Shown: positions 1 to 64,000 of the stretch, piece by piece
Position numbering within the stretch: the stretch's first letter is position 1
Layout of the letters: each line of letters opens with the position of its first letter
From: Alphaproteobacteria bacterium
GTDB taxonomy: Bacteria > Pseudomonadota > Alphaproteobacteria > MPNO01
NCBI GenBank assembly: GCA_964291675.2
Contig: OZ219865.1
Location: 224,001-288,000 of the forward strand
DNA length: 64,000 bases
Direction: 5' to 3'
Translations under genes and position numbers: made by a program
The notes under the pieces: generated by a model
Told to the model about the DNA's origin: nothing
Database searches by the model: none
Seen by the model: only the letters and a program-made list of their open reading frames with translations

Positions 1-1007
1 TCACCTGGGAGGGCAATCTCAAGGAGTACCTGCCGCCGATGCCCAGGTTCCTCAACCGGCTGCTGGCGCTCCCCATCGCCGAGCAGAACCAGCTCTTCGC
101 CGAGCTGGAAGAGCGCATCGCGTCCAACATCGAGCAGGCGATCGAGGCCGGCAGCTACGAGGTCGGCGTCGAGACCGTGACCGCCGACTCGCTCATCGTC
201 GCCGGCCGGGAGACGCTCTACGAGCATCCCGGCACAGGCGCGGCCACCGAGCTGGTCGAGATCGTCCGCAGGGACAAGCTGGTGCCGCTCATCGCCGACG
301 CCGCGCTGGAGATCGGCGAAGACGATCCGGGTCCGGACGGTAAGCCGCGCCTCGCGATCAACGCCCGCTCCAAGCGCGCCGCCGTCATCCTGCCGGCTTT
401 CTCGCGCATGATCGACAACGGCGAAGTGCAGGAGCGAGTCCGGCTTATGCGACCGGCGACCGGCGAGACCATGGCGCGGGCCGAGCTCGACGCCTCCAAC
501 TGGCGCCGCGCCGACGAGGCTCAGTGGCGGCGCGTCTGGGATGCCGAGATCGCCGGGTTGCCGTCGCACCGGGACTCGCGCTTCTGGCTCGCCACCGGCC
601 TCCTGCTGCCGGTCTGGGACCGTCTGCCCGCCGAGAACATGCGGGTTCGCAGGCTCACCTCGGACGACGGTATCGCCCTGATCGGGCGCGTGCTCGACGC
701 CGAGCAGGTGCGGGCCGTGCGCCAGAGCTTCGGCCTCGACGGCGGTCCCGCCATCTCCGGCGCGGAGGCCTTCGAGGCGGTCATGGGACGGGGCAACGCG
801 CTCGCGCTCGCCAACGGCTGGCGACTCGCGCGCAGGCGTCTCATGGGCGCCGACCGCATCGAGATCGAGGGGCCGGCCGATACCGACATGGACGCGCTGA
901 AGCGCATGGGCTGCACGGTGGAGATCGTCTCGTTCCGGGCGCGGATATTCGCGCCGAACGCGGACACCACACAGCGCATCCTCGAACGCTGGCCGCTCGC
1001 CGCCTGA
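1..1007 (+). CDS. C-terminal part of a strawberry-notch-like helicase/methylase protein (starts before the window)
   Basis: Frame is open from base 3. The LPPMPRFLNRLLALPIAEQNQLF and LATGLLLPVWDRLP segments resemble plasmid strawberry-notch C-termini. Confidence 0.75.
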   Translation, partial: TWEGNLKEYLPPMPRFLNRLLALPIAEQNQLFAELEERIASNIEQAIEAGSYEVGVETVTADSLIVAGRETLYEHPGTGAATELVEIVRRDKLVPLIADAALEIGEDDPGPDGKPRLAINARSKRAAVILPAFSRMIDNGEVQERVRLMRPATGETMARAELDASNWRRADEAQWRRVWDAEIAGLPSHRDSRFWLATGLLLPVWDRLPAENMRVRRLTSDDGIALIGRVLDAEQVRAVRQSFGLDGGPAISGAEAFEAVMGRGNALALANGWRLARRRLMGADRIEIEGPADTDMDALKRMGCTVEIVSFRARIFAPNADTTQRILERWPLAA

Positions 1008-1131
1008 GCGGCGTGCATGACGCGTGTGGGGACTATGTTATTCATCCCACCGGCGCCACATTTGCAAGTTTCCGGTTCTTCGGCGCGCGCTCCCGCAATT
1101 GTTCCGAAGCGCCCTATCCAGGGAGGAAGAA

Positions 1132-1758
1132 ATGAAAGAAAGCTGGCAGCCCGGCAAGACTGCCCCGAAAGACGGCTCCGTCATTCAGGCAAGATGGAAG
1201 GGCCATGAGCGCGACCCGGAAGAGATATTCTTCCACGCCGAGACCGGTGAGTGGATCGGCTGCCCGCCGCTTCCGCCGACTGCCGTAAATCCGCCGGACG
1301 AATGGCGTGCGATGGACGGGTCGAGTAGCGGACACCCTCCCTTCAACGGCGTCCGTTCAGTCGAGCACGTAGCCCCCACACGTACGCCCGGCCCGTCGCC
1401 GTCCGTTATTCCATCGTCGACGCGCCGGGGGTCCGTACCGCCGGCCCGCCGGCCGCCGGTCCAAATTCCACGGACAAGGAGAGCCGCCATGACCGCGCAG
1501 ACCCTGCCCGACGAGCCCAACTTCTGTTTCTGCCCCGCCTACGACGTCGAGACCGAGGTGCAGCAGATCAGAATCGTGATCGAGGGCCTCGCCGGGCATG
1601 TCCCGACCGCGCTCGTCACCCTCGACCTCGACGATGCGCTCAACATCTGCGACAAGCTGAACCGCCGGCTCGGGCTCGACCGCGAGGCCTGGCAAGCGAT
1701 GGTTGCCGCCTCGATGCGCGCCGAGGACGACGATCCGGAGAGCGATACCCGGCACTGA
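1132..1758 (+). CDS. hypothetical protein; possibly two small genes (ATG 1132 and ATG 1489) joined in frame
   Basis: GGAGGA precedes ATG 1132 and AGGAG precedes ATG 1489. The linker between them is Pro/Arg-rich and low complexity. Confidence 0.5.
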   Translation: MKESWQPGKTAPKDGSVIQARWKGHERDPEEIFFHAETGEWIGCPPLPPTAVNPPDEWRAMDGSSSGHPPFNGVRSVEHVAPTRTPGPSPSVIPSSTRRGSVPPARRPPVQIPRTRRAAMTAQTLPDEPNFCFCPAYDVETEVQQIRIVIEGLAGHVPTALVTLDLDDALNICDKLNRRLGLDREAWQAMVAASMRAEDDDPESDTRH

Positions 1759-1817
1759 CGTGCCGTCCGTCTTGCCCGGTTATGGCGAATCCCCTATAGT
1801 GCGGGGTCGACAGCGAC

Positions 1818-2174
1818 ATGTTGAAACCGGTCGAATGGGTCGGCTCCAGCAAGGCGGATCTGCAGCGCTTCCCGGACCCGGTGCAGAACCGCATGGGGTT
1901 TGCGGTCTACCGCGCCCAGCTCGGACGCCGGCACCGCGACGCCAAGCCGCTGAAGGGCTTCGGCTCTGGCGTCGTGGAGATCGTGGCGCGGCACGACGGC
2001 GACACCTTCCGGGCCGTCTACACGGTCCGGTTCGAGACCGCCGTCTACGTCCTGCACGCCTTCCAGAAGAAGGCGAGGCGGGGCATCGCGACCCCGAAGC
2101 GGGAGCTCGACCTGGTCCGCCGCCGCCTGCGCGCCGCCGAGCGGCACTACCGTGACACCCGCCGTGGAGACTGA
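1818..2174 (+). CDS. type II toxin, RelE/HigB (Gp49-like) family
   Basis: KPVEWVGSSKADL...AKPLKGFGSGVVEI...RAVYTVRF..AVYVLHAFQKK signature. Confidence 0.9.
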   Translation: MLKPVEWVGSSKADLQRFPDPVQNRMGFAVYRAQLGRRHRDAKPLKGFGSGVVEIVARHDGDTFRAVYTVRFETAVYVLHAFQKKARRGIATPKRELDLVRRRLRAAERHYRDTRRGD

Positions 2175-2178
2175 CGCC

Positions 2179-2517
2179 ATGGAACCCGACGACGACGCCG
2201 TGGAGCGCGGCAGCGGCAACGTCTTCGCCGATCTCGGCTTCCCCGACGCCGACGCCCATCTCGTCAAGGCCGAGCTGGTCGGCCGTATCGACGACATCGT
2301 GCGCGCTCGCGGCATCACCCAGACCGAGGCCGCGCGGCTGCTCGGCCTCTCACAGCCCGACGTGTCGCGGCTGCTGCGCGGCGACTTCCGCGAGTACTCG
2401 CTGGAGCGCCTGTTCCGTCTGCTCAACGCGCTGGGGCGCGATATCGACATCGTCGTCCGCCAGCCCCGTTCCGCCGACGGCGGACGGCTCCGCATCGCCG
2501 CCGCCGAGCCCGTCTGA
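2179..2517 (+). CDS. XRE/HTH antitoxin (HigA-like)
   Basis: GSGNVFADLG and ITQTEAARLLGLSQPDVSRLLRG HTH; lies directly after the toxin. Confidence 0.9.
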   Translation: MEPDDDAVERGSGNVFADLGFPDADAHLVKAELVGRIDDIVRARGITQTEAARLLGLSQPDVSRLLRGDFREYSLERLFRLLNALGRDIDIVVRQPRSADGGRLRIAAAEPV

Positions 2518-2656
2518 CGCCCCGGGTCCCGGCGGGGTATCTCCGGACCGGTTGCAAGAGCCCGCTCCCGGCTGCGCTGCCGTCCGGACGCCGTCCCGCC
2601 GGGCTCCCCATTCCGACCATCCGCCTGCTGCGCCGCCGGTCCGCCGTCTTCCGCGG

Positions 2657-3037
2657 TCAGCCGTGGCGTGCGAGCCACCACCAGGCGATCCAGACCGGCA
2701 GGCTGAGCGCCACCGCCCCGACCGCGATCGCGAGCGGTCCGAGCAGACCCGCGAACACCGCCACCGGGATGGTCACGGCGCCCAGCCCGACACAAGCCGC
2801 CCACGCCCCGCGCCGGTAGCCGAGGCGCCAAAGGCGGCGGCAGCCGAGGGCCAGCGGCAGACCGCAGGCCGCGACCGGCGCAAGCGATCCCAGCGCCGCG
2901 AGCAACTCCCCGGGCCCTCCGAACGCGGCATGGGCCGAGCCGAACCGCACCGCCGCCTGCGCCACCACCCCGGCCGGCAGCCAGAGCAGCGCCAGAAGCC
3001 AGAACCCGAGCCGCGCCATCCAATTCCGCCCGTCCAT
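2657..3037 (-). CDS. hypothetical membrane protein (about 4 TM)
   Basis: Several hydrophobic stretches starting at MDGRNWMARLGFWLLALLW; start codon uncertain. Confidence 0.55.
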   Translation of the reverse strand: MDGRNWMARLGFWLLALLWLPAGVVAQAAVRFGSAHAAFGGPGELLAALGSLAPVAACGLPLALGCRRLWRLGYRRGAWAACVGLGAVTIPVAVFAGLLGPLAIAVGAVALSLPVWIAWWWLARHG

Positions 3038-3174
3038 GCCGAACCGATGCCCCGGACGGCCGCGCGATGCAAGCCGGGTCCGGACCTTCCCTGCGCAGAG
3101 GTGGAGAGAAGCCGTGCGGGAGCGAGGCCGCTGCAGGAGAGAGAGCGGCGGAATCGCAACCGGGGAGATCGGCC

Positions 3175-3711
3175 ATGGCGACATTGCGATATGCGGGGAT
3201 CGGGGCGCGGGCGACGCCGGCCGGAGTGCTGTCCGACATGAGGGCGATCGCGGGATGGTTGGCGCGGACCGGCTGGCATCTGTCGAGCGGCGGGGCGGAC
3301 GGGGCCGATGCTGCGTTCGCGTCGGGGGCGCCGGCCGGGCATCAGTCGGTGTGGCTGCCGTGGCGGGGCTACAACGGGCATCGCGGGCCGGACTGCCGGG
3401 TGCTGTCGGCGGCGGCGATGGCGGCGTGCATCGAGATCGCGGCGTCCCTGCATCCGGCGTGGGAGCGGTGTTCGCCGGCCGTCCGGAAACTGCATGCCCG
3501 GAACGCGGCAGTGCTTCTCGGCGGGGCCCTGGATCCGCCGGTCGATGCGTGCGTGGCGTGGTCTCCGGGCGGGCGCATCGAGGGCGGCACCGGAATGGCC
3601 ATCCGCATCGCCGAGGATCGCGGCATCCCCGTGTTCAACCTGGGAGCGATGACGCCGCGGGCCGTTTGCGAGCGTCTGGCCGCGATCCGCCGCGCTGTTT
3701 CGGAATCGTAG
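3175..3711 (+). CDS. SLOG superfamily protein (phage-type DprA-like)
   Basis: YAGIGAR, LSSGGADGADAAF, LHARN and GGTGMA motifs; GGGGAG RBS. Confidence 0.8.
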   Translation: MATLRYAGIGARATPAGVLSDMRAIAGWLARTGWHLSSGGADGADAAFASGAPAGHQSVWLPWRGYNGHRGPDCRVLSAAAMAACIEIAASLHPAWERCSPAVRKLHARNAAVLLGGALDPPVDACVAWSPGGRIEGGTGMAIRIAEDRGIPVFNLGAMTPRAVCERLAAIRRAVSES

Positions 3712-3811
3712 AGCAGGAGGAGAGCGCCTGTCGGGCGAGTGTCCGGCAGGCCCGAGGGGGCGGTCCCCCGCGCCGACGCCGGACCGGGCAACGGCAGGAG
3801 GAGACCCCGCC

Positions 3812-4081
3812 ATGTTCAATCCCCACTTCCGCTTCGGCACCCCGACCGGCGGCGACCTTCTGACCGAGCTGGGCGTCCGTCCCGAGCTCGTCCGCGAGGT
3901 GACCGAGGACGAGCGCGCGATCCGCTGTCCCGACCGGGGCGCGGTCTATCCCGAACACCGCATGCCGAGCTTCTACCCGGACTCATTGCCGGTCCTCGGC
4001 CTGCACGAAGCCGGCCCGGCTGAGCCCTGGGGCCCGGCTCCGGCGCGTCGTCGGGCAGGCAGGAGGTCGAGGAGGGCTTGA
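3812..4081 (+). CDS. hypothetical protein
   Basis: AGGAGGAG RBS before the ATG; GC-rich third codon positions. Confidence 0.55.
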   Translation: MFNPHFRFGTPTGGDLLTELGVRPELVREVTEDERAIRCPDRGAVYPEHRMPSFYPDSLPVLGLHEAGPAEPWGPAPARRRAGRRSRRA

Positions 4082-4176
4082 AGAGGATGAACGGAAGGGG
4101 GCCGGGGAGAGGAATCGACCCGGCCGCCGGTCGTTCGCAACCCATCGTCATCAACCAGACCATGAAGGAGATCGTC

Positions 4177-4635
4177 ATGGCTTTCGGACTGAACCGCGTG
4201 GACCTCATCGGCCGCCTCGGCGATGACGTCATCGTCAACCAGCTCGCCAACGGCGGGCGCGTCGCCAACCTGTCGGTCGCGACCGACGAGAGCTACTTCG
4301 ACAAGAACACGGGCCAGAAGGTCGACAAGGCCGAATGGCACCGCGTCGTCACCTTCCAGGACGGGCTGATCGACGTGCTCCAGAAGCACGCGAAGAAGGG
4401 CCGGCAGGTTTACATCTCCGGCAAGCTCCAGACCCGCCGCTGGCGCAAGGACGGCGAGGAGACCGACCGCTTCGCCGTCGAGATCCTGATCGTCCCGGGC
4501 GGCCGCTTCCAGGTCCTCGACAAGCCGAAGGCCGCCGCGCCGGATACCGACGCCCAGGCGCCCGCGAACGGCGCGGACATGCCGGCCGGCGGCGCCCCGG
4601 CGCAGACCGGCGACATCGAGGATCCGCCGTTCTAG
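4177..4635 (+). CDS. ssb: single-stranded DNA-binding protein
   Basis: LNRVDLIGRLG, AEWHRVV and GKLQTRRW motifs; acidic tail DIEDPPF. Confidence 0.95.
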   Translation: MAFGLNRVDLIGRLGDDVIVNQLANGGRVANLSVATDESYFDKNTGQKVDKAEWHRVVTFQDGLIDVLQKHAKKGRQVYISGKLQTRRWRKDGEETDRFAVEILIVPGGRFQVLDKPKAAAPDTDAQAPANGADMPAGGAPAQTGDIEDPPF

Positions 4636-4670
4636 GCGGCGTCCCGCTCATCGTTCCTCCCTCCCGCCTC

Positions 4671-4705
4671 GGGGGCCGGCGCTCCGGCGTCGGTCCCCTT
4701 TTTTT
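4671..4705 (+). terminator. intrinsic terminator
   Basis: GC stem GGGGGCCGGCGC/GCGTCGGTCCCC followed by T7. Confidence 0.75.
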
Positions 4706-4787
4706 GTGCCCTTCCGGGACCCCCAACCGCCGCGGGAGGGGAGAAGAGCTTCGCGGAGGGCGAACACGCCAGGGAAGGAGAGACCCG

Positions 4788-5171
4788 ATGGGATGGAAAT
4801 GCACCGCTTGCGGCGACCGCGGTCCGGAGCACAACGCGATCTGGTGCCCCTCCTGCGGCCAGGCCACCCCCACCCCGACCGACGCTGACGGCTTCACCGC
4901 AGCGGACTGGCTGGGGCAGGGCGACGCGTACGGCGATGCCATGTACGAGCGCGCGCGCAAGCGCATCCGCTTTCGGAGCATCGACCCCGAGATCACGCTC
5001 GTCTTCCGCGGCGACGACGTCATCGGCCGGGTGTTCGACATCGACCGTCGCGGCGGCGTGGGGTTCGACCTCAAGTTCGACCACCACCCCACCGTCTACG
5101 GTCTCGACGACTGGGACCAGATCGAGCACATCGTCAAGAGCGTCACCGCCACCGATCCCCACTTCGCCTGA
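4788..5171 (+). CDS. hypothetical protein with N-terminal zinc ribbon
   Basis: WKCTACG...WCPSCG; AAGGAG RBS. Confidence 0.7.
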   Translation: MGWKCTACGDRGPEHNAIWCPSCGQATPTPTDADGFTAADWLGQGDAYGDAMYERARKRIRFRSIDPEITLVFRGDDVIGRVFDIDRRGGVGFDLKFDHHPTVYGLDDWDQIEHIVKSVTATDPHFA

Positions 5172-5180
5172 ACCCCTCCG

Positions 5181-5216
5181 GCCGGTCCCGCAGCCCGCGG
5201 GATCGGCTTTCCTTTT
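5181..5216 (+). terminator. intrinsic terminator
   Basis: GCCGGTCCCGC/GCGGGATCGGC stem followed by TTTCCTTTT. Confidence 0.6.
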
Positions 5217-5324
5217 GTCGGCTCTCCGGGTCCCCCATTGCCGGAGTGGAGGAGAGCTTCGTGGCGCGTGATTACCGCCGCGGCGAGGACGGTCAGCCGC
5301 GCCCCAACCCATCGGGAGAATGAC

Positions 5325-5540
5325 ATGAAGATCGCCGCACGCCGCCACGGACCGACCGGCCAGGACTGGGTCTCGATCGGCCTCAGCCCGCGCGAGGCCC
5401 GCGCCCTTGCCGACTGCCTCCGCGACTCGATGACCGCCCGGCCCGAGCCGGACGGGCTCGACCTGTTCGCCCACGACGCGCTCCACCGCCTCGAAACCGC
5501 GCTCGGCGACATCGAGACGCGTTCGCCCCAAGAGAGTTGA
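5325..5540 (+). CDS. hypothetical protein
   Basis: GGGAGA RBS; coding-like codon usage. Confidence 0.55.
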   Translation: MKIAARRHGPTGQDWVSIGLSPREARALADCLRDSMTARPEPDGLDLFAHDALHRLETALGDIETRSPQES

Positions 5541-5582
5541 GGACAGCTTCGCGAGGGCGAATATCGCCGCAGCGAGGATGCC

Positions 5583-5813
5583 ATGACCGAACGCTATACC
5601 GTGACGACCTTCGTCGGGCCGAGCTCGATACTCTGGACCGAGCGCTTCGAGACCGAGCCCGAATTCGACGACAAGCGCGCCGCCTGGGACGAAGCCAGGG
5701 CGCGGGTCGCCGAACACCCCGACGAGATCACCGTCGTCTACCTCGCCGACGGGGACGAGCGCTCCGCCGTCTGGACCAACCGCCCCGACATCGTCTTCCG
5801 CGGCGCCGCCTGA
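5583..5813 (+). CDS. hypothetical protein
   Basis: GAGGA RBS; acidic 76-aa ORF with coding-like codon usage. Confidence 0.65.
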   Translation: MTERYTVTTFVGPSSILWTERFETEPEFDDKRAAWDEARARVAEHPDEITVVYLADGDERSAVWTNRPDIVFRGAA

Positions 5814-5837
5814 TCCGCTCGGGGATCGCCACACCAT

Positions 5838-5876
5838 GGGCCGACCCCGGCATCGCCGGGGATCGGCCCTTTATTT
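5838..5876 (+). terminator. intrinsic terminator
   Basis: GGGCCGACCCCGGC/GCCGGGGATCGGCCC stem followed by TTTATTT. Confidence 0.65.
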
Positions 5877-5983
5877 GCGGACGGTCCGGAGTCCTTCTTC
5901 TCCGTCTCCGCTCAGCGGGTCTCCTCCGCCGGAGTTCGGGAGAAGCGCGGGAAGGGGTGTTCGCATTTGCGAGGAGAGAGAGC

Positions 5984-6553
5984 ATGACCCGCGACACCGA
6001 GAGCGTCTTCGCCCAGGGGGCCGTCATCGTCCCCGACTTCGTCACCCCGGCCGAGGAGGAGCGCATCCTGCTGCGCATCGCCCAGGCGCCCTGGATGACC
6101 GAGCTGCGCCGGCGCGTGCAGCACTACGGCTACCGCTACGACTACCGGGGCGCCAGCCGCCCGGCCCCCGCCGCGCCGTTCCCGCGGTGGGCTGACGCGA
6201 TGGCGGATCGCCTGCGGGAGCATTTCGGCGGGGCGCTGCCGGTGCAGTGCATCGTCAACGAGTACCGCCCCGGCCAGGGGATCGGCATGCACGCCGACCA
6301 TGCGGATTTCGGGCCCGTCGTGGCGTCCCTGTCGCTTGCCGCCGACTGGCCGATGCGCTTCCGCCCGCGCTCGGTCCGCCCCTACGCCCGCGACGGGCTG
6401 CCGGGCGACGAGGTCGCGGTGCTGCCCCGCCGCTCGGTCCTCGTCCTCACAGGCGCCGCCCGCTCGGCGTGGATGCACGGCATCGACCGCGCCGACACCG
6501 CCGGTGAGTCGGCCACGCGCCTCTCCGCCACCTTCCGCACTATCGCGCAGTAG
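5984..6553 (+). CDS. AlkB-family 2OG-Fe(II) dioxygenase
   Basis: RRVQHYGYRYDY, NEYRPGQGIGMHAD (HxD), WMHGI and RLSATFR motifs. Confidence 0.92.
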   Translation: MTRDTESVFAQGAVIVPDFVTPAEEERILLRIAQAPWMTELRRRVQHYGYRYDYRGASRPAPAAPFPRWADAMADRLREHFGGALPVQCIVNEYRPGQGIGMHADHADFGPVVASLSLAADWPMRFRPRSVRPYARDGLPGDEVAVLPRRSVLVLTGAARSAWMHGIDRADTAGESATRLSATFRTIAQ

Positions 6554-6686
6554 GCCCCCGCCGGCTGCGCGCCCGCGCTGCGCGCGGGGCGCTTTGCCGG
6601 CCCGCCGAGAGCGGAGGGGCGCTTGCCCATGGTCGAAGCGCGGCAGGGCCGAGGGAAGCCGCCGCCCACGAACGGAGGATGACGGC

Positions 6687-7238
6687 ATGCGTGTCTACAA
6701 CCGCGACGAGGCTTGCGGCTTTCGGTTTACCCGGGAGATCTGGGGCGAGTTCAGCAACTTCGCGCCGCTGGCGGCGCCGATCGCCGCCGGCCCGTGGACG
6801 TTCCGAACGTCCGAGGCCCTGTACCAGGCGGCGAAGTTCGCCGCCGCGCCGGACGTGCAGCAGCGGATCGCCGACGCGCCGACGGCGCGCGAGGCCGCCG
6901 CCATCGGGCGCGGCACGGCGTCGGGCATGAACCCGGACTGGAACGCGCAGCGCGTGAACGCGATGCGCTGGGTGCTGCGCATGAAGCGCGATGCGAACGC
7001 CGCTTGGATCGACGCCGCGCTGGCGCGCAGCGGCGAGCGCGCGATCGTGGAGGTCTCGACCCGCGACGCCTGGTGGGGCGCCCAGCCTGCCGGCGACACC
7101 TACCGCGGCCAGAACGTGCTGGGCCGGCTCTGGATGGAGCTGCGCCGGCAGCTCCGCGACGGCGATCCCGCTTCGCGGGCCGCCGCGTGGACCGGCCGGA
7201 TCGAGGTCGGCCGGCTTGCCGATCCGCCCCGCGCCTGA
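6687..7238 (+). CDS. NADAR (YbiA/DUF1768) family protein
   Basis: FSNF, TSEALYQAAKF, IVEVSTRDAWWG and GQNVLGRLWMELR motifs. Confidence 0.9.
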   Translation: MRVYNRDEACGFRFTREIWGEFSNFAPLAAPIAAGPWTFRTSEALYQAAKFAAAPDVQQRIADAPTAREAAAIGRGTASGMNPDWNAQRVNAMRWVLRMKRDANAAWIDAALARSGERAIVEVSTRDAWWGAQPAGDTYRGQNVLGRLWMELRRQLRDGDPASRAAAWTGRIEVGRLADPPRA

Positions 7239-7400
7239 CCGGCGCATGGCCGCCGGCCTCGGGCCTGCCGGCCCGGCCTCGCGCCCGCGCTTCGCTCGGG
7301 GCGCTCGCCCCGCTTGCCCCGGACCCGTTCCGGGGGCTCCGCCAGGAGGCGGAGGCCGGCCGGTATGGGGCGTCCCGCAGGTCCCCGAAGGAGGTCCCCC

Positions 7401-8429
7401 ATGCACCACGGTCCGTCTCCCGCCGCCGCCGTCGCCGCGGCGCTCGCCGCGCGCGCCGAGGAGGTGTGCCGGCGCTATCTGCCGAACGGCCGCCGGCTCG
7501 GCCGCTACTGGATCTGCGGCGACCTCGACGGCGCTCGCGGCCGCTCGCTCTTCGTCCGCCTCTCCGGATCCGGCAAGCCGGGGAAGTGGACCGACGCCGC
7601 GACCGGCGAGCACGGCGACCTGCTCGATCTCATCCAGTACCGCACCAACGCGCCGACGCTGCGCGCGGCGCTCGACGAGGCGCGCGCGTTCCTCGCCCTG
7701 GAGCCTGCCCCCCCGGATCGGGGTCCGGGGCAGGCGGACCGCGTTCCGGGGGTGTCGGACGCGCCCTACGACGCGACCGAGGCGGCGCGCCGCCTGTGGC
7801 GGCGCTGCCGCGCGGTCGACGGCAGCCACGCCGAGCGCTATCTGCGGGCGCGGGGTCTGTCGCGCTGCCGCTTCGCGGCGCTGCGCTTCCATTCCGCGCT
7901 TCGCTACCGCGAAGGCTCGTCGGTGCGCCGGTTCCCGGCGCTGGTCGCCGCCGTCACCGGCGACGACGGTGCGATTACCGGGGTGCAGCGCACCTGGCTC
8001 GATCCGGACCGGCCCGCCCAGGCGGACATCGCGAACTCGCGCAAGGCGCTCGGCCGCATCTACGGCCTCGCGGTGCGCTTCGGCGTCCCCTCCGACGACG
8101 CTGCGCTCGTCGTCGGGGAGGGCATCGAGACCGTGCTCTCGCTGGTCACCGCCGTGCCGGAGATCACGGCGGCCGCCGCGCTCTCGGCCGGGAGCCTCGG
8201 CGCGTTCGCGCCTCCGCCCGGCGTCGCGCGCCTGGTGATCGCCCGCGACAGCGACGAGGACGGCGCGCTCGCGGCCGAACGCCTCGCCCGGCGCTGCGCG
8301 CGGCTCGGCATTGCCACGACTGTCGTCGTGCCTGTCGGCGACGACTTCAACGACGATCTGGTCGCGCTCGGCTCGGCGGCGCTGCGCGCCCGCTTCGCGC
8401 CGCTGTTCCCTCCCGCCGCGTGCCCCTGA
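7401..8429 (+). CDS. Toprim-domain primase-like protein
   Basis: GKWTDAATGEHGDLLDLI, GVQRTWL, VGEGIET, ARDSD..G and DFND motifs. Confidence 0.88.
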   Translation: MHHGPSPAAAVAAALAARAEEVCRRYLPNGRRLGRYWICGDLDGARGRSLFVRLSGSGKPGKWTDAATGEHGDLLDLIQYRTNAPTLRAALDEARAFLALEPAPPDRGPGQADRVPGVSDAPYDATEAARRLWRRCRAVDGSHAERYLRARGLSRCRFAALRFHSALRYREGSSVRRFPALVAAVTGDDGAITGVQRTWLDPDRPAQADIANSRKALGRIYGLAVRFGVPSDDAALVVGEGIETVLSLVTAVPEITAAAALSAGSLGAFAPPPGVARLVIARDSDEDGALAAERLARRCARLGIATTVVVPVGDDFNDDLVALGSAALRARFAPLFPPAACP

Positions 8430-8497
8430 TCCCGTCCAGCGGGAGGAAGAGAAGAGCGAGGGGTCGGGCGAGCCGACCCGGAGAGAGGAGGGAGGAC

Positions 8498-8833
8498 ATG
8501 CGCGCAATCGTGAACCTGCGCAGCGAGCCCTGGCTGCGCGAGAAGTTCGAATATGCGCAGGTCGTGAACAACACCGTGCTGATCGACCGCCGCACCCGCT
8601 GGGGAAATCCGTTCCGAATCGGCGGGCACGGTTCGAGAGAAGAAGCGATCGCCCGCTACCGCGCCGACCTTTGGCGCCGCATCCGCGCGGGCGAGATCGC
8701 GCTGGAAGAGCTCGCTGAGCTGGACGGGTGCTGGCTCGCCTGCTGGTGCGAGCCTCTACCCTGTCATGGCGACGTGCTGGCCAGGGCGGCGGCTTGGGCG
8801 TCGGGCGTCCTGGCGGAACGGGCAGATGCGTGA
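8498..8833 (+). CDS. DUF4326 family protein
   Basis: IDRRTRWGNPF...LACWCEPLPCHGDVL signature; GGAGGA RBS. Confidence 0.88.
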   Translation: MRAIVNLRSEPWLREKFEYAQVVNNTVLIDRRTRWGNPFRIGGHGSREEAIARYRADLWRRIRAGEIALEELAELDGCWLACWCEPLPCHGDVLARAAAWASGVLAERADA

Positions 8834-9509
8834 CCCGGGTTCCGCGGTGCAGGTGGGTCGAGGGGTTTTGGGCGATGCCTTCGGCCCGGGCTATCCGCTG
8901 CAATCTCCACTCGCTGGCGCTCGCTCCGATTTCCGCTCCTATCCCTATCGCCTCCGGTCGCTGCGCTCCCTGCGCGCTCCGCTTGCCGCCGCCTGCGGCG
9001 GGCGCGGCCTTGCAGGCGGGTGCTCGACCGTTCGGCCTTCGGCACGCGCTGTCCGCTACGGGCCGGGAACCGTGTCCTCGCTCGCTGGCGCTCCCTGCGG
9101 GCCGCACCGCTTCCCGGCCCTCCGCTCCGGCGCTCTCACGGTCTCCGCTCCCGTCCTCGGCCGCGAAGCGGCTGGCGCCGCTTGGGGGGTGAGAAATACG
9201 CCACCCGACGTGATGTCCCATTGTGCCACGCGTGCTCCCTCCGCCAACCCGAAGGGTCCTCCGCTCCGCTCCGGCGCGAGGGGTTCCGCTAGGCAACGGA
9301 TCGGGGCGACCGTGGCTCAGGCCCAACCTCCGCTAAGGCCTTCGTCCCTCAGGCCTAAGCTCCGATAGGGCCTTGTGCCCGCACCACTCGCCCCGATCCG
9401 CCGCCAAGCTCCACCAGCCCCGCGTGGCTGCGGTCCGCGCGCGTGTCCCAACAGAACATCACATCGGGGATCGGCCTCGGACGTGAAACCGATCGCAAGG
9501 GAGATCGAC

Positions 9510-10433
9510 ATGAGCACCATCGAGAACATCGAGACCGGCGGGCAGTCCGTCACCGCGACCGTCTGCGAGAACGCGGCGCTGTTCGGCGCAGCCCCCGAGC
9601 GGGACGAGTTCGACAGCCGCGACGTCTGGGACCGCGACGATGCCAGCGACGCGGTGAGCGAGGCCTTCCGCATCCTGGCCCAGGGCGTCGCGCCCGACGG
9701 GGTCCAGCTCGCCGACGAGCGCGAGAGCCTGCTCTGGGGCTTCGTCAACTGCCTCGACAGCCAGACCCAGCGCCTCGACCGCGCCGCCGACAAGCTGATG
9801 CCCGAGATCCGCGACCTCCAGCGCGCCCAGGACGGCACCGAGATCAAATCCCGCGAGCTGGAACTGGTCACCGACCGGGCGCAGAACCTTACCGACCGCC
9901 GCGACGCCTTCGAGACCCTGCGCGACGAGGCCGCCGAGGCCTACCGGGTCGAGACCGGCAACGTCTGGCGGCCGCGGCGCGGGTCGCACGTCTCGCAGAC
10001 CGGCAAGCTGACCTCCGCCGCCATTGACGCCCGCGACTACATCCGCGCGAGGAAGGACCGCGAGACCATGGCCCATCTGCCGCAGGGCACCCTCGTCGCC
10101 ATCGCCGGCGGCAAGGACATCGCGGACCCGGCGGCGGTGATCGCCCGGCTCGACAAGGCCCGCGAGAAGTACGCCGACATGGTGCTCGTCCACGGCGGCG
10201 GCCCCGGCGTCGAGAAGATCGCGGCACGCTGGGCCGAGCGCAACGGCGTCCACCAGATCGTCTGCAAGCCGGACTGGGACCGCCACGGACGGGCCGCCCC
10301 GTTCCGCCGCAACGACGAGCTCCTCAACCTCCTGCCGAAGGGCGTCATCGCGTTCCCCGGCTCTGGCATCACCGAGAACCTCGTCGACAAGGCGCGGCAG
10401 CTCGGCATTCCGGTCCAGCGCGTCGCGGCCTGA
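9510..10433 (+). CDS. DUF2493 / YspA-like SLOG domain protein
   Basis: C-terminal VAIAGG, VLVHGG.PGVE, AAPFRRNDELL and AFPGSGIT motifs after a helical N-terminus. Confidence 0.85.
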   Translation: MSTIENIETGGQSVTATVCENAALFGAAPERDEFDSRDVWDRDDASDAVSEAFRILAQGVAPDGVQLADERESLLWGFVNCLDSQTQRLDRAADKLMPEIRDLQRAQDGTEIKSRELELVTDRAQNLTDRRDAFETLRDEAAEAYRVETGNVWRPRRGSHVSQTGKLTSAAIDARDYIRARKDRETMAHLPQGTLVAIAGGKDIADPAAVIARLDKAREKYADMVLVHGGGPGVEKIAARWAERNGVHQIVCKPDWDRHGRAAPFRRNDELLNLLPKGVIAFPGSGITENLVDKARQLGIPVQRVAA

Positions 10434-11039
10434 CCGCGGCGACCGGGCGGGCCGCGTCGTCATCCTCGGCAACGGGCGGTGACGGCGCGGCCCGTTTCCG
10501 CGTGCGCACATCGGTGGCCCGGCGACGCCCTCCTCGCGCGCGCTACGCGCGGCGCTCGTGCTCCGCGGCGGCTCCGCCGCTCTTCCCCCGCACCCGCAAA
10601 CGCGGTCGATGCACGACCGCGTCGAGTCCCGTGCGCCGAAGATCGTGACGGCCGTGCCGAGCGCTGCCACCGGTTTGGGCGCGTCGCTTCGCGACCGGGC
10701 TCTCCGCTCCTATCGCCGCTGCGCGGCGATACCGCTGCGATCCCTCGCGCCTCCGCGTCCTTCGGACGCTGCGCGCTCCGCTTGCCCGGCGGCTCGCTAC
10801 ACTCGCCGCCGCCCGGACGACCCGTTCGCGGCGAGGCTCAACCGCCTCGACCGTCGAACCGCCGTTCCCTCCGCGCGCGCTACGCGCCCCACTCGTGCGC
10901 AGCCTGCTCCGGACCACGACCCCGGCGCCGTCCGCTCAATCGCCGCGGCGGCTCCCCTCCGCCGGGTTCCCCGGCGTCGATTCCCCCATCGCGAATGCCG
11001 CCCGATGCGGTCTCTTCTGACCGCGGGGCGGCTGTTTCT

Positions 11040-11065
11040 CCACACCCCACGCAGCTTGCTGCAAG
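11040..11065 (-). other. oriT / nic site of the MOBF relaxase (predicted nick between 11042 and 11041)
   Basis: Minus strand reads GCAGC-AA-GCTGCGTGGGGTGT^GG. The core is identical to the F nic sequence and is preceded by a short inverted repeat, as in MOBF oriTs. Confidence 0.88.
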
Positions 11066-11210
11066 AGGGCGCATGCGCGCGCGGAGCGTGCCTTTGGCGT
11101 GCCTTGTCGGCGCCATTGCGCGCCCGCGGGCGCCAGCGTCTTGTTGGAGCGAGTCGATGCTCTGGGGAACCGCCGCGAAGCTGTTGGAATCGCGTGCTTT
11201 TTTCGGGCAT

Positions 11211-11294
11211 GGTTCTCCAGGGAACCGCCCGGATCGCCCCCGAGGTTCTCCGGAGAAGCGCCGATTCCAGCCCGCGCTTCTCCGGAGAAGCGCG
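11211..11294. promoter_or_regulatory. three phased TTCTCC(GGAGAA) palindromes; candidate relaxosome accessory-protein sites
   Basis: GGTTCTCCAGGGAACC at 11211, TTCTCCGGAGAA at 11246 and a perfect 22-bp palindrome at 11273-11294, spaced 32-33 bp apart. Confidence 0.55.
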
Positions 11295-11506
11295 CTCAAG
11301 GCCGGCGCATCTCCGATCCCGGACCGCTAACGGCCGGCGTTCAGGACACGCGCGAGGACGTCATCGATGTGGGCAAGCGCGGCATGGGCGCCGCGGGGAA
11401 CAAGCCGTTCGTCGCCTCGCACCGGAGCGGCCGGGGAGGGATCCCGCTCCCGCGGGCCGCCTGACACCGGCGGGCGGACCGGTCTCCAGCCGCGGCGCCG
11501 ACAACG

Positions 11507-11899
11507 CTAATCCGCCTCCGTGTGCCCGCTTTCCCCGCCCGGACCGCCGCCGATCAGCTCGTCCTGGAGCCCGCGCGCGCCGGCGATCAGCGCGTCCAGC
11601 TCGGCCTCGCGTCCGTCGTCGAGCATGTCGGCGCGCAGTTTCGACACCAGGATGTGGGCCGCCCGGAAGGTCAGTTCGATGAGCGGCGCCACCCGGTCCG
11701 CCGCCGCGCCCGCCGGCGGGCCGTCCGCCACCGCCGCCAGCGCGGCGAAGCGGACGAACTCCGGGCCCGTCAGGCCGCGTTCCTGGGCGGCGGCCTCGAT
11801 GCGTTCCCACTCCGGATCGAGGAACCGGATCGAATGCGGGTTGCGTTTCTCCGTCCTGCCGGTCTCGTCCGGGGCCGTTTCGGGCTGTTTATCGTCCAT
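11507..11899 (-). CDS. ribbon-helix-helix relaxosome accessory protein
   Basis: HSIRFLDPEWERIEAAAQERGLTGPEFVR fits an RHH pattern; lies between relaxase and oriT. Confidence 0.7.
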   Translation of the reverse strand: MDDKQPETAPDETGRTEKRNPHSIRFLDPEWERIEAAAQERGLTGPEFVRFAALAAVADGPPAGAAADRVAPLIELTFRAAHILVSKLRADMLDDGREAELDALIAGARGLQDELIGGGPGGESGHTEAD

Positions 11900-11980
11900 T
11901 CCGTTGTTCCCGTGGTTCCGGTTTGCCGCCAGGGGCGGCCGTTTTCGCACCTCCGCCGGAGGATCCGGCGGGCCGGCGCG

Positions 11981-14900
11981 CTACAGTCCGAGGTCCATGC
12001 CACCCCGGCCGCGCCCGGGCGCCGGCGAATCCGGCGTCTTCGAAGGGCTTTTCGCGGGCGTCTCCGCCTCCTCCCGCCCTCTGCCGGACTCCCGTTCGGC
12101 CCCGCGGTCCGGGCGCAGTCCGCGGTCCTGTTCGGCTTCTGCCCCCTTCTGCGGCGCGTCGCGCTTCATCTCGCCGACGCCTTCGAGCGCCGCGATGCGC
12201 TCGCCGGTGACGGCTTCGAGCTGCGCCTTCAGCTCTTCGGCGTTGTCCGTGACGAGCTCCGCCCGGTCCCGCGCCCGGCTGATCTCGACATAGAAGCTCT
12301 TCTGCGTGGTGAGATGCTTGTGCCTGGCCTCCATCGCGGCGATCACGTTGTCCACCGTGCGGCCCTGGAAGGCGTGGACGGTGGAGGCCCAGGCGTGGTC
12401 GAGATGGCGCAGCTGCGGGTCGCCCTTGCCCAGTTCGAGCGTCTTGCCGTCCTCCAGCCGGAACGTCACCCGCCCGTTGGCGACCCTGAGAACCTCCGCC
12501 GTGCGGCTGTTGACCAGCCCGAGCCCGGCGTCGTTGCGGGTCCAGCGGATGCGGTCGCCGGCACGCAGCTCGATGTCTTCCGCGCGAAAGACCTCGCTGC
12601 CGCCCCGGCGCCCGCCGATCTCGCCCGGCTTCCAGGCGACGGAGCCGCCCCTGCCGTCGTCGAGGAGCACCGCGCGGGCCTTGTGATCCACCGCGACCAC
12701 CTGCCGCTCGTCGCCCTTGTCGACGCCGATGCGCTTGTAGGGGCGGTGGAAGGCCACCGTATCGCCGACCGAATAGTTGCCGGCGAGCGCCTTCTCGGCG
12801 TCGGTGTAGCCCCTGGAGACCAGCCGTTCGGACTCCATGGTCGGCCCATGGATGCGGCCCTCGCGGGCGAGGCGCTCGCGGATATGACCGTTGATCGCCT
12901 GGCGCAGCTCGTGGGAGGGCGCCATCACGCCGGTATTGGCGCGCGCGTCGGCGTCGAGCCGGAGCCAGCGGGCCGCGACCGCGCCCGCGATATTGTCGGG
13001 TTTGACCTCCGCGACGTTGCTTCCGAGCTTCTCGAAGGCGCGCTCGATGTCGCCCTTGAGGCTCGCCAGGACCGCTTCCTTCAGGGCGGGATCGCGCTGG
13101 CGCATGATCTCGTCCATCGTCGCGGTCTGCATCCCGGCGGCCTGGAGCTGGGCGAAGGGTTTGCCCGCGTCCACCGCGTCGAGCTGTTTCGCGTCGCCCA
13201 CCAGCACCACGCGGGGGATGCGGAGCGCGTTGGCGATGCGCAGCAGGTCTCTTGCCTGGACGGTGGACGCCAGCGAGCCTTCGTCGACCACCAGGATGGT
13301 CTTCGCGAACGCCGCGCGCATCTCCCTGGCGCCCTTCCTCGTGAGCCTGCCCTCTGCCACGCCGGCGTTGCGGGCGAGGAAGCGCTGCAGGGTTTCTGAC
13401 TCGATGCCCGCCTCGGAGGCGAGCGTCTGCACAGCGGAGGCCGAGGGCGCGAGGCCCGTCATGCGGTATCCCTTCTTCTCCGCGAGGACCCGCGCCCGGT
13501 TCAGCATGGTGGTCTTGCCGGTGCCGGCGTAGCCCTGGACGCCGACCGTGCGGTCTTTCGCCGACAGGATCAGCTTCACCGCGTCCTTCTGCCCGGCCGT
13601 CAGCGGTCCCTTGTTGAGATGCCCCTGGACCTGCCAGCTCCGCATCGGCGCCCGGCCACGGCCCTGTCCGCCCCGCCAAAGGGCCACCGCCTCGCGCTCC
13701 TCGCCCACGGTCCGGTCGGTGGCGAGCGAGTCCTCGGCGCCGGGGATGTTCACCGTATGCAGGGTCCCGGCCTTCTCCAGCGCCGCGACTTCGCGCTCGA
13801 CGTCCCCGATCGCGACCGCACCTGGCCTATGGGCGAGCGCCGCGGCAAGCAGATCGGTGCGGGCGAACACCGCCTCCCGCTCCGACAGGTGCGCCATCGC
13901 CCAGGCGACCGCCTCCGTGGCAGGCGATGCCGATGCCGTTTCCGGGGAAGACTCTCGCTCGCTGCCGAGGGAGCGATCCGTCGACGCGACCCCCGCGCGG
14001 CTGCCGGGCTCTTCCCTGCCTTCGGTATCCGGGAGCGCCGGCGCAGCCGGCTCCGGTCCCCTGCCCGGTCGGGCCGCCTGTTCCGCCCCTGCGTCCCGCT
14101 CCGCCGAGGCCGGTCTGCCCATGGCCCCGGCCGCCAGCACGCGGGCATCGAGTCCCAGATCCGCGGCCTGCCGCTGCCAGACGCCCCTGAGTTCGTCCCG
14201 GTCGATGTCGCGCTTGCCGGCCCGGGTCATCAGCGCCGCGCGCTCGGCGAGGCGCGGATTGTCCGCCGAACTGCCGAGATTGCGTTCCGCCATCGCCGCC
14301 TCGATCTCGGCGCGGCGGCTGGAAAACGCCTCGATCGCTTCCCGCGGCACGCCGGCGATCTCGAAGCGGCCGTCCGCGTGGCTCTTCTCGATGCCGTAGC
14401 CGAGCCGCGACAGCGACGCGGCGAGCTCGCTGCGGTAGAGCATGCCGATCAGCTTCTGCTTCGCATACAGCCCCTCGTTGGCCATGGTGCGCCACTTGCC
14501 GTCCTCCCCCTTGACCATGTTGGCCAGCACCGCGTGGGTGTGGAGCTGCGGATCGAGGTTGCGCGAGGTGTCGTGCCGGAAGGTGGCGGCGACGATCTTC
14601 TGGTTGCCCACACGCGCCATCTTCCCCGTATCGGGCTCCTTCATGCGGGTCTCGGCGGCGTTCTTCTCGATCCAGGCCAGCGTCGCGGCTACCGCGTGGT
14701 CGTGGGCCTCGACGATGCGCCGGTCGCCGCCGACCAGGGCGGCGAGGGAGACCGATTTGGGCGCGCTGAAGGTGAGGTCTCGGCCGGGCCGATGCACGAT
14801 CTCCCCGTCCTTGCCGCGCTTGCCGAGCCGCCGCCCCGAGTCGTCCGGCACCCGGCCTTCGAGGACCGCGCGGAAGGTCTTCGGGTCGACGGGACCCTTC

Positions 14901-15037
14901 AGGCCGAGCTCTTCGGCCCCCCTGCCGGCCCAGGCGCTGGCCGCGCGGTGCTCGGGATCGTCCTTCGCGTAGTAGCCGTCGCGCTCGTAGTAGGACGCGC
15001 CCTGGGCGGCCGAACTCAGCGCGCCGATCGACAGCAT
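11981..15037 (-). CDS. traI: MOBF (TrwC/TraI) relaxase-helicase
   Basis: SYYERDGYY, DLTFSAPKSVS, HDTSRNLDPQLHTH, GYAGTGKTT, VVDE and FYVEISRAR motifs. Confidence 0.97.
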   Translation of the reverse strand: MLSIGALSSAAQGASYYERDGYYAKDDPEHRAASAWAGRGAEELGLKGPVDPKTFRAVLEGRVPDDSGRRLGKRGKDGEIVHRPGRDLTFSAPKSVSLAALVGGDRRIVEAHDHAVAATLAWIEKNAAETRMKEPDTGKMARVGNQKIVAATFRHDTSRNLDPQLHTHAVLANMVKGEDGKWRTMANEGLYAKQKLIGMLYRSELAASLSRLGYGIEKSHADGRFEIAGVPREAIEAFSSRRAEIEAAMAERNLGSSADNPRLAERAALMTRAGKRDIDRDELRGVWQRQAADLGLDARVLAAGAMGRPASAERDAGAEQAARPGRGPEPAAPALPDTEGREEPGSRAGVASTDRSLGSERESSPETASASPATEAVAWAMAHLSEREAVFARTDLLAAALAHRPGAVAIGDVEREVAALEKAGTLHTVNIPGAEDSLATDRTVGEEREAVALWRGGQGRGRAPMRSWQVQGHLNKGPLTAGQKDAVKLILSAKDRTVGVQGYAGTGKTTMLNRARVLAEKKGYRMTGLAPSASAVQTLASEAGIESETLQRFLARNAGVAEGRLTRKGAREMRAAFAKTILVVDEGSLASTVQARDLLRIANALRIPRVVLVGDAKQLDAVDAGKPFAQLQAAGMQTATMDEIMRQRDPALKEAVLASLKGDIERAFEKLGSNVAEVKPDNIAGAVAARWLRLDADARANTGVMAPSHELRQAINGHIRERLAREGRIHGPTMESERLVSRGYTDAEKALAGNYSVGDTVAFHRPYKRIGVDKGDERQVVAVDHKARAVLLDDGRGGSVAWKPGEIGGRRGGSEVFRAEDIELRAGDRIRWTRNDAGLGLVNSRTAEVLRVANGRVTFRLEDGKTLELGKGDPQLRHLDHAWASTVHAFQGRTVDNVIAAMEARHKHLTTQKSFYVEISRARDRAELVTDNAEELKAQLEAVTGERIAALEGVGEMKRDAPQKGAEAEQDRGLRPDRGAERESGRGREEAETPAKSPSKTPDSPAPGRGRGGMDLGL

Positions 15038-15038
15038 G

Positions 15039-17216
15039 TCAGTACCACTCGCCGGGCTCCGCCCCGTCCGTATCCCCCGGCTCACCGTCCGGCGCCGGGC
15101 CGGGCTCCGGCGCCTTCGGATCGGCGGTTTCCGGCTCGGCCGCGGGCGGTTCGCCGTTCGCCTTCGGCGTCCCGCCCCTGGCGGTATCTTGCCTGCGCGC
15201 CGTGCGCTGGCGCCCCTTCTTCCCCGCAGTCCCGTTCGCGTCCGGACCGCCGTCCGTTTCCGCCCCCGCGGCCTCGCCCGGCAGCGGCGCAAGGTCCAGC
15301 TCGCGCTGAAGAAGAACGGTGTCCCCCGCGCCACCCGGCGCCTTTGCCGGACCCGTACGGGCCTCGCCGGGCGGGTCCGGGATCGCGATGCCGTCATCGT
15401 CGGCAGTTTCAGGAATTGGCGATGGCGGCGGGTTGCCCGGATCGCCGGCAGGTTTACAGGTCTCCGTCGGGCCCTCTTCGCGCGCCACGAACCGCTCCGC
15501 CGCCTTCGGCCGGGCGACGTATTTGAGGCGGATGGAGGCGACCGGGAAGGGGCCGGGGAACTTGAGATAGCCCGAGAGGTTCGGCAGCCGCATGATCTCG
15601 GAGGGGAGCGCCAGCGCGCGCAATTCGCGGCGCGGCGTCAGCGAGACGCCGTCGCGGATGGTGTTGGCGCCGTAGCTGAACCCCTCCGACACTTCCTCGA
15701 TCTCGCTGCGACCGAGGCTGTCGGCCGACCACTGCGCGGTGTCCCGGTCGGGCGCGGCCAGCACGACGCGGGTGCCGCAGAGACCTGAGATGGTCTCCGC
15801 CCCGTTGCGGCCGTAGAGATCGCGCAAGGCCGACGCCACCTGGACGCCGAGCACGAAGCAGCCGCCGAACTGGCGCGACTCGGCGAGCCCCGGCTGGAGC
15901 GAGGGCACCTGGTGGAGGGTGGGGAGCTCGTCCAGGATGACCCAGATGCGCCGCCCGTCGTCCTGGGCGAGCGAGAGCATCGCGTTGACCGCAATCTCGA
16001 GCCAGGTCGAGATCAGACCGCGCAGGCTCGCATGCTGGTCGCCCCTGGACGTGAGGAACAGGAACCCGTCCCGGTCCTCGTCGGAGATCCACTCCCGGAT
16101 CGAGAACGGCTTGCCTTGGTCCGGCAGGAACTCGAGTGCGGACAGGTTGGCCGTGAGCATGGCGCGCACCGAGAGCGCGGTCTTCGGGTTGTCGGGATCG
16201 ACGATGGACTGCGCGACCGTGCCCTCCATCGCCTCGGCGAGCGCCGTCAGGTCGGTCTTGAGCAGATGGTCGACCAGGACCCGGTTCTCGACGATCCCCT
16301 TCTGCCGGAGCACGCCGGCGCCGTTGGAGAACAATTGCCTTGCGGCGGTCACCCAGAACGGGTCCACCGTGTCCTTCTGCTGCGGGATCAGCGCGGCCGC
16401 CATCATGTCGAAGTCGCGCGGGTTCCTGGCTTCGAGGAACGGCGACCAGCGCGGAGCGCGGGCATCCAGCGGGTTCATCAGCACGTCGCGGCGTTCATCG
16501 AAGAAGGACCGGGTGTAGCTCCCCATCTTGTCGTAGAGGACGCAGCGCTCGCCGCGGGCGCGGACCTGAGAGACGAGATCGGAGATCAGCACGGTCTTGC
16601 CCGAGCCGGTGGTGCCCGAGACGATCGTGTGCTGGGTCTCGGCGCGCTCCGGATACGGGATGCCGGCGATGGACCAGGGGCGGAGACGCCGACCGCCAAG
16701 CATCCGCTCGAGCGCGCGGAGGCGGGCGGGCCGCACCCGGCGGCGCAGCTCGCCGGCCGTCACCATCTCGGCGCCCCTTATGCGCCGCTGGCGGCCGAGC
16801 TGCGCGCCGCGGACCCGGAACGCGATCAGGAACAGCCCGATCAGCCCGCCGCCCGCCGCCAGGCCCAGCCCGGCGCTTGCGAACGTCTCCTCCTTGATGC
16901 GTTCCCGCGCCTCGCGTGCCGGCACGGACACCGCGATGTCGCGGATCCGCAGCACGCGCCGCGTGCCGTCGGCGAAGCGGATTTCCTGGCCCGAGTCGGG
17001 ATCGTAGCCGAGCGCGAGCTTGACCTCGGCCAGCGTCACCATGCCGGCGGCGTACCACTCCGCCCCCGTGGTGCGGTGCCACAGCGTCCAGGCCGGCACG
17101 GCGACGGTGGTGAAGGCCGCGAACAGCATCGCCGCCCGGAACAGCTGCCCCCACATGCGGATCGAATGGAAGACGGTCTGGCCGCCCCGGAGCGTGCTGC
17201 CGCCGATGCCGCGCAT
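15039..17216 (-). CDS. traD: type IV coupling protein
   Basis: Two N-terminal TMs, Walker A GTTGSGKT, Walker B WVILDELP and RGGQ N-terminal motif. Confidence 0.95.
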   Translation of the reverse strand: MRGIGGSTLRGGQTVFHSIRMWGQLFRAAMLFAAFTTVAVPAWTLWHRTTGAEWYAAGMVTLAEVKLALGYDPDSGQEIRFADGTRRVLRIRDIAVSVPAREARERIKEETFASAGLGLAAGGGLIGLFLIAFRVRGAQLGRQRRIRGAEMVTAGELRRRVRPARLRALERMLGGRRLRPWSIAGIPYPERAETQHTIVSGTTGSGKTVLISDLVSQVRARGERCVLYDKMGSYTRSFFDERRDVLMNPLDARAPRWSPFLEARNPRDFDMMAAALIPQQKDTVDPFWVTAARQLFSNGAGVLRQKGIVENRVLVDHLLKTDLTALAEAMEGTVAQSIVDPDNPKTALSVRAMLTANLSALEFLPDQGKPFSIREWISDEDRDGFLFLTSRGDQHASLRGLISTWLEIAVNAMLSLAQDDGRRIWVILDELPTLHQVPSLQPGLAESRQFGGCFVLGVQVASALRDLYGRNGAETISGLCGTRVVLAAPDRDTAQWSADSLGRSEIEEVSEGFSYGANTIRDGVSLTPRRELRALALPSEIMRLPNLSGYLKFPGPFPVASIRLKYVARPKAAERFVAREEGPTETCKPAGDPGNPPPSPIPETADDDGIAIPDPPGEARTGPAKAPGGAGDTVLLQRELDLAPLPGEAAGAETDGGPDANGTAGKKGRQRTARRQDTARGGTPKANGEPPAAEPETADPKAPEPGPAPDGEPGDTDGAEPGEWY

Positions 17217-17347
17217 CACGCTCTCCCCGCCGCCGCGCGGCACGCCGCCCGGAGGCCGGGTCGGGCCGGGGGCCGGGCGAAGGAGGCCGGGCCGGAGAAA
17301 GCCGCCCGGAACTCCGCCTGTCCCAAACCGCCGTATCCCCGGAGGCC

Positions 17348-17728
17348 ATGACCATGACGGGAATATCCACGACCCCGGCGCCCGCCGCGCCCACCCGGAC
17401 CGAGCGCGCCGTCTTGCTCGGCGGCTTCGTGCTTGCGGCGCCCGCCACCGCGTGGTCCGCGGTCACGGCAGCCTGCCCCGGACCCGTTCCGGGGCCGGAC
17501 ATCGAGACGGTCGGCGCCGCGTGGCTCGCAGCGGGCGCCTGGGCCGCCCTCTCCTCGCTGGCGCTCGCGCTCCGGCGGGGTTTCCGCCACGGCGACTGGA
17601 GCCCCTTCCGCCGCTACAGGCTCCCGGACGGCCCGGATAGCGATCTCGACATCGACACGAGGACGGGCATGTACGCGTATCTGCGCGACGAGGAGGATCG
17701 GCTGCTCCACGACGATGACCGGCGCTGA
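17348..17728 (+). CDS. small 2-TM membrane protein convergent with traG; entry-exclusion candidate
   Basis: GGAGG RBS, two hydrophobic segments and an acidic tail; the only credible + strand gene in the tra block. Confidence 0.55.
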   Translation: MTMTGISTTPAPAAPTRTERAVLLGGFVLAAPATAWSAVTAACPGPVPGPDIETVGAAWLAAGAWAALSSLALALRRGFRHGDWSPFRRYRLPDGPDSDLDIDTRTGMYAYLRDEEDRLLHDDDRR

Positions 17729-17745
17729 ACGGCCCGCGGCCCGGA

Positions 17746-20685
17746 TCATGGAGAGGAGTCCCCCCAACCCTCCTGGCCCGGACGCCGATCCGGGCTTTCG
17801 GTCCGCGGCCGGTCCCTGCCGTCCCCGACCGGTGCGGCGTCGGGCACGGCATTCTTCGCGGTCCCGTAAAGCTTGCCGGCGAGCCAGTCGCCGACAACCG
17901 GCAGGTTCTCCGTCGCGTGGCGCTCGAAGGGCTTCTCCGTCTCGACCGCCACCCCGGCGCGGCCTTCGCGGGCGTCCTCCCGCGCGATCCCGGCGCGCGC
18001 CTCGCGCCCGGCCTCCCTCACCGTCATGTCGGCCCGGGTCTCCGCGCGCGCGCCGAGTGCGGCCTCCTCGACCGCACCCGGTTCCGGCGCCCCGGCATCC
18101 CGCGCCCGATCCCTCGCGCCCGCTGACCAGCCCCCGTAAGCCGCCGCGGTCTCTCTTCCGTAAGCTTCGCGTAGCGCGCCCGCCGCACCCTCGTATTCCA
18201 CCGCGCCGCCGACCGTTGAGGGATCGGGGCCGGCGGGGGCGGGGAACTTCTCGGCGATGAAGGCGGCGGCGTGCTCACGCAGGGCCTCGGCGTCCTCCGG
18301 GGTCTGGGGCGAGGCGATGCGCATGGCGCCGGCGGCGCCGATCGCGCGCCCGTCCGTTCCCGGCCGCTCCGAGAGCCAGGCGAAGAAGGGCTGGCCGAGC
18401 TCGCGCTCGATCGCCTGGGCGTCCGCGCGCACCCGCGCGGCCTGCTCCGACCAGCTCTCCGATTCCTGGCGCGCGAGCGAGGCGCGCTCCTGGAAGGTCC
18501 GCATGCGGGTGAGGTTGGCGCTGAGGCTCTCGTCCAGGCTCGCCGCCTCGCTCTCCCCGGTTGCGGTGGAGTAGCGCCGCGACGCCTCCGAGACGCGCGA
18601 CCAGAGGTCGGTCACCTGGTGGCTCCGGGCATAGTCCTTCACCGCATTCCAGGCGTCGCGCCCGATGGTCTGGCCGCGCCACATGGCCGAACCGTCGGCG
18701 CCGAGCCTGACGACGAAGTCCCAGCCGGCGCCGACCCTCGCCTGGCCGGTCAGCACCGCCATCTGATCCCTCGAGATCCCGGCGGTCTCCGACATCTTGT
18801 CGTAATGCGCCTCCAGCGCCTGGACCTGGGTGCTCTCGCTCTCCGTCACGCCCCGCGCATGCGCCTCCCCGGTCGAGACGTCATGGGAATAGCGCTCGAT
18901 CAGGCCCGTCGCATCGGTGACGGCGGCGTTGCGCGCCTGTCCCGCCTCCGCCGACCAGTGCCGCGAGAGCGACCGCGCCTCCGCGGCGCGGGTCTCGTGA
19001 GAGGTCGCGAGCGACTCCGACAGTCTGACCCCCGCCGCCGGGATGCGGCTGGTCGCGGCGCCCATGTCGGCGATAGGCGTGCCGTCGCCCGCCACGGTGA
19101 ACGCCGCCCCGGCGGGCGCGTAGCCGGTGTAGCGGTCGGTGTCGACATGGGCCGAGGTGCGGATCTGGCGCCCCTCCAGGGTCGCGAAGCGGTGCGTGTC
19201 GTAACCCGTGTTGGCGAGGCTGAGATTGCCGGTGGTGCCCTCATGCGCGGCGGACGAAGCGGCATCCTGCCCGACCGCGAGGACGGACGTGGCGAGGACC
19301 GTTGCTTTCGAGAGCCCGTAGGCCAGCGCCGCCGCCAGGAACGGCACCGACATCGACAGGTATCCCGACATCACCGCGACATCCGACGCCACGGCCCTGA
19401 TCCCAGCCTGCGCCACCAGCGAGATGCCGATGTCCCCGCCGGGCATCAGCGCGGCGGCCTGCATCCTTTCAGCGGCTTCCCCCATGCTGATCCGGTGCAG
19501 CACCGCGTAGAGCGGCCCCCAGGACTGGAGCCAGACCAGCCCGGTGACGTAGGAGCGGAAGATCGCGCCCCCCGCCGGGGTCAGCATCAGCAGCACCGCC
19601 ATCGGGAACGCCCCGACATAGAGGCACTCGAAGACGATCCGCAGCAGCGGCACCCAGGTCTCGGCCTGCCGCCCTATGGCGCGATAGGCCGAGACCGTCT
19701 GCGCCTCGGCACGGGCTTCCGTGTAGGCCCTGAGCGCCGCCGCGTTGCCAGCCTCCGCCGCCCATTGCTCGCCCGCGTCGTGGACGGCGTTGAGCACCAT
19801 CTGCTGGCGCATGATCTCGCCCGCCGCGCGCGACGCGCCGATCAGGAAGGTATGGGCGGCCGGGAGCGCCGCCAGAAGTTCGGCCCGCGCAAGCGCCTCG
19901 GTGCGCGCGTCCGGGAAGATGCGCCGCCCGAACACGGTGCCGGCGCGCGCAATCTCGGCGTTCCACTGCCCGTTCAGCCGTCCCGCCGCGTCGCGGCAGG
20001 TGACGACCTGGCGGTCGATCGGCGTCGCGCCGGTGCCGGACGCGGCTTGGCGCGTGGCGAACTCCACCATGCGCGCGGGCGAGGCGCCGGCCGAGGGCGA
20101 GCCCGTGGCGGTGACCAGCGACCAGATGTCGGTCGACTCGCGCAGATCGTCCGCCGAGATGTGCCCGAGCAGCAGGGCGTGGAACACGCATTGCCGGGCA
20201 TAGTTGCGGACGTTGCGCGCGAACACCGTGTCGGTGATCTCAAGCCTCGTCGTCTTGGCCGCGAGCCGCGCCCCGAAGATCAGCCCGTGGCGGCGGTACT
20301 GGAGATCGTTGGGCAGCGTAAAGGCCTGCTCGGTGAGGCGCGTCAGCCCGTCGCCGATATTGCTGGTGAGCGAGGCGAAGAGGGCGAGGCCGATGGGCAC
20401 ATTGGCCACCACGGCCGGCGCCAGTGTCGGATCGAGCCGGTCGACCACCCGCACGGTCGCCTTCGGCACGATCATCGCGCCCCAGACCGCGACGAACAGC
20501 AGCATCCACTTCGCGTTGTCCTTCCACGAGCCGCCGAAGGCAGTGCGGAACAGCACCCAGGCAAGCCCCGCGACGCCGGCGAGCTGGGCGAGGGTGATGT
20601 AGGCGCCGCCGCCGGTGATCGCGGCGACCGCGTTCAGGAGATCGACGAGGTAGGTGCCGCCGCCAAGGGTGAAGAGCTCGTACAT
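17746..20685 (-). CDS. traG: F-type mating-pair stabilisation protein
   Basis: MYELFTLGGG...LNAVAA, VANVPIGLA and WLQSWGPLYAVL motifs; follows traH. Confidence 0.93.
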   Translation of the reverse strand: MYELFTLGGGTYLVDLLNAVAAITGGGAYITLAQLAGVAGLAWVLFRTAFGGSWKDNAKWMLLFVAVWGAMIVPKATVRVVDRLDPTLAPAVVANVPIGLALFASLTSNIGDGLTRLTEQAFTLPNDLQYRRHGLIFGARLAAKTTRLEITDTVFARNVRNYARQCVFHALLLGHISADDLRESTDIWSLVTATGSPSAGASPARMVEFATRQAASGTGATPIDRQVVTCRDAAGRLNGQWNAEIARAGTVFGRRIFPDARTEALARAELLAALPAAHTFLIGASRAAGEIMRQQMVLNAVHDAGEQWAAEAGNAAALRAYTEARAEAQTVSAYRAIGRQAETWVPLLRIVFECLYVGAFPMAVLLMLTPAGGAIFRSYVTGLVWLQSWGPLYAVLHRISMGEAAERMQAAALMPGGDIGISLVAQAGIRAVASDVAVMSGYLSMSVPFLAAALAYGLSKATVLATSVLAVGQDAASSAAHEGTTGNLSLANTGYDTHRFATLEGRQIRTSAHVDTDRYTGYAPAGAAFTVAGDGTPIADMGAATSRIPAAGVRLSESLATSHETRAAEARSLSRHWSAEAGQARNAAVTDATGLIERYSHDVSTGEAHARGVTESESTQVQALEAHYDKMSETAGISRDQMAVLTGQARVGAGWDFVVRLGADGSAMWRGQTIGRDAWNAVKDYARSHQVTDLWSRVSEASRRYSTATGESEAASLDESLSANLTRMRTFQERASLARQESESWSEQAARVRADAQAIERELGQPFFAWLSERPGTDGRAIGAAGAMRIASPQTPEDAEALREHAAAFIAEKFPAPAGPDPSTVGGAVEYEGAAGALREAYGRETAAAYGGWSAGARDRARDAGAPEPGAVEEAALGARAETRADMTVREAGREARAGIAREDAREGRAGVAVETEKPFERHATENLPVVGDWLAGKLYGTAKNAVPDAAPVGDGRDRPRTESPDRRPGQEGWGDSSP

Positions 20686-20698
20686 TATATATAGGGAA

Positions 20699-22117
20699 CT
20701 ACCGCGACCCCGCCCCGGCGCCGCCGCGCGCGAAGGCCAATGCCGCACGGAGGTCCGCCGAGAGCGCCCCGGCGAGCTCGGTCTCGATCAGGCGCAGCTT
20801 CTCGACCACGGCGAGCGCGGTGTTGAGGCGCTCAAGCCCCTGGTGGCGGTGCCGGGCGAGTGCGACCCGGTTCGACCTCAACCCCTCGCGCCAGCGCCGC
20901 AACTGCTCGCCGTCGGCGATGTCCAGCGTCCCGGCGCGCTCCTCGACCGTGCGGTGCAGGTCGGTGATCCAGACCTGCATCACGTCGAGCGCCACGGCTT
21001 CCGCCAGCGCGTCCATCTCCTGGTCGATCACCGCGCCCCGGTAGGCCGCCGCCGCGTTGGCCACCCGGTAGACCGGGAGCGTCGTGAGGTTGACCAGCCC
21101 CAGCGCCGGGGCGGGCGGCGCGGTATCGGTGCGGACTGCATCGACCAGGTCGCGCAGCAGTCCCGCGACCCGTTCCCGGAAGCCCCGGTTGGCGGGGATG
21201 GTCACCGTACCGAGCGTCGGATTGAGGCAGAGGTTCGGCGTGTCGCAGCTATAGACCGGCAGCGCGCCGCCGCCCTCCATCAGGGTCTCGGTGACGCGCC
21301 GGTCCAGCGCCAGCGGCTCGAGAATCCGCACCCTGGGGCCGGAGGCGTCGCCGTCCGAGGTCGGCGCCGTCACGATCAATGTACCCGTGACCGCCATGGC
21401 GAACTCCGCCAATTGCGTGTCGCCCGAGAGGAAGGACGACGCCCGGATCGCCTTCCAGGCGTAGTTGACGTTGACCGGTACCTGGTCGGCCATCGGCCCC
21501 GAAGCGGCGGCCAGCGTCGAGTTGCGCTTCCCGTCCGCGCCGCAGCCGTGCTTCGCGGCGGCGTAATCGGAGAAGATGCCCTGGCCGGTGCCGACCGCGG
21601 CGCAGATCGCGGCCGAGGCCCGGTCGTTCTTGGACCAGAGCGCGCCGACCAGCGCCTGGGCGGTCTCGCAGCTGTTCAGGTTCTGGCTGTTGACCCACTG
21701 CGCCAGTGCCCGGAGCTTGGCCATGGTCTCGGCGATCACCGGCGAGATGGTCTCCAATGCGAGTTCGAAGGCGAAGCCGGCGGCGTTCTGCGCCACCGCG
21801 CGGCCGAAGGCGATCAACTGGTCGCTGTTGATGAACGAGAACGCGCCGGCGAAGGCGTCGATGCCGCCGCAGCCGGACCGGAAGGAGGGCAGGTTGACGG
21901 TGGCGATCTGTTCGGAGCGCACCGGCGAGCGGAGATAGAGGTTGCCGAGCGTCCAGTGGCCCGAGGCCTGGCCCTGGAAGGCGGTCGGCCCCGTGGTGTT
22001 GACCGCGGCGCCCTGCCAGAAGCGGCCCATCTCCGAGAGCACGTCGGCACTGGCGGGCGCGGCCAGCGCCAGCAGCAGGGCGGCGCAGATCGCGCCCTTC
22101 TTCAGATCAATAGTCAT
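20699..22117 (-). CDS. traH: F-type pilus assembly protein
   Basis: Signal peptide; SGCGGIDAFAGAFSFIN and NLNSCETAQ motifs. Confidence 0.95.
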   Translation of the reverse strand: MTIDLKKGAICAALLLALAAPASADVLSEMGRFWQGAAVNTTGPTAFQGQASGHWTLGNLYLRSPVRSEQIATVNLPSFRSGCGGIDAFAGAFSFINSDQLIAFGRAVAQNAAGFAFELALETISPVIAETMAKLRALAQWVNSQNLNSCETAQALVGALWSKNDRASAAICAAVGTGQGIFSDYAAAKHGCGADGKRNSTLAAASGPMADQVPVNVNYAWKAIRASSFLSGDTQLAEFAMAVTGTLIVTAPTSDGDASGPRVRILEPLALDRRVTETLMEGGGALPVYSCDTPNLCLNPTLGTVTIPANRGFRERVAGLLRDLVDAVRTDTAPPAPALGLVNLTTLPVYRVANAAAAYRGAVIDQEMDALAEAVALDVMQVWITDLHRTVEERAGTLDIADGEQLRRWREGLRSNRVALARHRHQGLERLNTALAVVEKLRLIETELAGALSADLRAALAFARGGAGAGSR

Positions 22118-22931
22118 TGCCCTGCTCCAGTGCGGTGAGCGCGTAGATGCGTTCGGCCATCTGGTTCTCGGCCAGGACGCCGAAGCCGACCGGCAGGACG
22201 CGTTTCGTTTGGGTGTCGAACAGCACCAGCGCAGGAACCGGTGCGTTGCCGAGGCCGAGCCGGGACGCGCGCCCGTTGTCGGGGACGGCCTCGGGCCAGC
22301 CCTCCAGCGCCTCGCCCGTGAGCGAAACCGCCAGCACGTCGAGGCCGTGGCGCCGGGCGAAGGCGCGCAGCAGCGGGCCGAACACCTTGCATCCCGCGCA
22401 GCCCGCGTGTCCCAGGTAGATCAGCCCGTAGCGCTCGCCGAGGCGGGCGAGGGCTGCGTCGCGCGCCTGCCGGCGTCCGTCGGACCAGACCTGCTTGGCC
22501 AGCGCGCCGACCGGGCGGCGCAGCGTGTAGTCGAGCTCCGGCGTCGCCCAGACCGTGCGCCGGAACGCGTCGGAGAAGACGGCGGCGCGTTGCAGCGTCT
22601 CCTGTTGCAGGCGCAGATAGACGGTCACATTCTCAGAGGTAGGATCGAGGATCGCCTCGGCGCGCGCCTCTTCCAGCGCCTTGCGCATCGCCCCGATGCG
22701 CTCCGACGCGGATTGCGCCGGACCGGAAGAGGGAGGGGGCGGGGCCGTGGCGGGTTCGGCCCGTTCCGGCTCTTCGGCCCGGTCGCAGTAGAAGTGCCAG
22801 CCGAGCGATGCGCCGGAGTCTTCTTCGCCGCACCAGGACCGCCATTCCCCACCGGCCGCGGGCGCCTCCAGGGCCGACCACACGACCGCCGCCGCGACGG
22901 CGCGTTTCACGGCACGCAGCACGGCGCGCAT
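22107..22931 (-). CDS. traF: F-type thioredoxin-like pilus assembly protein
   Basis: GWHFYCD, AILDPT.EN, CAGC and VPALVL motifs. Confidence 0.92.
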   Translation of the reverse strand: MRAVLRAVKRAVAAAVVWSALEAPAAGGEWRSWCGEEDSGASLGWHFYCDRAEEPERAEPATAPPPPSSGPAQSASERIGAMRKALEEARAEAILDPTSENVTVYLRLQQETLQRAAVFSDAFRRTVWATPELDYTLRRPVGALAKQVWSDGRRQARDAALARLGERYGLIYLGHAGCAGCKVFGPLLRAFARRHGLDVLAVSLTGEALEGWPEAVPDNGRASRLGLGNAPVPALVLFDTQTKRVLPVGFGVLAENQMAERIYALTALEQGNDY

Positions 22932-22933
22932 CG

Positions 22934-24085
22934 TCACTGGCCCCGCCGGTAGAACTCGCGGATGCGTGTGCGTATAACCGCGCCCGTGTCGCCCGCGTCG
23001 GGCAGCGAGACCGAAGGCTCGCGGGAGCCGTCCATCAGATCCTCGGTGAACTCCGAGAGGTCGAGGCGGGCGAAGTCGATGCCCTCGATCTCGGCCACGG
23101 TGAGGCCGCGGCAGCTCGACCAGCCGATGCCGAGCTGGGCCCGGCCCTGCTGCTGCAGGATGCGCCCGAGCTTCGAGCCGAACACGCACCAGGCCCGCGA
23201 GCGCCGGATGCAGGCGCCGAAGAAGGCGCGCTTCGAGCAGTAGCGCCCGAGATAGTGGGTGTTGCCGGCGTTGCGCTCCTCCGCCAGCTCGCGCTCCGAG
23301 GCCGAGCAGTTGCCCATACCCACCAGCAGTCCGCTGTTCTTGCAGCAGTTGGCGAGCCCAAACAGCTTGATGTGGCAGGCCCTGCGCTGGCCGGTGAAGA
23401 AGCGCATGTCCTGGCGGTCGAACTCGTCTCCGCCCAGCTCCAGCGCCATGTTGAGCCGGGTCGTCGCGTTCACGAAGCCGGTGTTCGCCTGCGGCTCGAC
23501 GGTCTCGCAGCCGACGCCGACGCAGTAGCTCACGGAGCCGCAGGATCCGCCGTCGTCCGCGTCCCGGAGGTCCGCGCCGCAGGCCGTGGCGCTGCCGGAG
23601 GCGAGGCCGGCCGCGCCATGCGCCGCCGACTGCGGCGAGGCCGCGACGGTCTCCGAGCGCCGAACCATCGGATCGCTCGCCGGCACGTTCGCGGCGGGCC
23701 GCGCGGTCGTGCCCTCGATCACCACGCGTCCGGCCGTGCCGCCCGGGTCGTTCGGATCGGCGAGCCGCGTCCGGCCCTCGTCCTGGAGCCGGCTCGCGCC
23801 GATGCCACGCTGCGGCAGGTTCGTGCCGGCGTAACCGGGAATGTCGGCAGCTTCCGAGGAATCACGCGCAATCGTCCGCGCCGCCTCATTGCCCGCATTG
23901 CCGATGGCGCGCGCCGCCGCCTTGGGGTCTCCTGCCCCCCCGGCTCGGAGGCCGGGGCCGGCTCCCCCCGATCCGGGGTCCGCATGTGCGGCGCCGCCGA
24001 ACACAATCCAGAGAAGAAAGCCGCAAACCGCCGTCATCAGCACCCAGCCGAACATCCGGCTCGCCCGCTCTCTCCGCGCTGTCAT
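22934..24085 (-). CDS. traN: compact mating-pair stabilisation protein
   Basis: Cys-rich C-terminus: NCCK, YCSK, WCVFGSKLGRILQQQGR.QL and CRG......IDF. Confidence 0.88.
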   Translation of the reverse strand: MTARRERASRMFGWVLMTAVCGFLLWIVFGGAAHADPGSGGAGPGLRAGGAGDPKAAARAIGNAGNEAARTIARDSSEAADIPGYAGTNLPQRGIGASRLQDEGRTRLADPNDPGGTAGRVVIEGTTARPAANVPASDPMVRRSETVAASPQSAAHGAAGLASGSATACGADLRDADDGGSCGSVSYCVGVGCETVEPQANTGFVNATTRLNMALELGGDEFDRQDMRFFTGQRRACHIKLFGLANCCKNSGLLVGMGNCSASERELAEERNAGNTHYLGRYCSKRAFFGACIRRSRAWCVFGSKLGRILQQQGRAQLGIGWSSCRGLTVAEIEGIDFARLDLSEFTEDLMDGSREPSVSLPDAGDTGAVIRTRIREFYRRGQ

Positions 24086-24813
24086 GGCTCCCTCCCGAGG
24101 CGTTCCAGATATGCCTTCGCGACGTCGCATCCCGAATCGCCCTCCTCGGCGACCGCCTCCAGCGCTGCGATCAGGCCGATGTTCCCGGCAATGCGATCGT
24201 GCGGCGGTGCGGGATCGTCCGCGCAGCCCCGGCTTTCGCACGGCGGCACGCCGCCCGGCACCACCGCGACGGCGGGCACCCGCTCGACGCCGAACAGCCG
24301 GAACAGGCGCGGGTCGATGGCGATCCCGGCCTCCGCCCCGCCGAGGCGCTCGCCGATCTTCTTCGCGGTCGCGGGCAGCCCGCCGTCACCGACGCCGCGC
24401 AGCACCAGCGGCGCACCCGCCTTCGCGGCCTCGCGCGCCCACTGCCGCCAGCTCGCGGCGGGCACCGACAGGCTCGTGAAGATGAGGACTTCCGCCGTGC
24501 CGGAACGCGGTCCCGAGAGTGCGCCGGCGTGGCGTTCGGCCGGAAGGGGCGCAGTCGAGCCGGGAAGGGTCTGTCGCGCGGTCCCGCCGGCCCGTTCCAG
24601 CGCGCGGTCGAGGATCGAGCGCGTCCAGGCGCCGAGCGACTCCCCGTCATCGCCGCCCGCCTTGCGCAACACGTCCTCAACCAGCCGGGCCGCGTCCGTA
24701 TCCGGGGTCGACGCACGCGGCGACTCCTCTGCCCACGCGGGACCGCAGCATCCCGCGAGACCGAGCGCGGCAGTCAGCAGGAAGGCGATTCGAACGCCAG
24801 TATTCCGGGTCAT
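24082..24813 (-). CDS. trbC: F-type pilus assembly protein
   Basis: LIFTSLSVP, LVLRG and IDPRLFRLFGVERVPA motifs. Confidence 0.9.
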   Translation of the reverse strand: MTRNTGVRIAFLLTAALGLAGCCGPAWAEESPRASTPDTDAARLVEDVLRKAGGDDGESLGAWTRSILDRALERAGGTARQTLPGSTAPLPAERHAGALSGPRSGTAEVLIFTSLSVPAASWRQWAREAAKAGAPLVLRGVGDGGLPATAKKIGERLGGAEAGIAIDPRLFRLFGVERVPAVAVVPGGVPPCESRGCADDPAPPHDRIAGNIGLIAALEAVAEEGDSGCDVAKAYLERLGREP

Positions 24814-24823
24814 TTCAAGGGTC

Positions 24824-25825
24824 TCACAAGATGCAACAGTTCTTTTTCCGCCACAGCAGGTAGCCGAAGTTCTCGCCCGCGACCGGCAGTTCGCGGAGCG
24901 TCTCCCAGAGCACCGTGGAGCGCCCCGTCGGGTTGCAACCGGTGAGGGGATCGACGGCCGGCACCGGCTGGGTCATCTGCCAGCGGTATTGCGATTTCTT
25001 CATCACCGGCATCGGATAGCGCCCGCAGAGCGCGCCCGAGCCCATCGTCCCCCAGGCGAGCCCGGCGCGGTGGAGCCGGTAGAGCAGGCGCTGGGAGGCG
25101 AGCAGCGACGCCTGCACGCCGCCAACATGGGCCGCGACATTGCCGGTCAGCGGGTACATCCCGCCCTGGCAGCCCGCGCACCAGAACAGGGGATCGAGCG
25201 GCAGCCCGGCGGAGGAGGCCGCGCAGTCGGCGGCGCAGGCGGCTTGGGCCGGCAGGTTGGCGAACAGCGCCGCCTCGGGGTTGAGCAGGAAGGTCATCTC
25301 GTCGTCGAGCCAGGCCGGATCGAGCTCCGAGGCCCAGGCGATGTCGAGACCGCCGCCCTCGAGGCAGCCGAGGTCGAGCAACACGCCGATCCAGGACAAG
25401 AGCGGATACATGTAGTAGTGCGCGTGCCAGACCGAGCCCTTAGCGCCGTCGCCGCCGGCCGCGCCAGTGCGCCCGCGCCCGGCCGGCAGGCCCGGGTCGA
25501 TGGTGAGGCCGCCGAGATTGGGGAAACACCAGGGCGCCCGCGTCGCGTCGACCAGCCGGGCCGGCTCCCAGACTCCGAGCGAGAGGCCGATACGGGGAAT
25601 GGGCGAGCCGCAGAGGCAGATCGGCGATCCGGGGTTGGGCGTGTCCAGCACGCCCGAGACACTGCCGATGGTGATCGGCCCGATCGAGATCGGGAACAGG
25701 CACTCCCAGCAGACGTCCGAGATCGGGTTCACGAACCGCCCGGTGCAGCTCTGCGCCGAGGCCGCGCCGGACCACAGCAGGGCCGCCAGGGCGAGCACGG
25801 CCGAGATGGCCAACAGGCGTATCAT
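24824..25825 (-). CDS. traU: F-type conjugation protein
   Basis: CTGRFVNPISDVCWECLFPI, WEPARL, WCAGCQG and LWRKKNCC motifs. Confidence 0.96.
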   Translation of the reverse strand: MIRLLAISAVLALAALLWSGAASAQSCTGRFVNPISDVCWECLFPISIGPITIGSVSGVLDTPNPGSPICLCGSPIPRIGLSLGVWEPARLVDATRAPWCFPNLGGLTIDPGLPAGRGRTGAAGGDGAKGSVWHAHYYMYPLLSWIGVLLDLGCLEGGGLDIAWASELDPAWLDDEMTFLLNPEAALFANLPAQAACAADCAASSAGLPLDPLFWCAGCQGGMYPLTGNVAAHVGGVQASLLASQRLLYRLHRAGLAWGTMGSGALCGRYPMPVMKKSQYRWQMTQPVPAVDPLTGCNPTGRSTVLWETLRELPVAGENFGYLLWRKKNCCIL

Positions 25826-26277
25826 TCCGGTGCGTCCTGCCTGTCGCCGTCTTCGGCTTCCTCCGTTCCCGACGCCCGCGCCTGCCCGGAACCCGATCCG
25901 GGGGCCGATCCGGCATCCTTCGCCCCCGCCGGCCGTCCGCCGCCCAGCATGTTGACCGTGCCCTGCGCGCCGGCGACGACGATCTCGGTGATCGCCCGGT
26001 CGTTCCCTTCCTTGTCGCGGAAGCCGCGCGTCGCGACCCGGCCCTCGACCAGGACCGCATCTCCCTTGCGCAGCATCTTCGCGACCGCCTCGACGGCCGG
26101 GCCGTAGACGACCACCCGGTGCCATTCGGTCGCCTCGGCAGGCCGGCCCTCGCGGTCGGTCCATTTCTCGGTGGTGGCGAGCGAGAAGGTCGCCGCCTTG
26201 CCGCCGTTTTTCAGGTCGCGGATCTCCGGATCGCGCCCGGCATGGCCGAGCAGGGTGGCGCGGTTCATGTTCAGCAT
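25822..26277 (-). CDS. ssb: second SSB, inside the tra operon
   Basis: MNRATLLGHAGRDPE, FSLATTEKW and TEWHRVV motifs; lacks the canonical xPF tail. Confidence 0.92.
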   Translation of the reverse strand: MLNMNRATLLGHAGRDPEIRDLKNGGKAATFSLATTEKWTDREGRPAEATEWHRVVVYGPAVEAVAKMLRKGDAVLVEGRVATRGFRDKEGNDRAITEIVVAGAQGTVNMLGGGRPAGAKDAGSAPGSGSGQARASGTEEAEDGDRQDAPE

Positions 26278-26280
26278 GGG

Positions 26281-26976
26281 TCAGTCCTCCTCTTCAGGCG
26301 TTGTGCCCTCCCGGTCCCCCGAACCCGTCCGGAGCAGGCTCTCGACCGGGATTTCGGTGATGCGCAGCCGCGTGCCGTCCTGCGCGACCAGGCTCGGCGT
26401 CCGGCGCAGGCCGAAACGCGCGGCGAGGCGCCCGCCCTGGTCGAAGAAGAAGGGCCGGCGGTGTTGCCGCATCAGTTCCAGCGGCCGGCCGGCGAGCAGC
26501 ACGATCTTCGCGGGGCGCGCGTGCGCGAGCGCCCAGGCGATTTCGGCCTCGCGCCTGCCGTCGACGAACAGCAGGTCGCGGACGAGCTTCATGCGCGCCA
26601 GCGGGTTCACCCAAGTCCCGGCCGCCGCGATGAGGGCGCCGTCGGCGGCGCGGACGTCGCGCACGACCGCGATGCCAGGATCGAACAGGCGGCTGCGTTC
26701 TTCCGTGGCCGGCGCGACGTCCCCCACCGGGACGGGCTCTTCCAGCTTCCGCCGCGCGCGGTCGCGGGCTTCGCCCTCCAGCCGGGCCAGCGCGCCCGAG
26801 CGCTCCAATTCGACGAGACGCGCCTCGATCTCCGCCAGCAGGTCGGCTTCGGCAATGGCCCAGCTGGCCCCGCGCACGCCGAGGTCCTTCGCGGAGGACG
26901 CGGTGGACATGGCGGCCGGCATCGCGAGCGTGCAAAGCGCGAACGCGGCGAGCCGGAGGGTGAACGCGGGATTCAT
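26281..26976 (-). CDS. traW: F-type pilus assembly protein
   Basis: DLGVRGASWAIAEADLL, GTWVNPL and FFDQGG.L..RFG...TPS motifs. Confidence 0.92.
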   Translation of the reverse strand: MNPAFTLRLAAFALCTLAMPAAMSTASSAKDLGVRGASWAIAEADLLAEIEARLVELERSGALARLEGEARDRARRKLEEPVPVGDVAPATEERSRLFDPGIAVVRDVRAADGALIAAAGTWVNPLARMKLVRDLLFVDGRREAEIAWALAHARPAKIVLLAGRPLELMRQHRRPFFFDQGGRLAARFGLRRTPSLVAQDGTRLRITEIPVESLLRTGSGDREGTTPEEED

Positions 26977-27530
26977 GGCCGCCTCCGGACCTTGGCGGGT
27001 CCCGGCCCGGCGATGTCCTCCGGCCCAACCAGCGGTCCTTCCAGGCCGATCCACGGCAGGTCGGGCAGGGCGACGGCGCGGCCGAGGATGCGGCCGCGCG
27101 GAACCAGCCCGATCTCCGCGTAACGGCTGTCGTGGGAATCCACATGCTCGGCGTGCAGGTAGTAGCGCCCCGGCGGAATCGCGCCGGGCGCGATGGCCGC
27201 GAGCGGCCGCCCGTCCAGCGCATGGGTCTTGGCCCGGCCGGCCGGAACGCCGTCGATGCGCACCGTCCGGTCCGGCCCGACCGCGACCGCCATGCCCGGC
27301 ACGCCGCGAACGGTCTTCAGATACGGAACCTTGCCGGCGATCCCGGGCGGCGGCTCGAACAGCACCCGGTCGCCGATCTCCGGGCCGGCGCCGAACAGCG
27401 GGAAGGCGGCATAGCCCCAGGCTTCGTCGGACCAGCTCGTATTGACGTGCACGCGCGAGACGGCGGCCAGCCAGAGCGCCGCCAGCGCGATCATCGCGGC
27501 AAGGCCGAGGCGGCGCCGCCGTGCGCTCAC
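26973..27530 (-). CDS. S26 family conjugal pilin-processing peptidase (TrhF-like)
   Basis: VNTSWS, YLKTVRGVPG and DSHDSRYAEIGLV motifs. Confidence 0.88.
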   Translation of the reverse strand: MSARRRRLGLAAMIALAALWLAAVSRVHVNTSWSDEAWGYAAFPLFGAGPEIGDRVLFEPPPGIAGKVPYLKTVRGVPGMAVAVGPDRTVRIDGVPAGRAKTHALDGRPLAAIAPGAIPPGRYYLHAEHVDSHDSRYAEIGLVPRGRILGRAVALPDLPWIGLEGPLVGPEDIAGPGPAKVRRRP

Positions 27531-27934
27531 TGTCCGTCTCCCGGCGCCGGCCCGGCCCCCGCGCCCGTCCCCACGGCGAGGATCTCCGCGAGAACCGCTT
27601 CGACCTCGGCCGTCGCGTCGGGCGCCCCGGCGGCGACGGCGCGGGCCGGCAGCAGCACCAGGCGATGCCGTTCGGCCACCCGGTCGAGCGCTGCTTCCAG
27701 CGCGGCGCCCCAGGCCCGCGCATCCTCCGCGGTCCGGCCCTCGGCGGCCGCGCGCGTCGTCCAGGCCGCAGTCATCTCCGCGAGGCGGACCGAGGCGATG
27801 CGCGGAACTTCCGGCACGCCGAACCGCACCGTGGCCGCCGCGACCGCCGCCGCCACCGCGCCCGCGAGCAACAAAGCGCAGACCGGGACCGGCCAGGCCG
27901 GCCCGTTCCGATCCCTGTCAGCCCCGCCCGGCAT
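27527..27934 (-). CDS. trbI: F-type TrbI
   Basis: N-terminal TM; VLLPARAVAAGAPDAT C-terminal motif; expected operon position. Confidence 0.75.
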   Translation of the reverse strand: MPGGADRDRNGPAWPVPVCALLLAGAVAAAVAAATVRFGVPEVPRIASVRLAEMTAAWTTRAAAEGRTAEDARAWGAALEAALDRVAERHRLVLLPARAVAAGAPDATAEVEAVLAEILAVGTGAGAGPAPGDGQ

Positions 27935-28541
27935 CCGGGTCTTCCGGCTCGGCAGCCGCGGGCTTGCGCCGCTCCGCCTCCGGTCCCGCGAGCGCCCGGA
28001 AACGGGCGAGCCAGGCCTCGGCGGCCCTGTCGGGCGGCAACGGGCGGATGCGCCGCTTGAGCGGCGGAAACGCGACGCCCGCGCCGGCCGACCTCTGCCC
28101 GTCCAGCAGGTCGCGCCTCTCGGCCGCCGCCGCCATGCGGGTTACGAAACGGAGCAGCTCGGCCCGCTCCTCGTCGAGCGCCACCTCCAGCCCGGCGGCC
28201 TCGCGCACCGCCGCCTCGATGCCGGCGGCGAGTTTTCCGGAGCGCTGGGTGTCGGGCCAACCGTCGCGCAGCCACGCCGACGGCGCATCCGCGACCAGCG
28301 CGTGCAGCGCCAGCGTCCGCCGGTCCTCGTCCGCCAGCCCGTCGAGCGCCTCGATCTCCTCGGAGACGACCGCCGCATGGGCCGCGACCGAATGGTAGGC
28401 GCGCATGCACCCGCCCCGCCGGCAGGCGTTGGCCAGCACATGGGCCAGCGCCTCGAAGTCGATGTCGGCGGCGGTGACAGTCTCCGGATCGCCCGGCCAG
28501 GTGAGCGGCGCCTGTCCGCCGCCGGTCGGTTTCCGCGTCAT
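27918..28541 (-). CDS. degenerate HD-domain (YfbR/YfdR-like) protein
   Basis: IDFEALAHVLANACRRGG and YHSVAAH match the family, but the HD motif reads ALVADAPSAW. Confidence 0.7.
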   Translation of the reverse strand: MTRKPTGGGQAPLTWPGDPETVTAADIDFEALAHVLANACRRGGCMRAYHSVAAHAAVVSEEIEALDGLADEDRRTLALHALVADAPSAWLRDGWPDTQRSGKLAAGIEAAVREAAGLEVALDEERAELLRFVTRMAAAAERRDLLDGQRSAGAGVAFPPLKRRIRPLPPDRAAEAWLARFRALAGPEAERRKPAAAEPEDPDAGRG

Positions 28542-31138
28542 GACGCAGCGGCCTCCCATTCGGATGGTTCGGTTTGTCCGGCAGCGGGGCCGGCGACTCC
28601 GCCGGACAGGGCAGCGTCCCCGGCGAGCCGGTCGATCGCCTCGACGGTGCCGAGCCCCCCGGCCTTGAGCCGCTCGACCGCCGCGAAGGCCGGTCCGCGC
28701 GACGAGAACAGCGCCACCGACCAGGCATCGAGCACGAGACGGGCGACCCGCCAGCCGTCCGGGCCGTGTAGCACCAGCTCCGCATAGCGCCCGTCGGCCG
28801 TGGTGAGAGATTTCAGCGCGCGCTCCATGCCGGGATCGCAGTGGATGCGCTTCTCGGATTTCAGCAGCTCGACCGACTCGTCCTTCTGGGCGAGGAAGAT
28901 CGTCCAGTCCGAGTTCTCCCACGCGGCGCGTGCGGCCGGGTTGGCGTAATAGTCGTTGACCGACTGCGTGCCGGTAATCAGCGCGCCGCGGTATTTGCGG
29001 GCGCGCCTGGCGGCGCCTTCAAGGAACGCCTTCGAGTCCTCGCCCGAGAGCAGGTCCCACGCCTCGTCGATGACGATCGCCTTCGCCCGCGTGCGCTCCC
29101 CGTGATACATGCGCTGGGTCGCGAGGAAGACCACCAGCATCAGCACCACCGCCTGGACGTCGCCCCGGCCCTTGAGCTCGGCGAGCTCGAACACCGTCAG
29201 GGCGTTCTCAAGGTCGGGGACGTTGCTTCCGGCGAACAGCCGGCCCATGGCCCCGCCCGGGCACCAGGGGCCGAGGGAGGTGGCCATGTCCTTCGCCCGC
29301 CGGTCGTCGCGGGCGTCCAGATGCGTCCTGACCGTGCCGAGATCGGCATCGTTGCCGGACTCGTCCCAGGCCGCCGCGATGGCCTCGGCGATCAGCGCCG
29401 CCTCGATGTCGTCGATCGAGCCCCGGCGCCGGGCCATGCGGCCGATCACGCCGGCCAGCATGGCGAAGCACTCCTCGCGGTAGTCGCCGTCATGCGCCGC
29501 CGTGCCTGAGTCGATCATCGCGAAGGGGTTGAGGCAGGCCGGGTCCTTGCCGAAGGCGATGAAGGCGCCTTCGAGGGCTTCGGCGGTATGCTGGAACGAG
29601 CGCCCGTCGTCGATCACCACGGCCTCGCCGCCGGCGCCGATCAGCCCGGTCACCAGCTCCTGCATGAGCACCGACTTGCCCGAGCCGGACTTGCCGGTGA
29701 CGGCGACGTTGTAGTTGCCGGCCTCGTTGGCGAAGGGCGACCAGCAGGCGGGCTGGCCCCGGCGCCCGATCAGGAACAGCGCCGGGGGATTGTCCGGGTT
29801 GGCGGGCTGGCCGCGCCACTCGCCGTGCCACGGCGCGAGATTGACGGCCGAGGACGTCAGCAGCGTCTTCATGCGCCCCATGCGTTCGAGGTCGGCGTCG
29901 AGGCCCCCGGCTGAGCCCATGGGCAGGCAAGCAAGCCAGGAGGGGAGCTGCATGTAGCGCTCGGCGTTCACGCGCCAGCCCTGGCCGTGGTAGATCGCGC
30001 GCACCGCCTGCTCGGCCTCGTCGAGAGTGTCGAGCGGGGCGTAGACGGCGGTCATGTAGCAGGCGCGGACCAGCTTCTCGCCGTCCTTGATCCGGTCGGT
30101 GACCGCCTGCCAGTCGCGCGCCTTCTCGGGCAGGCCGGGCAGATACTTGGCGATGCCGGTGCCGGCCTGCTGGGTCGCGCGGGCGGACTTGAGGAAGGCC
30201 TTCTCGCCCGCCGCCTCGTCGCCGGTCACGACGGTGAGGCAGGTGAGCACCGGGCAGCCCGGTTGCAGAAAGTCGCGGTGGAAGTCGCCGATCAGCGCGT
30301 TGCTGCGCCAGCCCGGCCAGACCTCGGGGAAGGCGATCGCGCTGAGCACCCGGACGGCGATATCCCCGGAGCCGCCGTCGCGGCCGCCGTCCGGATGATG
30401 GAAGGTCAGGCCGGTTGGATGCACCGAGAGCGCCCGTCCGGGGGCGATGCACTGCTCGTGCAGCGGATCGCGCGGCGCCCAGCGCCGGGGCGGGCGTTCG
30501 GTGCCGCCGTCGCGGTATCCGCCGATGTCGGGATTCGTGAGCTCCGCCGCGAGCGAGAGCAGCGCGTCGGGCTCCAGCCGGCGGGAGTGCGCCCCGGCCG
30601 AGGCGAGCGTGCCCTCCAGCGCCCGGCGGAACGCGCCGAGCGCGGTCTCCGTCGCCGGACCGGGGGCGCCCGAGAGGCAGGCGGTGACGAACACCCGGTA
30701 GTCGGAGAGGGTGAAGGGCGGCCCGCCGTCGTGGAGCCGCCGCCAGCCGCCGGAAGCCAGCAGATCGCGGCGGCCCGAGCCCATGCGGGCGAGCGCGCCG
30801 CCGGCCTGCGCCCGCGGCCCGGCCCAGGCCCGGCTTGCCGCGCCGAAGCGCGGGCTCGCCCAATGAATGACCTGGACGGTGCAGCGCTCGGGCGCGGCGT
30901 CGGCCAGCGTCCCGGCGAACGCGCCCAGTGTCTCGGCGTCGATCCCGGCGAAGGGCGGCAACTCGACGACGAATCCGGTCGAGCCCGCATTGACGTAGAG
31001 CTCGCTCGATTCGTCGAAGGCGCGCCACGGCAGCAGGGCATGGAGCGCGGCCGGCATCGCCGGGGGCGACCACGGCCCCGGCGCCTCCGGGCCCTCGAAC
31101 ATCTCCAGCAGCCGGGCGAGCGCGCCCGACGCCATCAT
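28538..31138 (-). CDS. traC: VirB4-family ATPase
   Basis: NYNVAVTGKSGSGKS, IDDGRS, IDEAWDLL and RRARKY.G motifs. Confidence 0.96.
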   Translation of the reverse strand: MMASGALARLLEMFEGPEAPGPWSPPAMPAALHALLPWRAFDESSELYVNAGSTGFVVELPPFAGIDAETLGAFAGTLADAAPERCTVQVIHWASPRFGAASRAWAGPRAQAGGALARMGSGRRDLLASGGWRRLHDGGPPFTLSDYRVFVTACLSGAPGPATETALGAFRRALEGTLASAGAHSRRLEPDALLSLAAELTNPDIGGYRDGGTERPPRRWAPRDPLHEQCIAPGRALSVHPTGLTFHHPDGGRDGGSGDIAVRVLSAIAFPEVWPGWRSNALIGDFHRDFLQPGCPVLTCLTVVTGDEAAGEKAFLKSARATQQAGTGIAKYLPGLPEKARDWQAVTDRIKDGEKLVRACYMTAVYAPLDTLDEAEQAVRAIYHGQGWRVNAERYMQLPSWLACLPMGSAGGLDADLERMGRMKTLLTSSAVNLAPWHGEWRGQPANPDNPPALFLIGRRGQPACWSPFANEAGNYNVAVTGKSGSGKSVLMQELVTGLIGAGGEAVVIDDGRSFQHTAEALEGAFIAFGKDPACLNPFAMIDSGTAAHDGDYREECFAMLAGVIGRMARRRGSIDDIEAALIAEAIAAAWDESGNDADLGTVRTHLDARDDRRAKDMATSLGPWCPGGAMGRLFAGSNVPDLENALTVFELAELKGRGDVQAVVLMLVVFLATQRMYHGERTRAKAIVIDEAWDLLSGEDSKAFLEGAARRARKYRGALITGTQSVNDYYANPAARAAWENSDWTIFLAQKDESVELLKSEKRIHCDPGMERALKSLTTADGRYAELVLHGPDGWRVARLVLDAWSVALFSSRGPAFAAVERLKAGGLGTVEAIDRLAGDAALSGGVAGPAAGQTEPSEWEAAAS

Positions 31139-31800
31139 CGGAGCCTCCAGGTGGCGGGCTCCAGCACCGCCCGGACGTGGCCCGCCTCGCGGTAGATGCC
31201 GTTTGCGTCGACGAAGGGCGCGATCCAGATGCGTGCCACCACCTCGCCGGTGCGCAGGCCGTCCGCGGCAGCGCCGCCTTGCGCCGGGGCGGCTTCGACC
31301 GGAAGGGCCGCGGGCGGTCCGGCGGGGGCATCCGCTTCCTCGCCCGATAGCGGGTCCGGAGTCCGCACCGCCGGTGCCGCGGACGCCCGTTCGGACCCCA
31401 CGTCCGGCCGCGGCGCGCCTTCAACCGTCTCCGTTGCAAACAGCCGTGCCAGCCAGGCGAAGGGCTCGAACGCGCCGCAGTCCGAAGCGCAGGGCGGCCT
31501 CGCCGCCGTGTCGGGTTCCGTGGTCCGTACCCGCCACAGCGGCTCCACGAGCACGGCATTTCGGGTCGCGGCAGTGTCCGGCACCGCCGGATCGGCGGCG
31601 GCGACGCTGTCGCACGAGCCGCCCTCCGCCAGCGGGCACTGCCAGGACTCGCCGATATGGCCCGAGGAACAGCCGGCAAGCAGGAGCGCCGCGAACGCCG
31701 CGGCAACCGGCATCCCGGCTCGGGAGCCTGCCCCGGACTGGATCCGGGGGCCGGGACAGGTCGCCGCCCGGCGCGGGACGGGTTTCATTGCGTGCGTCAT
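31135..31800 (-). CDS. traV: core-complex lipoprotein
   Basis: LAGC lipobox, WQCP....SC and RIWIAPFVD motifs. Confidence 0.9.
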   Translation of the reverse strand: MTHAMKPVPRRAATCPGPRIQSGAGSRAGMPVAAAFAALLLAGCSSGHIGESWQCPLAEGGSCDSVAAADPAVPDTAATRNAVLVEPLWRVRTTEPDTAARPPCASDCGAFEPFAWLARLFATETVEGAPRPDVGSERASAAPAVRTPDPLSGEEADAPAGPPAALPVEAAPAQGGAAADGLRTGEVVARIWIAPFVDANGIYREAGHVRAVLEPATWRLR

Positions 31801-31801
31801 C

Positions 31802-33112
31802 TCACTGTCCTTTCTGCGCGGTGAGCACCGGCCCGCGGCCGTCGATGCGGGCGCCCTCCAAGAACACCAGCGTCACCTTCGTGCCGGCCTGGAGCTGGAC
31901 CACCGGCTGATACTGCTCGGCGCGGCGGATCATGTAGTCGGCGACCTTCTGACCGGCGCTCGACGCCCCCGCGCCGAGGCCCGCGCGGCCGATATCGCCC
32001 AGCCCCGTGTTGGCGACGGCCGCGCCGGTCCCGGTCGCCACCGCCTGGGGCTGGAACGCCTGCGAGACGCCCTGGCCCAAGCCGGAGACCACGCCGGCGA
32101 GGAACGCCTTCTCGACCAGCGCGCCCTCGCGGCTCACCACCGGGCCGCGCACGCCGGTCTTGCCGGAACCGGCGACGAAGCCCGCCACGTCGGTCTCGAT
32201 CACCGTGCCCGGCTCCGGCCCGGCGCAGGTCATGGTGCGGAAGCGGACGTAGACCTTCTCGGAGGAGAGATCGCCGTGCGCCGCCCCGGTCACGGTGCAG
32301 CCGTCGACGTCGACCTGCAGGGCGGTTCCGTCTTCCGCCGCGGTCCATGCCGGACCCGTGATCCTCAGCAGCACCGGGCGGGGATCACCCTGCGACGACA
32401 CCCCGGCCGAGGCGTCGACGCCGGCCAGCACCAAAGCCTCCGCGTGGGCGCCGGCCGGCAGCCAGACGGAGACCGGCTTCGCAACAGCATCGGCCACCAG
32501 TTCCGCTCCGCTCCGGGGCCTGCCCCGGACCCCGTTCCGGGGATCGGTAACGGACGATCGCGGCGAGCCCTCCAGCTCGAAGGTCTCGATCATGCGGCCC
32601 GGCAGCGCCGGTCCCGGCTGCGCCTGTCCGCCGGTCGGCCGCGCGTTGCCCCGCGCGCGGAAATAGTCCCCGGAACCCGGCATGGCGCTCGGCTCGGTCC
32701 CCGGTTGCGCGGGCGGTTGCATGCCGCGCCGCAGCTCGTCGATCAGCGCCGCCTGGCGGTCGATGACGCGGCGCGCGTCGGCAGCGTCCTCTTCCAGCTT
32801 CGCACGCAGCCGGTCGTTGTCGCCCCGGAGGCTGCGCGCCTCCCGCTCCATCTCGCGCAGCTTCGTCTCGATCCCGCCGAGCCTGGCCTCCGAGCGCCGC
32901 GTCCAGACCTTCTCGGCCGCGTCCGGCCCGGCGATCTCGGCCTCGATGCCGCCCCGCGGCGCACCTTCCTTGCCGCCGCCCATGCCGAGCCACGCGGCGA
33001 CCACGAGCAGCAGCAGGGCCGCGACCGCCGAGAACAGCAGCAACTGGCGCCGGCGCACGGCTTGCGCCTCGCCCGGGTCGCGCACGGGCCGCCGGTCGTC
33101 GGGGGCGGTCAT
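31802..33112 (-). CDS. traB: VirB10-like core protein
   Basis: TM plus coiled coil; LPAG, GCTVTGAAHGDLSSEKV and RAEQYQPV motifs. Confidence 0.93.
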   Translation of the reverse strand: MTAPDDRRPVRDPGEAQAVRRRQLLLFSAVAALLLLVVAAWLGMGGGKEGAPRGGIEAEIAGPDAAEKVWTRRSEARLGGIETKLREMEREARSLRGDNDRLRAKLEEDAADARRVIDRQAALIDELRRGMQPPAQPGTEPSAMPGSGDYFRARGNARPTGGQAQPGPALPGRMIETFELEGSPRSSVTDPRNGVRGRPRSGAELVADAVAKPVSVWLPAGAHAEALVLAGVDASAGVSSQGDPRPVLLRITGPAWTAAEDGTALQVDVDGCTVTGAAHGDLSSEKVYVRFRTMTCAGPEPGTVIETDVAGFVAGSGKTGVRGPVVSREGALVEKAFLAGVVSGLGQGVSQAFQPQAVATGTGAAVANTGLGDIGRAGLGAGASSAGQKVADYMIRRAEQYQPVVQLQAGTKVTLVFLEGARIDGRGPVLTAQKGQ

Positions 33113-33924
33113 CGCGGCTCTCCCGCCGGGCCGCTTTCCACGACCGCCACGGCAAGCCGTCCGCCCGCGGGCCCGGTGCCGGCCGACGCCAGCCAGAGCG
33201 CGGCAACACGCCCGACGCCCGACAGCCCCTCGATGGTCCCGGCGAGGCCCCCGCTGCCGTCCGCACCGTCCCCTGCCCCGGACCGCGATCCGGGAGCCTG
33301 CCCCGGACCCGATCCGGGGGATGCCGGACCGGCGGCCTCGAAAACGAGCGCCGCGAAGCGCGGGCCCCGCCAGGTCTCGATGAGCGTCAGTCCGCCAACG
33401 GACGGACCATGGCCAGCCTCTATCCCGTAGCCGGGCAGCGGCTCGCGCCTTGCGACCGACCGCACCAGCCCCACCAGCGCCGCGATGTGCGCATCGCCCG
33501 CCAATGCCGGGGCGGACGGCGCCACGTCCGACAGCGCCGCCGCGTCGCGGATCAGGATCTGCGCCGAGTCCCGGTTCGAGGCCGTCAGCGTCAACCGATA
33601 GGTGAAACCCTTTTCCGTGCCGATGAACAGCGTGACCGCGACCCCGTCCGAGACATCCAGGCCGGAGGGCCGGAGGTAGAGGTCGCCGGAGGACGCGTCG
33701 TGCTCGACCGCGAACCCGTCGGGCGAGCGCACCACCTTCGCGATCCGGTCGCCGGCGAGCGCGATGCGGTTGACGTCCGTCGCGGAGATTTCGGCCGCGA
33801 GCTCGGCATGGTCGGCGGCATCGAGGATCTGCATCGCCAGCGCGGGCGCCACAAGCGCGCCCATATACACAAGGTGTGCCGCGAGCAGCAGTGCGAACGG
33901 CCACCGCCGGTGCATCGATGTCAT
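33109..33924 (-). CDS. traK: VirB9-like core protein
   Basis: Signal peptide; ISATDVNRI, GDLYLRP and FIGTEKG motifs. Confidence 0.88.
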   Translation of the reverse strand: MTSMHRRWPFALLLAAHLVYMGALVAPALAMQILDAADHAELAAEISATDVNRIALAGDRIAKVVRSPDGFAVEHDASSGDLYLRPSGLDVSDGVAVTLFIGTEKGFTYRLTLTASNRDSAQILIRDAAALSDVAPSAPALAGDAHIAALVGLVRSVARREPLPGYGIEAGHGPSVGGLTLIETWRGPRFAALVFEAAGPASPGSGPGQAPGSRSGAGDGADGSGGLAGTIEGLSGVGRVAALWLASAGTGPAGGRLAVAVVESGPAGEPR

Positions 33925-34493
33925 TTGCCAGTCTCCATCTGTTCGAAGCGCAGCAGGCCGATCCGCCCGGCGTCGATGCGGAAGGCGAGCCGGTAGCGCC
34001 GGTTCTCGCGCGCCGCTTCCTCGCGGCCGATCCAGGTCACGAGCTCGCCCGCGACCTCGACGCTGAGCCGCGCCGGGTCGGCCTCGATCTCTCCGGGATA
34101 GAAGGCGCTCGCCAGGTCGCGCCCGGCCATGCGGGCCGCCTCGGCCTCGACCCAGGCGCCGATCGCGCCCCGCGCCGAGGCGTGGGACAGCCGCGCCGCG
34201 GCCCGCCGCACATGGCCCGCGTTCTCCGGTGTCAGCGTGAGCAGCGTCACCGCGACGGTGCGCGCCATGTCTTCCAGATACCGCGCCCCGGCGGGACCCG
34301 TGCCGGCCGCGCCGCCGCCGACCTCCCAGGCCGGACCCGAGACCGCCGGCACCAGCACGGTGACGGTCTCGCGCCCGGCGAAGCCGACGGTGAGCGCCAG
34401 GTTTGCCGTCATCGACAGCGCCAGCAGAACGCCCAGCGCGAGGCGGACGTCCCGCACCCGGCGCAAGGCGATGTCCATGTCGCCGCGCCGCAT
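33921..34493 (-). CDS. traE: pilus assembly protein
   Basis: N-terminal TM; TVLVP and YLEDMA......LLTLTPEN motifs. Confidence 0.88.
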   Translation of the reverse strand: MRRGDMDIALRRVRDVRLALGVLLALSMTANLALTVGFAGRETVTVLVPAVSGPAWEVGGGAAGTGPAGARYLEDMARTVAVTLLTLTPENAGHVRRAAARLSHASARGAIGAWVEAEAARMAGRDLASAFYPGEIEADPARLSVEVAGELVTWIGREEAARENRRYRLAFRIDAGRIGLLRFEQMETGK

Positions 34494-34786
34494 CAGCCGA
34501 CATACCGACGGAGATGGGAGGGCGGTGTCGCCTTCAGGCGCAGCACGAAGTCGGGCAGGAACCAGTAGAGGGCGTAACGCGCGATGTTGGCCCCGCCGCC
34601 GCGCTTGACGCGCCGGAGCAGGAGCCAGCCGCCGACGCCGGCAACGAGGCCAGGCACGAACTGGTTGGCGGCAAGCCCGAGCAGCGCCGGGCCCATCAGC
34701 GCGGCGGCCTCGTCGACGGTCCAGAACAGCCAGCGCTCCGGGTCGTCGAGCCGGCGGGGAATGGTGTGGCGGGCGGTGTCGTTCAC
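34493..34786 (-). CDS. traL: pilus assembly protein
   Basis: IPRRLDDPERWLFWTVDE and LYWFLP motifs. Confidence 0.92.
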   Translation of the reverse strand: MNDTARHTIPRRLDDPERWLFWTVDEAAALMGPALLGLAANQFVPGLVAGVGGWLLLRRVKRGGGANIARYALYWFLPDFVLRLKATPPSHLRRYVG

Positions 34787-34803
34787 GGCTGCCGACCTTC
34801 GGC

Positions 34804-35136
34804 TCAGACGATCGCGGTGCCGACCAGGCCGGTGACGATGCCGGTGCCGGCGCCCGCGGCGATGCCGACACCCACCGCGCCCATCAGCTGCATCGGGTTG
34901 AAGCGCAGCACCGAGCCCACCAGGGCGGCGCCGACGGCGAGCGCCGCGGCGAGCTGGCCGCCGGTGCCGCCGACGATCCCCTCCACCGTGCCGAGCGGCC
35001 CGCCGAAGGTGGTGTCGGTGGTCGCCAGCGCCATGTCCGGCCCCGCCAGCAGCGCCGCCAGGGCGATCCCCGCGGCCGCCGCGGTCCGGAGCGTTGCCAT
35101 GCCCGGAGCCGCCGCCCGGCCGGCCCCTGGTCTCAT
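34804..35136 (-). CDS. traA: conjugative pilin
   Basis: Signal peptide ending ALA plus two Gly/Ala-rich hydrophobic helices; directly upstream of traL. Confidence 0.8.
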   Translation of the reverse strand: MRPGAGRAAAPGMATLRTAAAAGIALAALLAGPDMALATTDTTFGGPLGTVEGIVGGTGGQLAAALAVGAALVGSVLRFNPMQLMGAVGVGIAAGAGTGIVTGLVGTAIV

Positions 35137-35357
35137 CGGTCGTCCCCCTCGATCGCGCTGCCGTCGTCCGAGGTCGACTTGCGCCGCCGCGTCCTCACCC
35201 AGGCGTCGAGGTCCTCCATCAGATAGCGGACCCGGCCGCCGAACTTCAGGAACACCGGCCCGTCGCCCGACACCCGGTAGCGGTCCAGCGTGCGCGTCGA
35301 CAGGCCGAGATGCGCGGCCGCCTCGCGCGTGTTGAGATAGGCGCTCTTCCCGGTCAT
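35133..35357 (-). CDS. HTH_17/AlpA-type excisionase-like protein (RdfS-like)
   Basis: YLNTREAAAHLGLSTRTLDRYRVSGDGPVFLKFGGRVRY...DLDAW; overlaps the traA start. Confidence 0.9.
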   Translation of the reverse strand: MTGKSAYLNTREAAAHLGLSTRTLDRYRVSGDGPVFLKFGGRVRYLMEDLDAWVRTRRRKSTSDDGSAIEGDDR

Positions 35358-35475
35358 TCCCTTCTCCTCCTGCTCTTGCCTGCCCCGGCCGGCGAGCCGG
35401 GGTGCGCCGCGTCCGGACGGACCCGGTCCCATGCGAGGGCCAAGCGAAGCGGAGAAGGGCGGTTCCGGGGAAGGT

Positions 35476-35537
35476 CGTTTTCGGCGGGGGAAAACGGTCC
35501 ACAGTCTCGACGCCAACCGACGCCAACCGACGCCACG
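35476..35537. promoter_or_regulatory. candidate regulatory sites upstream of the rdfS-tra operon
   Basis: Inverted repeat CGTTTTC-N7-GAAAACG (35476-35496) and three tandem 10-mers CGACGCCAAC/CGACGCCAAC/CGACGCCACG (35508-35537). Confidence 0.55.
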
Positions 35538-35757
35538 CGGCGACAGCGCGACGGGAGCCCGGCGCCGGGGCCGCGACGGCGGCGCCGCGCCGGACGGGAG
35601 TCGGGTCGGCGGTCTTCGGCGGACGACGCCGCGCCCAAAACCGTCGCTCTTGTCTTGAGAAAGCGCGGGTGGCGTCCGGGAGAGACGGCGCGTGCGGGCG
35701 GCCGGCCCGGAAGCCGGTTCGGGAGCCCGGAGAGGGCAGACCCCCGGTCGGCGCGGG

Positions 35758-36542
35758 CTACGGGCCGGACGCGTCTCCGGCGCCGCGGGCCATCTCCCGG
35801 TACCGCATCGCGACCGCCCTGGCGTTCCTCAGCCGGCGCCCGATCCGCGAGTGCATCCAGCCGCCGACGTAATACTCATTCCCGGCCCGGTCCGGGCCCC
35901 AGATCGCCGCGGCGATCTCCGCGTACGTCCGGCCCTCCGCGCTCCCTTCCAGGGCGGCCAGCAACTCGCGATCCCCGTCCCCCGTACCCGCCCCGGCGGA
36001 GGGGCCGGGACGCCGGACCAAACATCCTCGATCCTGACGACCGCGCGCACCAGCTCCAGCCCGCCGTCCTCCGGGAACGCCGCGCCGCCGGGAAGGCGGA
36101 CCTGGACCGCCGCACCGGGCCGCTCGATCTTCAGCACCAGCGCGCCGTCCGCCAGCCGCAACCCCTCGATCGAGGCGCCGCCCGCCTCCGCCAGCGCGGC
36201 CAGCGGCGCCGCATCCCGCACCGCCCTGCCGTCCGCCATCGGACCCCGCGCCCAGAAGGGGGAGACGATACCGTTCTCTGCCCGGGGGTCTTCCCAGGCC
36301 AGCAGGCCCCAGTCGCGGGCGGCGAGGTCCGCCGCCGTCTGGAGCCTGACCGGAAAGGGTGCCGCCTCCGGCAGGCCGGGGGGCGGAAGGCGGCGCAGCC
36401 ACGCCCCGCGATAGCCCCAACTCGCCCGGATGAAGCTCCAGGCGCGGACCGGGTCCCAGACGGCCGGCAACCCGCGGCGCCGTCCGCCGCGGGCCGGGCC
36501 GGACCCGGCCGGCGGATCCCCGTCCGAGTCCTCCGGGGTCAC
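35758..36542 (-). pseudogene. FseA-like transcriptional activator (DUF6499 + DUF2285) split by a frameshift near 35980
   Basis: One frame has AWSFIRASWGY and DWGLLAWEDP. The -1 frame has LLAALEG...TYAEIAAAIWG...W....RRL...YR. One extra G in the G5 run (35979-35983) would fuse them. Confidence 0.75.
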
Positions 36543-36594
36543 GGGCTTCGCTCCCGGCGTCGGGGCCGGGCCGCTCTTCGGCGCGGCCGCCGCG

Positions 36595-39500
36595 CTACCA
36601 CCGGATGCTGCTTCGGAGCATCACCCCATGCTCGGCCGGTTCGTCGGCGTTGGCGGCCTCGCGGCGGGTCGCGTCGAGATTGACCTCGAACCCGGGATCG
36701 CCCCGCACCGCCGAGGTCAGCCGCCAGCCCAGGCGATACTCGCGCGCCGTGTCCGACAGCCCGAACCCGACATGGGGCGTGCCGGTGAAGCGGTCGCCGA
36801 ACAACACCATGCCGTAGCCCATTTCCGCATCGAGCCGGCTCGACGGGTCCGTCTCGCCGTTCGCTGTCAGCCGCGACGACTCGGGAAGCGCCCACAGACG
36901 CTGCGAGCCGCCCGGATCGACGCCATAAGACGGCGTGAGCGACGCCGAGAGACCCCGCCCGGCGCCGCCCGGCACCAGCCGGACCTGCCCCGACACGCCC
37001 CATTCCTCGTAGCCCTGCTCGGCATGCATCGCCAGGCCGTGCACCCGAAGCGCCATGTCGAGACCCCGCGTCGGGTCCGCGTAGCCGAGACCGGCGCCGA
37101 ACTCCATGCCCGTCCCGGTCTCCGCGTCGCCCCCGTCCTGGCGCACACCGAGCTCGACGGAGGGGCTCAGTGTCGCCCCGCCCGCCAGCGCGAAGGTGCG
37201 CGAGCCGTCGAGCATCGCCCGCATCCGGCTCGCCTCGCCCTGCGCCGCCGCGAGGTTCCCCACGCCCGGCGCCGAGACCCGGTCCGACTCCGTGCGCACC
37301 CAGAACGCGTCCGCCTTCAGCGCCAGCGCGAAGCCGCCCGCCTCCGCCGGCGTCACCAGGTCGCCCCGCACGCCCGTCGCAGCAAGCGTCATCGTGAGAT
37401 CCGTGCGGTAGCGCTGCGCCACGCCGCCGTCGAGGTCGAGCGTCATCCGGCCCGTGCCGGTCCCCGCCATGCCCCACGCCGACACACGCTCGGTGAGCTT
37501 GAGCCGCGCATAGGGCAGCATCGTCGTCACCGTGCTCCCCATCGCGTAGCGCCACTCCCCGTCGCGCGCCGTGCCTTCGCCCACGCTGTGCATCATCGCG
37601 AACCCGGTCAGCAGACGGCCCCGCTCGTAGTCGAAGCCCATCGAGCCGGTCGCCGCCTCGCCGGTCAGCCCGAGGCCTTGCGCGCCGGCCGAGAACTGCG
37701 ACACAGACGCGCCCTGGCCCCAGCTCGTGAACTGCGACCCCGCGCCCGCCGGAAGCACCGCCCGGAACGACGTCCCCATCAACAGCTCGCGCTCCGTCAC
37801 CCGGCGTCCGCCTGCGGTCGTGGCCGGCTCGTTCCACATGCCGGACGTGCCGGGGCGCGCGAACGGGTCGCCTGCCTCGAACCCCGTTCCGGGGTCGTCC
37901 TGCGCCGCATTCGGCGCGCCGAACGCCTGCGCGAGACCCGTCAGCACGCCCGCCAGCACCTTCGCTCCGGCCTGCGATCCGTCGCCGGCCTGCGACAGGT
38001 TCACCCGCTCACCGAGCATCGTCAGGTGCGAGCCCGCCGCGCGCGGCGTCTCGAACCGCGCCGTCAGCGCCGCCACCGCGTCCGAGGCCACCGTGCGCCC
38101 GAAGCGCGACAGCCACATCGCCTGCAGCGGGTCCTCGTTGCGGATGACGCCCTTCGCCTTGCGGTGCATGTTGCGCAGGAACGCGCCCTGTGGATTGGAG
38201 AGCTTGAGGAGGAACGTCTCCTTCCCCTCGTCGATGGCGTCGTCGAGGATGGCGACGCTCACCGACTTCGCCGTCTCGCCCGGCGCGAAGGTCAGCGTGC
38301 CCGACGCGGCCGTGTAGTCCGCGCCCGCCTTCGCCGTGCCGTCGGCGGTCGTGTAGTCCACCGACACCGCTGCTGACGCCGCGCGGTTGAGCGTCACCGC
38401 GAAGTCCAGGGTCGCGTCCCGGCCCTCGCGCGCCGTGCCGCCCTTCAGCTGGATCTGCGCCGGGCCGCCGACAGTCGCGCTCGCCGCGTTCGACAGCACC
38501 TGCCCGCCGGACGCACACACCGCGCCCGTCTCGCCGCAGCCGCGACCGCCCGCCAGCGTCACCGTCACGTCTCTCCAAGAGGCGGGCTTCACCCGCACAC
38601 GCCAGAGGCCCGGCTCGACCCGCTGGACCCGTTTCACCTTGGCCTTGGACGCCCCGAACGACGCTACGGTCGGCGCCACGCCGTCGGCGCCCAGCGCCGT
38701 GCTGAACCGCACCAGGAACGAGAAGGCCGCCTTGCCGTCGTGCTGCGAAGGCATCCTCTCGAACGACGCCGTCAGCGGCGGCGGAGCCGGATCGTCGTTG
38801 TCCGTCACCGCCACCGTGGCTGCCCCTTGCGACGACGAGACCGTGTAGCCGCTGCCGGCCGTGACCGTCGCCGTCACCGACCCGTCCGGCTCGTCCGCAC
38901 CGTCATCGACGGTCGCCACCGTGAAGGTCGCCGTGCCGCCGGTCGGGACCGTCACCTGCCGCGTTCCCGCCGTCGCGTAACCGCCGGACTCCGTCACCGT
39001 CACATCGACCGTGAGCGCGGCCGCCGGAGCCGGACTCGCCGTGAGGGTGAAAGTCGCACTTCCGCCCTCGGTCACGCCCGCGCCCGCGGAAATGGAGACC
39101 TCCGGCGTGTCGGGCGTCACCTGTTCCTGGATGGTCACCGTATGTGTGCTGCTCTCGCCCACCGTGTATCCGGCGCTGTTGGTGGTGAGTTTCAGGACGA
39201 TGGTCTCACCGCTGTCGTCCACGTCGTCGTCGACGATCGTCACCGGGATGGTCGCGGTCGTCGCACCAGACGGTACCGATACTGAGCCGGACCCGAGACG
39301 ATAGTCAGCACCGTAGGTCGCAGTGCCGCTTCCTACCCCGCTGGACACGTTGGATACGTACACGTCAATGGGATAGGTGGGGGCCGCGGACAGGTTTATC
39401 GTCACGTTATGCGTGCCCGATTCCTCCTGCGCGCTCGATGCCTGCGATGCGAACGACGCCACAGGCGGGTCGTCATTGTCGAGGATTCTGGCAGTTACGT

Positions 39501-41826
39501 GTCTGTCAAAGCGACTGTTACTGGACCGCAACGTGCGAAACACGGCGTTCGTCGGATTCGACAGTTCCAGGTAGAGTTCCTCCGTGCCCTCGTACCCACT
39601 GTCATCCGTCGTCGACACGTTTACCGTCTTCTCGGTTTGGTGCGCCGCGAACGTCAGAGTTCCCGACGTCGCGACGTAGTCGACCCCGCTTGTCGCCGTA
39701 CCGCAGTTGTTACCGCTGAGGCATCGGATTCCTCGCGCTTGGTATTGGACCGTCACCGTCTGCTCAGTTGGGGCTGACAGGCGCACGGTAAACGTGACGG
39801 GTTTGCCTTCAACGGCGTCCGTTGATGCCTTCACCGCCACATACGGCGAGCCGTCGACATCGGTGTCGGCGTCAGTGATCGTGCCCGTCGCCGTCGCGTC
39901 GCCCAGCGTCGCGCGTATCGGGTTCGACAACGTCACCGTGAACGTTTTGTTCCCCTCATCCGAACGGTCGCGCCGCGTCGTCGGCACGTGCAGATACTTG
40001 AGTCTGTCACCCGGCTGAAATACCAGCGCACCAGCCCTGGGGGTAAAGTCCGCCCCACTCTGTGCGGTGCCGCTCGATGTCGTGTATTGGACCGAAACCT
40101 GCCGGTCGCTACGCTTCGACAGCGACACACGAAAGATCATCAAACCACCCGCGTCGACATTCGAATCCAGCTCCTGCCAGAATCCGACTGTCGGCAAGTC
40201 ACTCGGCGAAGGCGCCGGAGCTGTCCCGTCGTCGTCGTCAATGATGGTTCCCGTCCCCGTCGCGTCGCCCAGCGTCGCGTTTCTCGGGTTCGACAACCTC
40301 ATGGTAAATGTCTCATCCTCCTCGTCGATGTCGTCATCCGCTGTGACTACGCGCAAAGTGTACGAGGGGGGCCTCTGCTCAGTGCCGCCGCCGAAGGCCA
40401 ACTGCGTCGCCTCCGGTCTCTCGAAGTCGGAGAACGTCGCCGTGTCACCGGGTCCCACCTCCGGATTGAAATCAACGTATACCGTCCGGCCAGTGGGCGC
40501 CGACAGGGAAATTGTGAATTCGACCTTACCTCCCTCGGTCGCGCTCCCATCGGAAATGCTCACCGTCGGCGGAGGGTCGTCGTCGACGATTTTGCCTGTT
40601 CTCCTCAAATAGCCCCCCGACGAGTTTAGTCGCGCATTCGTCGGGTTCGACAGGCGCAGATAGAATAGCTCGTTCCATTCGTACGCCGAGTCGCTCGTTG
40701 TCGATACACGCACCGTCTTTCTTGTTTCGCCTGGGGCGAAACTCAGCGTTCCGGACGCCGCAGTGAAGTCTTTTCCGCTCTGCGCATTGCTTCTTACCCT
40801 GTCCGCGCCACTCTCGGTTGCGTATTGAACTGTCACCGGTCGATCGCTCGTTGCCGACAGAAATACCTCAAACGCAATCTCGTCTCCCTCCGCCACGTTG
40901 TTGCCGATCGCGTCCACCCTAGGGGTCTGAGCTGCCACCGCGTCGCTGTTGTTGGTGATCCGGCCCGTTGCTGTCGCGCTCCCGAGCGTCGGATGTGTCG
41001 AGCTCGACAATGTCAACGTGAACGTCTCGTCTCCCTCCTGCACGGTGTCGTGGGTCGTCGGTACGCGCACGACCTGCGAGTGCTCATGTGTGCGTTCCCC
41101 TCCATGCCAGAACACCAACGTGCCTGACGTCGCGAGGAAGTCCGTCCCGCTCGCGGCCGTCCCGCTCGAAGTCGCGTACTCGACCCTCACCGGTTGCCAC
41201 ACCGGTTGCGGGAACTGCCCTGATAGCGTGACGACGAAGTTCACTGCCTGGCCCTCCCGAGCCTCGGCGGGCGATACGCTCACCGTTAGCGGCGTGGCGG
41301 TGGTCCCCGAGTCCGCAACCGCCAGGGTAGGTGCAATCAGGAACGTTGCTGCGAGCAGCAACCCCGCGAGCCAAACAGGCCGTGGAATGAACATGCCGTT
41401 CGCTCCGCCGGTGCAGAAGAGTCGCAGCAGGCTGCACAGCGCGGATTGGCCGTGCTTCCGTCGCAGGGGGGACCGCGAACGAGCCTTTCGAGGATAGAAG
41501 AAGTCCGGTAGTGCAGGAGGCGACGACCGGCGGAACGGGCATAACGCGCCGAGCAGCAGTCCCAGGGCGGGGAGAAGGGAGAGACGGGCGCACCAGCGCC
41601 CGGGGCGTGGCTCAGGGCCGCACGGGGCGCCTGTCGAGGAAGCCGGCATTCGCGCGCCGGGCGGGCGCCGGACGCATGTCATGCCGCTGGGCCGCCGGGC
41701 AATTATACGCACGCGAGTCACGAGCTCGGCGAACAAGTCGGAGCCGCAGGTCGGCGCCTCCTTGGCAGGCAGTCCCGAACCCCTTCCCGAAGCGGTGGAC
41801 GACTTGCTTTCCAACACTCGCAACAT
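36595..41826 (-). CDS. large autotransporter adhesin with about 8 Calx-beta-like repeats
   Basis: Repeated DF/Y..SGTLTF and ETF.L.LSNP units; C-terminal beta-barrel ending GVMLRSSIRW. AGGAGGAG RBS sits 6 nt before ATG 41826; alternative start at 41394. Confidence 0.9.
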   Translation of the reverse strand: MLRVLESKSSTASGRGSGLPAKEAPTCGSDLFAELVTRVRIIARRPSGMTCVRRPPGARMPASSTGAPCGPEPRPGRWCARLSLLPALGLLLGALCPFRRSSPPALPDFFYPRKARSRSPLRRKHGQSALCSLLRLFCTGGANGMFIPRPVWLAGLLLAATFLIAPTLAVADSGTTATPLTVSVSPAEAREGQAVNFVVTLSGQFPQPVWQPVRVEYATSSGTAASGTDFLATSGTLVFWHGGERTHEHSQVVRVPTTHDTVQEGDETFTLTLSSSTHPTLGSATATGRITNNSDAVAAQTPRVDAIGNNVAEGDEIAFEVFLSATSDRPVTVQYATESGADRVRSNAQSGKDFTAASGTLSFAPGETRKTVRVSTTSDSAYEWNELFYLRLSNPTNARLNSSGGYLRRTGKIVDDDPPPTVSISDGSATEGGKVEFTISLSAPTGRTVYVDFNPEVGPGDTATFSDFERPEATQLAFGGGTEQRPPSYTLRVVTADDDIDEEDETFTMRLSNPRNATLGDATGTGTIIDDDDGTAPAPSPSDLPTVGFWQELDSNVDAGGLMIFRVSLSKRSDRQVSVQYTTSSGTAQSGADFTPRAGALVFQPGDRLKYLHVPTTRRDRSDEGNKTFTVTLSNPIRATLGDATATGTITDADTDVDGSPYVAVKASTDAVEGKPVTFTVRLSAPTEQTVTVQYQARGIRCLSGNNCGTATSGVDYVATSGTLTFAAHQTEKTVNVSTTDDSGYEGTEELYLELSNPTNAVFRTLRSSNSRFDRHVTARILDNDDPPVASFASQASSAQEESGTHNVTINLSAAPTYPIDVYVSNVSSGVGSGTATYGADYRLGSGSVSVPSGATTATIPVTIVDDDVDDSGETIVLKLTTNSAGYTVGESSTHTVTIQEQVTPDTPEVSISAGAGVTEGGSATFTLTASPAPAAALTVDVTVTESGGYATAGTRQVTVPTGGTATFTVATVDDGADEPDGSVTATVTAGSGYTVSSSQGAATVAVTDNDDPAPPPLTASFERMPSQHDGKAAFSFLVRFSTALGADGVAPTVASFGASKAKVKRVQRVEPGLWRVRVKPASWRDVTVTLAGGRGCGETGAVCASGGQVLSNAASATVGGPAQIQLKGGTAREGRDATLDFAVTLNRAASAAVSVDYTTADGTAKAGADYTAASGTLTFAPGETAKSVSVAILDDAIDEGKETFLLKLSNPQGAFLRNMHRKAKGVIRNEDPLQAMWLSRFGRTVASDAVAALTARFETPRAAGSHLTMLGERVNLSQAGDGSQAGAKVLAGVLTGLAQAFGAPNAAQDDPGTGFEAGDPFARPGTSGMWNEPATTAGGRRVTERELLMGTSFRAVLPAGAGSQFTSWGQGASVSQFSAGAQGLGLTGEAATGSMGFDYERGRLLTGFAMMHSVGEGTARDGEWRYAMGSTVTTMLPYARLKLTERVSAWGMAGTGTGRMTLDLDGGVAQRYRTDLTMTLAATGVRGDLVTPAEAGGFALALKADAFWVRTESDRVSAPGVGNLAAAQGEASRMRAMLDGSRTFALAGGATLSPSVELGVRQDGGDAETGTGMEFGAGLGYADPTRGLDMALRVHGLAMHAEQGYEEWGVSGQVRLVPGGAGRGLSASLTPSYGVDPGGSQRLWALPESSRLTANGETDPSSRLDAEMGYGMVLFGDRFTGTPHVGFGLSDTAREYRLGWRLTSAVRGDPGFEVNLDATRREAANADEPAEHGVMLRSSIRW

Positions 41827-41840
41827 CGCTGGCTCCTCCT

Positions 41841-41876
41841 GATTACGCGCGATAACTGTCGCTATCGCGCGTAATC
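41841..41876. repeat. loxP-like recombination site A (14-8-14)
   Basis: GATTACGCGCGATA-ACTGTCGC-TATCGCGCGTAATC: perfect inverted arms around an asymmetric spacer. Confidence 0.88.
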
Positions 41877-41912
41877 CGCCGGCTCGTGATTGGACGATCC
41901 GGAGGCCCGCGT

Positions 41913-42896
41913 ATGTATCTCGAACCCCCGTTCGACCCCTGCGAGGGGCCGGGTACGGAACGACAGGCAGTGCTCGCCGAGCAGCTCGGACAGTTCGTCC
42001 GGGCGGCGAGCGGCGCGTTCTCCAGCAACACCGAGCGGGCGCTGAAGTCCGATCTCGCCATCTACGCCGAGTGGTGCGCCGAGCAGGGGGAACGGGCGCT
42101 GCCGGCCATACCCGAGACCGTCGCCGCCTTCGTCGACGCCATGGCGGAGGTGAAGGCGCCGGCCACGGTGCGCCGCTACGTCACCAGCCTGGTCATCGCC
42201 CACAGGGCGCTCGGGCTGGAGAAGACGATCAAGAGCCCGCCCGTGCAGCTGGCGCTCAAGCGCATGCACCGCAGGAAGGGCCGCCGCCAGGACCAGGCGA
42301 CGGGGCTGACATGGCCGCTGCGCCAGCGCCTGCTGGAAGCGGCGGGCGACCGGCTGATCGACGACCGCAACCGGGCGCTGCTCGCCGTCGCCTACGACGC
42401 GATGTTGCGCCGGACCGAGCTGGTGTCCCTGCAAGTCGCTGATCTGCTTGAGGAAGTGCAGGGCGACGGCAGCCTGCTGGTGCGCCGCTCAAAGACCGAC
42501 GGCGAGGGCAGGGGCGAGATCGCCTGGGTCGGCCCGGACACCGTCCGGCTGGTCTGCGCGTGGCTCCACCGGGCCGGGATCGGGGACGGCCGGCTGTTCC
42601 GCTCGGTCGGCAAGAGCGGGCGCATCGGCGAGCGGCTCCATCCCTGCCAGGTGCCGCGCATCTTCAAGGCGATGGCGCGCGCGGCCGGCCTGCCGGAGGC
42701 GGTGGCCGGGGGCCTCTCGGGGCACTCGGCCCGGGTCGGCGCCGCCCAGGACATGGTCGCCGCCGGGATCGAGCTGCCGGCGATCCTCCACGCCGGGCGG
42801 TGGAAGTCCACCGCGATGGTCAACCGCTACGGCGAACGGCTGCTGGCACGGCGCAGCGGGGCGGCGCAGCTGGCCCGGATGCAGAAGCGGGCTTGA
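41913..42896 (+). CDS. Cre-like tyrosine recombinase
   Basis: SSNTERA, RNRALL...YDAMLRRTEL, RRSKTD, SGHSARVGAAQDM, GRWKS and VNRY give a complete catalytic set of the Cre type. Confidence 0.93.
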   Translation: MYLEPPFDPCEGPGTERQAVLAEQLGQFVRAASGAFSSNTERALKSDLAIYAEWCAEQGERALPAIPETVAAFVDAMAEVKAPATVRRYVTSLVIAHRALGLEKTIKSPPVQLALKRMHRRKGRRQDQATGLTWPLRQRLLEAAGDRLIDDRNRALLAVAYDAMLRRTELVSLQVADLLEEVQGDGSLLVRRSKTDGEGRGEIAWVGPDTVRLVCAWLHRAGIGDGRLFRSVGKSGRIGERLHPCQVPRIFKAMARAAGLPEAVAGGLSGHSARVGAAQDMVAAGIELPAILHAGRWKSTAMVNRYGERLLARRSGAAQLARMQKRA

Positions 42897-43015
42897 GCGC
42901 GCCGGAGGGGGTGTATGGATATGGCCGTCGGGTTATGATGCCATATCCGTTGCGGTGCGATGCGGAGGCCCGGAACCGGCCTGCGCGCCGATCGGGCGCC
43001 AAATTCAGAAAATGC

Positions 43016-43029
43016 TATCGAGCGTAATA
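43016..43029. repeat. isolated recombinase half-site
   Basis: TATCGAGCGTAATA is the exact reverse complement of the left arm of site B. Confidence 0.7.
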
Positions 43030-43185
43030 ATTGGCGCGGTCGGCGGACCCGGCATCCGGCCGGCAGCCCCGCACGGTACCGGCCGATCCCGGAAAAGTCA
43101 CAGTAGTTCAACGGGTTGTCAGAGGTTCGACGCGCGATTCCGTACCCTGTCGCGGGTGCGGCGCGCCGCCGGCGCGAATATGGTA

Positions 43186-43214
43186 TTGACAATATTACGC
43201 TCGATAGCGACAGC
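43186..43214 (+). promoter_or_regulatory. candidate sigma70 promoter overlapping site B
   Basis: TTGACA at 43186-43191, a 17-nt spacer, then GACAGC, which would become GACAGT after inversion. Confidence 0.5.
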
Positions 43215-43228
43215 TATCGCGCGTAATC
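43193..43228. repeat. loxP-like recombination site B, inverted relative to site A
   Basis: TATTACGCTCGATA-GCGACAGC-TATCGCGCGTAATC; the spacer matches the reverse complement of the site A spacer (GCGACAGT) at 7 of 8 bases. Confidence 0.88.
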
Positions 43229-43900
43229 TGGAACCGGAGCGACCGGCTCCGCGCTGCCCGGACAGCCGCGCAAGAGATTGATATTACGCGCATTTTTGAT
43301 GCCGCAGGGGCCTTCCCGCCCCCGGGGATCGGTTCCGCAGCCCGATATCCCTGATATCGTGCACCTGGGACGTTCATCGCCCGGTTCCCCGCGTCTCGAC
43401 AGGGGCGCATCCTCGAAGGATGCGATGCGGAATCAGGTGGGCACGCGGTCCCCCGGCGGCCATTTGCATTTTCCAATGGCGCCGATCGGCGACGCTTATC
43501 GGCGACCGCGGCCGCGAAGGAGACCGGACCCCGCCTTCTCCCTTCTACGCCTGTCCTCATTAGCGAACCGGGACCCGCAGTGATAATGCCGGTCGCCGGA
43601 ACATTCATGCGCCGGCGGCATGCCCCGAAGCCGGCGTGGATCGGCGAGCGCCATCGCCGGACGAGGACGATGGCGCCGGCATGTCGAGGGTCGTTCGCCG
43701 ATCGGGAGGCGAGACCCCGCGGCGCGTCCCGCCGGGGCTCTCCCGCATGGCTGTTCAACGTCCCGAGTTCCCGCACTGCGCACCCCCGAAGCCGCGCCCG
43801 CGCCGTCGACGCGAGACCGGACTGTATGGCGCCGCCGGCGATTGCGCGTCCCCAAGCTGGGGGAAATCGGGAGAAATCATGTTGCCTACCGGCGAATTGC

Positions 43901-44100
43901 ATGAAGACGAATGCCTTCAGTGCCGCGACGCCGTGGATGCAGGCCGTCGTCGCACCCGCCCTCCTCGAGGTCGAGCTCAGGCTTTGCACCGCGGACTGGC
44001 GCGAGAGCGTCCGCCTGCTCGCCGACGGCCGCAGCGATCTCCATTGCCGCGGCGTCGACACCGGCGAGGCCCTTCCGGCCCACCTCTCTTCCTCGAAGCG
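43901..44100 (+). pseudogene. LysR substrate-binding domain remnant
   Basis: PWMQAVVAPAL..VELRL....ESVRLLADGRSDLHC.GVD with apparent internal deletions and no HTH. Confidence 0.4.
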
Positions 44101-44659
44101 ACCGGGCCCGTCAAGGATCACGCCGCTCGGCCCAACTCCGGGGCGCGTCAGACCGCGGGACCCGCAGTGGCGGGGTCAGTGGGTTTGGCGCAATTCGCTA
44201 TCGGCCGGATACCGCTCCACCGCTTTGCTGCCCGTGGCGGCCCGGCCATCATCTCCGCGCGCTGAAATGGCGTTCCAGCGCCATACGCCGCCCGCCCCGG
44301 TCCCAGTGTTGAAAATTTCTGGATTCGATTTGATGACCGCGCTCCGCGTTCATCCCTCCGGCGCCCGAGCCACCAAGGCAATCCGCAAACCATCGAGACA
44401 CCCAAAGATTCGGGAAAACCGTCAGCCCGCTGCGATCCGCCGCGAGACGGCACACGACAACCGCCCCGGCTTTGCGGCCGGGACACAAGGTGAGGGCCGA
44501 TCCGGGCGTCTTGGCAGGCCGTCGCCAGGCATGGAAGAGGGTACCTCGGAGAGGTTTACGGTGGCCAAGCGGGCATGCCGAACGGGCATCGGCGGTCTAC
44601 CGACACTGGTGCGGTGGTCTACTGGCTCGGCGGCGTCAGGGCGCCTGACCCTCGAAGAC

Positions 44660-44860
44660 GGCATCTACGGGCGGACACTCGAAGTGCGCAACGCCATCGT
44701 GTCGGTGATGTCGGCGGCGGACGACTGCTCGCAGGTGACCAATGCGCATCTGGCAGCGGTCTCCGGGACGCTGGTGGTCAGCCACCTGACCTCGATCCGG
44801 GCCGGGGACTTCGCCGGACACTCGGGGAATACCGAGTTGACGCTGGGCGCAATCCCGGGT
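44660..44860 (+). pseudogene. remnant of a leucine-rich-repeat surface protein N-cap
   Basis: GIYGRTLEVRNAIV...DDCSQVTNAHLAAVSGTL...LTSIRAGDFAG resembles bacterial LRR caps; no start or continuation seen. Confidence 0.45.
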
Positions 44861-45183
44861 GGCGTTCTTGCTCAGCACCGGGTAAGAAAAAGAATACACT
44901 GGACGCCTTACCGGGAACTAGGCAACAGATCATCCTCTCCTCCCTACGAACCACTGGCCCCAGGCGCTACGTCCGCCAACCTTGGCGGTTTCCAGCCGCC
45001 TCAAACTTGCTTTCTCAACGTTACCGGTCGCTGGAACCACGAATTATGGCTTCAGGCATTGTGAAACTCTTGGGGCGCCTCTTCTGAGACTGTTGGGGGT
45101 CCCCCGATTCGAGGACCACGACCGTGACGTAGAAACAAAACCATCACCGGTTGGACATCCCTAAACAAATCGGACCATCCGTA

Positions 45184-45768
45184 ATGACAAACTCATCACC
45201 CAGACCGTCTCGGAACTCCAGCAATATTATTTCCTTTCTTGCCGCCATGATAGCGATTATTTTCGCCATTGTTGGTGCAGTCACCGGTTTTCTTGTAAAA
45301 GAGCAAGAATCTTCTCAAGTATTGACTATCGAAGAGTTCCAGGACCTGAGGTCAGCTATTGATGGCAATGAGAAAGGAATTCGTGCACTTGAAGAACAGT
45401 TCCGTGCAGCCATAGAGGCCTCACAGATACAGGAAGGTGAACCCAACATTTCCGTACTATCAAATGATGTGTCGCGACTCAGGGATAGAATGAAAAAGAT
45501 TGAAAGTTGGGTCGTCTTGGAACCTGAGCAAGCTGTTGCCATACCATTGCTGAAGAAAGAGATAGAAGAGATGAAGAGTTCCATGAATAGTCATCTCAAT
45601 AATACTAGCCGTGAAATTGATCGCATCTATACCATTGGCCAATGGTTTATCGGAACTCTCATAGCGGTGATAGTCGCATTAGTTGCTCCATTCATCGGCA
45701 ATTTAATAACATCAAGAAAACAACGAGCAGAGGAACCGAGAAATCAGACCCACCCCGACTCAAATTGA
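45184..45768 (+). CDS. low-GC membrane protein (TM, coiled coil, TM)
   Basis: Hydrophobic IISFLAAMIAIIFAIVGAV and WFIGTLIAVIVALVAPFI segments flank a heptad-like region. Confidence 0.75.
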   Translation: MTNSSPRPSRNSSNIISFLAAMIAIIFAIVGAVTGFLVKEQESSQVLTIEEFQDLRSAIDGNEKGIRALEEQFRAAIEASQIQEGEPNISVLSNDVSRLRDRMKKIESWVVLEPEQAVAIPLLKKEIEEMKSSMNSHLNNTSREIDRIYTIGQWFIGTLIAVIVALVAPFIGNLITSRKQRAEEPRNQTHPDSN

Positions 45769-46087
45769 ATAAAAAACATCAATCGTAAGAAGAAATGTCG
45801 TCTTCGTCGGATGTTGGGTCAACAGGTCCGAGACAATCCCAGGGTCGTTCTTCTAGCGACTGTATCTATTTGGCAATCGCCCGGTGATGTTACTTTTAGC
45901 GACTTCACTTTGAGAATACCTTACCCTCTGTTCGACTTGAAGCAGTAGATTGCTCCACGAATGAACTTAGTCCTCAACTCCTACTCGTCGCCAATACCAT
46001 CACAATCATCGTGATTATCCGGAGCTCGGCAACCATGTAGTCCTTATGGTGAGTGCCACGTGCATCACTCTTACCGTCGGAATCTGG

Positions 46088-46761
46088 GGTTGTGTCCCAG
46101 CGCGCGGTGTAGGAGTTCTGACGGCGATTGGTAGCTGTGGGTAAGTAGCCCGCCGCAGCGACCGGCGACGAGTCTGGCGGCGGCGGGCTACTTACCCATA
46201 GCGGAGGCCATCGCGGTACCGGTTTAGGGTTGGGGTGCACGTCCGCCCGACCAAAGGAGTACCACGATGCCGGCGGCCAGGGCCGGCGCGTCGTCTCCGC
46301 CTTCGTCGCCACCGCCTTCGCCCAGAACGACGCCGGAGCGGCGAGCGCCCAGTGGCGCCTGGTCGCCGACCAGCTCAGGACCAAGGCGCCCAGGCTCGCA
46401 GCCCTCATGGACGACGCCGAGCACGACGTCTTCGCCTACATGACCTTCCCCAAGGAGCACCGCAGCAAGCTCCACTCGACCAACCCGATCGAGCGGCTGC
46501 AAGCCGAGGTCAAGCGCCGCACCAATGTCGTCGGCATCTTCCCCAACGAGGATGCCATCACCCGACCGGTCGGCGCCATCCTGCTCGAGCAGAACGACGA
46601 ATGGGCCGTCTCGAGGAGATACATGACACTGGAACCGATCGCGCCCGTGAGCGACAATCTCACCGTCAAGCTGCCCACCGTGGCAGCCTGAGCGCCCCGG
46701 CTCCACCCGCCGGATACCGCGATCGACGCCTGGCTCTTACACCACGGGGCGGGACACGATC
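46088..46761 (+). mobile_element. internally deleted IS256-family element
   Basis: Imperfect terminal IRs (GGTTGTGTCCC..GGTGTAGGAG / CTCTTACACC..GGGACACGATC); 8-bp duplication GAATCTGG at 46080-46087 and 46762-46769; transposase C-terminus with STNPIERL and VVGIFPN. Confidence 0.9.
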
Positions 46762-46989
46762 GAATCTGGCCACCGTGCCAACAGTTAGCTGCTGAACCGT
46801 TGAGTTTAACATTGTTGCGATGTAAGACCGTATGTCCTTGTGAGGCCAGCATTTGATGGGGCGGTTCGCCCTACACTGGCGGCATTGAACGAGGGTTGCT
46901 CTGCGAGCAGTGCCCCAAGCCAGGAGGACGAACCGTGGTGGGGTGTAGCGAACTATTTGTCGGCATGGACGCGTCGAAGGATCCCATGC

Positions 46990-47087
46990 CGTGACGGCTA
47001 TCCCAACAGCTGCATCGACGGGCTCATGCCCTGGAACTTCAAACCCTCGTCAAGCTAAGAGCCGGGTGGCTTGGCCGCAACGCTTAC
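46990..47087 (+). mobile_element. IS66 right-end remnant
   Basis: GYPNSCIDGLMPWNF resembles the TnpC C-terminus and is followed by the CGCTTAC terminal sequence. Confidence 0.65.
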
Positions 47088-47298
47088 CATCCAATTGGCG
47101 TTTGCCAATTAGATGCGCGTCAACTCGAATCACCGAGGAATATTTCCGTGAAGTTAGAAGAGACTCTGTTGACGGAATATAGGTCAGGAAAAATGAAGAG
47201 GCCTTTTTTCATTGGTTGTATACGGTGCCCACAGCCATTTTACCAGATGAAACACTGAAATCACGTGTATATTGTCGACACCCTGTCTACATTTGCGG

Positions 47299-48303
47299 TC
47301 AATGACAATAAACGCTGTCACCTAAACAGACCGGCCTTTCTCCTATCACTCTTGCCACTCTGCACGCGTATTTCTCGGCTACAGCGTGTCTGTGACTAAA
47401 CTCGGCACCCCTTTCCTTCAGCCGTTCCAACATATCGACTCTGATTCTTCCGAAGACGGATTGGTGATATCCTGTGGACAGTAAACTATCATGAAATGAC
47501 CGCTCTATCTCACCAAGCTCCTCTTTGACAAATTCCCGATTCTCTTTTCTCACCGCCGAGACGACATCACAAGCCTTCCTCAACTCGCTCTGCAGTATGT
47601 TGAACCCTCTTCCTAATCCTTTTTTCTTAGGTTCAACGTACGACCCTCCTGCGCCGCATGCTCTTGCACTTATCGTAGGCAGGTAACGAAATCGTGGGAC
47701 CGCAACAACAGTTACGAACTCGCTTACGTTGTTGATGATTATCAGAGGAGGTAGACGACGACCCCTGTCATAGAGGGGCTTCAATTGCGTCGGCTTCTTG
47801 TCACCATTGTATGTTGGCAACACTCCATAAAGTTCTGCTAAACCTTTACCAACTTCCGAGTGGGTTTTAAGGACCTGCGCCACGCTTTGGCACAACCGCC
47901 CAGTTCTTTCCTCTGCACTCGCCACAACTTCTCCGGTCAACGCGAGTTCCCACATAGACTTGTGAAATTCATCGAATTGGAATATCTTTTCTGCCCAAAA
48001 TCTTTCGAACTCGTCCCAATACGCTTTATCTCTCGTCTGTCGAAGACGGCTAGGTAGCTCTTGCACTATTTCGTTGTAGACCTTGGTATACTGGTGTTCA
48101 TCCTCTATAAGCCTTTCCGCCTTTTCCGCAAAAATCTCCTGCTTTTGTCTCTTTAGCAATACAGGGTCGACAATGAATTGCCATATACCAATTGCCGTTC
48201 CTACAACTCCAAGCCCAGGGGCGATGAGCTTCCACGGGATCCGCCTAAAGGACCCCAATTTAGCGCCCATTCCTTGCTCTCGTCGTTGCTTTGTATTCGT
48301 CAT
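47299..48303 (-). CDS. low-GC hypothetical protein with N-terminal TM
   Basis: 334-codon ORF in AT-richer DNA; LIAPGLGVVGTAIGIWQFIV membrane segment. Confidence 0.75.
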   Translation of the reverse strand: MTNTKQRREQGMGAKLGSFRRIPWKLIAPGLGVVGTAIGIWQFIVDPVLLKRQKQEIFAEKAERLIEDEHQYTKVYNEIVQELPSRLRQTRDKAYWDEFERFWAEKIFQFDEFHKSMWELALTGEVVASAEERTGRLCQSVAQVLKTHSEVGKGLAELYGVLPTYNGDKKPTQLKPLYDRGRRLPPLIIINNVSEFVTVVAVPRFRYLPTISARACGAGGSYVEPKKKGLGRGFNILQSELRKACDVVSAVRKENREFVKEELGEIERSFHDSLLSTGYHQSVFGRIRVDMLERLKERGAEFSHRHAVAEKYACRVARVIGERPVCLGDSVYCH

Positions 48304-49093
48304 CGGTTAACCCCAACTTTCCACTAGCGCTTTGCGTGACCCGAAGCCCTTCAACCCGCCTTCTCCGCCCTCATCTAGGCCACGGCATCCTAGCTACGTC
48401 GGCAGCAGCGGGTAGCACTCACCATGACCTCCTCTACATGTAAATTAATTTCCAATACCGCTTGGTTCGAACCGATGCGACCAACGATCTGCCCCTCCAA
48501 GACGAGAGGCGCCACAGAATCGTGTGAAGCGCCTTGATTCACCAGCCTGGAGACGTATCGCTTCATGTTCGCAGGTTACGCGCCGGCCATGGGGACGTTC
48601 TCCATCTCGACCGGTTCCTAGTCCATCGATCATACGGCAGTCGCATAAGGCGCGACAATCTGGATGAGGGTCTCATCTTGGTTGTCTCGCCGCAGTGCCT
48701 CAACCGGCATAGTCTGAGGTGGCCGCGCCTCTTCGGACAGTCTGGCAGCTTTGCTAAGGTGTATTCCGGTTGATGTTCAGACCGCCAAAGTCCCCTTGGA
48801 ATGGATCTTCCTGCTGCTGTCGCGCCTGTGGGGATGTGGGCAAGGCACGACTCGACTTGTCCACTATGTCCACAGGCGTGTCGCCCAGGTTGGTCTCGGC
48901 TGGCGTCTGACCAGGACCAGGGAGAGCCCCATGCGAGATCGACACAGTGCGCATCGCAAGTACCGGAGAGGATCGGAGCAGTTCGAGCTGTTCCCCCGGG
49001 CGGAAAGCGACGCGCCGTTGGACACGCCCGCATGGCGCACGCTACAGCGCTTGATCGGATCGCCGTCGGGCTGGCTCTGCTCCTGCAAGACCT

Positions 49094-49675
49094 TTATCGA
49101 ATTCGTTCACCGTGGACCTCTCCCCTTGTGCCACGGTCGGTCCAATACTGACCGTGCAGCTCGCCCGGCAATGCAGGATCTCCGATCACATCGAGCACCA
49201 GTGCCCCCATGTGTGTCCGGCTTCGATCCTGAACCGAGATCCGTGGCTGGTTTCGGTACACTCCGAATACTTGGTAGGTCCCGTCATCCTTGGCGACGAT
49301 TCTGGAAGCCGCGAAGTCACCTGCGGACTCCGGCGTCTCCAGTCGTAGATGCAGCTTGGTGTAGGTCTGCCGGATTGTGACCTTCGCCTCTATCGGCTCG
49401 GGGCGAAGGTTGGTCTGCGGATCGGTCCAGAGCGACTTGATGACGAATGTCCAGTCCCCGGCCAGGATTGGACGCTTCACGAACCAGCCTTGCAGCAGCC
49501 GTTGCTTCCACGCCCATCGGTCGAAGAGAGCCAGGGCACCGACCGTCGCGCTCACGGCGCCGCCGAAAGACTTCAACCAGTTCCAGGACAGCGGCTCGCC
49601 GGCGAGCACAAGCGAAACCGCCACCGATGCCAGTGGCACGGCGATGAGCGCGCTGACCTGAACGCGGTCCATCAT
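49094..49675 (-). CDS. cap15: CBASS Cap15-like 2TM beta-barrel effector
   Basis: Two TMs, FDRWAWK, P.L.G.W, IRQT, Y.N.P, H.G and GQYWTDR.T.G motifs; ATGA overlap with the cyclase gene. Confidence 0.9.
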   Translation of the reverse strand: MMDRVQVSALIAVPLASVAVSLVLAGEPLSWNWLKSFGGAVSATVGALALFDRWAWKQRLLQGWFVKRPILAGDWTFVIKSLWTDPQTNLRPEPIEAKVTIRQTYTKLHLRLETPESAGDFAASRIVAKDDGTYQVFGVYRNQPRISVQDRSRTHMGALVLDVIGDPALPGELHGQYWTDRGTRGEVHGERIR

Positions 49676-50586
49676 CCGCTTTCTACGTAGTTCCAAGCGT
49701 CGTAGAGAAACTGATTTGCTTGAGCGCGGGTCCACGACTGGGAAGCGGGGAACAACAGCTTGATACCGTTCTCTTCGGTCCACGCGCCGCACACGGCGTC
49801 GGTGCGCGTGTGTTCCCAGAGGTGAGCGATGACGCCCTGCGTCATGTCACGCAGCGAAGGCCGGCCGAAGAGATGATCGGGGGCATTCCAGATCAGGCTC
49901 TCGATCAGGAAGGAGGCCATCGCCCTCGCCGACGCGACGCCTGCATCATCCATCTCGTGACTGAGCTTCTTCACAATGCGCACCGCCCTCTTGAAGCGCC
50001 GATCGGTGGCATTGTTCTTCGCTACGCCGTTGTCGTACTGCTGCTGAGGGAAGTTGGTGATCAAACGTCCCGTGTCATCGGCGATGAGAGCGGTGCCCTC
50101 ATGATATTGCCAAGCGTTGAGGTACAACCGATAAGCGAAGCAGGGCGCGGCGTCGGCGTCGACGCGCCCGGTGTTCTCGTTGACGTCGAACGCCTTGTTG
50201 CCGCGCCGAACGTTGGCCCGTCCGAACCTGTTCACCAGTGCCCGCTCGACGTCGTTCTTGTAGCTGCCGAACTTGTAGCTGGCAGGCGTGATTCCGACAC
50301 TGAGTGCCAACAGGCCGGGCGGAAGGTCGTAGTAAAACGTGTCCTCGCAGAGCACGCAGACATCGACATCGCTGTCCTGCCGAACATTGGTACGATTCCG
50401 ATAGCTGCCCTGCGGAAAGGTCCGCACGTTCCTGGTCGCGAGCGTCGCATCCGCCGCCACCGCCCCCTTGATGGCCTGCACGGCACGGTCGCACCGCTCC
50501 TGCTCCGTCTTGCCGGGCGGCTTGGACCACGCGGAGAACACTCTCTCCCAGTCCCGCCTGGTTCTTGTCTGTACGGACACCGTCAC
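49672..50586 (-). CDS. cdnE: CBASS CD-NTase, clade E-like
   Basis: QGSYRNRTNVRQDSDVDV, RGNKAF, DADAAP, NFPQQ..NG..KN and SFLIESL motifs. Confidence 0.92.
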   Translation of the reverse strand: MTVSVQTRTRRDWERVFSAWSKPPGKTEQERCDRAVQAIKGAVAADATLATRNVRTFPQGSYRNRTNVRQDSDVDVCVLCEDTFYYDLPPGLLALSVGITPASYKFGSYKNDVERALVNRFGRANVRRGNKAFDVNENTGRVDADAAPCFAYRLYLNAWQYHEGTALIADDTGRLITNFPQQQYDNGVAKNNATDRRFKRAVRIVKKLSHEMDDAGVASARAMASFLIESLIWNAPDHLFGRPSLRDMTQGVIAHLWEHTRTDAVCGAWTEENGIKLLFPASQSWTRAQANQFLYDAWNYVESG

Positions 50587-50774
50587 CCCTCGCGAATTCG
50601 CGCTCGGCCAAGCGCTTGAATTGAACCTGCCGTCATATCAGCCCAAGAATTGCCAATGATCCCTCGGCGGAAAGGCATCGACCGGCCCCCATTTCGCAGT
50701 CACTTGCCTTGCCTCAACGACTTCAGCGCCCCATTCCGGTCCGAACCTCTCGCTGAACTGCCAGCTGCGAACTC

Positions 50775-51014
50775 TCAGCCCTTGATCTCGCGAGGGTCGT
50801 TCCCATGCGAATCCGATTGGCTGATGCGACCGTCGCGATTGTGGATCTTGAATTCCGTACCGGCGTTTCGGCTGATTTCGCGGCCGCGGTCGATCGCCTC
50901 CTGTTTCGTCCCGAAATGTCCGCTGGCGCGTTCGGCGCCCCCGCGACGGACATCCCAGCCCCCGCCGGAAGCGGGTACGACGTGATGTGTCCCGGATCCC
51001 TTGCCTCGTGCCAT
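50775..51014 (-). CDS. DUF2188 family small protein
   Basis: HVVP...GWDV...RAS..F.TKQEAI..GR...IH.RDGRI...DSHGNDP signature. Confidence 0.9.
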   Translation of the reverse strand: MARGKGSGTHHVVPASGGGWDVRRGGAERASGHFGTKQEAIDRGREISRNAGTEFKIHNRDGRISQSDSHGNDPREIKG

Positions 51015-51049
51015 ATCGGCCTCCTGCAATCGTGTTTGCGCTAACCGAA

Positions 51050-51129
51050 GTTCGTAATCACGAACCTGGCGGCAACGTAGGTGTTGCGCATATCGCCTGT
51101 CAAGGACAAAGTGTATCGTTATCGCGAAC
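51050..51129. promoter_or_regulatory. candidate CapH operators in the divergent intergenic region
   Basis: Palindrome GTTCGT-AATC-ACGAAC (51050-51065) and related TATCGTTATCGCGAAC (51114-51129). Confidence 0.5.
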
Positions 51130-51147
51130 CTCGCCCGCAACTGGAGG

Positions 51148-51477
51148 ATGTCCGTGCCAACGCCCCTGGGAGAGCGCGTACGAGAGGTCAGGCTGAAACG
51201 CGGCCTGACCCTTGAAGCCCTGGCCGAACAGGTCGGATCGAGCAAGAGCTACATGTGGGAGATCGAAAACAAGGACGTCGCCCGCCCATCGGCCGAGAAG
51301 CTGCACCAGATCGCTGTTGCCCTCGGCACCACCGCGGAGTACCTGCTCTCGGCCGACGAAGTGACCGAAGCCGAGGCGGCCGATCTCGCCTTCTTCCGCA
51401 AGTATCGGAACATGAAGCCCAGAGGTAAGGAACAGCTTCGGGAGATGCTCAGGATCCTGGACGACGAGGACGAATGA
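51148..51477 (+). CDS. capH: XRE HTH repressor (CapH-like)
   Basis: GLTLEALAEQVGSSKSYMWEIEN HTH and C-terminal FFRKY; divergent from the CBASS operon. Confidence 0.88.
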   Translation: MSVPTPLGERVREVRLKRGLTLEALAEQVGSSKSYMWEIENKDVARPSAEKLHQIAVALGTTAEYLLSADEVTEAEAADLAFFRKYRNMKPRGKEQLREMLRILDDEDE

Positions 51478-52406
51478 GCCCTCCTGAAAGAAAATCGCCT
51501 CGACGAGCGGCCAATGACCTGACGGTCCTCCTTCGCACCGTCCTCGGCGAGGACCGGTTCCCCGTCGATGTCGAAGCTCTGGCGCGCGAGGTGTCGCGCA
51601 ATCACGAAGATCCGATTGCCACGATCCGCGGCGTCGACATCCCCGGCTTCGAAGGCATGCTGCGCGCAAGGAAAAGGAAACCCGGCTGGCACATCCTCTA
51701 CAGCACTCAGCCACGCTATCGTGGACGCGAGCGCTTCACGCTTGCGCACGAGTTCGGCCACTACATGCTGCACCGCCGCCGACTGACCGCTGGCGACTAC
51801 AGTAACGGCGAACTCGCCGAGAACCTGGATTTTCGATGCCTGCCCTTGCAGGCCGACCGATGGGACCCTGCTGAGAAGCAGCGGGAGGAGGAAGCGGACA
51901 CGTTTGCCTCCTATCTCCTCATGCCGATCGATGACTATCGGAACCAGGTCGATGGCCATGACATGACCCGTGACCTGCTCAGCCACATCACCGATCGCTA
52001 TGGCGTCTCGCTCTTGGCCGCCGTTCGAAAGTGGATCGAGTTCACCAGCTCGCGGGCCGCGATGGTCGTGGCGCGCGACGGCTTCGCTCTGTGGGGCCGT
52101 GCCAGCGCTTCGGCATACAGGACCGGTATCTTTGTTCCGTCCGGCATGGCGATTCCTGATGGATCTGTGGCAGCCACGCCCCCCGCTTCTCGAAACGAAG
52201 AATCCGATGATCCTGTCGTTCTTCCCGTCGGCGTCTGGACCTTCAGCCGTGGATCCGAGCTCACGCGGGAACTGACGATTTTCTCTGCGCGCCTCGACAT
52301 TTCCGTCTCCATCCTTCAGTTCGACGACGTTGCTGGCGACGTCGTTCTCGAAGAGGAAGCCGACTGGGACAGCTACGACCAGCTCACATCATGGGAGCAA
52401 CGATGA
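51474..52406 (+). CDS. capP: ImmA/IrrE metallopeptidase (CapP-like)
   Basis: RERFTLAHEFGH (HExxH), E.EAD.FASYLLMP and YGVS motifs. Confidence 0.88.
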   Translation: MSPPERKSPRRAANDLTVLLRTVLGEDRFPVDVEALAREVSRNHEDPIATIRGVDIPGFEGMLRARKRKPGWHILYSTQPRYRGRERFTLAHEFGHYMLHRRRLTAGDYSNGELAENLDFRCLPLQADRWDPAEKQREEEADTFASYLLMPIDDYRNQVDGHDMTRDLLSHITDRYGVSLLAAVRKWIEFTSSRAAMVVARDGFALWGRASASAYRTGIFVPSGMAIPDGSVAATPPASRNEESDDPVVLPVGVWTFSRGSELTRELTIFSARLDISVSILQFDDVAGDVVLEEEADWDSYDQLTSWEQR

Positions 52407-52821
52407 TCGGCCCGTCGCCTGCAATGGACCCCATTGGCAAGCTCCTGAAGAAAGCGAGGCAAGCTCCAATCGACTATCACCGCCTGGCCGGAAAACCACT
52501 TGGCATTGTCGGTCCCGCGCGTTGCCCGAGCGCTCACCAAGGACTCGGCACGAAATTGGTCATCGGCCGACAGTCGTATCCTCCACAAGTCTCGGTATTG
52601 AAAAAATCTGCATTCGGTTTGATGACTGATTCCGGAATGAGGCTCCCACGCCATCGGACTAAGGGAATATTTTCTAATGATTTTCAATAGTTATGGGATT
52701 CCACCTCGGATTTCTCCGAACTTGATCCGGGGACCAGCCATGACGGGGTGGGATGGTAAGCAGGGAGTTCTCCGCTCTGCCTCCCATGGGTGAGCTCCGG
52801 TCGATATGAGGAGAGGGCGCG

Positions 52822-52888
52822 GCCGGGAATATGGTTTAAGCCTAAAACAAATTGCGCCCTGCCGGGAATTGGTTTAAGCATAAAACAA
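52822..52888 (+). promoter_or_regulatory. tandem duplicated operator-like sequence
   Basis: GCCGGGAAT(A)TGGTTTAAGC(C/A)TAAAACAA twice, each with a TTTA-N4-TAAA dyad, upstream of the monooxygenase. Confidence 0.65.
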
Positions 52889-52920
52889 TTTCGCGTCAGG
52901 CCGGATCGGAGGACGGGACG

Positions 52921-55341
52921 ATGAAGATCGAGGTGATTGGCGGCGGCCCGGCCGGGCTCTACTTCGCGCTGCTGATGAAGGCGCGCGATCCGGGCCACGA
53001 GATCACGATCTACGAGCAGAACCGGCACGACGACACGTTCGGCTTCGGCGTGGTGTTCTCGGCCGAGACCCTCGGTCACTTCCGCGACTACGACGCCGCG
53101 AGCTATGACGCGATCCGCGCCGGGTTCGCCTATTGGGACGACATCGACATCTTCTACCGCGGCCGCAAGATCACCTCGGGCGGGCACGGGTTCTGCGGCA
53201 TGTCGCGCAAGGCGCTGCTGCTGCTGCTCCAAGAGCGCTGCCGCGAGCTCGGGATCGCGATGGAGTTCGAGCGCGAGATCCGCTCGCTCGACGAGCTCCC
53301 CGAGGCCGACCTCGTGATCGCCTGCAACGGCATCAACTCCTGGGTGCGCGAGGATTATGCCGACCATTTCCGCCCGAGCTACGACTGGCGGCCCAACAAG
53401 TTCGTCTGGCTCGGCAGCACCAGGCCGCTGCCCGCCTTCACCTTCGACTTCCGCGAGAACGACGCCGGCATCTGGAACCTGCACGCCTACCAGTACGACG
53501 CGGGGATGAGCACCTGGATCGTCGAGACCACGGCCGAGACCTTCGCCCGCGCCGGGCTGGAGGACGAGGACGAGGCGGGCACCGTCGCCTATGTGGCGGC
53601 GCTCTACGAGGATCTGCTCGACGGCCACCCGGCGATCACCAACCGTTCGTTCTGGCGCAACTTCCCGACCATCCGCTGCGAGACCTGGGTGCGCGACAAT
53701 CTGGTGATCATGGGCGATGCCGCGCATACCGCGCATTTCTCCATCGGCTCGGGCACCAAGCTCGCCATGGAGGACGCGATCGCGCTCTACGAGGAGTTCG
53801 GCGTCCATGACGACGTGGGGGAAGCGCTTGCCGCCTACGACGTCAACCGGCGCGACGAGGTCGGCCGGCTGCAGCACGCGGCCGACGTGTCGCTCGCCTG
53901 GTTCGAGCAGGTCGGGCGCTACTGGGGGATGCAGCCGAGCCAGTTCGCATTCAGCCTGCTGTCGCGCTCGAAGGCGATCACCTACGACAATTTGCGCACC
54001 CGGGACGCCGGGTTCATCGCCGCCATCGACCGCGATTTCGCCGCCGGGGTGGCCGCGCGGGAGGGCATTCCCGAGATCGCAGACGCCGCGCCGCCGCCGA
54101 TGTTCACCCCCTTCACGATCGGCGCCATGCGGCTGGAGAACCGGGTCGCCGTCGCCCCGATGTGCCAGTACTGCGCGGATGACGGGGTGCCGGGGGACTG
54201 GCACTACGTCCACCTCACCAGCCGGGCGCTGGGCGGGGCGGGGCTGGTCTATACCGAGATGAGCTGCATCGCCCCCGACGCGCGCATTACGCCCGGCTGC
54301 GCCGGCATCTGGAACGACGCGCAGGAGGCGGCGTGGCAGCGCATCGCCGAGTTCGTCCACCGATACACGCCGGCGAAGCTCTGCATGCAGATCGGCCATG
54401 CCGGGCGCAAGGGCGCGACCAGGCTCGCCTGGGAAGGCATCGACCAGCCGCTGGAAGACGGCGCGTGGGAGATAATCGCCCCGTCGCCGCTGCCCTATTT
54501 GCCCCATTCCGCGGTGCCGCGCGAGATGGACCGCGCCGACATGGACCGGGTGAAGGCGGAGTTCGTCGCGGCCTTCGAACGGGCGGCACGCGCGGGTTAC
54601 GACATGGCGGAGCTGCACTGCGCGCATGGCTACCTGCTGGGCGGCTTCCTGTCGCCCGCCACCAACAGGCGGACCGACGAGTACGGCGGCAGCCTGGAGA
54701 ACCGGCTGCGCTACCCGCTGGAGGTGTTCGATGCGGTCAGGGCGGCCTGGCCCGCCGGCCGGCCGATCTCGATCCGCATCTCGGCGCATGACTGGGTGCC
54801 GGGCGGCAACGAGGGGGACGACGCGGTGGCGATCTCCAGGGCCTTCGCCGCGCGCGGGGTCGACCTCATCAACGTCTCGACCGGCCAGACCGCATCGGAG
54901 GAGAAGCCGGTCTACGGCCGCATGTTCCAGACCCCGTTCTCCGAGCAGGTCCGCATCGAGGCCGGCGTGCCGACGCTGGTCGCCGGCAACATCTTTACCT
55001 GGGACCAGGTCAACACCATCGTCGCCGCCGGGCGCGCCGACCTGGTAGCGCTCGCGCGCACCCATCTCTACAACCCCAACTTCACCCAGCAGGCGGCGGC
55101 CCATTACGGCTGGGACCCGGTGCCCTGGCCGGACCAGTACCTGTCCGCCAAGTTCGCCGCCTTCCGCCAGTTCGCGCGCGACCGCCAGGCGGTCGAGGAG
55201 CTGCGCGAGGCGGCCCGCCCGGCCGAGCACGCCGCCCGGCGCCAGTTCCGCCGCGACGCCGGCGCCGAGGAGTGGGAGACCAAGGGCGCGGCCGTCGGCG
55301 CGGCCGCGGCGAGCAGGGAGGCGGCGGCGGGCGGCGGGTGA
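52921..55341 (+). CDS. bifunctional salicylyl-CoA 5-hydroxylase / anthraniloyl-CoA monooxygenase-reductase family
   Basis: GGGPAGLY, DDTFGFGVVFS and GDAAHTAHFSIGSGTKLA FAD domain fused to an old-yellow-enzyme domain (PMCQY, HCAHGYLL, RTDEYGGSLENR). Confidence 0.93.
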   Translation: MKIEVIGGGPAGLYFALLMKARDPGHEITIYEQNRHDDTFGFGVVFSAETLGHFRDYDAASYDAIRAGFAYWDDIDIFYRGRKITSGGHGFCGMSRKALLLLLQERCRELGIAMEFEREIRSLDELPEADLVIACNGINSWVREDYADHFRPSYDWRPNKFVWLGSTRPLPAFTFDFRENDAGIWNLHAYQYDAGMSTWIVETTAETFARAGLEDEDEAGTVAYVAALYEDLLDGHPAITNRSFWRNFPTIRCETWVRDNLVIMGDAAHTAHFSIGSGTKLAMEDAIALYEEFGVHDDVGEALAAYDVNRRDEVGRLQHAADVSLAWFEQVGRYWGMQPSQFAFSLLSRSKAITYDNLRTRDAGFIAAIDRDFAAGVAAREGIPEIADAAPPPMFTPFTIGAMRLENRVAVAPMCQYCADDGVPGDWHYVHLTSRALGGAGLVYTEMSCIAPDARITPGCAGIWNDAQEAAWQRIAEFVHRYTPAKLCMQIGHAGRKGATRLAWEGIDQPLEDGAWEIIAPSPLPYLPHSAVPREMDRADMDRVKAEFVAAFERAARAGYDMAELHCAHGYLLGGFLSPATNRRTDEYGGSLENRLRYPLEVFDAVRAAWPAGRPISIRISAHDWVPGGNEGDDAVAISRAFAARGVDLINVSTGQTASEEKPVYGRMFQTPFSEQVRIEAGVPTLVAGNIFTWDQVNTIVAAGRADLVALARTHLYNPNFTQQAAAHYGWDPVPWPDQYLSAKFAAFRQFARDRQAVEELREAARPAEHAARRQFRRDAGAEEWETKGAAVGAAAASREAAAGGG

Positions 55342-55355
55342 GCTTTCTCGAGAAG

Positions 55356-55517
55356 CGCAGCCGACTGGCGAGGCGTCGCGCGCTCGGCGATCTCGCGCCC
55401 CGCGTCGACCTTCGCCCGGCGAAGCTCCCACGTCTTCTACAGGTTCAGCCAGAGCTGCGGCGTCGTCCCGAATTACCGCGCCAGCCTCAGCGCCGTGTCC
55501 GCGCTGACGCCGCGCTT
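55356..55517 (-). pseudogene. HigA-family antitoxin remnant
   Basis: KRGVSADTALRLAR*FGTTPQLWLNL*KTWELRRA, with two in-frame stops and no N-terminus. Confidence 0.75.
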
Positions 55518-55576
55518 GGTGGCGGTCCTGCGCCGTGCTATGCAAAATGGACGGGGAACGACCGGGAGACGGGGGG

Positions 55577-56791
55577 ATGGCCGCGGTCACCGACGAGGCG
55601 CTGGGCGAGGACGCCCCGGGCGCCGTCGCCGAGCTCAGGCGGCGCGCCGAGGATGCCGCGGAGGACTTCAGGACCCGGGTCGCCGACGCCGAGCGGGATC
55701 GCCGCGTTCCGGCCGAGAACATGGCCCGCATCCGCGACTCGGGGCTGCTCCGGGTCATCCAGGCGCGCAGCTGCGGCGGCCACGAGCTGTCGATGCGCGC
55801 CCATCTCGACGTGATCTCGGCGATCGGCGAGGGGTGTTCGTCGACCGCCTGGGTGCTCGGCGTCATGCACGCCCATAGCTGGATGATGGCCCATTTCCCG
55901 GGCGCGGCGCGGGACGACGTCTACGCCGCCGATCCCGACACCATGATCTCCGCGGTGATCGGGCCGCGCGGCAAGGCGGTGCTGAACGGCGACGGGTCGG
56001 CGACGCTGAGCGGGTTCTGGCCGTTCGGCTCGGGCTGCGAGCACGCCGCCTGGCTGCTGCTCGGCGCCGGGCTGTACGACGCGGCGGGCGAGATGGTCGA
56101 CGAGGCGGATTTCCTGGTGCGGACGAGCGACGTCGACATCCAGGACGACTGGTTCGTCGCCGGGCTGTCGGGCACCGGGAGCTGCTCGATCAAGGTGGAC
56201 GGGCTCACCGTGCCGGCGCACCGGCGGCTCTCGATCCCGGCCCTGATCGAGGGCAGGACGCCCGGCATGGCGGAGGGCTATGACGGCTGGCTGCACAAGG
56301 CCGAGGCGGTCCCGGTTCTCGCGCTCTGCCTGTGCGGCGGCGCGCTCGGGCTCGGCCGGGCGGCGCTCGCCGAGTTCCGCCGCACGGTCCAGGCCAAGCC
56401 GGTCGCCTACACGCCGCACATCCACTCCGAATGGTCGGCCACCCATATCAAGCTCGGCGAGGCGGCCTCGCTGATCGACGCGGCGCATCTCATGCTCTAC
56501 CGGGTGGCCGACGACATCGATTCCCACGCCCGGTCGGAGACGCCGATGTCGATGGAGATGCGCGCCCGCATCCGCATGGACTGCTCGCAGGGGGTGCGGT
56601 TCGCGCTCGACGGCGCGGAGAAGCTGTTCCTGATGGCCGGCGGCTCCAGCCTCGCGCTCAGGAGCCCGCTGCAACGGGCCTCGCGCGACCTGCACGCGAT
56701 CAACATGCACGGGCTGCTGCTGCCCGAGGCGAGCGCCGAGCTGTACGGAAGGGTGCTGCTCGGGCTGGAGCCGAATACACCCATTATCTAA
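55577..56791 (+). CDS. acyl-CoA-dehydrogenase-fold flavin-dependent monooxygenase (HsaA-like)
   Basis: GCSSTAWV, LSGFWPFGSGCEHA, DDWFVAGLSGTGS and PLQRASRDLH motifs. Confidence 0.88.
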   Translation: MAAVTDEALGEDAPGAVAELRRRAEDAAEDFRTRVADAERDRRVPAENMARIRDSGLLRVIQARSCGGHELSMRAHLDVISAIGEGCSSTAWVLGVMHAHSWMMAHFPGAARDDVYAADPDTMISAVIGPRGKAVLNGDGSATLSGFWPFGSGCEHAAWLLLGAGLYDAAGEMVDEADFLVRTSDVDIQDDWFVAGLSGTGSCSIKVDGLTVPAHRRLSIPALIEGRTPGMAEGYDGWLHKAEAVPVLALCLCGGALGLGRAALAEFRRTVQAKPVAYTPHIHSEWSATHIKLGEAASLIDAAHLMLYRVADDIDSHARSETPMSMEMRARIRMDCSQGVRFALDGAEKLFLMAGGSSLALRSPLQRASRDLHAINMHGLLLPEASAELYGRVLLGLEPNTPII

Positions 56792-56847
56792 GAAAACTCA
56801 ATCGCTTGCATTCCTATTCTCGCAACGAACGTCAAGGGGAGGACACG

Positions 56848-58155
56848 ATGACCACGAGCAGGAAGGGAACCGTATCGCGCAGGCGCGCCCTCAAATACGG
56901 CGGCGGCGTGCTCGCCGCGGCCGCGGCGTCGGGCTTCCCGGCGCCCGCCATCCATGCCGCGAGGACGGTGAAGATCGGCTTCGTCAGCCCGCAATCGGGG
57001 CCGCTCGCGGCCTTCGGCGAGGCCGACCGGTTCGTGCTCGCCGACGCGCGCGCGGCGATCGGCGACGGGATCACGATCGGCAAGAAGAAGTACCCGGTCG
57101 AGATCATCTCGCGCGATTCGCAGTCCAACCCCAACCGCGCCGCCGAGGTCGCCGCCGAGCTGATCCTCAAGCACGAGGTCAATCTGATGATCGGCTCGTC
57201 GAGCGGCACCACGGTCAACCCGGTCTCCGACCAGGCCGAGGCCAACGAGGTGCCCTGCGTGACCGCCGACACGCCCTGGCAGATCGTCTATTTCGGCCGC
57301 GGCGCCACGCCCGACAAGCCCTTCAAGTGGACCTACCACTTCTTCTGGGGCTTCGAGGACATGTTCAGCATCTTCATGGACATGTGGGATGCGCTCGGCA
57401 CCAACAAGAAGATCGGCAGCCTGATCGAGAACAGCGAGGACGGGGTCAACGGGGGCGACCCCAAGCGCGGTTTCCGGCCGCCGATGGAAGCCCGCGGGTT
57501 CGAGTACAACCAGCCGCCGCTGTTCACCATGGGAAGCCCCGACTTCACCGCCCAGATCGCGGCGTTCAAGAAGGAAGGCGTGGAGATCCTGACCGGCATC
57601 GCGACACCGCCCGACTTCACGACCTTCTGGACCCAGGCGGCGCAGCAGGGCCTGATCAAGCAGCTCAAGGCGGGAACCATGGCCAAGGCGCTGCTGTTCC
57701 CGCCGGCGGTCGCGGCGCTCGGCGACCGCGGCCACGGGCTGACCACGGAGGTGTGGTGGTCGTCCTCGCACCCGTTCAAGTCGAACCTGACCGGCAAGTC
57801 GTCGCGCGAGTTCGCCGATGCCTACACCGCCAAGACCAAGCGGCAATGGACCCAGCCCCTCGGCTTCAAGCACGCCAATATCGAGGTGGCGATCGACGTC
57901 CTGAAGCGCTGCGGCGATCCCGGCGACCCGAATGCGATTCTGAACGCGATCGAGAACACCGACTACGAGTCGATCGTCGGGCCGGTCTCGTGGAAGTTCG
58001 GCGACGCCCGCAACCCGGTCAAGAACGCCTGCCGCACGCCGCTGGTCGGCGGCCAGTGGAAGCGCGGCAAGACGTTCAAGTACGAACTCGACCTGGTGCA
58101 CAACGCGCGGGCGCCGGAGATCCCGTTGACCGGCAAGCTCGAACCGCTGAGCTAG
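56848..58155 (+). CDS. ABC transporter substrate-binding protein (Liv family), Tat signal
   Basis: SRRRALK Tat motif; KIGFVSPQSGPLAAFG and DSQSNPNRAA motifs. Confidence 0.92.
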   Translation: MTTSRKGTVSRRRALKYGGGVLAAAAASGFPAPAIHAARTVKIGFVSPQSGPLAAFGEADRFVLADARAAIGDGITIGKKKYPVEIISRDSQSNPNRAAEVAAELILKHEVNLMIGSSSGTTVNPVSDQAEANEVPCVTADTPWQIVYFGRGATPDKPFKWTYHFFWGFEDMFSIFMDMWDALGTNKKIGSLIENSEDGVNGGDPKRGFRPPMEARGFEYNQPPLFTMGSPDFTAQIAAFKKEGVEILTGIATPPDFTTFWTQAAQQGLIKQLKAGTMAKALLFPPAVAALGDRGHGLTTEVWWSSSHPFKSNLTGKSSREFADAYTAKTKRQWTQPLGFKHANIEVAIDVLKRCGDPGDPNAILNAIENTDYESIVGPVSWKFGDARNPVKNACRTPLVGGQWKRGKTFKYELDLVHNARAPEIPLTGKLEPLS

Positions 58156-58176
58156 GCGGGCTGCAAGGCGGTTGCC

Positions 58177-58285
58177 CGTCCTTCGATACGCCCCCTTCGG
58201 GGGCTGCCCAGGATGAGGGGAGGCCGGTGCGGCTCAAGCGAATGTCCTCATCCCGAGTAGGCCCGAAGGGCCGTATCGAGGGACG
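58177..58285. repeat. REP-like extragenic palindrome pair
   Basis: CGTCCTTCGATACG...GGATGAGG / CCTCATCC...CGTATCGAGGGACG inverted pair after the binding-protein gene. Confidence 0.7.
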
Positions 58286-58294
58286 CCCCGCCCG

Positions 58295-59020
58295 ATGAGC
58301 GCGATCCTCTCCGTCGAGAACCTGTCCAGGAGCTTCGGATCGCTCCTGGTGGTCGATTCGTTCGACATGGCGCTCGCCGAGGGCGAGGGGCTCGGCATCA
58401 TCGGCCCCAACGGGGCGGGCAAGAGCACGCTGTTCAACCTGATCACCGGCAGCCTGCCGCCGGACGGCGGCAGGATCCTGTTCGCCGGCGAGGACATCAC
58501 CCGCCTGCCGGCCCATCTCCGCTGCCGCGCCGGCATCGGGCGCTCCTACCAGATCCCGCACCCGTTCGGCGGGATGACGGTGTTCGAGAACCTGCTGGTC
58601 GGCGGCGCGTTCGGCGCCGGGCAGTCGGAGGCCGCGTCATACGGCCACTGCGTCGAGGTGCTGGAACGCACCGGGCTCGCGGCCAAGGCGAACGCTCTGG
58701 CCGGCTCGCTCACCTTGCTGGAGCGCAAGCGGCTCGAGCTCGCCCGGGCGCTGGCCACCCGCCCGCGCGTCCTGCTGCTCGACGAGATCGCCGGCGGGCT
58801 GACCGAGCACGAGATCCGGGAGCTCGTCGCCACCATCGGCGAGATCCGCAGCCAGGGCGTCTCCATCGTCTGGGTCGAGCACATCGTGCATGCGCTGATG
58901 TCGGTGGTCGACCGGCTGGTGGTGATCGATTTCGGCCGCAAGCTGGACGAGGGCGACCCGCAGGCGGTGATCGACAACCCCGTGGTGCGCGAGGTCTATC
59001 TCGGGATCGCCGTCGAATGA
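58295..59020 (+). CDS. ABC ATPase (LivG-like)
   Basis: GPNGAGKST, LLLDE and WVEH motifs. Confidence 0.93.
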   Translation: MSAILSVENLSRSFGSLLVVDSFDMALAEGEGLGIIGPNGAGKSTLFNLITGSLPPDGGRILFAGEDITRLPAHLRCRAGIGRSYQIPHPFGGMTVFENLLVGGAFGAGQSEAASYGHCVEVLERTGLAAKANALAGSLTLLERKRLELARALATRPRVLLLDEIAGGLTEHEIRELVATIGEIRSQGVSIVWVEHIVHALMSVVDRLVVIDFGRKLDEGDPQAVIDNPVVREVYLGIAVE

Positions 59021-59715
59021 GCCTGCTGGCAATCCGCAACCTCGATGCGTTCTACGGCGATTTCCAGGCGCTGTTCGGCCTCGATTTCGACCTCGACGAG
59101 CACGAGACCGTGGCCGCGATCGGCGCCAACGGCGCCGGCAAGACGACGCTCCTGCGGGCGATCACCGGCATGGTCGAGGCGACCAGCGAGGCGCTCGACT
59201 ATCGCGGCGAGAGCATCCAGTCTCGCGAGGCCGCCGATATCGTGGCGCTGGGGATCGCCATGGTGCCCGAGGGGCGCCGGCTCTTCCCCAGCCTGAGCGT
59301 CGAGGAGAACCTGATCATCGGCGGCCATTCGGGCCGGCCGGGAAGCTGGTCGCTGGAGCGCGTCTACGAGCTGTTCCCGGCATTGCGCAACCGGCGCTCG
59401 GTTCCCGGAACCGCGCTCAGCGGCGGCGAGCAGCAGATGACTGCGATCGGCCGGGCGCTGATGTCCAACCCCGAGCTGATCCTGTTCGACGAGCTCTCGC
59501 TCGGCCTCGCCCCCGTGGTGGTCGGCGAGATCTACGAGGTCCTGCCCGCGATCAAGGCCGAGGGCACCGCCATGGTGGTGGTCGAGCAGGACATCAACCG
59601 CGCGCTCGAGGTGGCCGACCGGGTCTACTGCCTCCAGGAAGGCCGCCTCGCGCTGACCGGCGCGCCGGCGAGCCTGACACGCGACCGGATCGCGGCGGCC
59701 TATTTCGGGACCTGA
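59017..59715 (+). CDS. ABC ATPase (LivF-like)
   Basis: GANGAGKTT, LSGGEQQM and DELSLGLAP motifs. Confidence 0.93.
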   Translation: MSLLAIRNLDAFYGDFQALFGLDFDLDEHETVAAIGANGAGKTTLLRAITGMVEATSEALDYRGESIQSREAADIVALGIAMVPEGRRLFPSLSVEENLIIGGHSGRPGSWSLERVYELFPALRNRRSVPGTALSGGEQQMTAIGRALMSNPELILFDELSLGLAPVVVGEIYEVLPAIKAEGTAMVVVEQDINRALEVADRVYCLQEGRLALTGAPASLTRDRIAAAYFGT

Positions 59716-59767
59716 CAGTCACTCCCGGTAGAATGACATCCAGGACGATTCTCCTTATACTTGCCGA

Positions 59768-60061
59768 ATGAGCGCCGAGATCGTCACCATGCTGGGCGGC
59801 TTCGCCACGCTGTTCGCCGCCGGCGGCACGTTCGCGATGTTCATGTTCCGGCTGTTCGTGCGGCTGGAGGGCAGGGTGGATGCCCTGGCCGCCGACGTCG
59901 CCGGTCTGCGTGGCGAGGTCGCCGATCTGCGCGGCGATCTGACCGCGCTGGCTCGCGAGGTCGCCGATCTGCGCGGCGATCTGACCGCACTGGCTCGCAA
60001 GGTCTCCGAGTTGCGCGGCGAATTCCGCGGCCGCTCCGGCACGCATCCGGCGGCGCAATGA
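59768..60061 (+). CDS. small TM plus coiled-coil protein with a 14-aa tandem repeat
   Basis: 42-bp tandem repeat at 59913-59954 and 59955-59996 (EVADLRGDLTALAR). Confidence 0.7.
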   Translation: MSAEIVTMLGGFATLFAAGGTFAMFMFRLFVRLEGRVDALAADVAGLRGEVADLRGDLTALAREVADLRGDLTALARKVSELRGEFRGRSGTHPAAQ

Positions 60062-60276
60062 CGGTGAACGCCGAGATCGTCACCATGCTGGGTGTCGGCG
60101 TTGCGCTTGCATTGTTCATCTGGCGCGTATTCGCCTTGCTGGACAAACGGATGGACCGGCTGGAAGACAAGGTCGACGGTTTTGCCGAACGTCTGGCGCG
60201 GCTGGAAGGCGCCGTCGATCTGCTGACCAAATTCCTGATCGACCGGGAGCGCGGTCGACAGACCGCGGCGGAATGA
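60058..60276 (+). CDS. small TM plus coiled-coil protein, paralogous to the upstream gene
   Basis: Shares the AEIVTMLG start; RLEDKVDGFAERLARLEG coiled coil. Confidence 0.7.
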   Translation: MTVNAEIVTMLGVGVALALFIWRVFALLDKRMDRLEDKVDGFAERLARLEGAVDLLTKFLIDRERGRQTAAE

Positions 60277-60381
60277 CCGTGTGGCCGACGGCGGGCCCGC
60301 CACCGCCTGACATTCGTACCGACACATAGTCCCGGGAACGCGAAGCGCGCGCGGCCGGGCCTCCCTCGCTATGCTCTGCCC

Positions 60382-61254
60382 ATGATCGAGTGGATCAACA
60401 GCATCGTGCAGGGGGTGCTGACCGGCGGGCTCTATGCGCTGTTCGCCGCGGGGCTCGCCATCATCTTCGGGGTGATGCGGCTGGTGAACATCGCCCACGG
60501 CGACCTGATCGTGCTCGCCGCCTTCATCGCCATGGTGGTGATCGAGACCGCCGGGGTCGATCCCTTCGTCAGCATGATCGCCGTGCTGCCGTTCATGTTC
60601 TTCTTCGGCTACGTGCTGCAGCGCGCCGTCCTCAACTACACCCTCGGCGACGACCTCTTGCCGCCCTTGCTGGTGACCTTCGGCATCTCGATCGTCATCC
60701 AGAACCTGCTGCTGGAAATATTTTCCGCCGATTCGCAGCGCCTCAACGCCGGCGCCATCGAGACCGCCAGCATCAAGCTGGCCGAGGGCATCGAGATCGG
60801 CACCCTGCCGCTGATCGTCTTCGTCATCGCGGTGGCGCTGATCGCGGCGCTCCAGATCGGCTTCAGCCGCACCCGGCTCGGCCGGGCGTTCCGCGCCACC
60901 TCGGACGATCCCTCCACCGCGCGGCTGATGGGAATCAAGCAGAAGCACGTCTTCGGCCTCGCCATGGCGGTCTCGCTGGTGCTGGTGGCGATCGCCGGAA
61001 TCTTCATCGGCATCCGGACCAATTTCGATCCGGCGCTCGGGCCGTCGCGGCTGCTGTTCGCCTTCGAGGCGGTGATCATCGGCGGGCTCGGCTCGATGTG
61101 GGGCACGCTCGTCGGCGGCGTCATCCTCGGCGTGGCGCAGAATATCGGCGCCAAGATCGACCCCGGCTGGCAGATCCTCGCCGGCCATATCGCCTTCCTG
61201 GTTATCCTGGTGCTCAGGCCGAACGGCCTGTTCCCGAGGACCCGCGATGACTAG
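60382..61254 (+). CDS. ABC permease (LivH-like)
   Basis: YALFAAGL.IIFGVMRLVNIAHG, GRAFRA and RPNGLF motifs. Confidence 0.93.
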   Translation: MIEWINSIVQGVLTGGLYALFAAGLAIIFGVMRLVNIAHGDLIVLAAFIAMVVIETAGVDPFVSMIAVLPFMFFFGYVLQRAVLNYTLGDDLLPPLLVTFGISIVIQNLLLEIFSADSQRLNAGAIETASIKLAEGIEIGTLPLIVFVIAVALIAALQIGFSRTRLGRAFRATSDDPSTARLMGIKQKHVFGLAMAVSLVLVAIAGIFIGIRTNFDPALGPSRLLFAFEAVIIGGLGSMWGTLVGGVILGVAQNIGAKIDPGWQILAGHIAFLVILVLRPNGLFPRTRDD

Positions 61255-62263
61255 CCGGGTGATCCGCTCGACCCGGGCGAGCCGGATCGGCGTGGCGGCC
61301 GGCGCGGCGCTGATCGTGGTGCTGCTCACCGTGCCCTGGTGGGGCGACCGGGCGTCGATGCGCCTGCTGGTCGAGATCTTCTACATCCTGGCGCTGGCGC
61401 AGCTGTGGAACCTGCTGGCCGGCTATGGCGGGCTGGTCTCGGTCGGCCAGCAGGCCTTTGTCGGGCTCGGCGGCTACCTGCTGTTCATCCTTGTCATCTA
61501 TCTCGATATCGGGGCGATCTGGACGGTGCCGATGGCGGGCGTCCTCGGCGCGCTGATCTCGCTCCCCATCGCCTTCATCGTGTTCCGGCTGCGGGGCCAC
61601 TATTTCGCCATCGGCACCTGGGTGGTCGCCGAGGTGTTCCTGCTCGGCTTCGCCCAGGTGAAGGAGCTCGGCGGCGGGTCCGGCATGAGCCTGCCGATCG
61701 CCGCGATCAAGTCGATCGCCGCCTCCCGGGCGGACCGGGACGCCACGGTCTATTGGCTCGCGCTGGCGCTCGCGGTCGCGGTGATCGTCGGCATCTATCT
61801 GCTGCTGCGCTCGCGCTACGGGCTCGCGCTCACCGCGATCCGCGACTCGGAAGAGGCCTCGCGCAGCCTCGGCGTCGACAACTTCCGGGCCAAGCTGATG
61901 GTCTACATCCTCGCCGCGTTCGGCACCTCGGCGATCGGCGCGCTGATCTACATCACCAAGATCCGCATCACCCCGAGTGCTGCCTTCGACATCAACTGGA
62001 CCGTGACCATCATATTCATCGTGGTGATCGGCGGAATCGGGTCGATCGAGGGGCCGATCGTCGGCACGCTGATCTTCTTCCTGCTGCGCGAGCCGCTCGC
62101 CCCCTACGGCACCTGGTACCTGATCCTGCTCGGCCTGACCGCGGTGGTGGTCATGCTGAAGGCGCCCAAGGGCCTGTGGGGGCTGTTCTCGCAGCGTTTC
62201 GACATCGCCCTGTTCCCGGTGCAGCGGCGTCTGGTGCGGGCGGCGGACGACGGGCCGGGCTGA
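61247..62263 (+). CDS. ABC permease (LivM-like)
   Basis: WNLLAGYGGLVSVGQ, RLRGHYFAI and AIRDSE motifs. Confidence 0.93.
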   Translation: MTSRVIRSTRASRIGVAAGAALIVVLLTVPWWGDRASMRLLVEIFYILALAQLWNLLAGYGGLVSVGQQAFVGLGGYLLFILVIYLDIGAIWTVPMAGVLGALISLPIAFIVFRLRGHYFAIGTWVVAEVFLLGFAQVKELGGGSGMSLPIAAIKSIAASRADRDATVYWLALALAVAVIVGIYLLLRSRYGLALTAIRDSEEASRSLGVDNFRAKLMVYILAAFGTSAIGALIYITKIRITPSAAFDINWTVTIIFIVVIGGIGSIEGPIVGTLIFFLLREPLAPYGTWYLILLGLTAVVVMLKAPKGLWGLFSQRFDIALFPVQRRLVRAADDGPG

Positions 62264-62271
62264 GCGCCGGT

Positions 62272-63450
62272 TTGCGGATTCCCCGCTCCCATGCCGCGAT
62301 CTTCGCGCTGGGTTTCTTCGGCCTCGGCTTCGTGCCGATGATGACCGTGGCCGTGCCGCTCTGGGCGCTCGACATCGGGGCGACGCCGCTGATGATCGGC
62401 TTGGTGCTGGGCGCCCGCGCGGCGCTCTCCGTCGTGCTGTCGATCCCCGGCGGCGCGCTGATGGACCGGCTCGGCATCAACCGGATCGCCGCCGCCGCGG
62501 CGATCGCCACCGCGCTCCTGTTCCCGCTCTACCCGGCGCTGCCCTCGGTGGCGGTGCTGATCGCGCTCCAGCTCCTGACCGGCTTCGCCCAGGCGCTGGT
62601 GTGGATGGCCGCGCAGGCCCATGTCGGGCGGATCAACCGCGACGATCCCGGGCTGATGGGGCGGTTCAGCTTCGTCTCCACCTCGGGGAACCTGGTCGCG
62701 CCGGTGCTCTGCGGGACGGCGTGGGACGCGTTCGGCCCCGTCGGGGCGTTCTCCCTGATCGGCGCCTGGGGTCTCGCCACCCTGGTCGTGATCGGCTTCC
62801 TGCCGCGCGACGTGCGGCGGGGCGACACGCCGGGCGAGGGCAGGGCGCGCGGGTCCTGGCTCGGCGACTACCGGGACGCGCTCGCGATTATCGGGGCGCC
62901 CGCGGTCGCCTTCGTGGTCGCGTGCTCCTTCCTGATGACCTGCGTCCACGCGCTGCGCCACTCGTTCTACCCGGTCTATCTCGAATCGCTCGACTTCGGC
63001 GGGACCACCATCGGCGTGCTGGTCGCCGTCGGCTCGGTGGTGGCGGGGCTCTCCGGCCTCGCGGCGGGGCCGGTCTCGCGCAGGGTGCGTCCCAACATCT
63101 TGCTGGTCGCGACCGTCGGCACCGCCGCGGCGCTCTTGTCCAGCGTCGTGCTGTTTCGCGAGTTCTGGCAGCTTCTCGGCATCGCCGCGGGGTGGGGCGT
63201 GGCTTCCGGCATCGCGTTCCCGCTGATGCTCTACGTGCTGGCCCGCTCGGTGAACGCCGAGCGCCAGGGGATGAGCGTCGGCATCAGGTCCACGGTCAAC
63301 CGGCTCGCCGGCTTCGTGGTTCCTGTCGCCGTCGGGGCGGCAGTCGAGGGGTTCGGCCTCGAGATCGCGTTTTTCGTCTTCGGCGCGGTTATGCTCGCGG
63401 CGCTCGGCCTCATCGCGCTGCGCCTGATGCCGGAGGCCGGGCGCGGATAA
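62272..63450 (+). CDS. MFS transporter
   Basis: About 12 TMs and motif A GALMDRLG; start uncertain (TTG 62272 or CTG 62260). Confidence 0.85.
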   Translation: MRIPRSHAAIFALGFFGLGFVPMMTVAVPLWALDIGATPLMIGLVLGARAALSVVLSIPGGALMDRLGINRIAAAAAIATALLFPLYPALPSVAVLIALQLLTGFAQALVWMAAQAHVGRINRDDPGLMGRFSFVSTSGNLVAPVLCGTAWDAFGPVGAFSLIGAWGLATLVVIGFLPRDVRRGDTPGEGRARGSWLGDYRDALAIIGAPAVAFVVACSFLMTCVHALRHSFYPVYLESLDFGGTTIGVLVAVGSVVAGLSGLAAGPVSRRVRPNILLVATVGTAAALLSSVVLFREFWQLLGIAAGWGVASGIAFPLMLYVLARSVNAERQGMSVGIRSTVNRLAGFVVPVAVGAAVEGFGLEIAFFVFGAVMLAALGLIALRLMPEAGRG

Positions 63451-63467
63451 CGGATCGCGGGTACGCC

Positions 63468-64000
63468 ATGGAAATCGTCATCGGAACATCGGAGCCCGGC
63501 AGCACCTTCTACACCCAGGCCGAGGCCATCGCGGCGGTGGCGCGGGAGCGGGAGGCGTTCGACCGGGTCGACATCTTCGCCACGCCCACCGCCAGCGTGG
63601 GCAATGCCGAGCGCCTGGAATCGGGCGAGCTCGCGTTCGGCTTTCTCGCCGCCAACTGGATCGGCCGGGCGGCGCGCGGCGAGGCGCCGTTCGGGCGCGC
63701 GCTCGACATCCGCATGGCGGCGCCGGCGAATTCCGGGCCGATGTTCTTCATCGCGCGCGCCGGATCGGGGATCGAGACGGTCGACGATCTGCGCGGCAAG
63801 CGGGTCTCCATCGGCCCCGCCGGCAGCGGCATGGCGCAGCACGTGGCGACCGTGTTCGGCGTGCTCGGCATCGGCTTCGAGACCTTCGAGCCGGTGCATC
63901 TCAACTTCCTCGACGGCGCCAACGCGCTGGCGGCCGGCGAGATCGACGCCCAGTTCCAGTGCCCGATCCCCAACCGGGTGATGACCGGGCTCGCCGAACG
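63468..64000 (+). CDS. TAXI-family TRAP solute-binding protein (truncated at window end)
   Basis: IGTSEPGSTFY, ASVGNA and DLRGKRVSIGPAGSG motifs. Confidence 0.85.
   Translation, partial: MEIVIGTSEPGSTFYTQAEAIAAVAREREAFDRVDIFATPTASVGNAERLESGELAFGFLAANWIGRAARGEAPFGRALDIRMAAPANSGPMFFIARAGSGIETVDDLRGKRVSIGPAGSGMAQHVATVFGVLGIGFETFEPVHLNFLDGANALAAGEIDAQFQCPIPNRVMTGLAE

Follow-up and report, generated by a model that had tools for sequence, protein, structure and literature searches.

The leftward gene for a giant surface protein in this stretch of DNA begins directly beside a recombinase gene that is framed by a pair of inverted sites. This raises the question of whether the framed segment inverts and, by doing so, switches its neighbor. 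In this study, we examined the window, a stretch of 64,000 nucleotides from an alphaproteobacterial contig, and compared the cassette with related loci in reference genomes. The features discussed are collected in Table 1.

Table 1. Features of the cassette and its flanks, with positions in the window
Feature	Position	Strand	Basis or remark
HTH_17 (excisionase-type) DNA-binding protein	35133-35516	-	Pfam E 1.2e-10; ahead of F-type transfer genes
237-aa protein (cluster c4), possible FseA/RovC-like regulator	35829-36542	-	downstream of adhesin, 52 bp gap
Giant surface protein (adhesin), 1743 aa	36595-41826	-	leader, Calx-beta repeats, conserved autotransporter-type C-terminal domain
Shine-Dalgarno of adhesin ORF, AGGAGGAG	41833-41840	-	adjoins site A
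Site A, lox-like 13-8-13	41842-41875		same relative place in 59/80 loci
Site A, outer arm	41842-41854		perfectly complementary to inner arm
Site A, spacer ACTGTCGC	41855-41862		
Site A, inner arm	41863-41875		perfectly complementary to outer arm
Ribosome-binding site of recombinase gene, GGAGG	41901-41905	+	invariant in 4-sequence alignment
Cre-like tyrosine recombinase gene, 327 aa, intact	41913-42896	+	PDB Cre, Pfam Phage_integrase, strong GC3 signal
Hairpin directly 3' of recombinase stop	42917-42948	+	fold -32.5 kcal/mol, z -2.2
Promoter-like site TTCAGA-N16-AATAAT, directed at site B	43004-43031	+	1 found vs 0.3 expected
Third recombinase half-site	43014-43029		perfect 16-nt inverted repeat with site B inner arm
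Conserved block TTCAACGGGTTG, role unassigned	43107-43118	+	alignment
TTGACA, -35-like hexamer, directed outward	43186-43191	+	2 nt inside site B
Site B, lox-like 13-8-13, inverted relative to A	43194-43227		
Site B, inner arm	43194-43206		
Site B, spacer GCGACAGC	43207-43214		
Site B, outer arm	43215-43227		
Putative -10-like hexamer GACAGC	43209-43214	+	spacer positions 3-8 of site B, 17 nt after TTGACA
Decayed LysR-type regulator remnant	43460-44250	+	frame-2 similarity to LysR-like genes of L036 and L072

A Cre-like recombinase gene between two inverted lox-like sites

The original prediction held that an intact Cre-like recombinase gene lies between two inverted lox-like sites. Direct reading and a pattern search both agreed with this, the search returning exactly two matches, sites A and B, against 0.00 expected from 100 shuffles. 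The predicted arm-spacer-arm layout with 8-nt spacers also held; the arms are 13 nt long rather than the 14 bp first given, with a 14th pair only at A. The arms of site B are those of site A except for one mismatch in the left arm. The two spacers are reverse complements at seven of eight positions, and the central six all match, as had been claimed; sites A and B are therefore inverted. The inverted repeat reaches 39 nt at 92% (41837-41875 against 43194-43232). Across the 4.8-Mb genome, the arm motif occurs as five half-sites, all at this locus, and elsewhere as a single match with one mismatch. A reading as an ICE integrase with its attachment sites was rejected, since no other place in the genome has the arms and the sites are inverted and only 1.35 kb apart.

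A phmmer search against PDB matched the protein to Cre with an E value of 5.5e-25 (query residues 39-321 against chain residues 32-330), a full-length Cre-like match. We placed the start of the gene at ATG 41913, which has the conserved GGAGG, rather than at GTG 41886. Residues R166/R167, K194, H271, R274, W297, and Y306 align with the catalytic residues of Cre and are invariant in five homologues. The Cre residues are given as R173, K201, H289, R292, W315, and Y324, and the rule used for Cre-type recombinases is a 13-8-13 palindromic target less than about 1 kb from the gene (PMC10250229). Both sites lie within that distance. Site A starts 71 nt upstream of the recombinase ATG, leaving 37 nt between the site end and the ATG, and site B starts 298 nt past the stop. 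By full-length similarity, catalytic residues, and target distance, the window enzyme is thus predicted to be a Cre-type tyrosine recombinase. The cassette has every sequence feature that self-inversion would require.

Spacer cores covary across a family of cassettes

We surveyed 80 loci, comprising 79 from reference genomes and the window. Both lox-like sites were present in 59 of these, in several phyla. The central 6 bp of the spacers were exact reverse complements in all 59 paired loci and direct in none (0/59), over 15 distinct cores. When partners were shuffled as a control, the cores matched in 9.2 loci on average and in 18 at most. Spacer positions 1 and 8 matched in just 30 of the 59 loci, which fits the expectation for a crossover of 6 bp. 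Perfect core covariation over 15 core types indicates continued selection for compatibility between A and B.

Only a single clade of recombinases (SH-aLRT support 100%; 67 of 98 rows) had paired sites. No pair was found by the pairing criteria in the 54 rows of the sister clade, and a dozen sister-clade loci searched over their whole ±5-kb extent had a single upstream site only. Members of the family come from metagenome-assembled genomes that span at least four phyla, and the recombinase clades mix phyla. Among cultured relatives, the best plasmid matches were below 50% identity, and the two records examined, of 1135, held no paired lox-like sites. A palindrome to the right of site B is conserved in relatives and absent from the window. 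One genome assembly carries seven copies of the cassette, and the flanks are homologous between copies. The idea that each copy within a genome has its own spacer (orthogonality) was rejected, as three copies in this assembly have one core and two have another.

Relatives carry the cassette in opposite orientations

Flipped homologues, which the original prediction had proposed looking for, were found in three sets of homologous loci. In L038 and L043, the cassette is 96.7% identical and both flanks are swapped and reversed. The switch point lies within the spacer: the outer arms go with the flanks and the inner arms with the cassette. A switch point within the spacer, with the arms divided in the same way, was again found, at base level, between L065 and the loci L071 and L073. 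In the third set, L060 and L063 are opposite to L067, L076, and L078 at the level of gene order. Taken as comparisons of assembled loci, these results prove that cassettes of this family invert at the spacer in the relatives. For the predicted recombination of sites A and B by the window protein, the evidence is comparative and consists of these spacer junctions in relatives.

The closest relatives of the window (G011/L017, L096, and G008/L040) have the cassette in the same orientation as the window does. Of the 59 loci with paired sites, 25 have the giant c1 gene on the A side and one has it on the B side, a 25:1 bias indicating infrequent or strongly biased switching. The sites could instead be static, as autoregulatory operators or resolution sites, with inversion an occasional accident of no regulatory use. 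Such a role would suit the single orientation of all near relatives, the extra half-site within the promoter-like element, and the fact that one site is enough for P1 Cre and for the sister clade. However, covariation of the 6-bp core needs a compatibility between A and B that neither operators nor single resolution sites need, and both orientations occur in three flank families. We therefore consider static sites improbable.

It is also conceivable that the cassette is a small selfish insertion element of the tyrosine-recombinase type, bounded by terminal inverted repeats, which transposes and came to lie beside adhesin genes by chance. Its size is that of an insertion sequence, the 39-nt repeats are terminal and inverted, and the seven copies in one assembly, the spread over several phyla, and the phylum-mixing recombinase clades would be in keeping with such an element. 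Against this, the homology of both flanks between copies implies duplication or transfer of larger segments rather than of the cassette by itself. Exchange within the spacer, with outer arms kept by the flanks, is the mark of inversion rather than insertion; inverted identical cores yield inversion, not excision; and neither end of the cassette shows direct target repeats. A chance selfish insertion is thus very improbable. The plain insertion sequence or transposon reading was rejected, as neither unrelated flanks nor a target-site duplication was found.

The read sets for the window consisted of contigs only, with no listed piece spanning the cassette, and diverged relatives piled on the recombinase gene. 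One run contained 0.73 of the sampled words and was analyzed along with three others of small share; stretches lacking coverage were given no weight. No strand-change joint was seen among 15 of the 60 contig joints, which bears neither way on inversion at the window locus. The recombinase gene of relatives is also covered in X4, a run from an RNA library, which is no demonstration of transcription.

A putative outward promoter at the B end

All promoter calls in this study were made by consensus match only. By these calls, no promoter of the recombinase gene's own was identified. At the B end, a TTGACA-like hexamer with at least five of six matches lies about 2 nt (1-3) inside the site in 47 of the 59 loci, and 31 of the 59 have a perfect TTGACA. 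At the A end, no locus (0/59) reaches five of six matches. The -10-like hexamer in the spacer is weak in the window, where GACAGC has two of six matches and GACAGT, formed if the cassette were inverted, has three. Across the family, position 2 is A in 58 of 59 loci. Position 6 is T in 32 of 59 as assembled and would be T in 52 of 59 if flipped. The hexamer differs between the two states in 22 loci, and 21 of these gain the position-6 T when facing the A-side flank. These results suggest that the B-end -35 and the spacer -10 form a putative outward promoter that would switch between the two flanks.

The block with TTCAGA-N16-AATAAT is conserved across 22 aligned sequences. The third recombinase half-site, which the original prediction did not list, sits between the two hexamers of this promoter-like site. 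After the recombinase gene, relatives hold a stem at the place equivalent to the hairpin, with differing sequence. An Rfam scan of 41000-47500 gave a single sub-threshold match.

Genes on the two sides of the cassette

The ribosome-binding site and the ATG (41826) of the leftward gene adjoin site A, as predicted. In loci of several phyla, 15-47 nt separate site A from the start codon and Shine-Dalgarno of the giant gene on the A side; in the window, the ATG is 15 nt away. The A-side neighbor is usually a giant autotransporter-type protein; it is this gene, not the conjugation genes, that is the constant partner across the family. The leader of the A-side giant gene is conserved, with coding-like evolution. 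The window protein has its homologue of the family leader at residues 54-98, and seven of its stretches match Pfam Calx-beta. The C-terminal 450 aa are conserved in 13 relatives. When the 14 C-terminal domains were aligned, four matched the PF03797 Autotransporter beta-domain (best E 2.5e-13) and six matched OMP_b-brl, and the window's own C-terminal 450 aa had no Pfam or PDB match. The earlier label of autotransporter is thus carried by the homologues and not by a match of the window copy itself. A second signal peptide was found at about residue 145 of the ORF, so that an independent promoter could fall within the first 430 bp or so. This weakens the original claim that the sequence outside the cassette offers a promoter no space. 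Together, the outward -35 at the B end and the start codon beside site A would fit a switch of the leftward adhesin gene.

Downstream of the adhesin, the 237-aa protein had no Pfam match even at E values up to 1. It has at least 120 homologues, and two of the 120 listed carry PF10074 or PF20109, one domain each. FseA is made up of PF20109 and PF10074. The name FseA-like, given earlier, is weakly supported by these two listed homologues, and the window protein itself matches neither domain. Further left are genes for TraE, TrbI, TraC, TraU, TraF, TraH, TraG, and a TrwC relaxase, which belong to a conjugation system of F-type. A scan for terminators and promoters in the interval from the adhesin stop codon to the genes that follow gave no match, so cotranscription is neither favored nor disfavored. 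The original suggestion that the switch could gate the activator and the conjugation genes jointly is pure conjecture.

Flank genes on both sides were called with a simple GC3 heuristic. On the B side, the LysR remnant has a weak coding signal and no Pfam match. The B-side neighbor in the family is often a regulator, and a regulator gene reading away from the cassette is present in 9 of 59 loci (LysR, LuxR, or HK-RR type). The cassette may invert with the opposite polarity, or with the B-side gene as its main output, so that the assembled orientation is the productive one. The promoter would then drive a regulator that acts on the adhesin gene, or adhesin transcription would come from an A-end promoter that has escaped recognition. 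The dominant orientation does aim the -35 at the B side, where these nine outward genes lie, and the 25:1 bias would fit a favored functional state. However, no A end has a -35-like hexamer of at least five of six matches, the position-6 T is gained facing the A-side flank in 21 of 22 differing loci, and the B-side regulator of the window is a decayed remnant. We regard reversed polarity as unlikely.

Proposed mechanism

We consider it rather probable that the cassette is a self-contained Cre/lox-type inversion switch with an outward promoter for the adhesin. In this model, the recombinase would bind the two inverted 13-8-13 sites and swap strands within the 6-bp spacer core. Strand exchange would flip the 1.35-kb segment that carries the recombinase's own gene. 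The outward promoter at the B end would have its -35 TTGACA inside the cassette and its -10 in the site spacer. It would face the decayed right flank in the assembled orientation and the autotransporter adhesin ORF in the flipped one. We infer the promoter activity, the ON orientation, the switching at the window locus, and any effects beyond the adhesin.

A bolder version is conceivable, though we consider it rather unlikely. Here, the cassettes would be self-inverting Cre/lox-type promoters that spread horizontally; the crossover spacer would also serve as the -10, and a flank base would set the -10 end. In the window, adhesin ON together with read-through into the FseA-like gene would license transfer in a subpopulation. 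If this is true, the flank base beside the outer arm would set the critical last -10 base, and promoter strength would depend on which flank is faced.

Discussion

Invertible promoters are well known, and so are Cre-type recombinases, but in the literature searched we found no description of their natural combination with the promoter in the site. The search likewise gave no natural Cre/lox-type switch with its own recombinase gene and a promoter in a lox-like site; the candidate lists of PMC10250229 could include members of the clade. On sequence grounds, the likeliest role of the cassette is that of a DNA switch acting on the adhesin. For bacteria that are uncultured and apparently host-associated, the giant surface-protein neighbors of the family point to phase-variable adhesion. 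In the window, expression of the adhesin, and perhaps of transfer functions too, may be bistable, which is a testable idea. For genome engineering, the family could offer ready natural recombinase/site pairs, with several arm classes and 15 spacer cores. Pair compatibility within each recombinase/site set is documented by covariation.

In the Hin/hix H-segment of Salmonella, the invertible DNA contains both the recombinase gene and an outward promoter, which in one orientation reads into a surface-protein gene, and the window cassette likewise encloses a recombinase gene and a putative outward promoter. Hin is a serine recombinase that requires Fis and an enhancer, whereas the window enzyme is predicted to be a Cre-type tyrosine recombinase with a putative -10 in the crossover site. 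In the yeast 2-micron plasmid, the Flp recombinase gene lies between inverted FRT targets of 13-8-13 type and inverts its own segment. The Flp/FRT system differs in being eukaryotic and plasmid-borne and in serving copy-number amplification, not promoter switching.

The tyrosine recombinases FimB and FimE are reported to flip a promoter, fimS, beside an adhesin gene, as is proposed here, and other adhesin genes have invertible promoters too. The fim recombinase genes lie outside an element of about 300 bp with short inverted repeats, whereas the window has its gene inside and full lox-like palindromes. FimE has a strong orientation bias. In Streptococcus pneumoniae, the tyrosine recombinase PsrA/CreX is reported to carry out programmed hsdS inversions between inverted repeats near its gene (PMC7096588). 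That system differs in shuffling restriction-specificity coding segments, without lox-like palindromes or a promoter flip.

The closest likeness in enzyme and target is to Cre-type systems, namely P1 Cre/loxP, Vika, Dre, and those of PMC10250229, which share whole-length similarity, the same catalytic residues, and a 13-8-13 target. The 6-bp crossover core of Cre-type enzymes is implied here by spacer covariation. To our knowledge, P1 has no counterpart of the conserved -35 box beside site B. P1 and the sister clade have one site, whereas the window has two inverted sites that flank the recombinase gene and would invert its own segment.

Results

A search of the window with the lox-like pattern returned only sites A and B, with 0.00 matches expected from 100 shuffles. 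Over its central 6 positions, spacer ACTGTCGC is the reverse complement of spacer GCGACAGC; therefore, the sites are inverted. Together they form an inverted repeat of 39 nt with 92% identity. In the 4.8-Mb, two-contig genome, the arm motif had a single 1-mismatch match outside the cassette, the segment bounded by A and B. Sites A and B enclose an intact gene whose product resembles Cre along its full length (Cre E 5.5e-25; Pfam Phage_integrase), and a conserved GGAGG precedes the start codon of this gene, ATG 41913. Counterparts of Cre R173, K201, H289, R292, W315, and Y324 (residues as listed in PMC10250229) are all present and are invariant across five homologues. Both the inverted pair and the intact recombinase gene of the original prediction were thus borne out.

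Features of the window and of related loci
Locus	Feature	Position	Remarks
Window	F-type conjugation set	11981-34871	TraE, TrbI, TraC, TraU, TraF, TraH, TraG and TrwC-type relaxase; complete-looking
Window	237-aa protein gene	35829-36542 (-)	
Window	Giant adhesin gene	36595-41826 (-)	
Window	Site A	41842-41875	two 13-nt arms, 8-nt spacer ACTGTCGC
Window	Recombinase gene	41913-42896 (+)	
Window	Third half-site	43014-43029	perfect 16-nt inverted repeat with site B inner arm
Window	Site B	43194-43227	two 13-nt arms, 8-nt spacer GCGACAGC
Window	Conserved patches	43230-44550	shared with many related loci; no clear reading frame
Window	LysR-type regulator remnant	43460-44250	decayed; all that is left of the B-side regulator
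Window	AT-rich island	45000-46000	GC 0.38-0.52 vs ~0.7 nearby
Window	205-aa ORF in island	45151-45768	weak DUF matches only
Window	Transposase gene fragment	46230-46691	Mutator family (IS256-like)
L038	Longer cassette	2692-4646	about 1.9 kb
L043	Longer cassette	5883-7837	about 1.9 kb
L020	Palindrome outside site B	3148-3181	13-8-13
L060	LuxR/MalT-like regulator with second recombinase gene	10210-11334	
L078	LuxR/MalT-like regulator with second recombinase gene	1735-2859	
L011, L014	Second cassette, same genome	G000:C2:3628824-3629801	

Relatives of the recombinase were encoded by 360 stretches in a reference-genome scan, and the best 79 loci were taken. All of these best 79 came from metagenome-assembled genomes, with titles that include Alpha- and Gammaproteobacteria, Chloroflexi, Vicinamibacterales, Longimicrobiales, and others. 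Sites lay both upstream and downstream of the recombinase gene in 59 of 80 loci (the best 79 and the window); the 21 unpaired loci include short contigs and degenerate-arm cases. The central 6 bp were exact reverse complements in 59/59 paired loci and direct in 0/59, with 15 distinct spacer cores. Random re-pairing of site partners gave a mean of 9.2 matching loci and a maximum of 18 of 59. The full 8-position spacer matched in only 30/59 paired loci, as predicted by a 6-bp crossover region. In L044, one of the unpaired loci, the partner site lies 1610 bp past the recombinase stop, and a Mutator-family transposase gene was called on that side.

A metagenome scan gave 467 relatives, and nine of the 80 loci retained had a site pair. 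Of 160 recombinase rows, 8 were left out because of their stops or length, and a tree was built from the other 152. All 67 paired rows sit within one 98-row clade (SH-aLRT support 100%), in which phyla are interleaved. This interleaving suggests horizontal transfer, or binning errors in some cases. None of the 54 sister-clade rows passed the pairing criteria, and a dozen of these loci searched over the full ±5 kb had one upstream site each and no partner. The spacers of these single sites are highly variable. In L124-L161, metagenome contigs of the sister clade with recombinases ~55% identical to that of the window, one lox-like site lies ~100-125 nt upstream and its spacer differs in almost every copy.

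Opposite orientations were found in three sets of relatives. L038 and L043 are two contigs of one assembly with cassettes 96.7% identical, and the left flank of L038 matches the right flank of L043 in reverse, and vice versa. At base level, flank and outer arm are identical as far as the spacer. Past it the two loci part, one running into the recombinase at its 5' end, the other into the 3' end of the cassette. Because each site has two arms of different sequence, the fates of the arms could be traced: outer arms keep with the flanks and inner arms with the cassette. This pattern marks site-specific inversion rather than insertion of the cassette in two orientations. The sub-lineage of L038 and L043 has a tandem pair of A-type sites, spaced by 47 nt, the outer of which exchanged with B, and an additional small ORF on the opposite strand ahead of site B. 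A like spacer-level exchange was seen between L065 and L071 and L073 (subtilase flank), where spacer base 1 also keeps with the flank-side arm. In L060 and L063 versus L067, L076, and L078, the gene of c1, a cluster of giant A-side proteins, and a LuxR/MalT-type gene are on exchanged sides. The flipped homologues to be looked for under the original prediction thus exist, but the near relatives of the window all share its orientation. At the window itself, no inversion was observed; among the contigs listed for this region, none spans the cassette. The family-wide bias is also strong, at 25 to 1 (c1 gene on A vs B side, 59 paired loci).

Flank genes were called heuristically. By these calls, a c1 gene reads away from the cassette on the A side in 25/59 paired loci, and another protein of at least 800 aa does so in 4/59. 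In loci of several phyla, the SD and start codon of the A-side giant gene are 15-47 nt from site A. What defines cluster c1 is a conserved ~450-aa domain at the C-terminus, which matches Pfam Autotransporter beta-domain in 4/14 aligned members and OMP_b-brl in 6/14; that of the window had no Pfam match. The window adhesin has seven Calx-beta stretches. The leader of the family is conserved among paralogues (144 synonymous vs 267 non-synonymous codon differences), and residues 54-98 of the window adhesin are homologous to it, matching leader plus signal peptide in related autotransporters. Residues 1-171 (41395-41826) apparently contain two signal peptides, the second at ~145-171, ahead of the Calx-beta part. 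Apparently the passenger has been exchanged, with the new one joined in frame to the original leader. Given the second signal peptide at ~residue 145, there is space for a separate promoter of the adhesin gene, which weakens the earlier claim that no promoter space exists outside the cassette.

Promoter-like features were assigned by consensus match only. A TTGACA-like hexamer (at least 5/6 matches) lies ~2 nt (1-3) inside the site B inner arm in 47/59 loci and is perfect in 31; at the same threshold, it was found at A ends in 0/59. Spacer positions 3-8 lie 17 nt beyond it and form a hexamer with A at position 2 in 58/59 loci, reading TACAGT, TACAAT, or TATAGT in many. Covariation and the comparison of L065 with L071 and L073 suggest that spacer positions 1 and 8 remain attached to the arms on cleavage; if so, the last base of the hexamer is supplied by the flank. 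The hexamer differs between states in 22 loci, with a T gained facing the A-side flank in 21 of them. In the window, GACAGC would become GACAGT when facing this flank. The cassette 3' non-coding part also keeps a hairpin after the recombinase stop codon, a second promoter-like site enclosing the third half-site, and a conserved 12-nt block.

Another cassette is present on the other contig of the same genome. Its recombinase is 62% identical to that of the window, its arms differ, and its spacers are ACTATTGT and ACAATAGT. It likewise adjoins the 5' end of a gene for a large secreted protein, with a TTGGCG hexamer 2 nt inside its B site.

Leftward of the adhesin, on a contig of 1.15 Mb, are, in order, genes for the 237-aa protein, an HTH_17 protein, and F-type transfer functions with a TrwC relaxase. 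Since no consensus terminator or promoter was found in the 52 bp that follow the stop codon of the adhesin gene, it is possible that the cassette switch would also control these genes. Just five loci (the window, L017, L024, L026, and L033) have the 237-aa gene after c1; the arrangement is not family-wide. Its product, originally taken for an FseA-like activator, had no Pfam match itself, but PF10074 or PF20109 was present in 2 of the 120 homologues listed for it, and it is a possible FseA/RovC-like regulator.

On the B side, 9/59 loci carry a gene for a regulator (LysR, LuxR, LuxR/MalT, or hybrid kinase-regulator type). The LuxR/MalT-like regulator of gammaproteobacterial L060, L063, L067, L076, L078, and L086 has ~930 aa, and its gene precedes another tyrosine recombinase gene, which belongs to the same broad family. 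Intact Mutator-family transposase genes lie beside or inside the cassettes of L023, L033, L044, and L046. A conserved 13-8-13 palindrome of unrelated sequence, ~200 bp outside site B, is present in many alphaproteobacterial relatives (L020, L024, L031, L045, and others) and absent from the window.

Discussion

The best reading of these sequence data is that the window carries a Cre/lox-type self-inverting promoter cassette, which would switch the putative autotransporter adhesin gene. No description of such a cassette was found in a literature search. Invertible switches are already known as a kind, and the Cre/lox-type cassette is a fresh variation on them.
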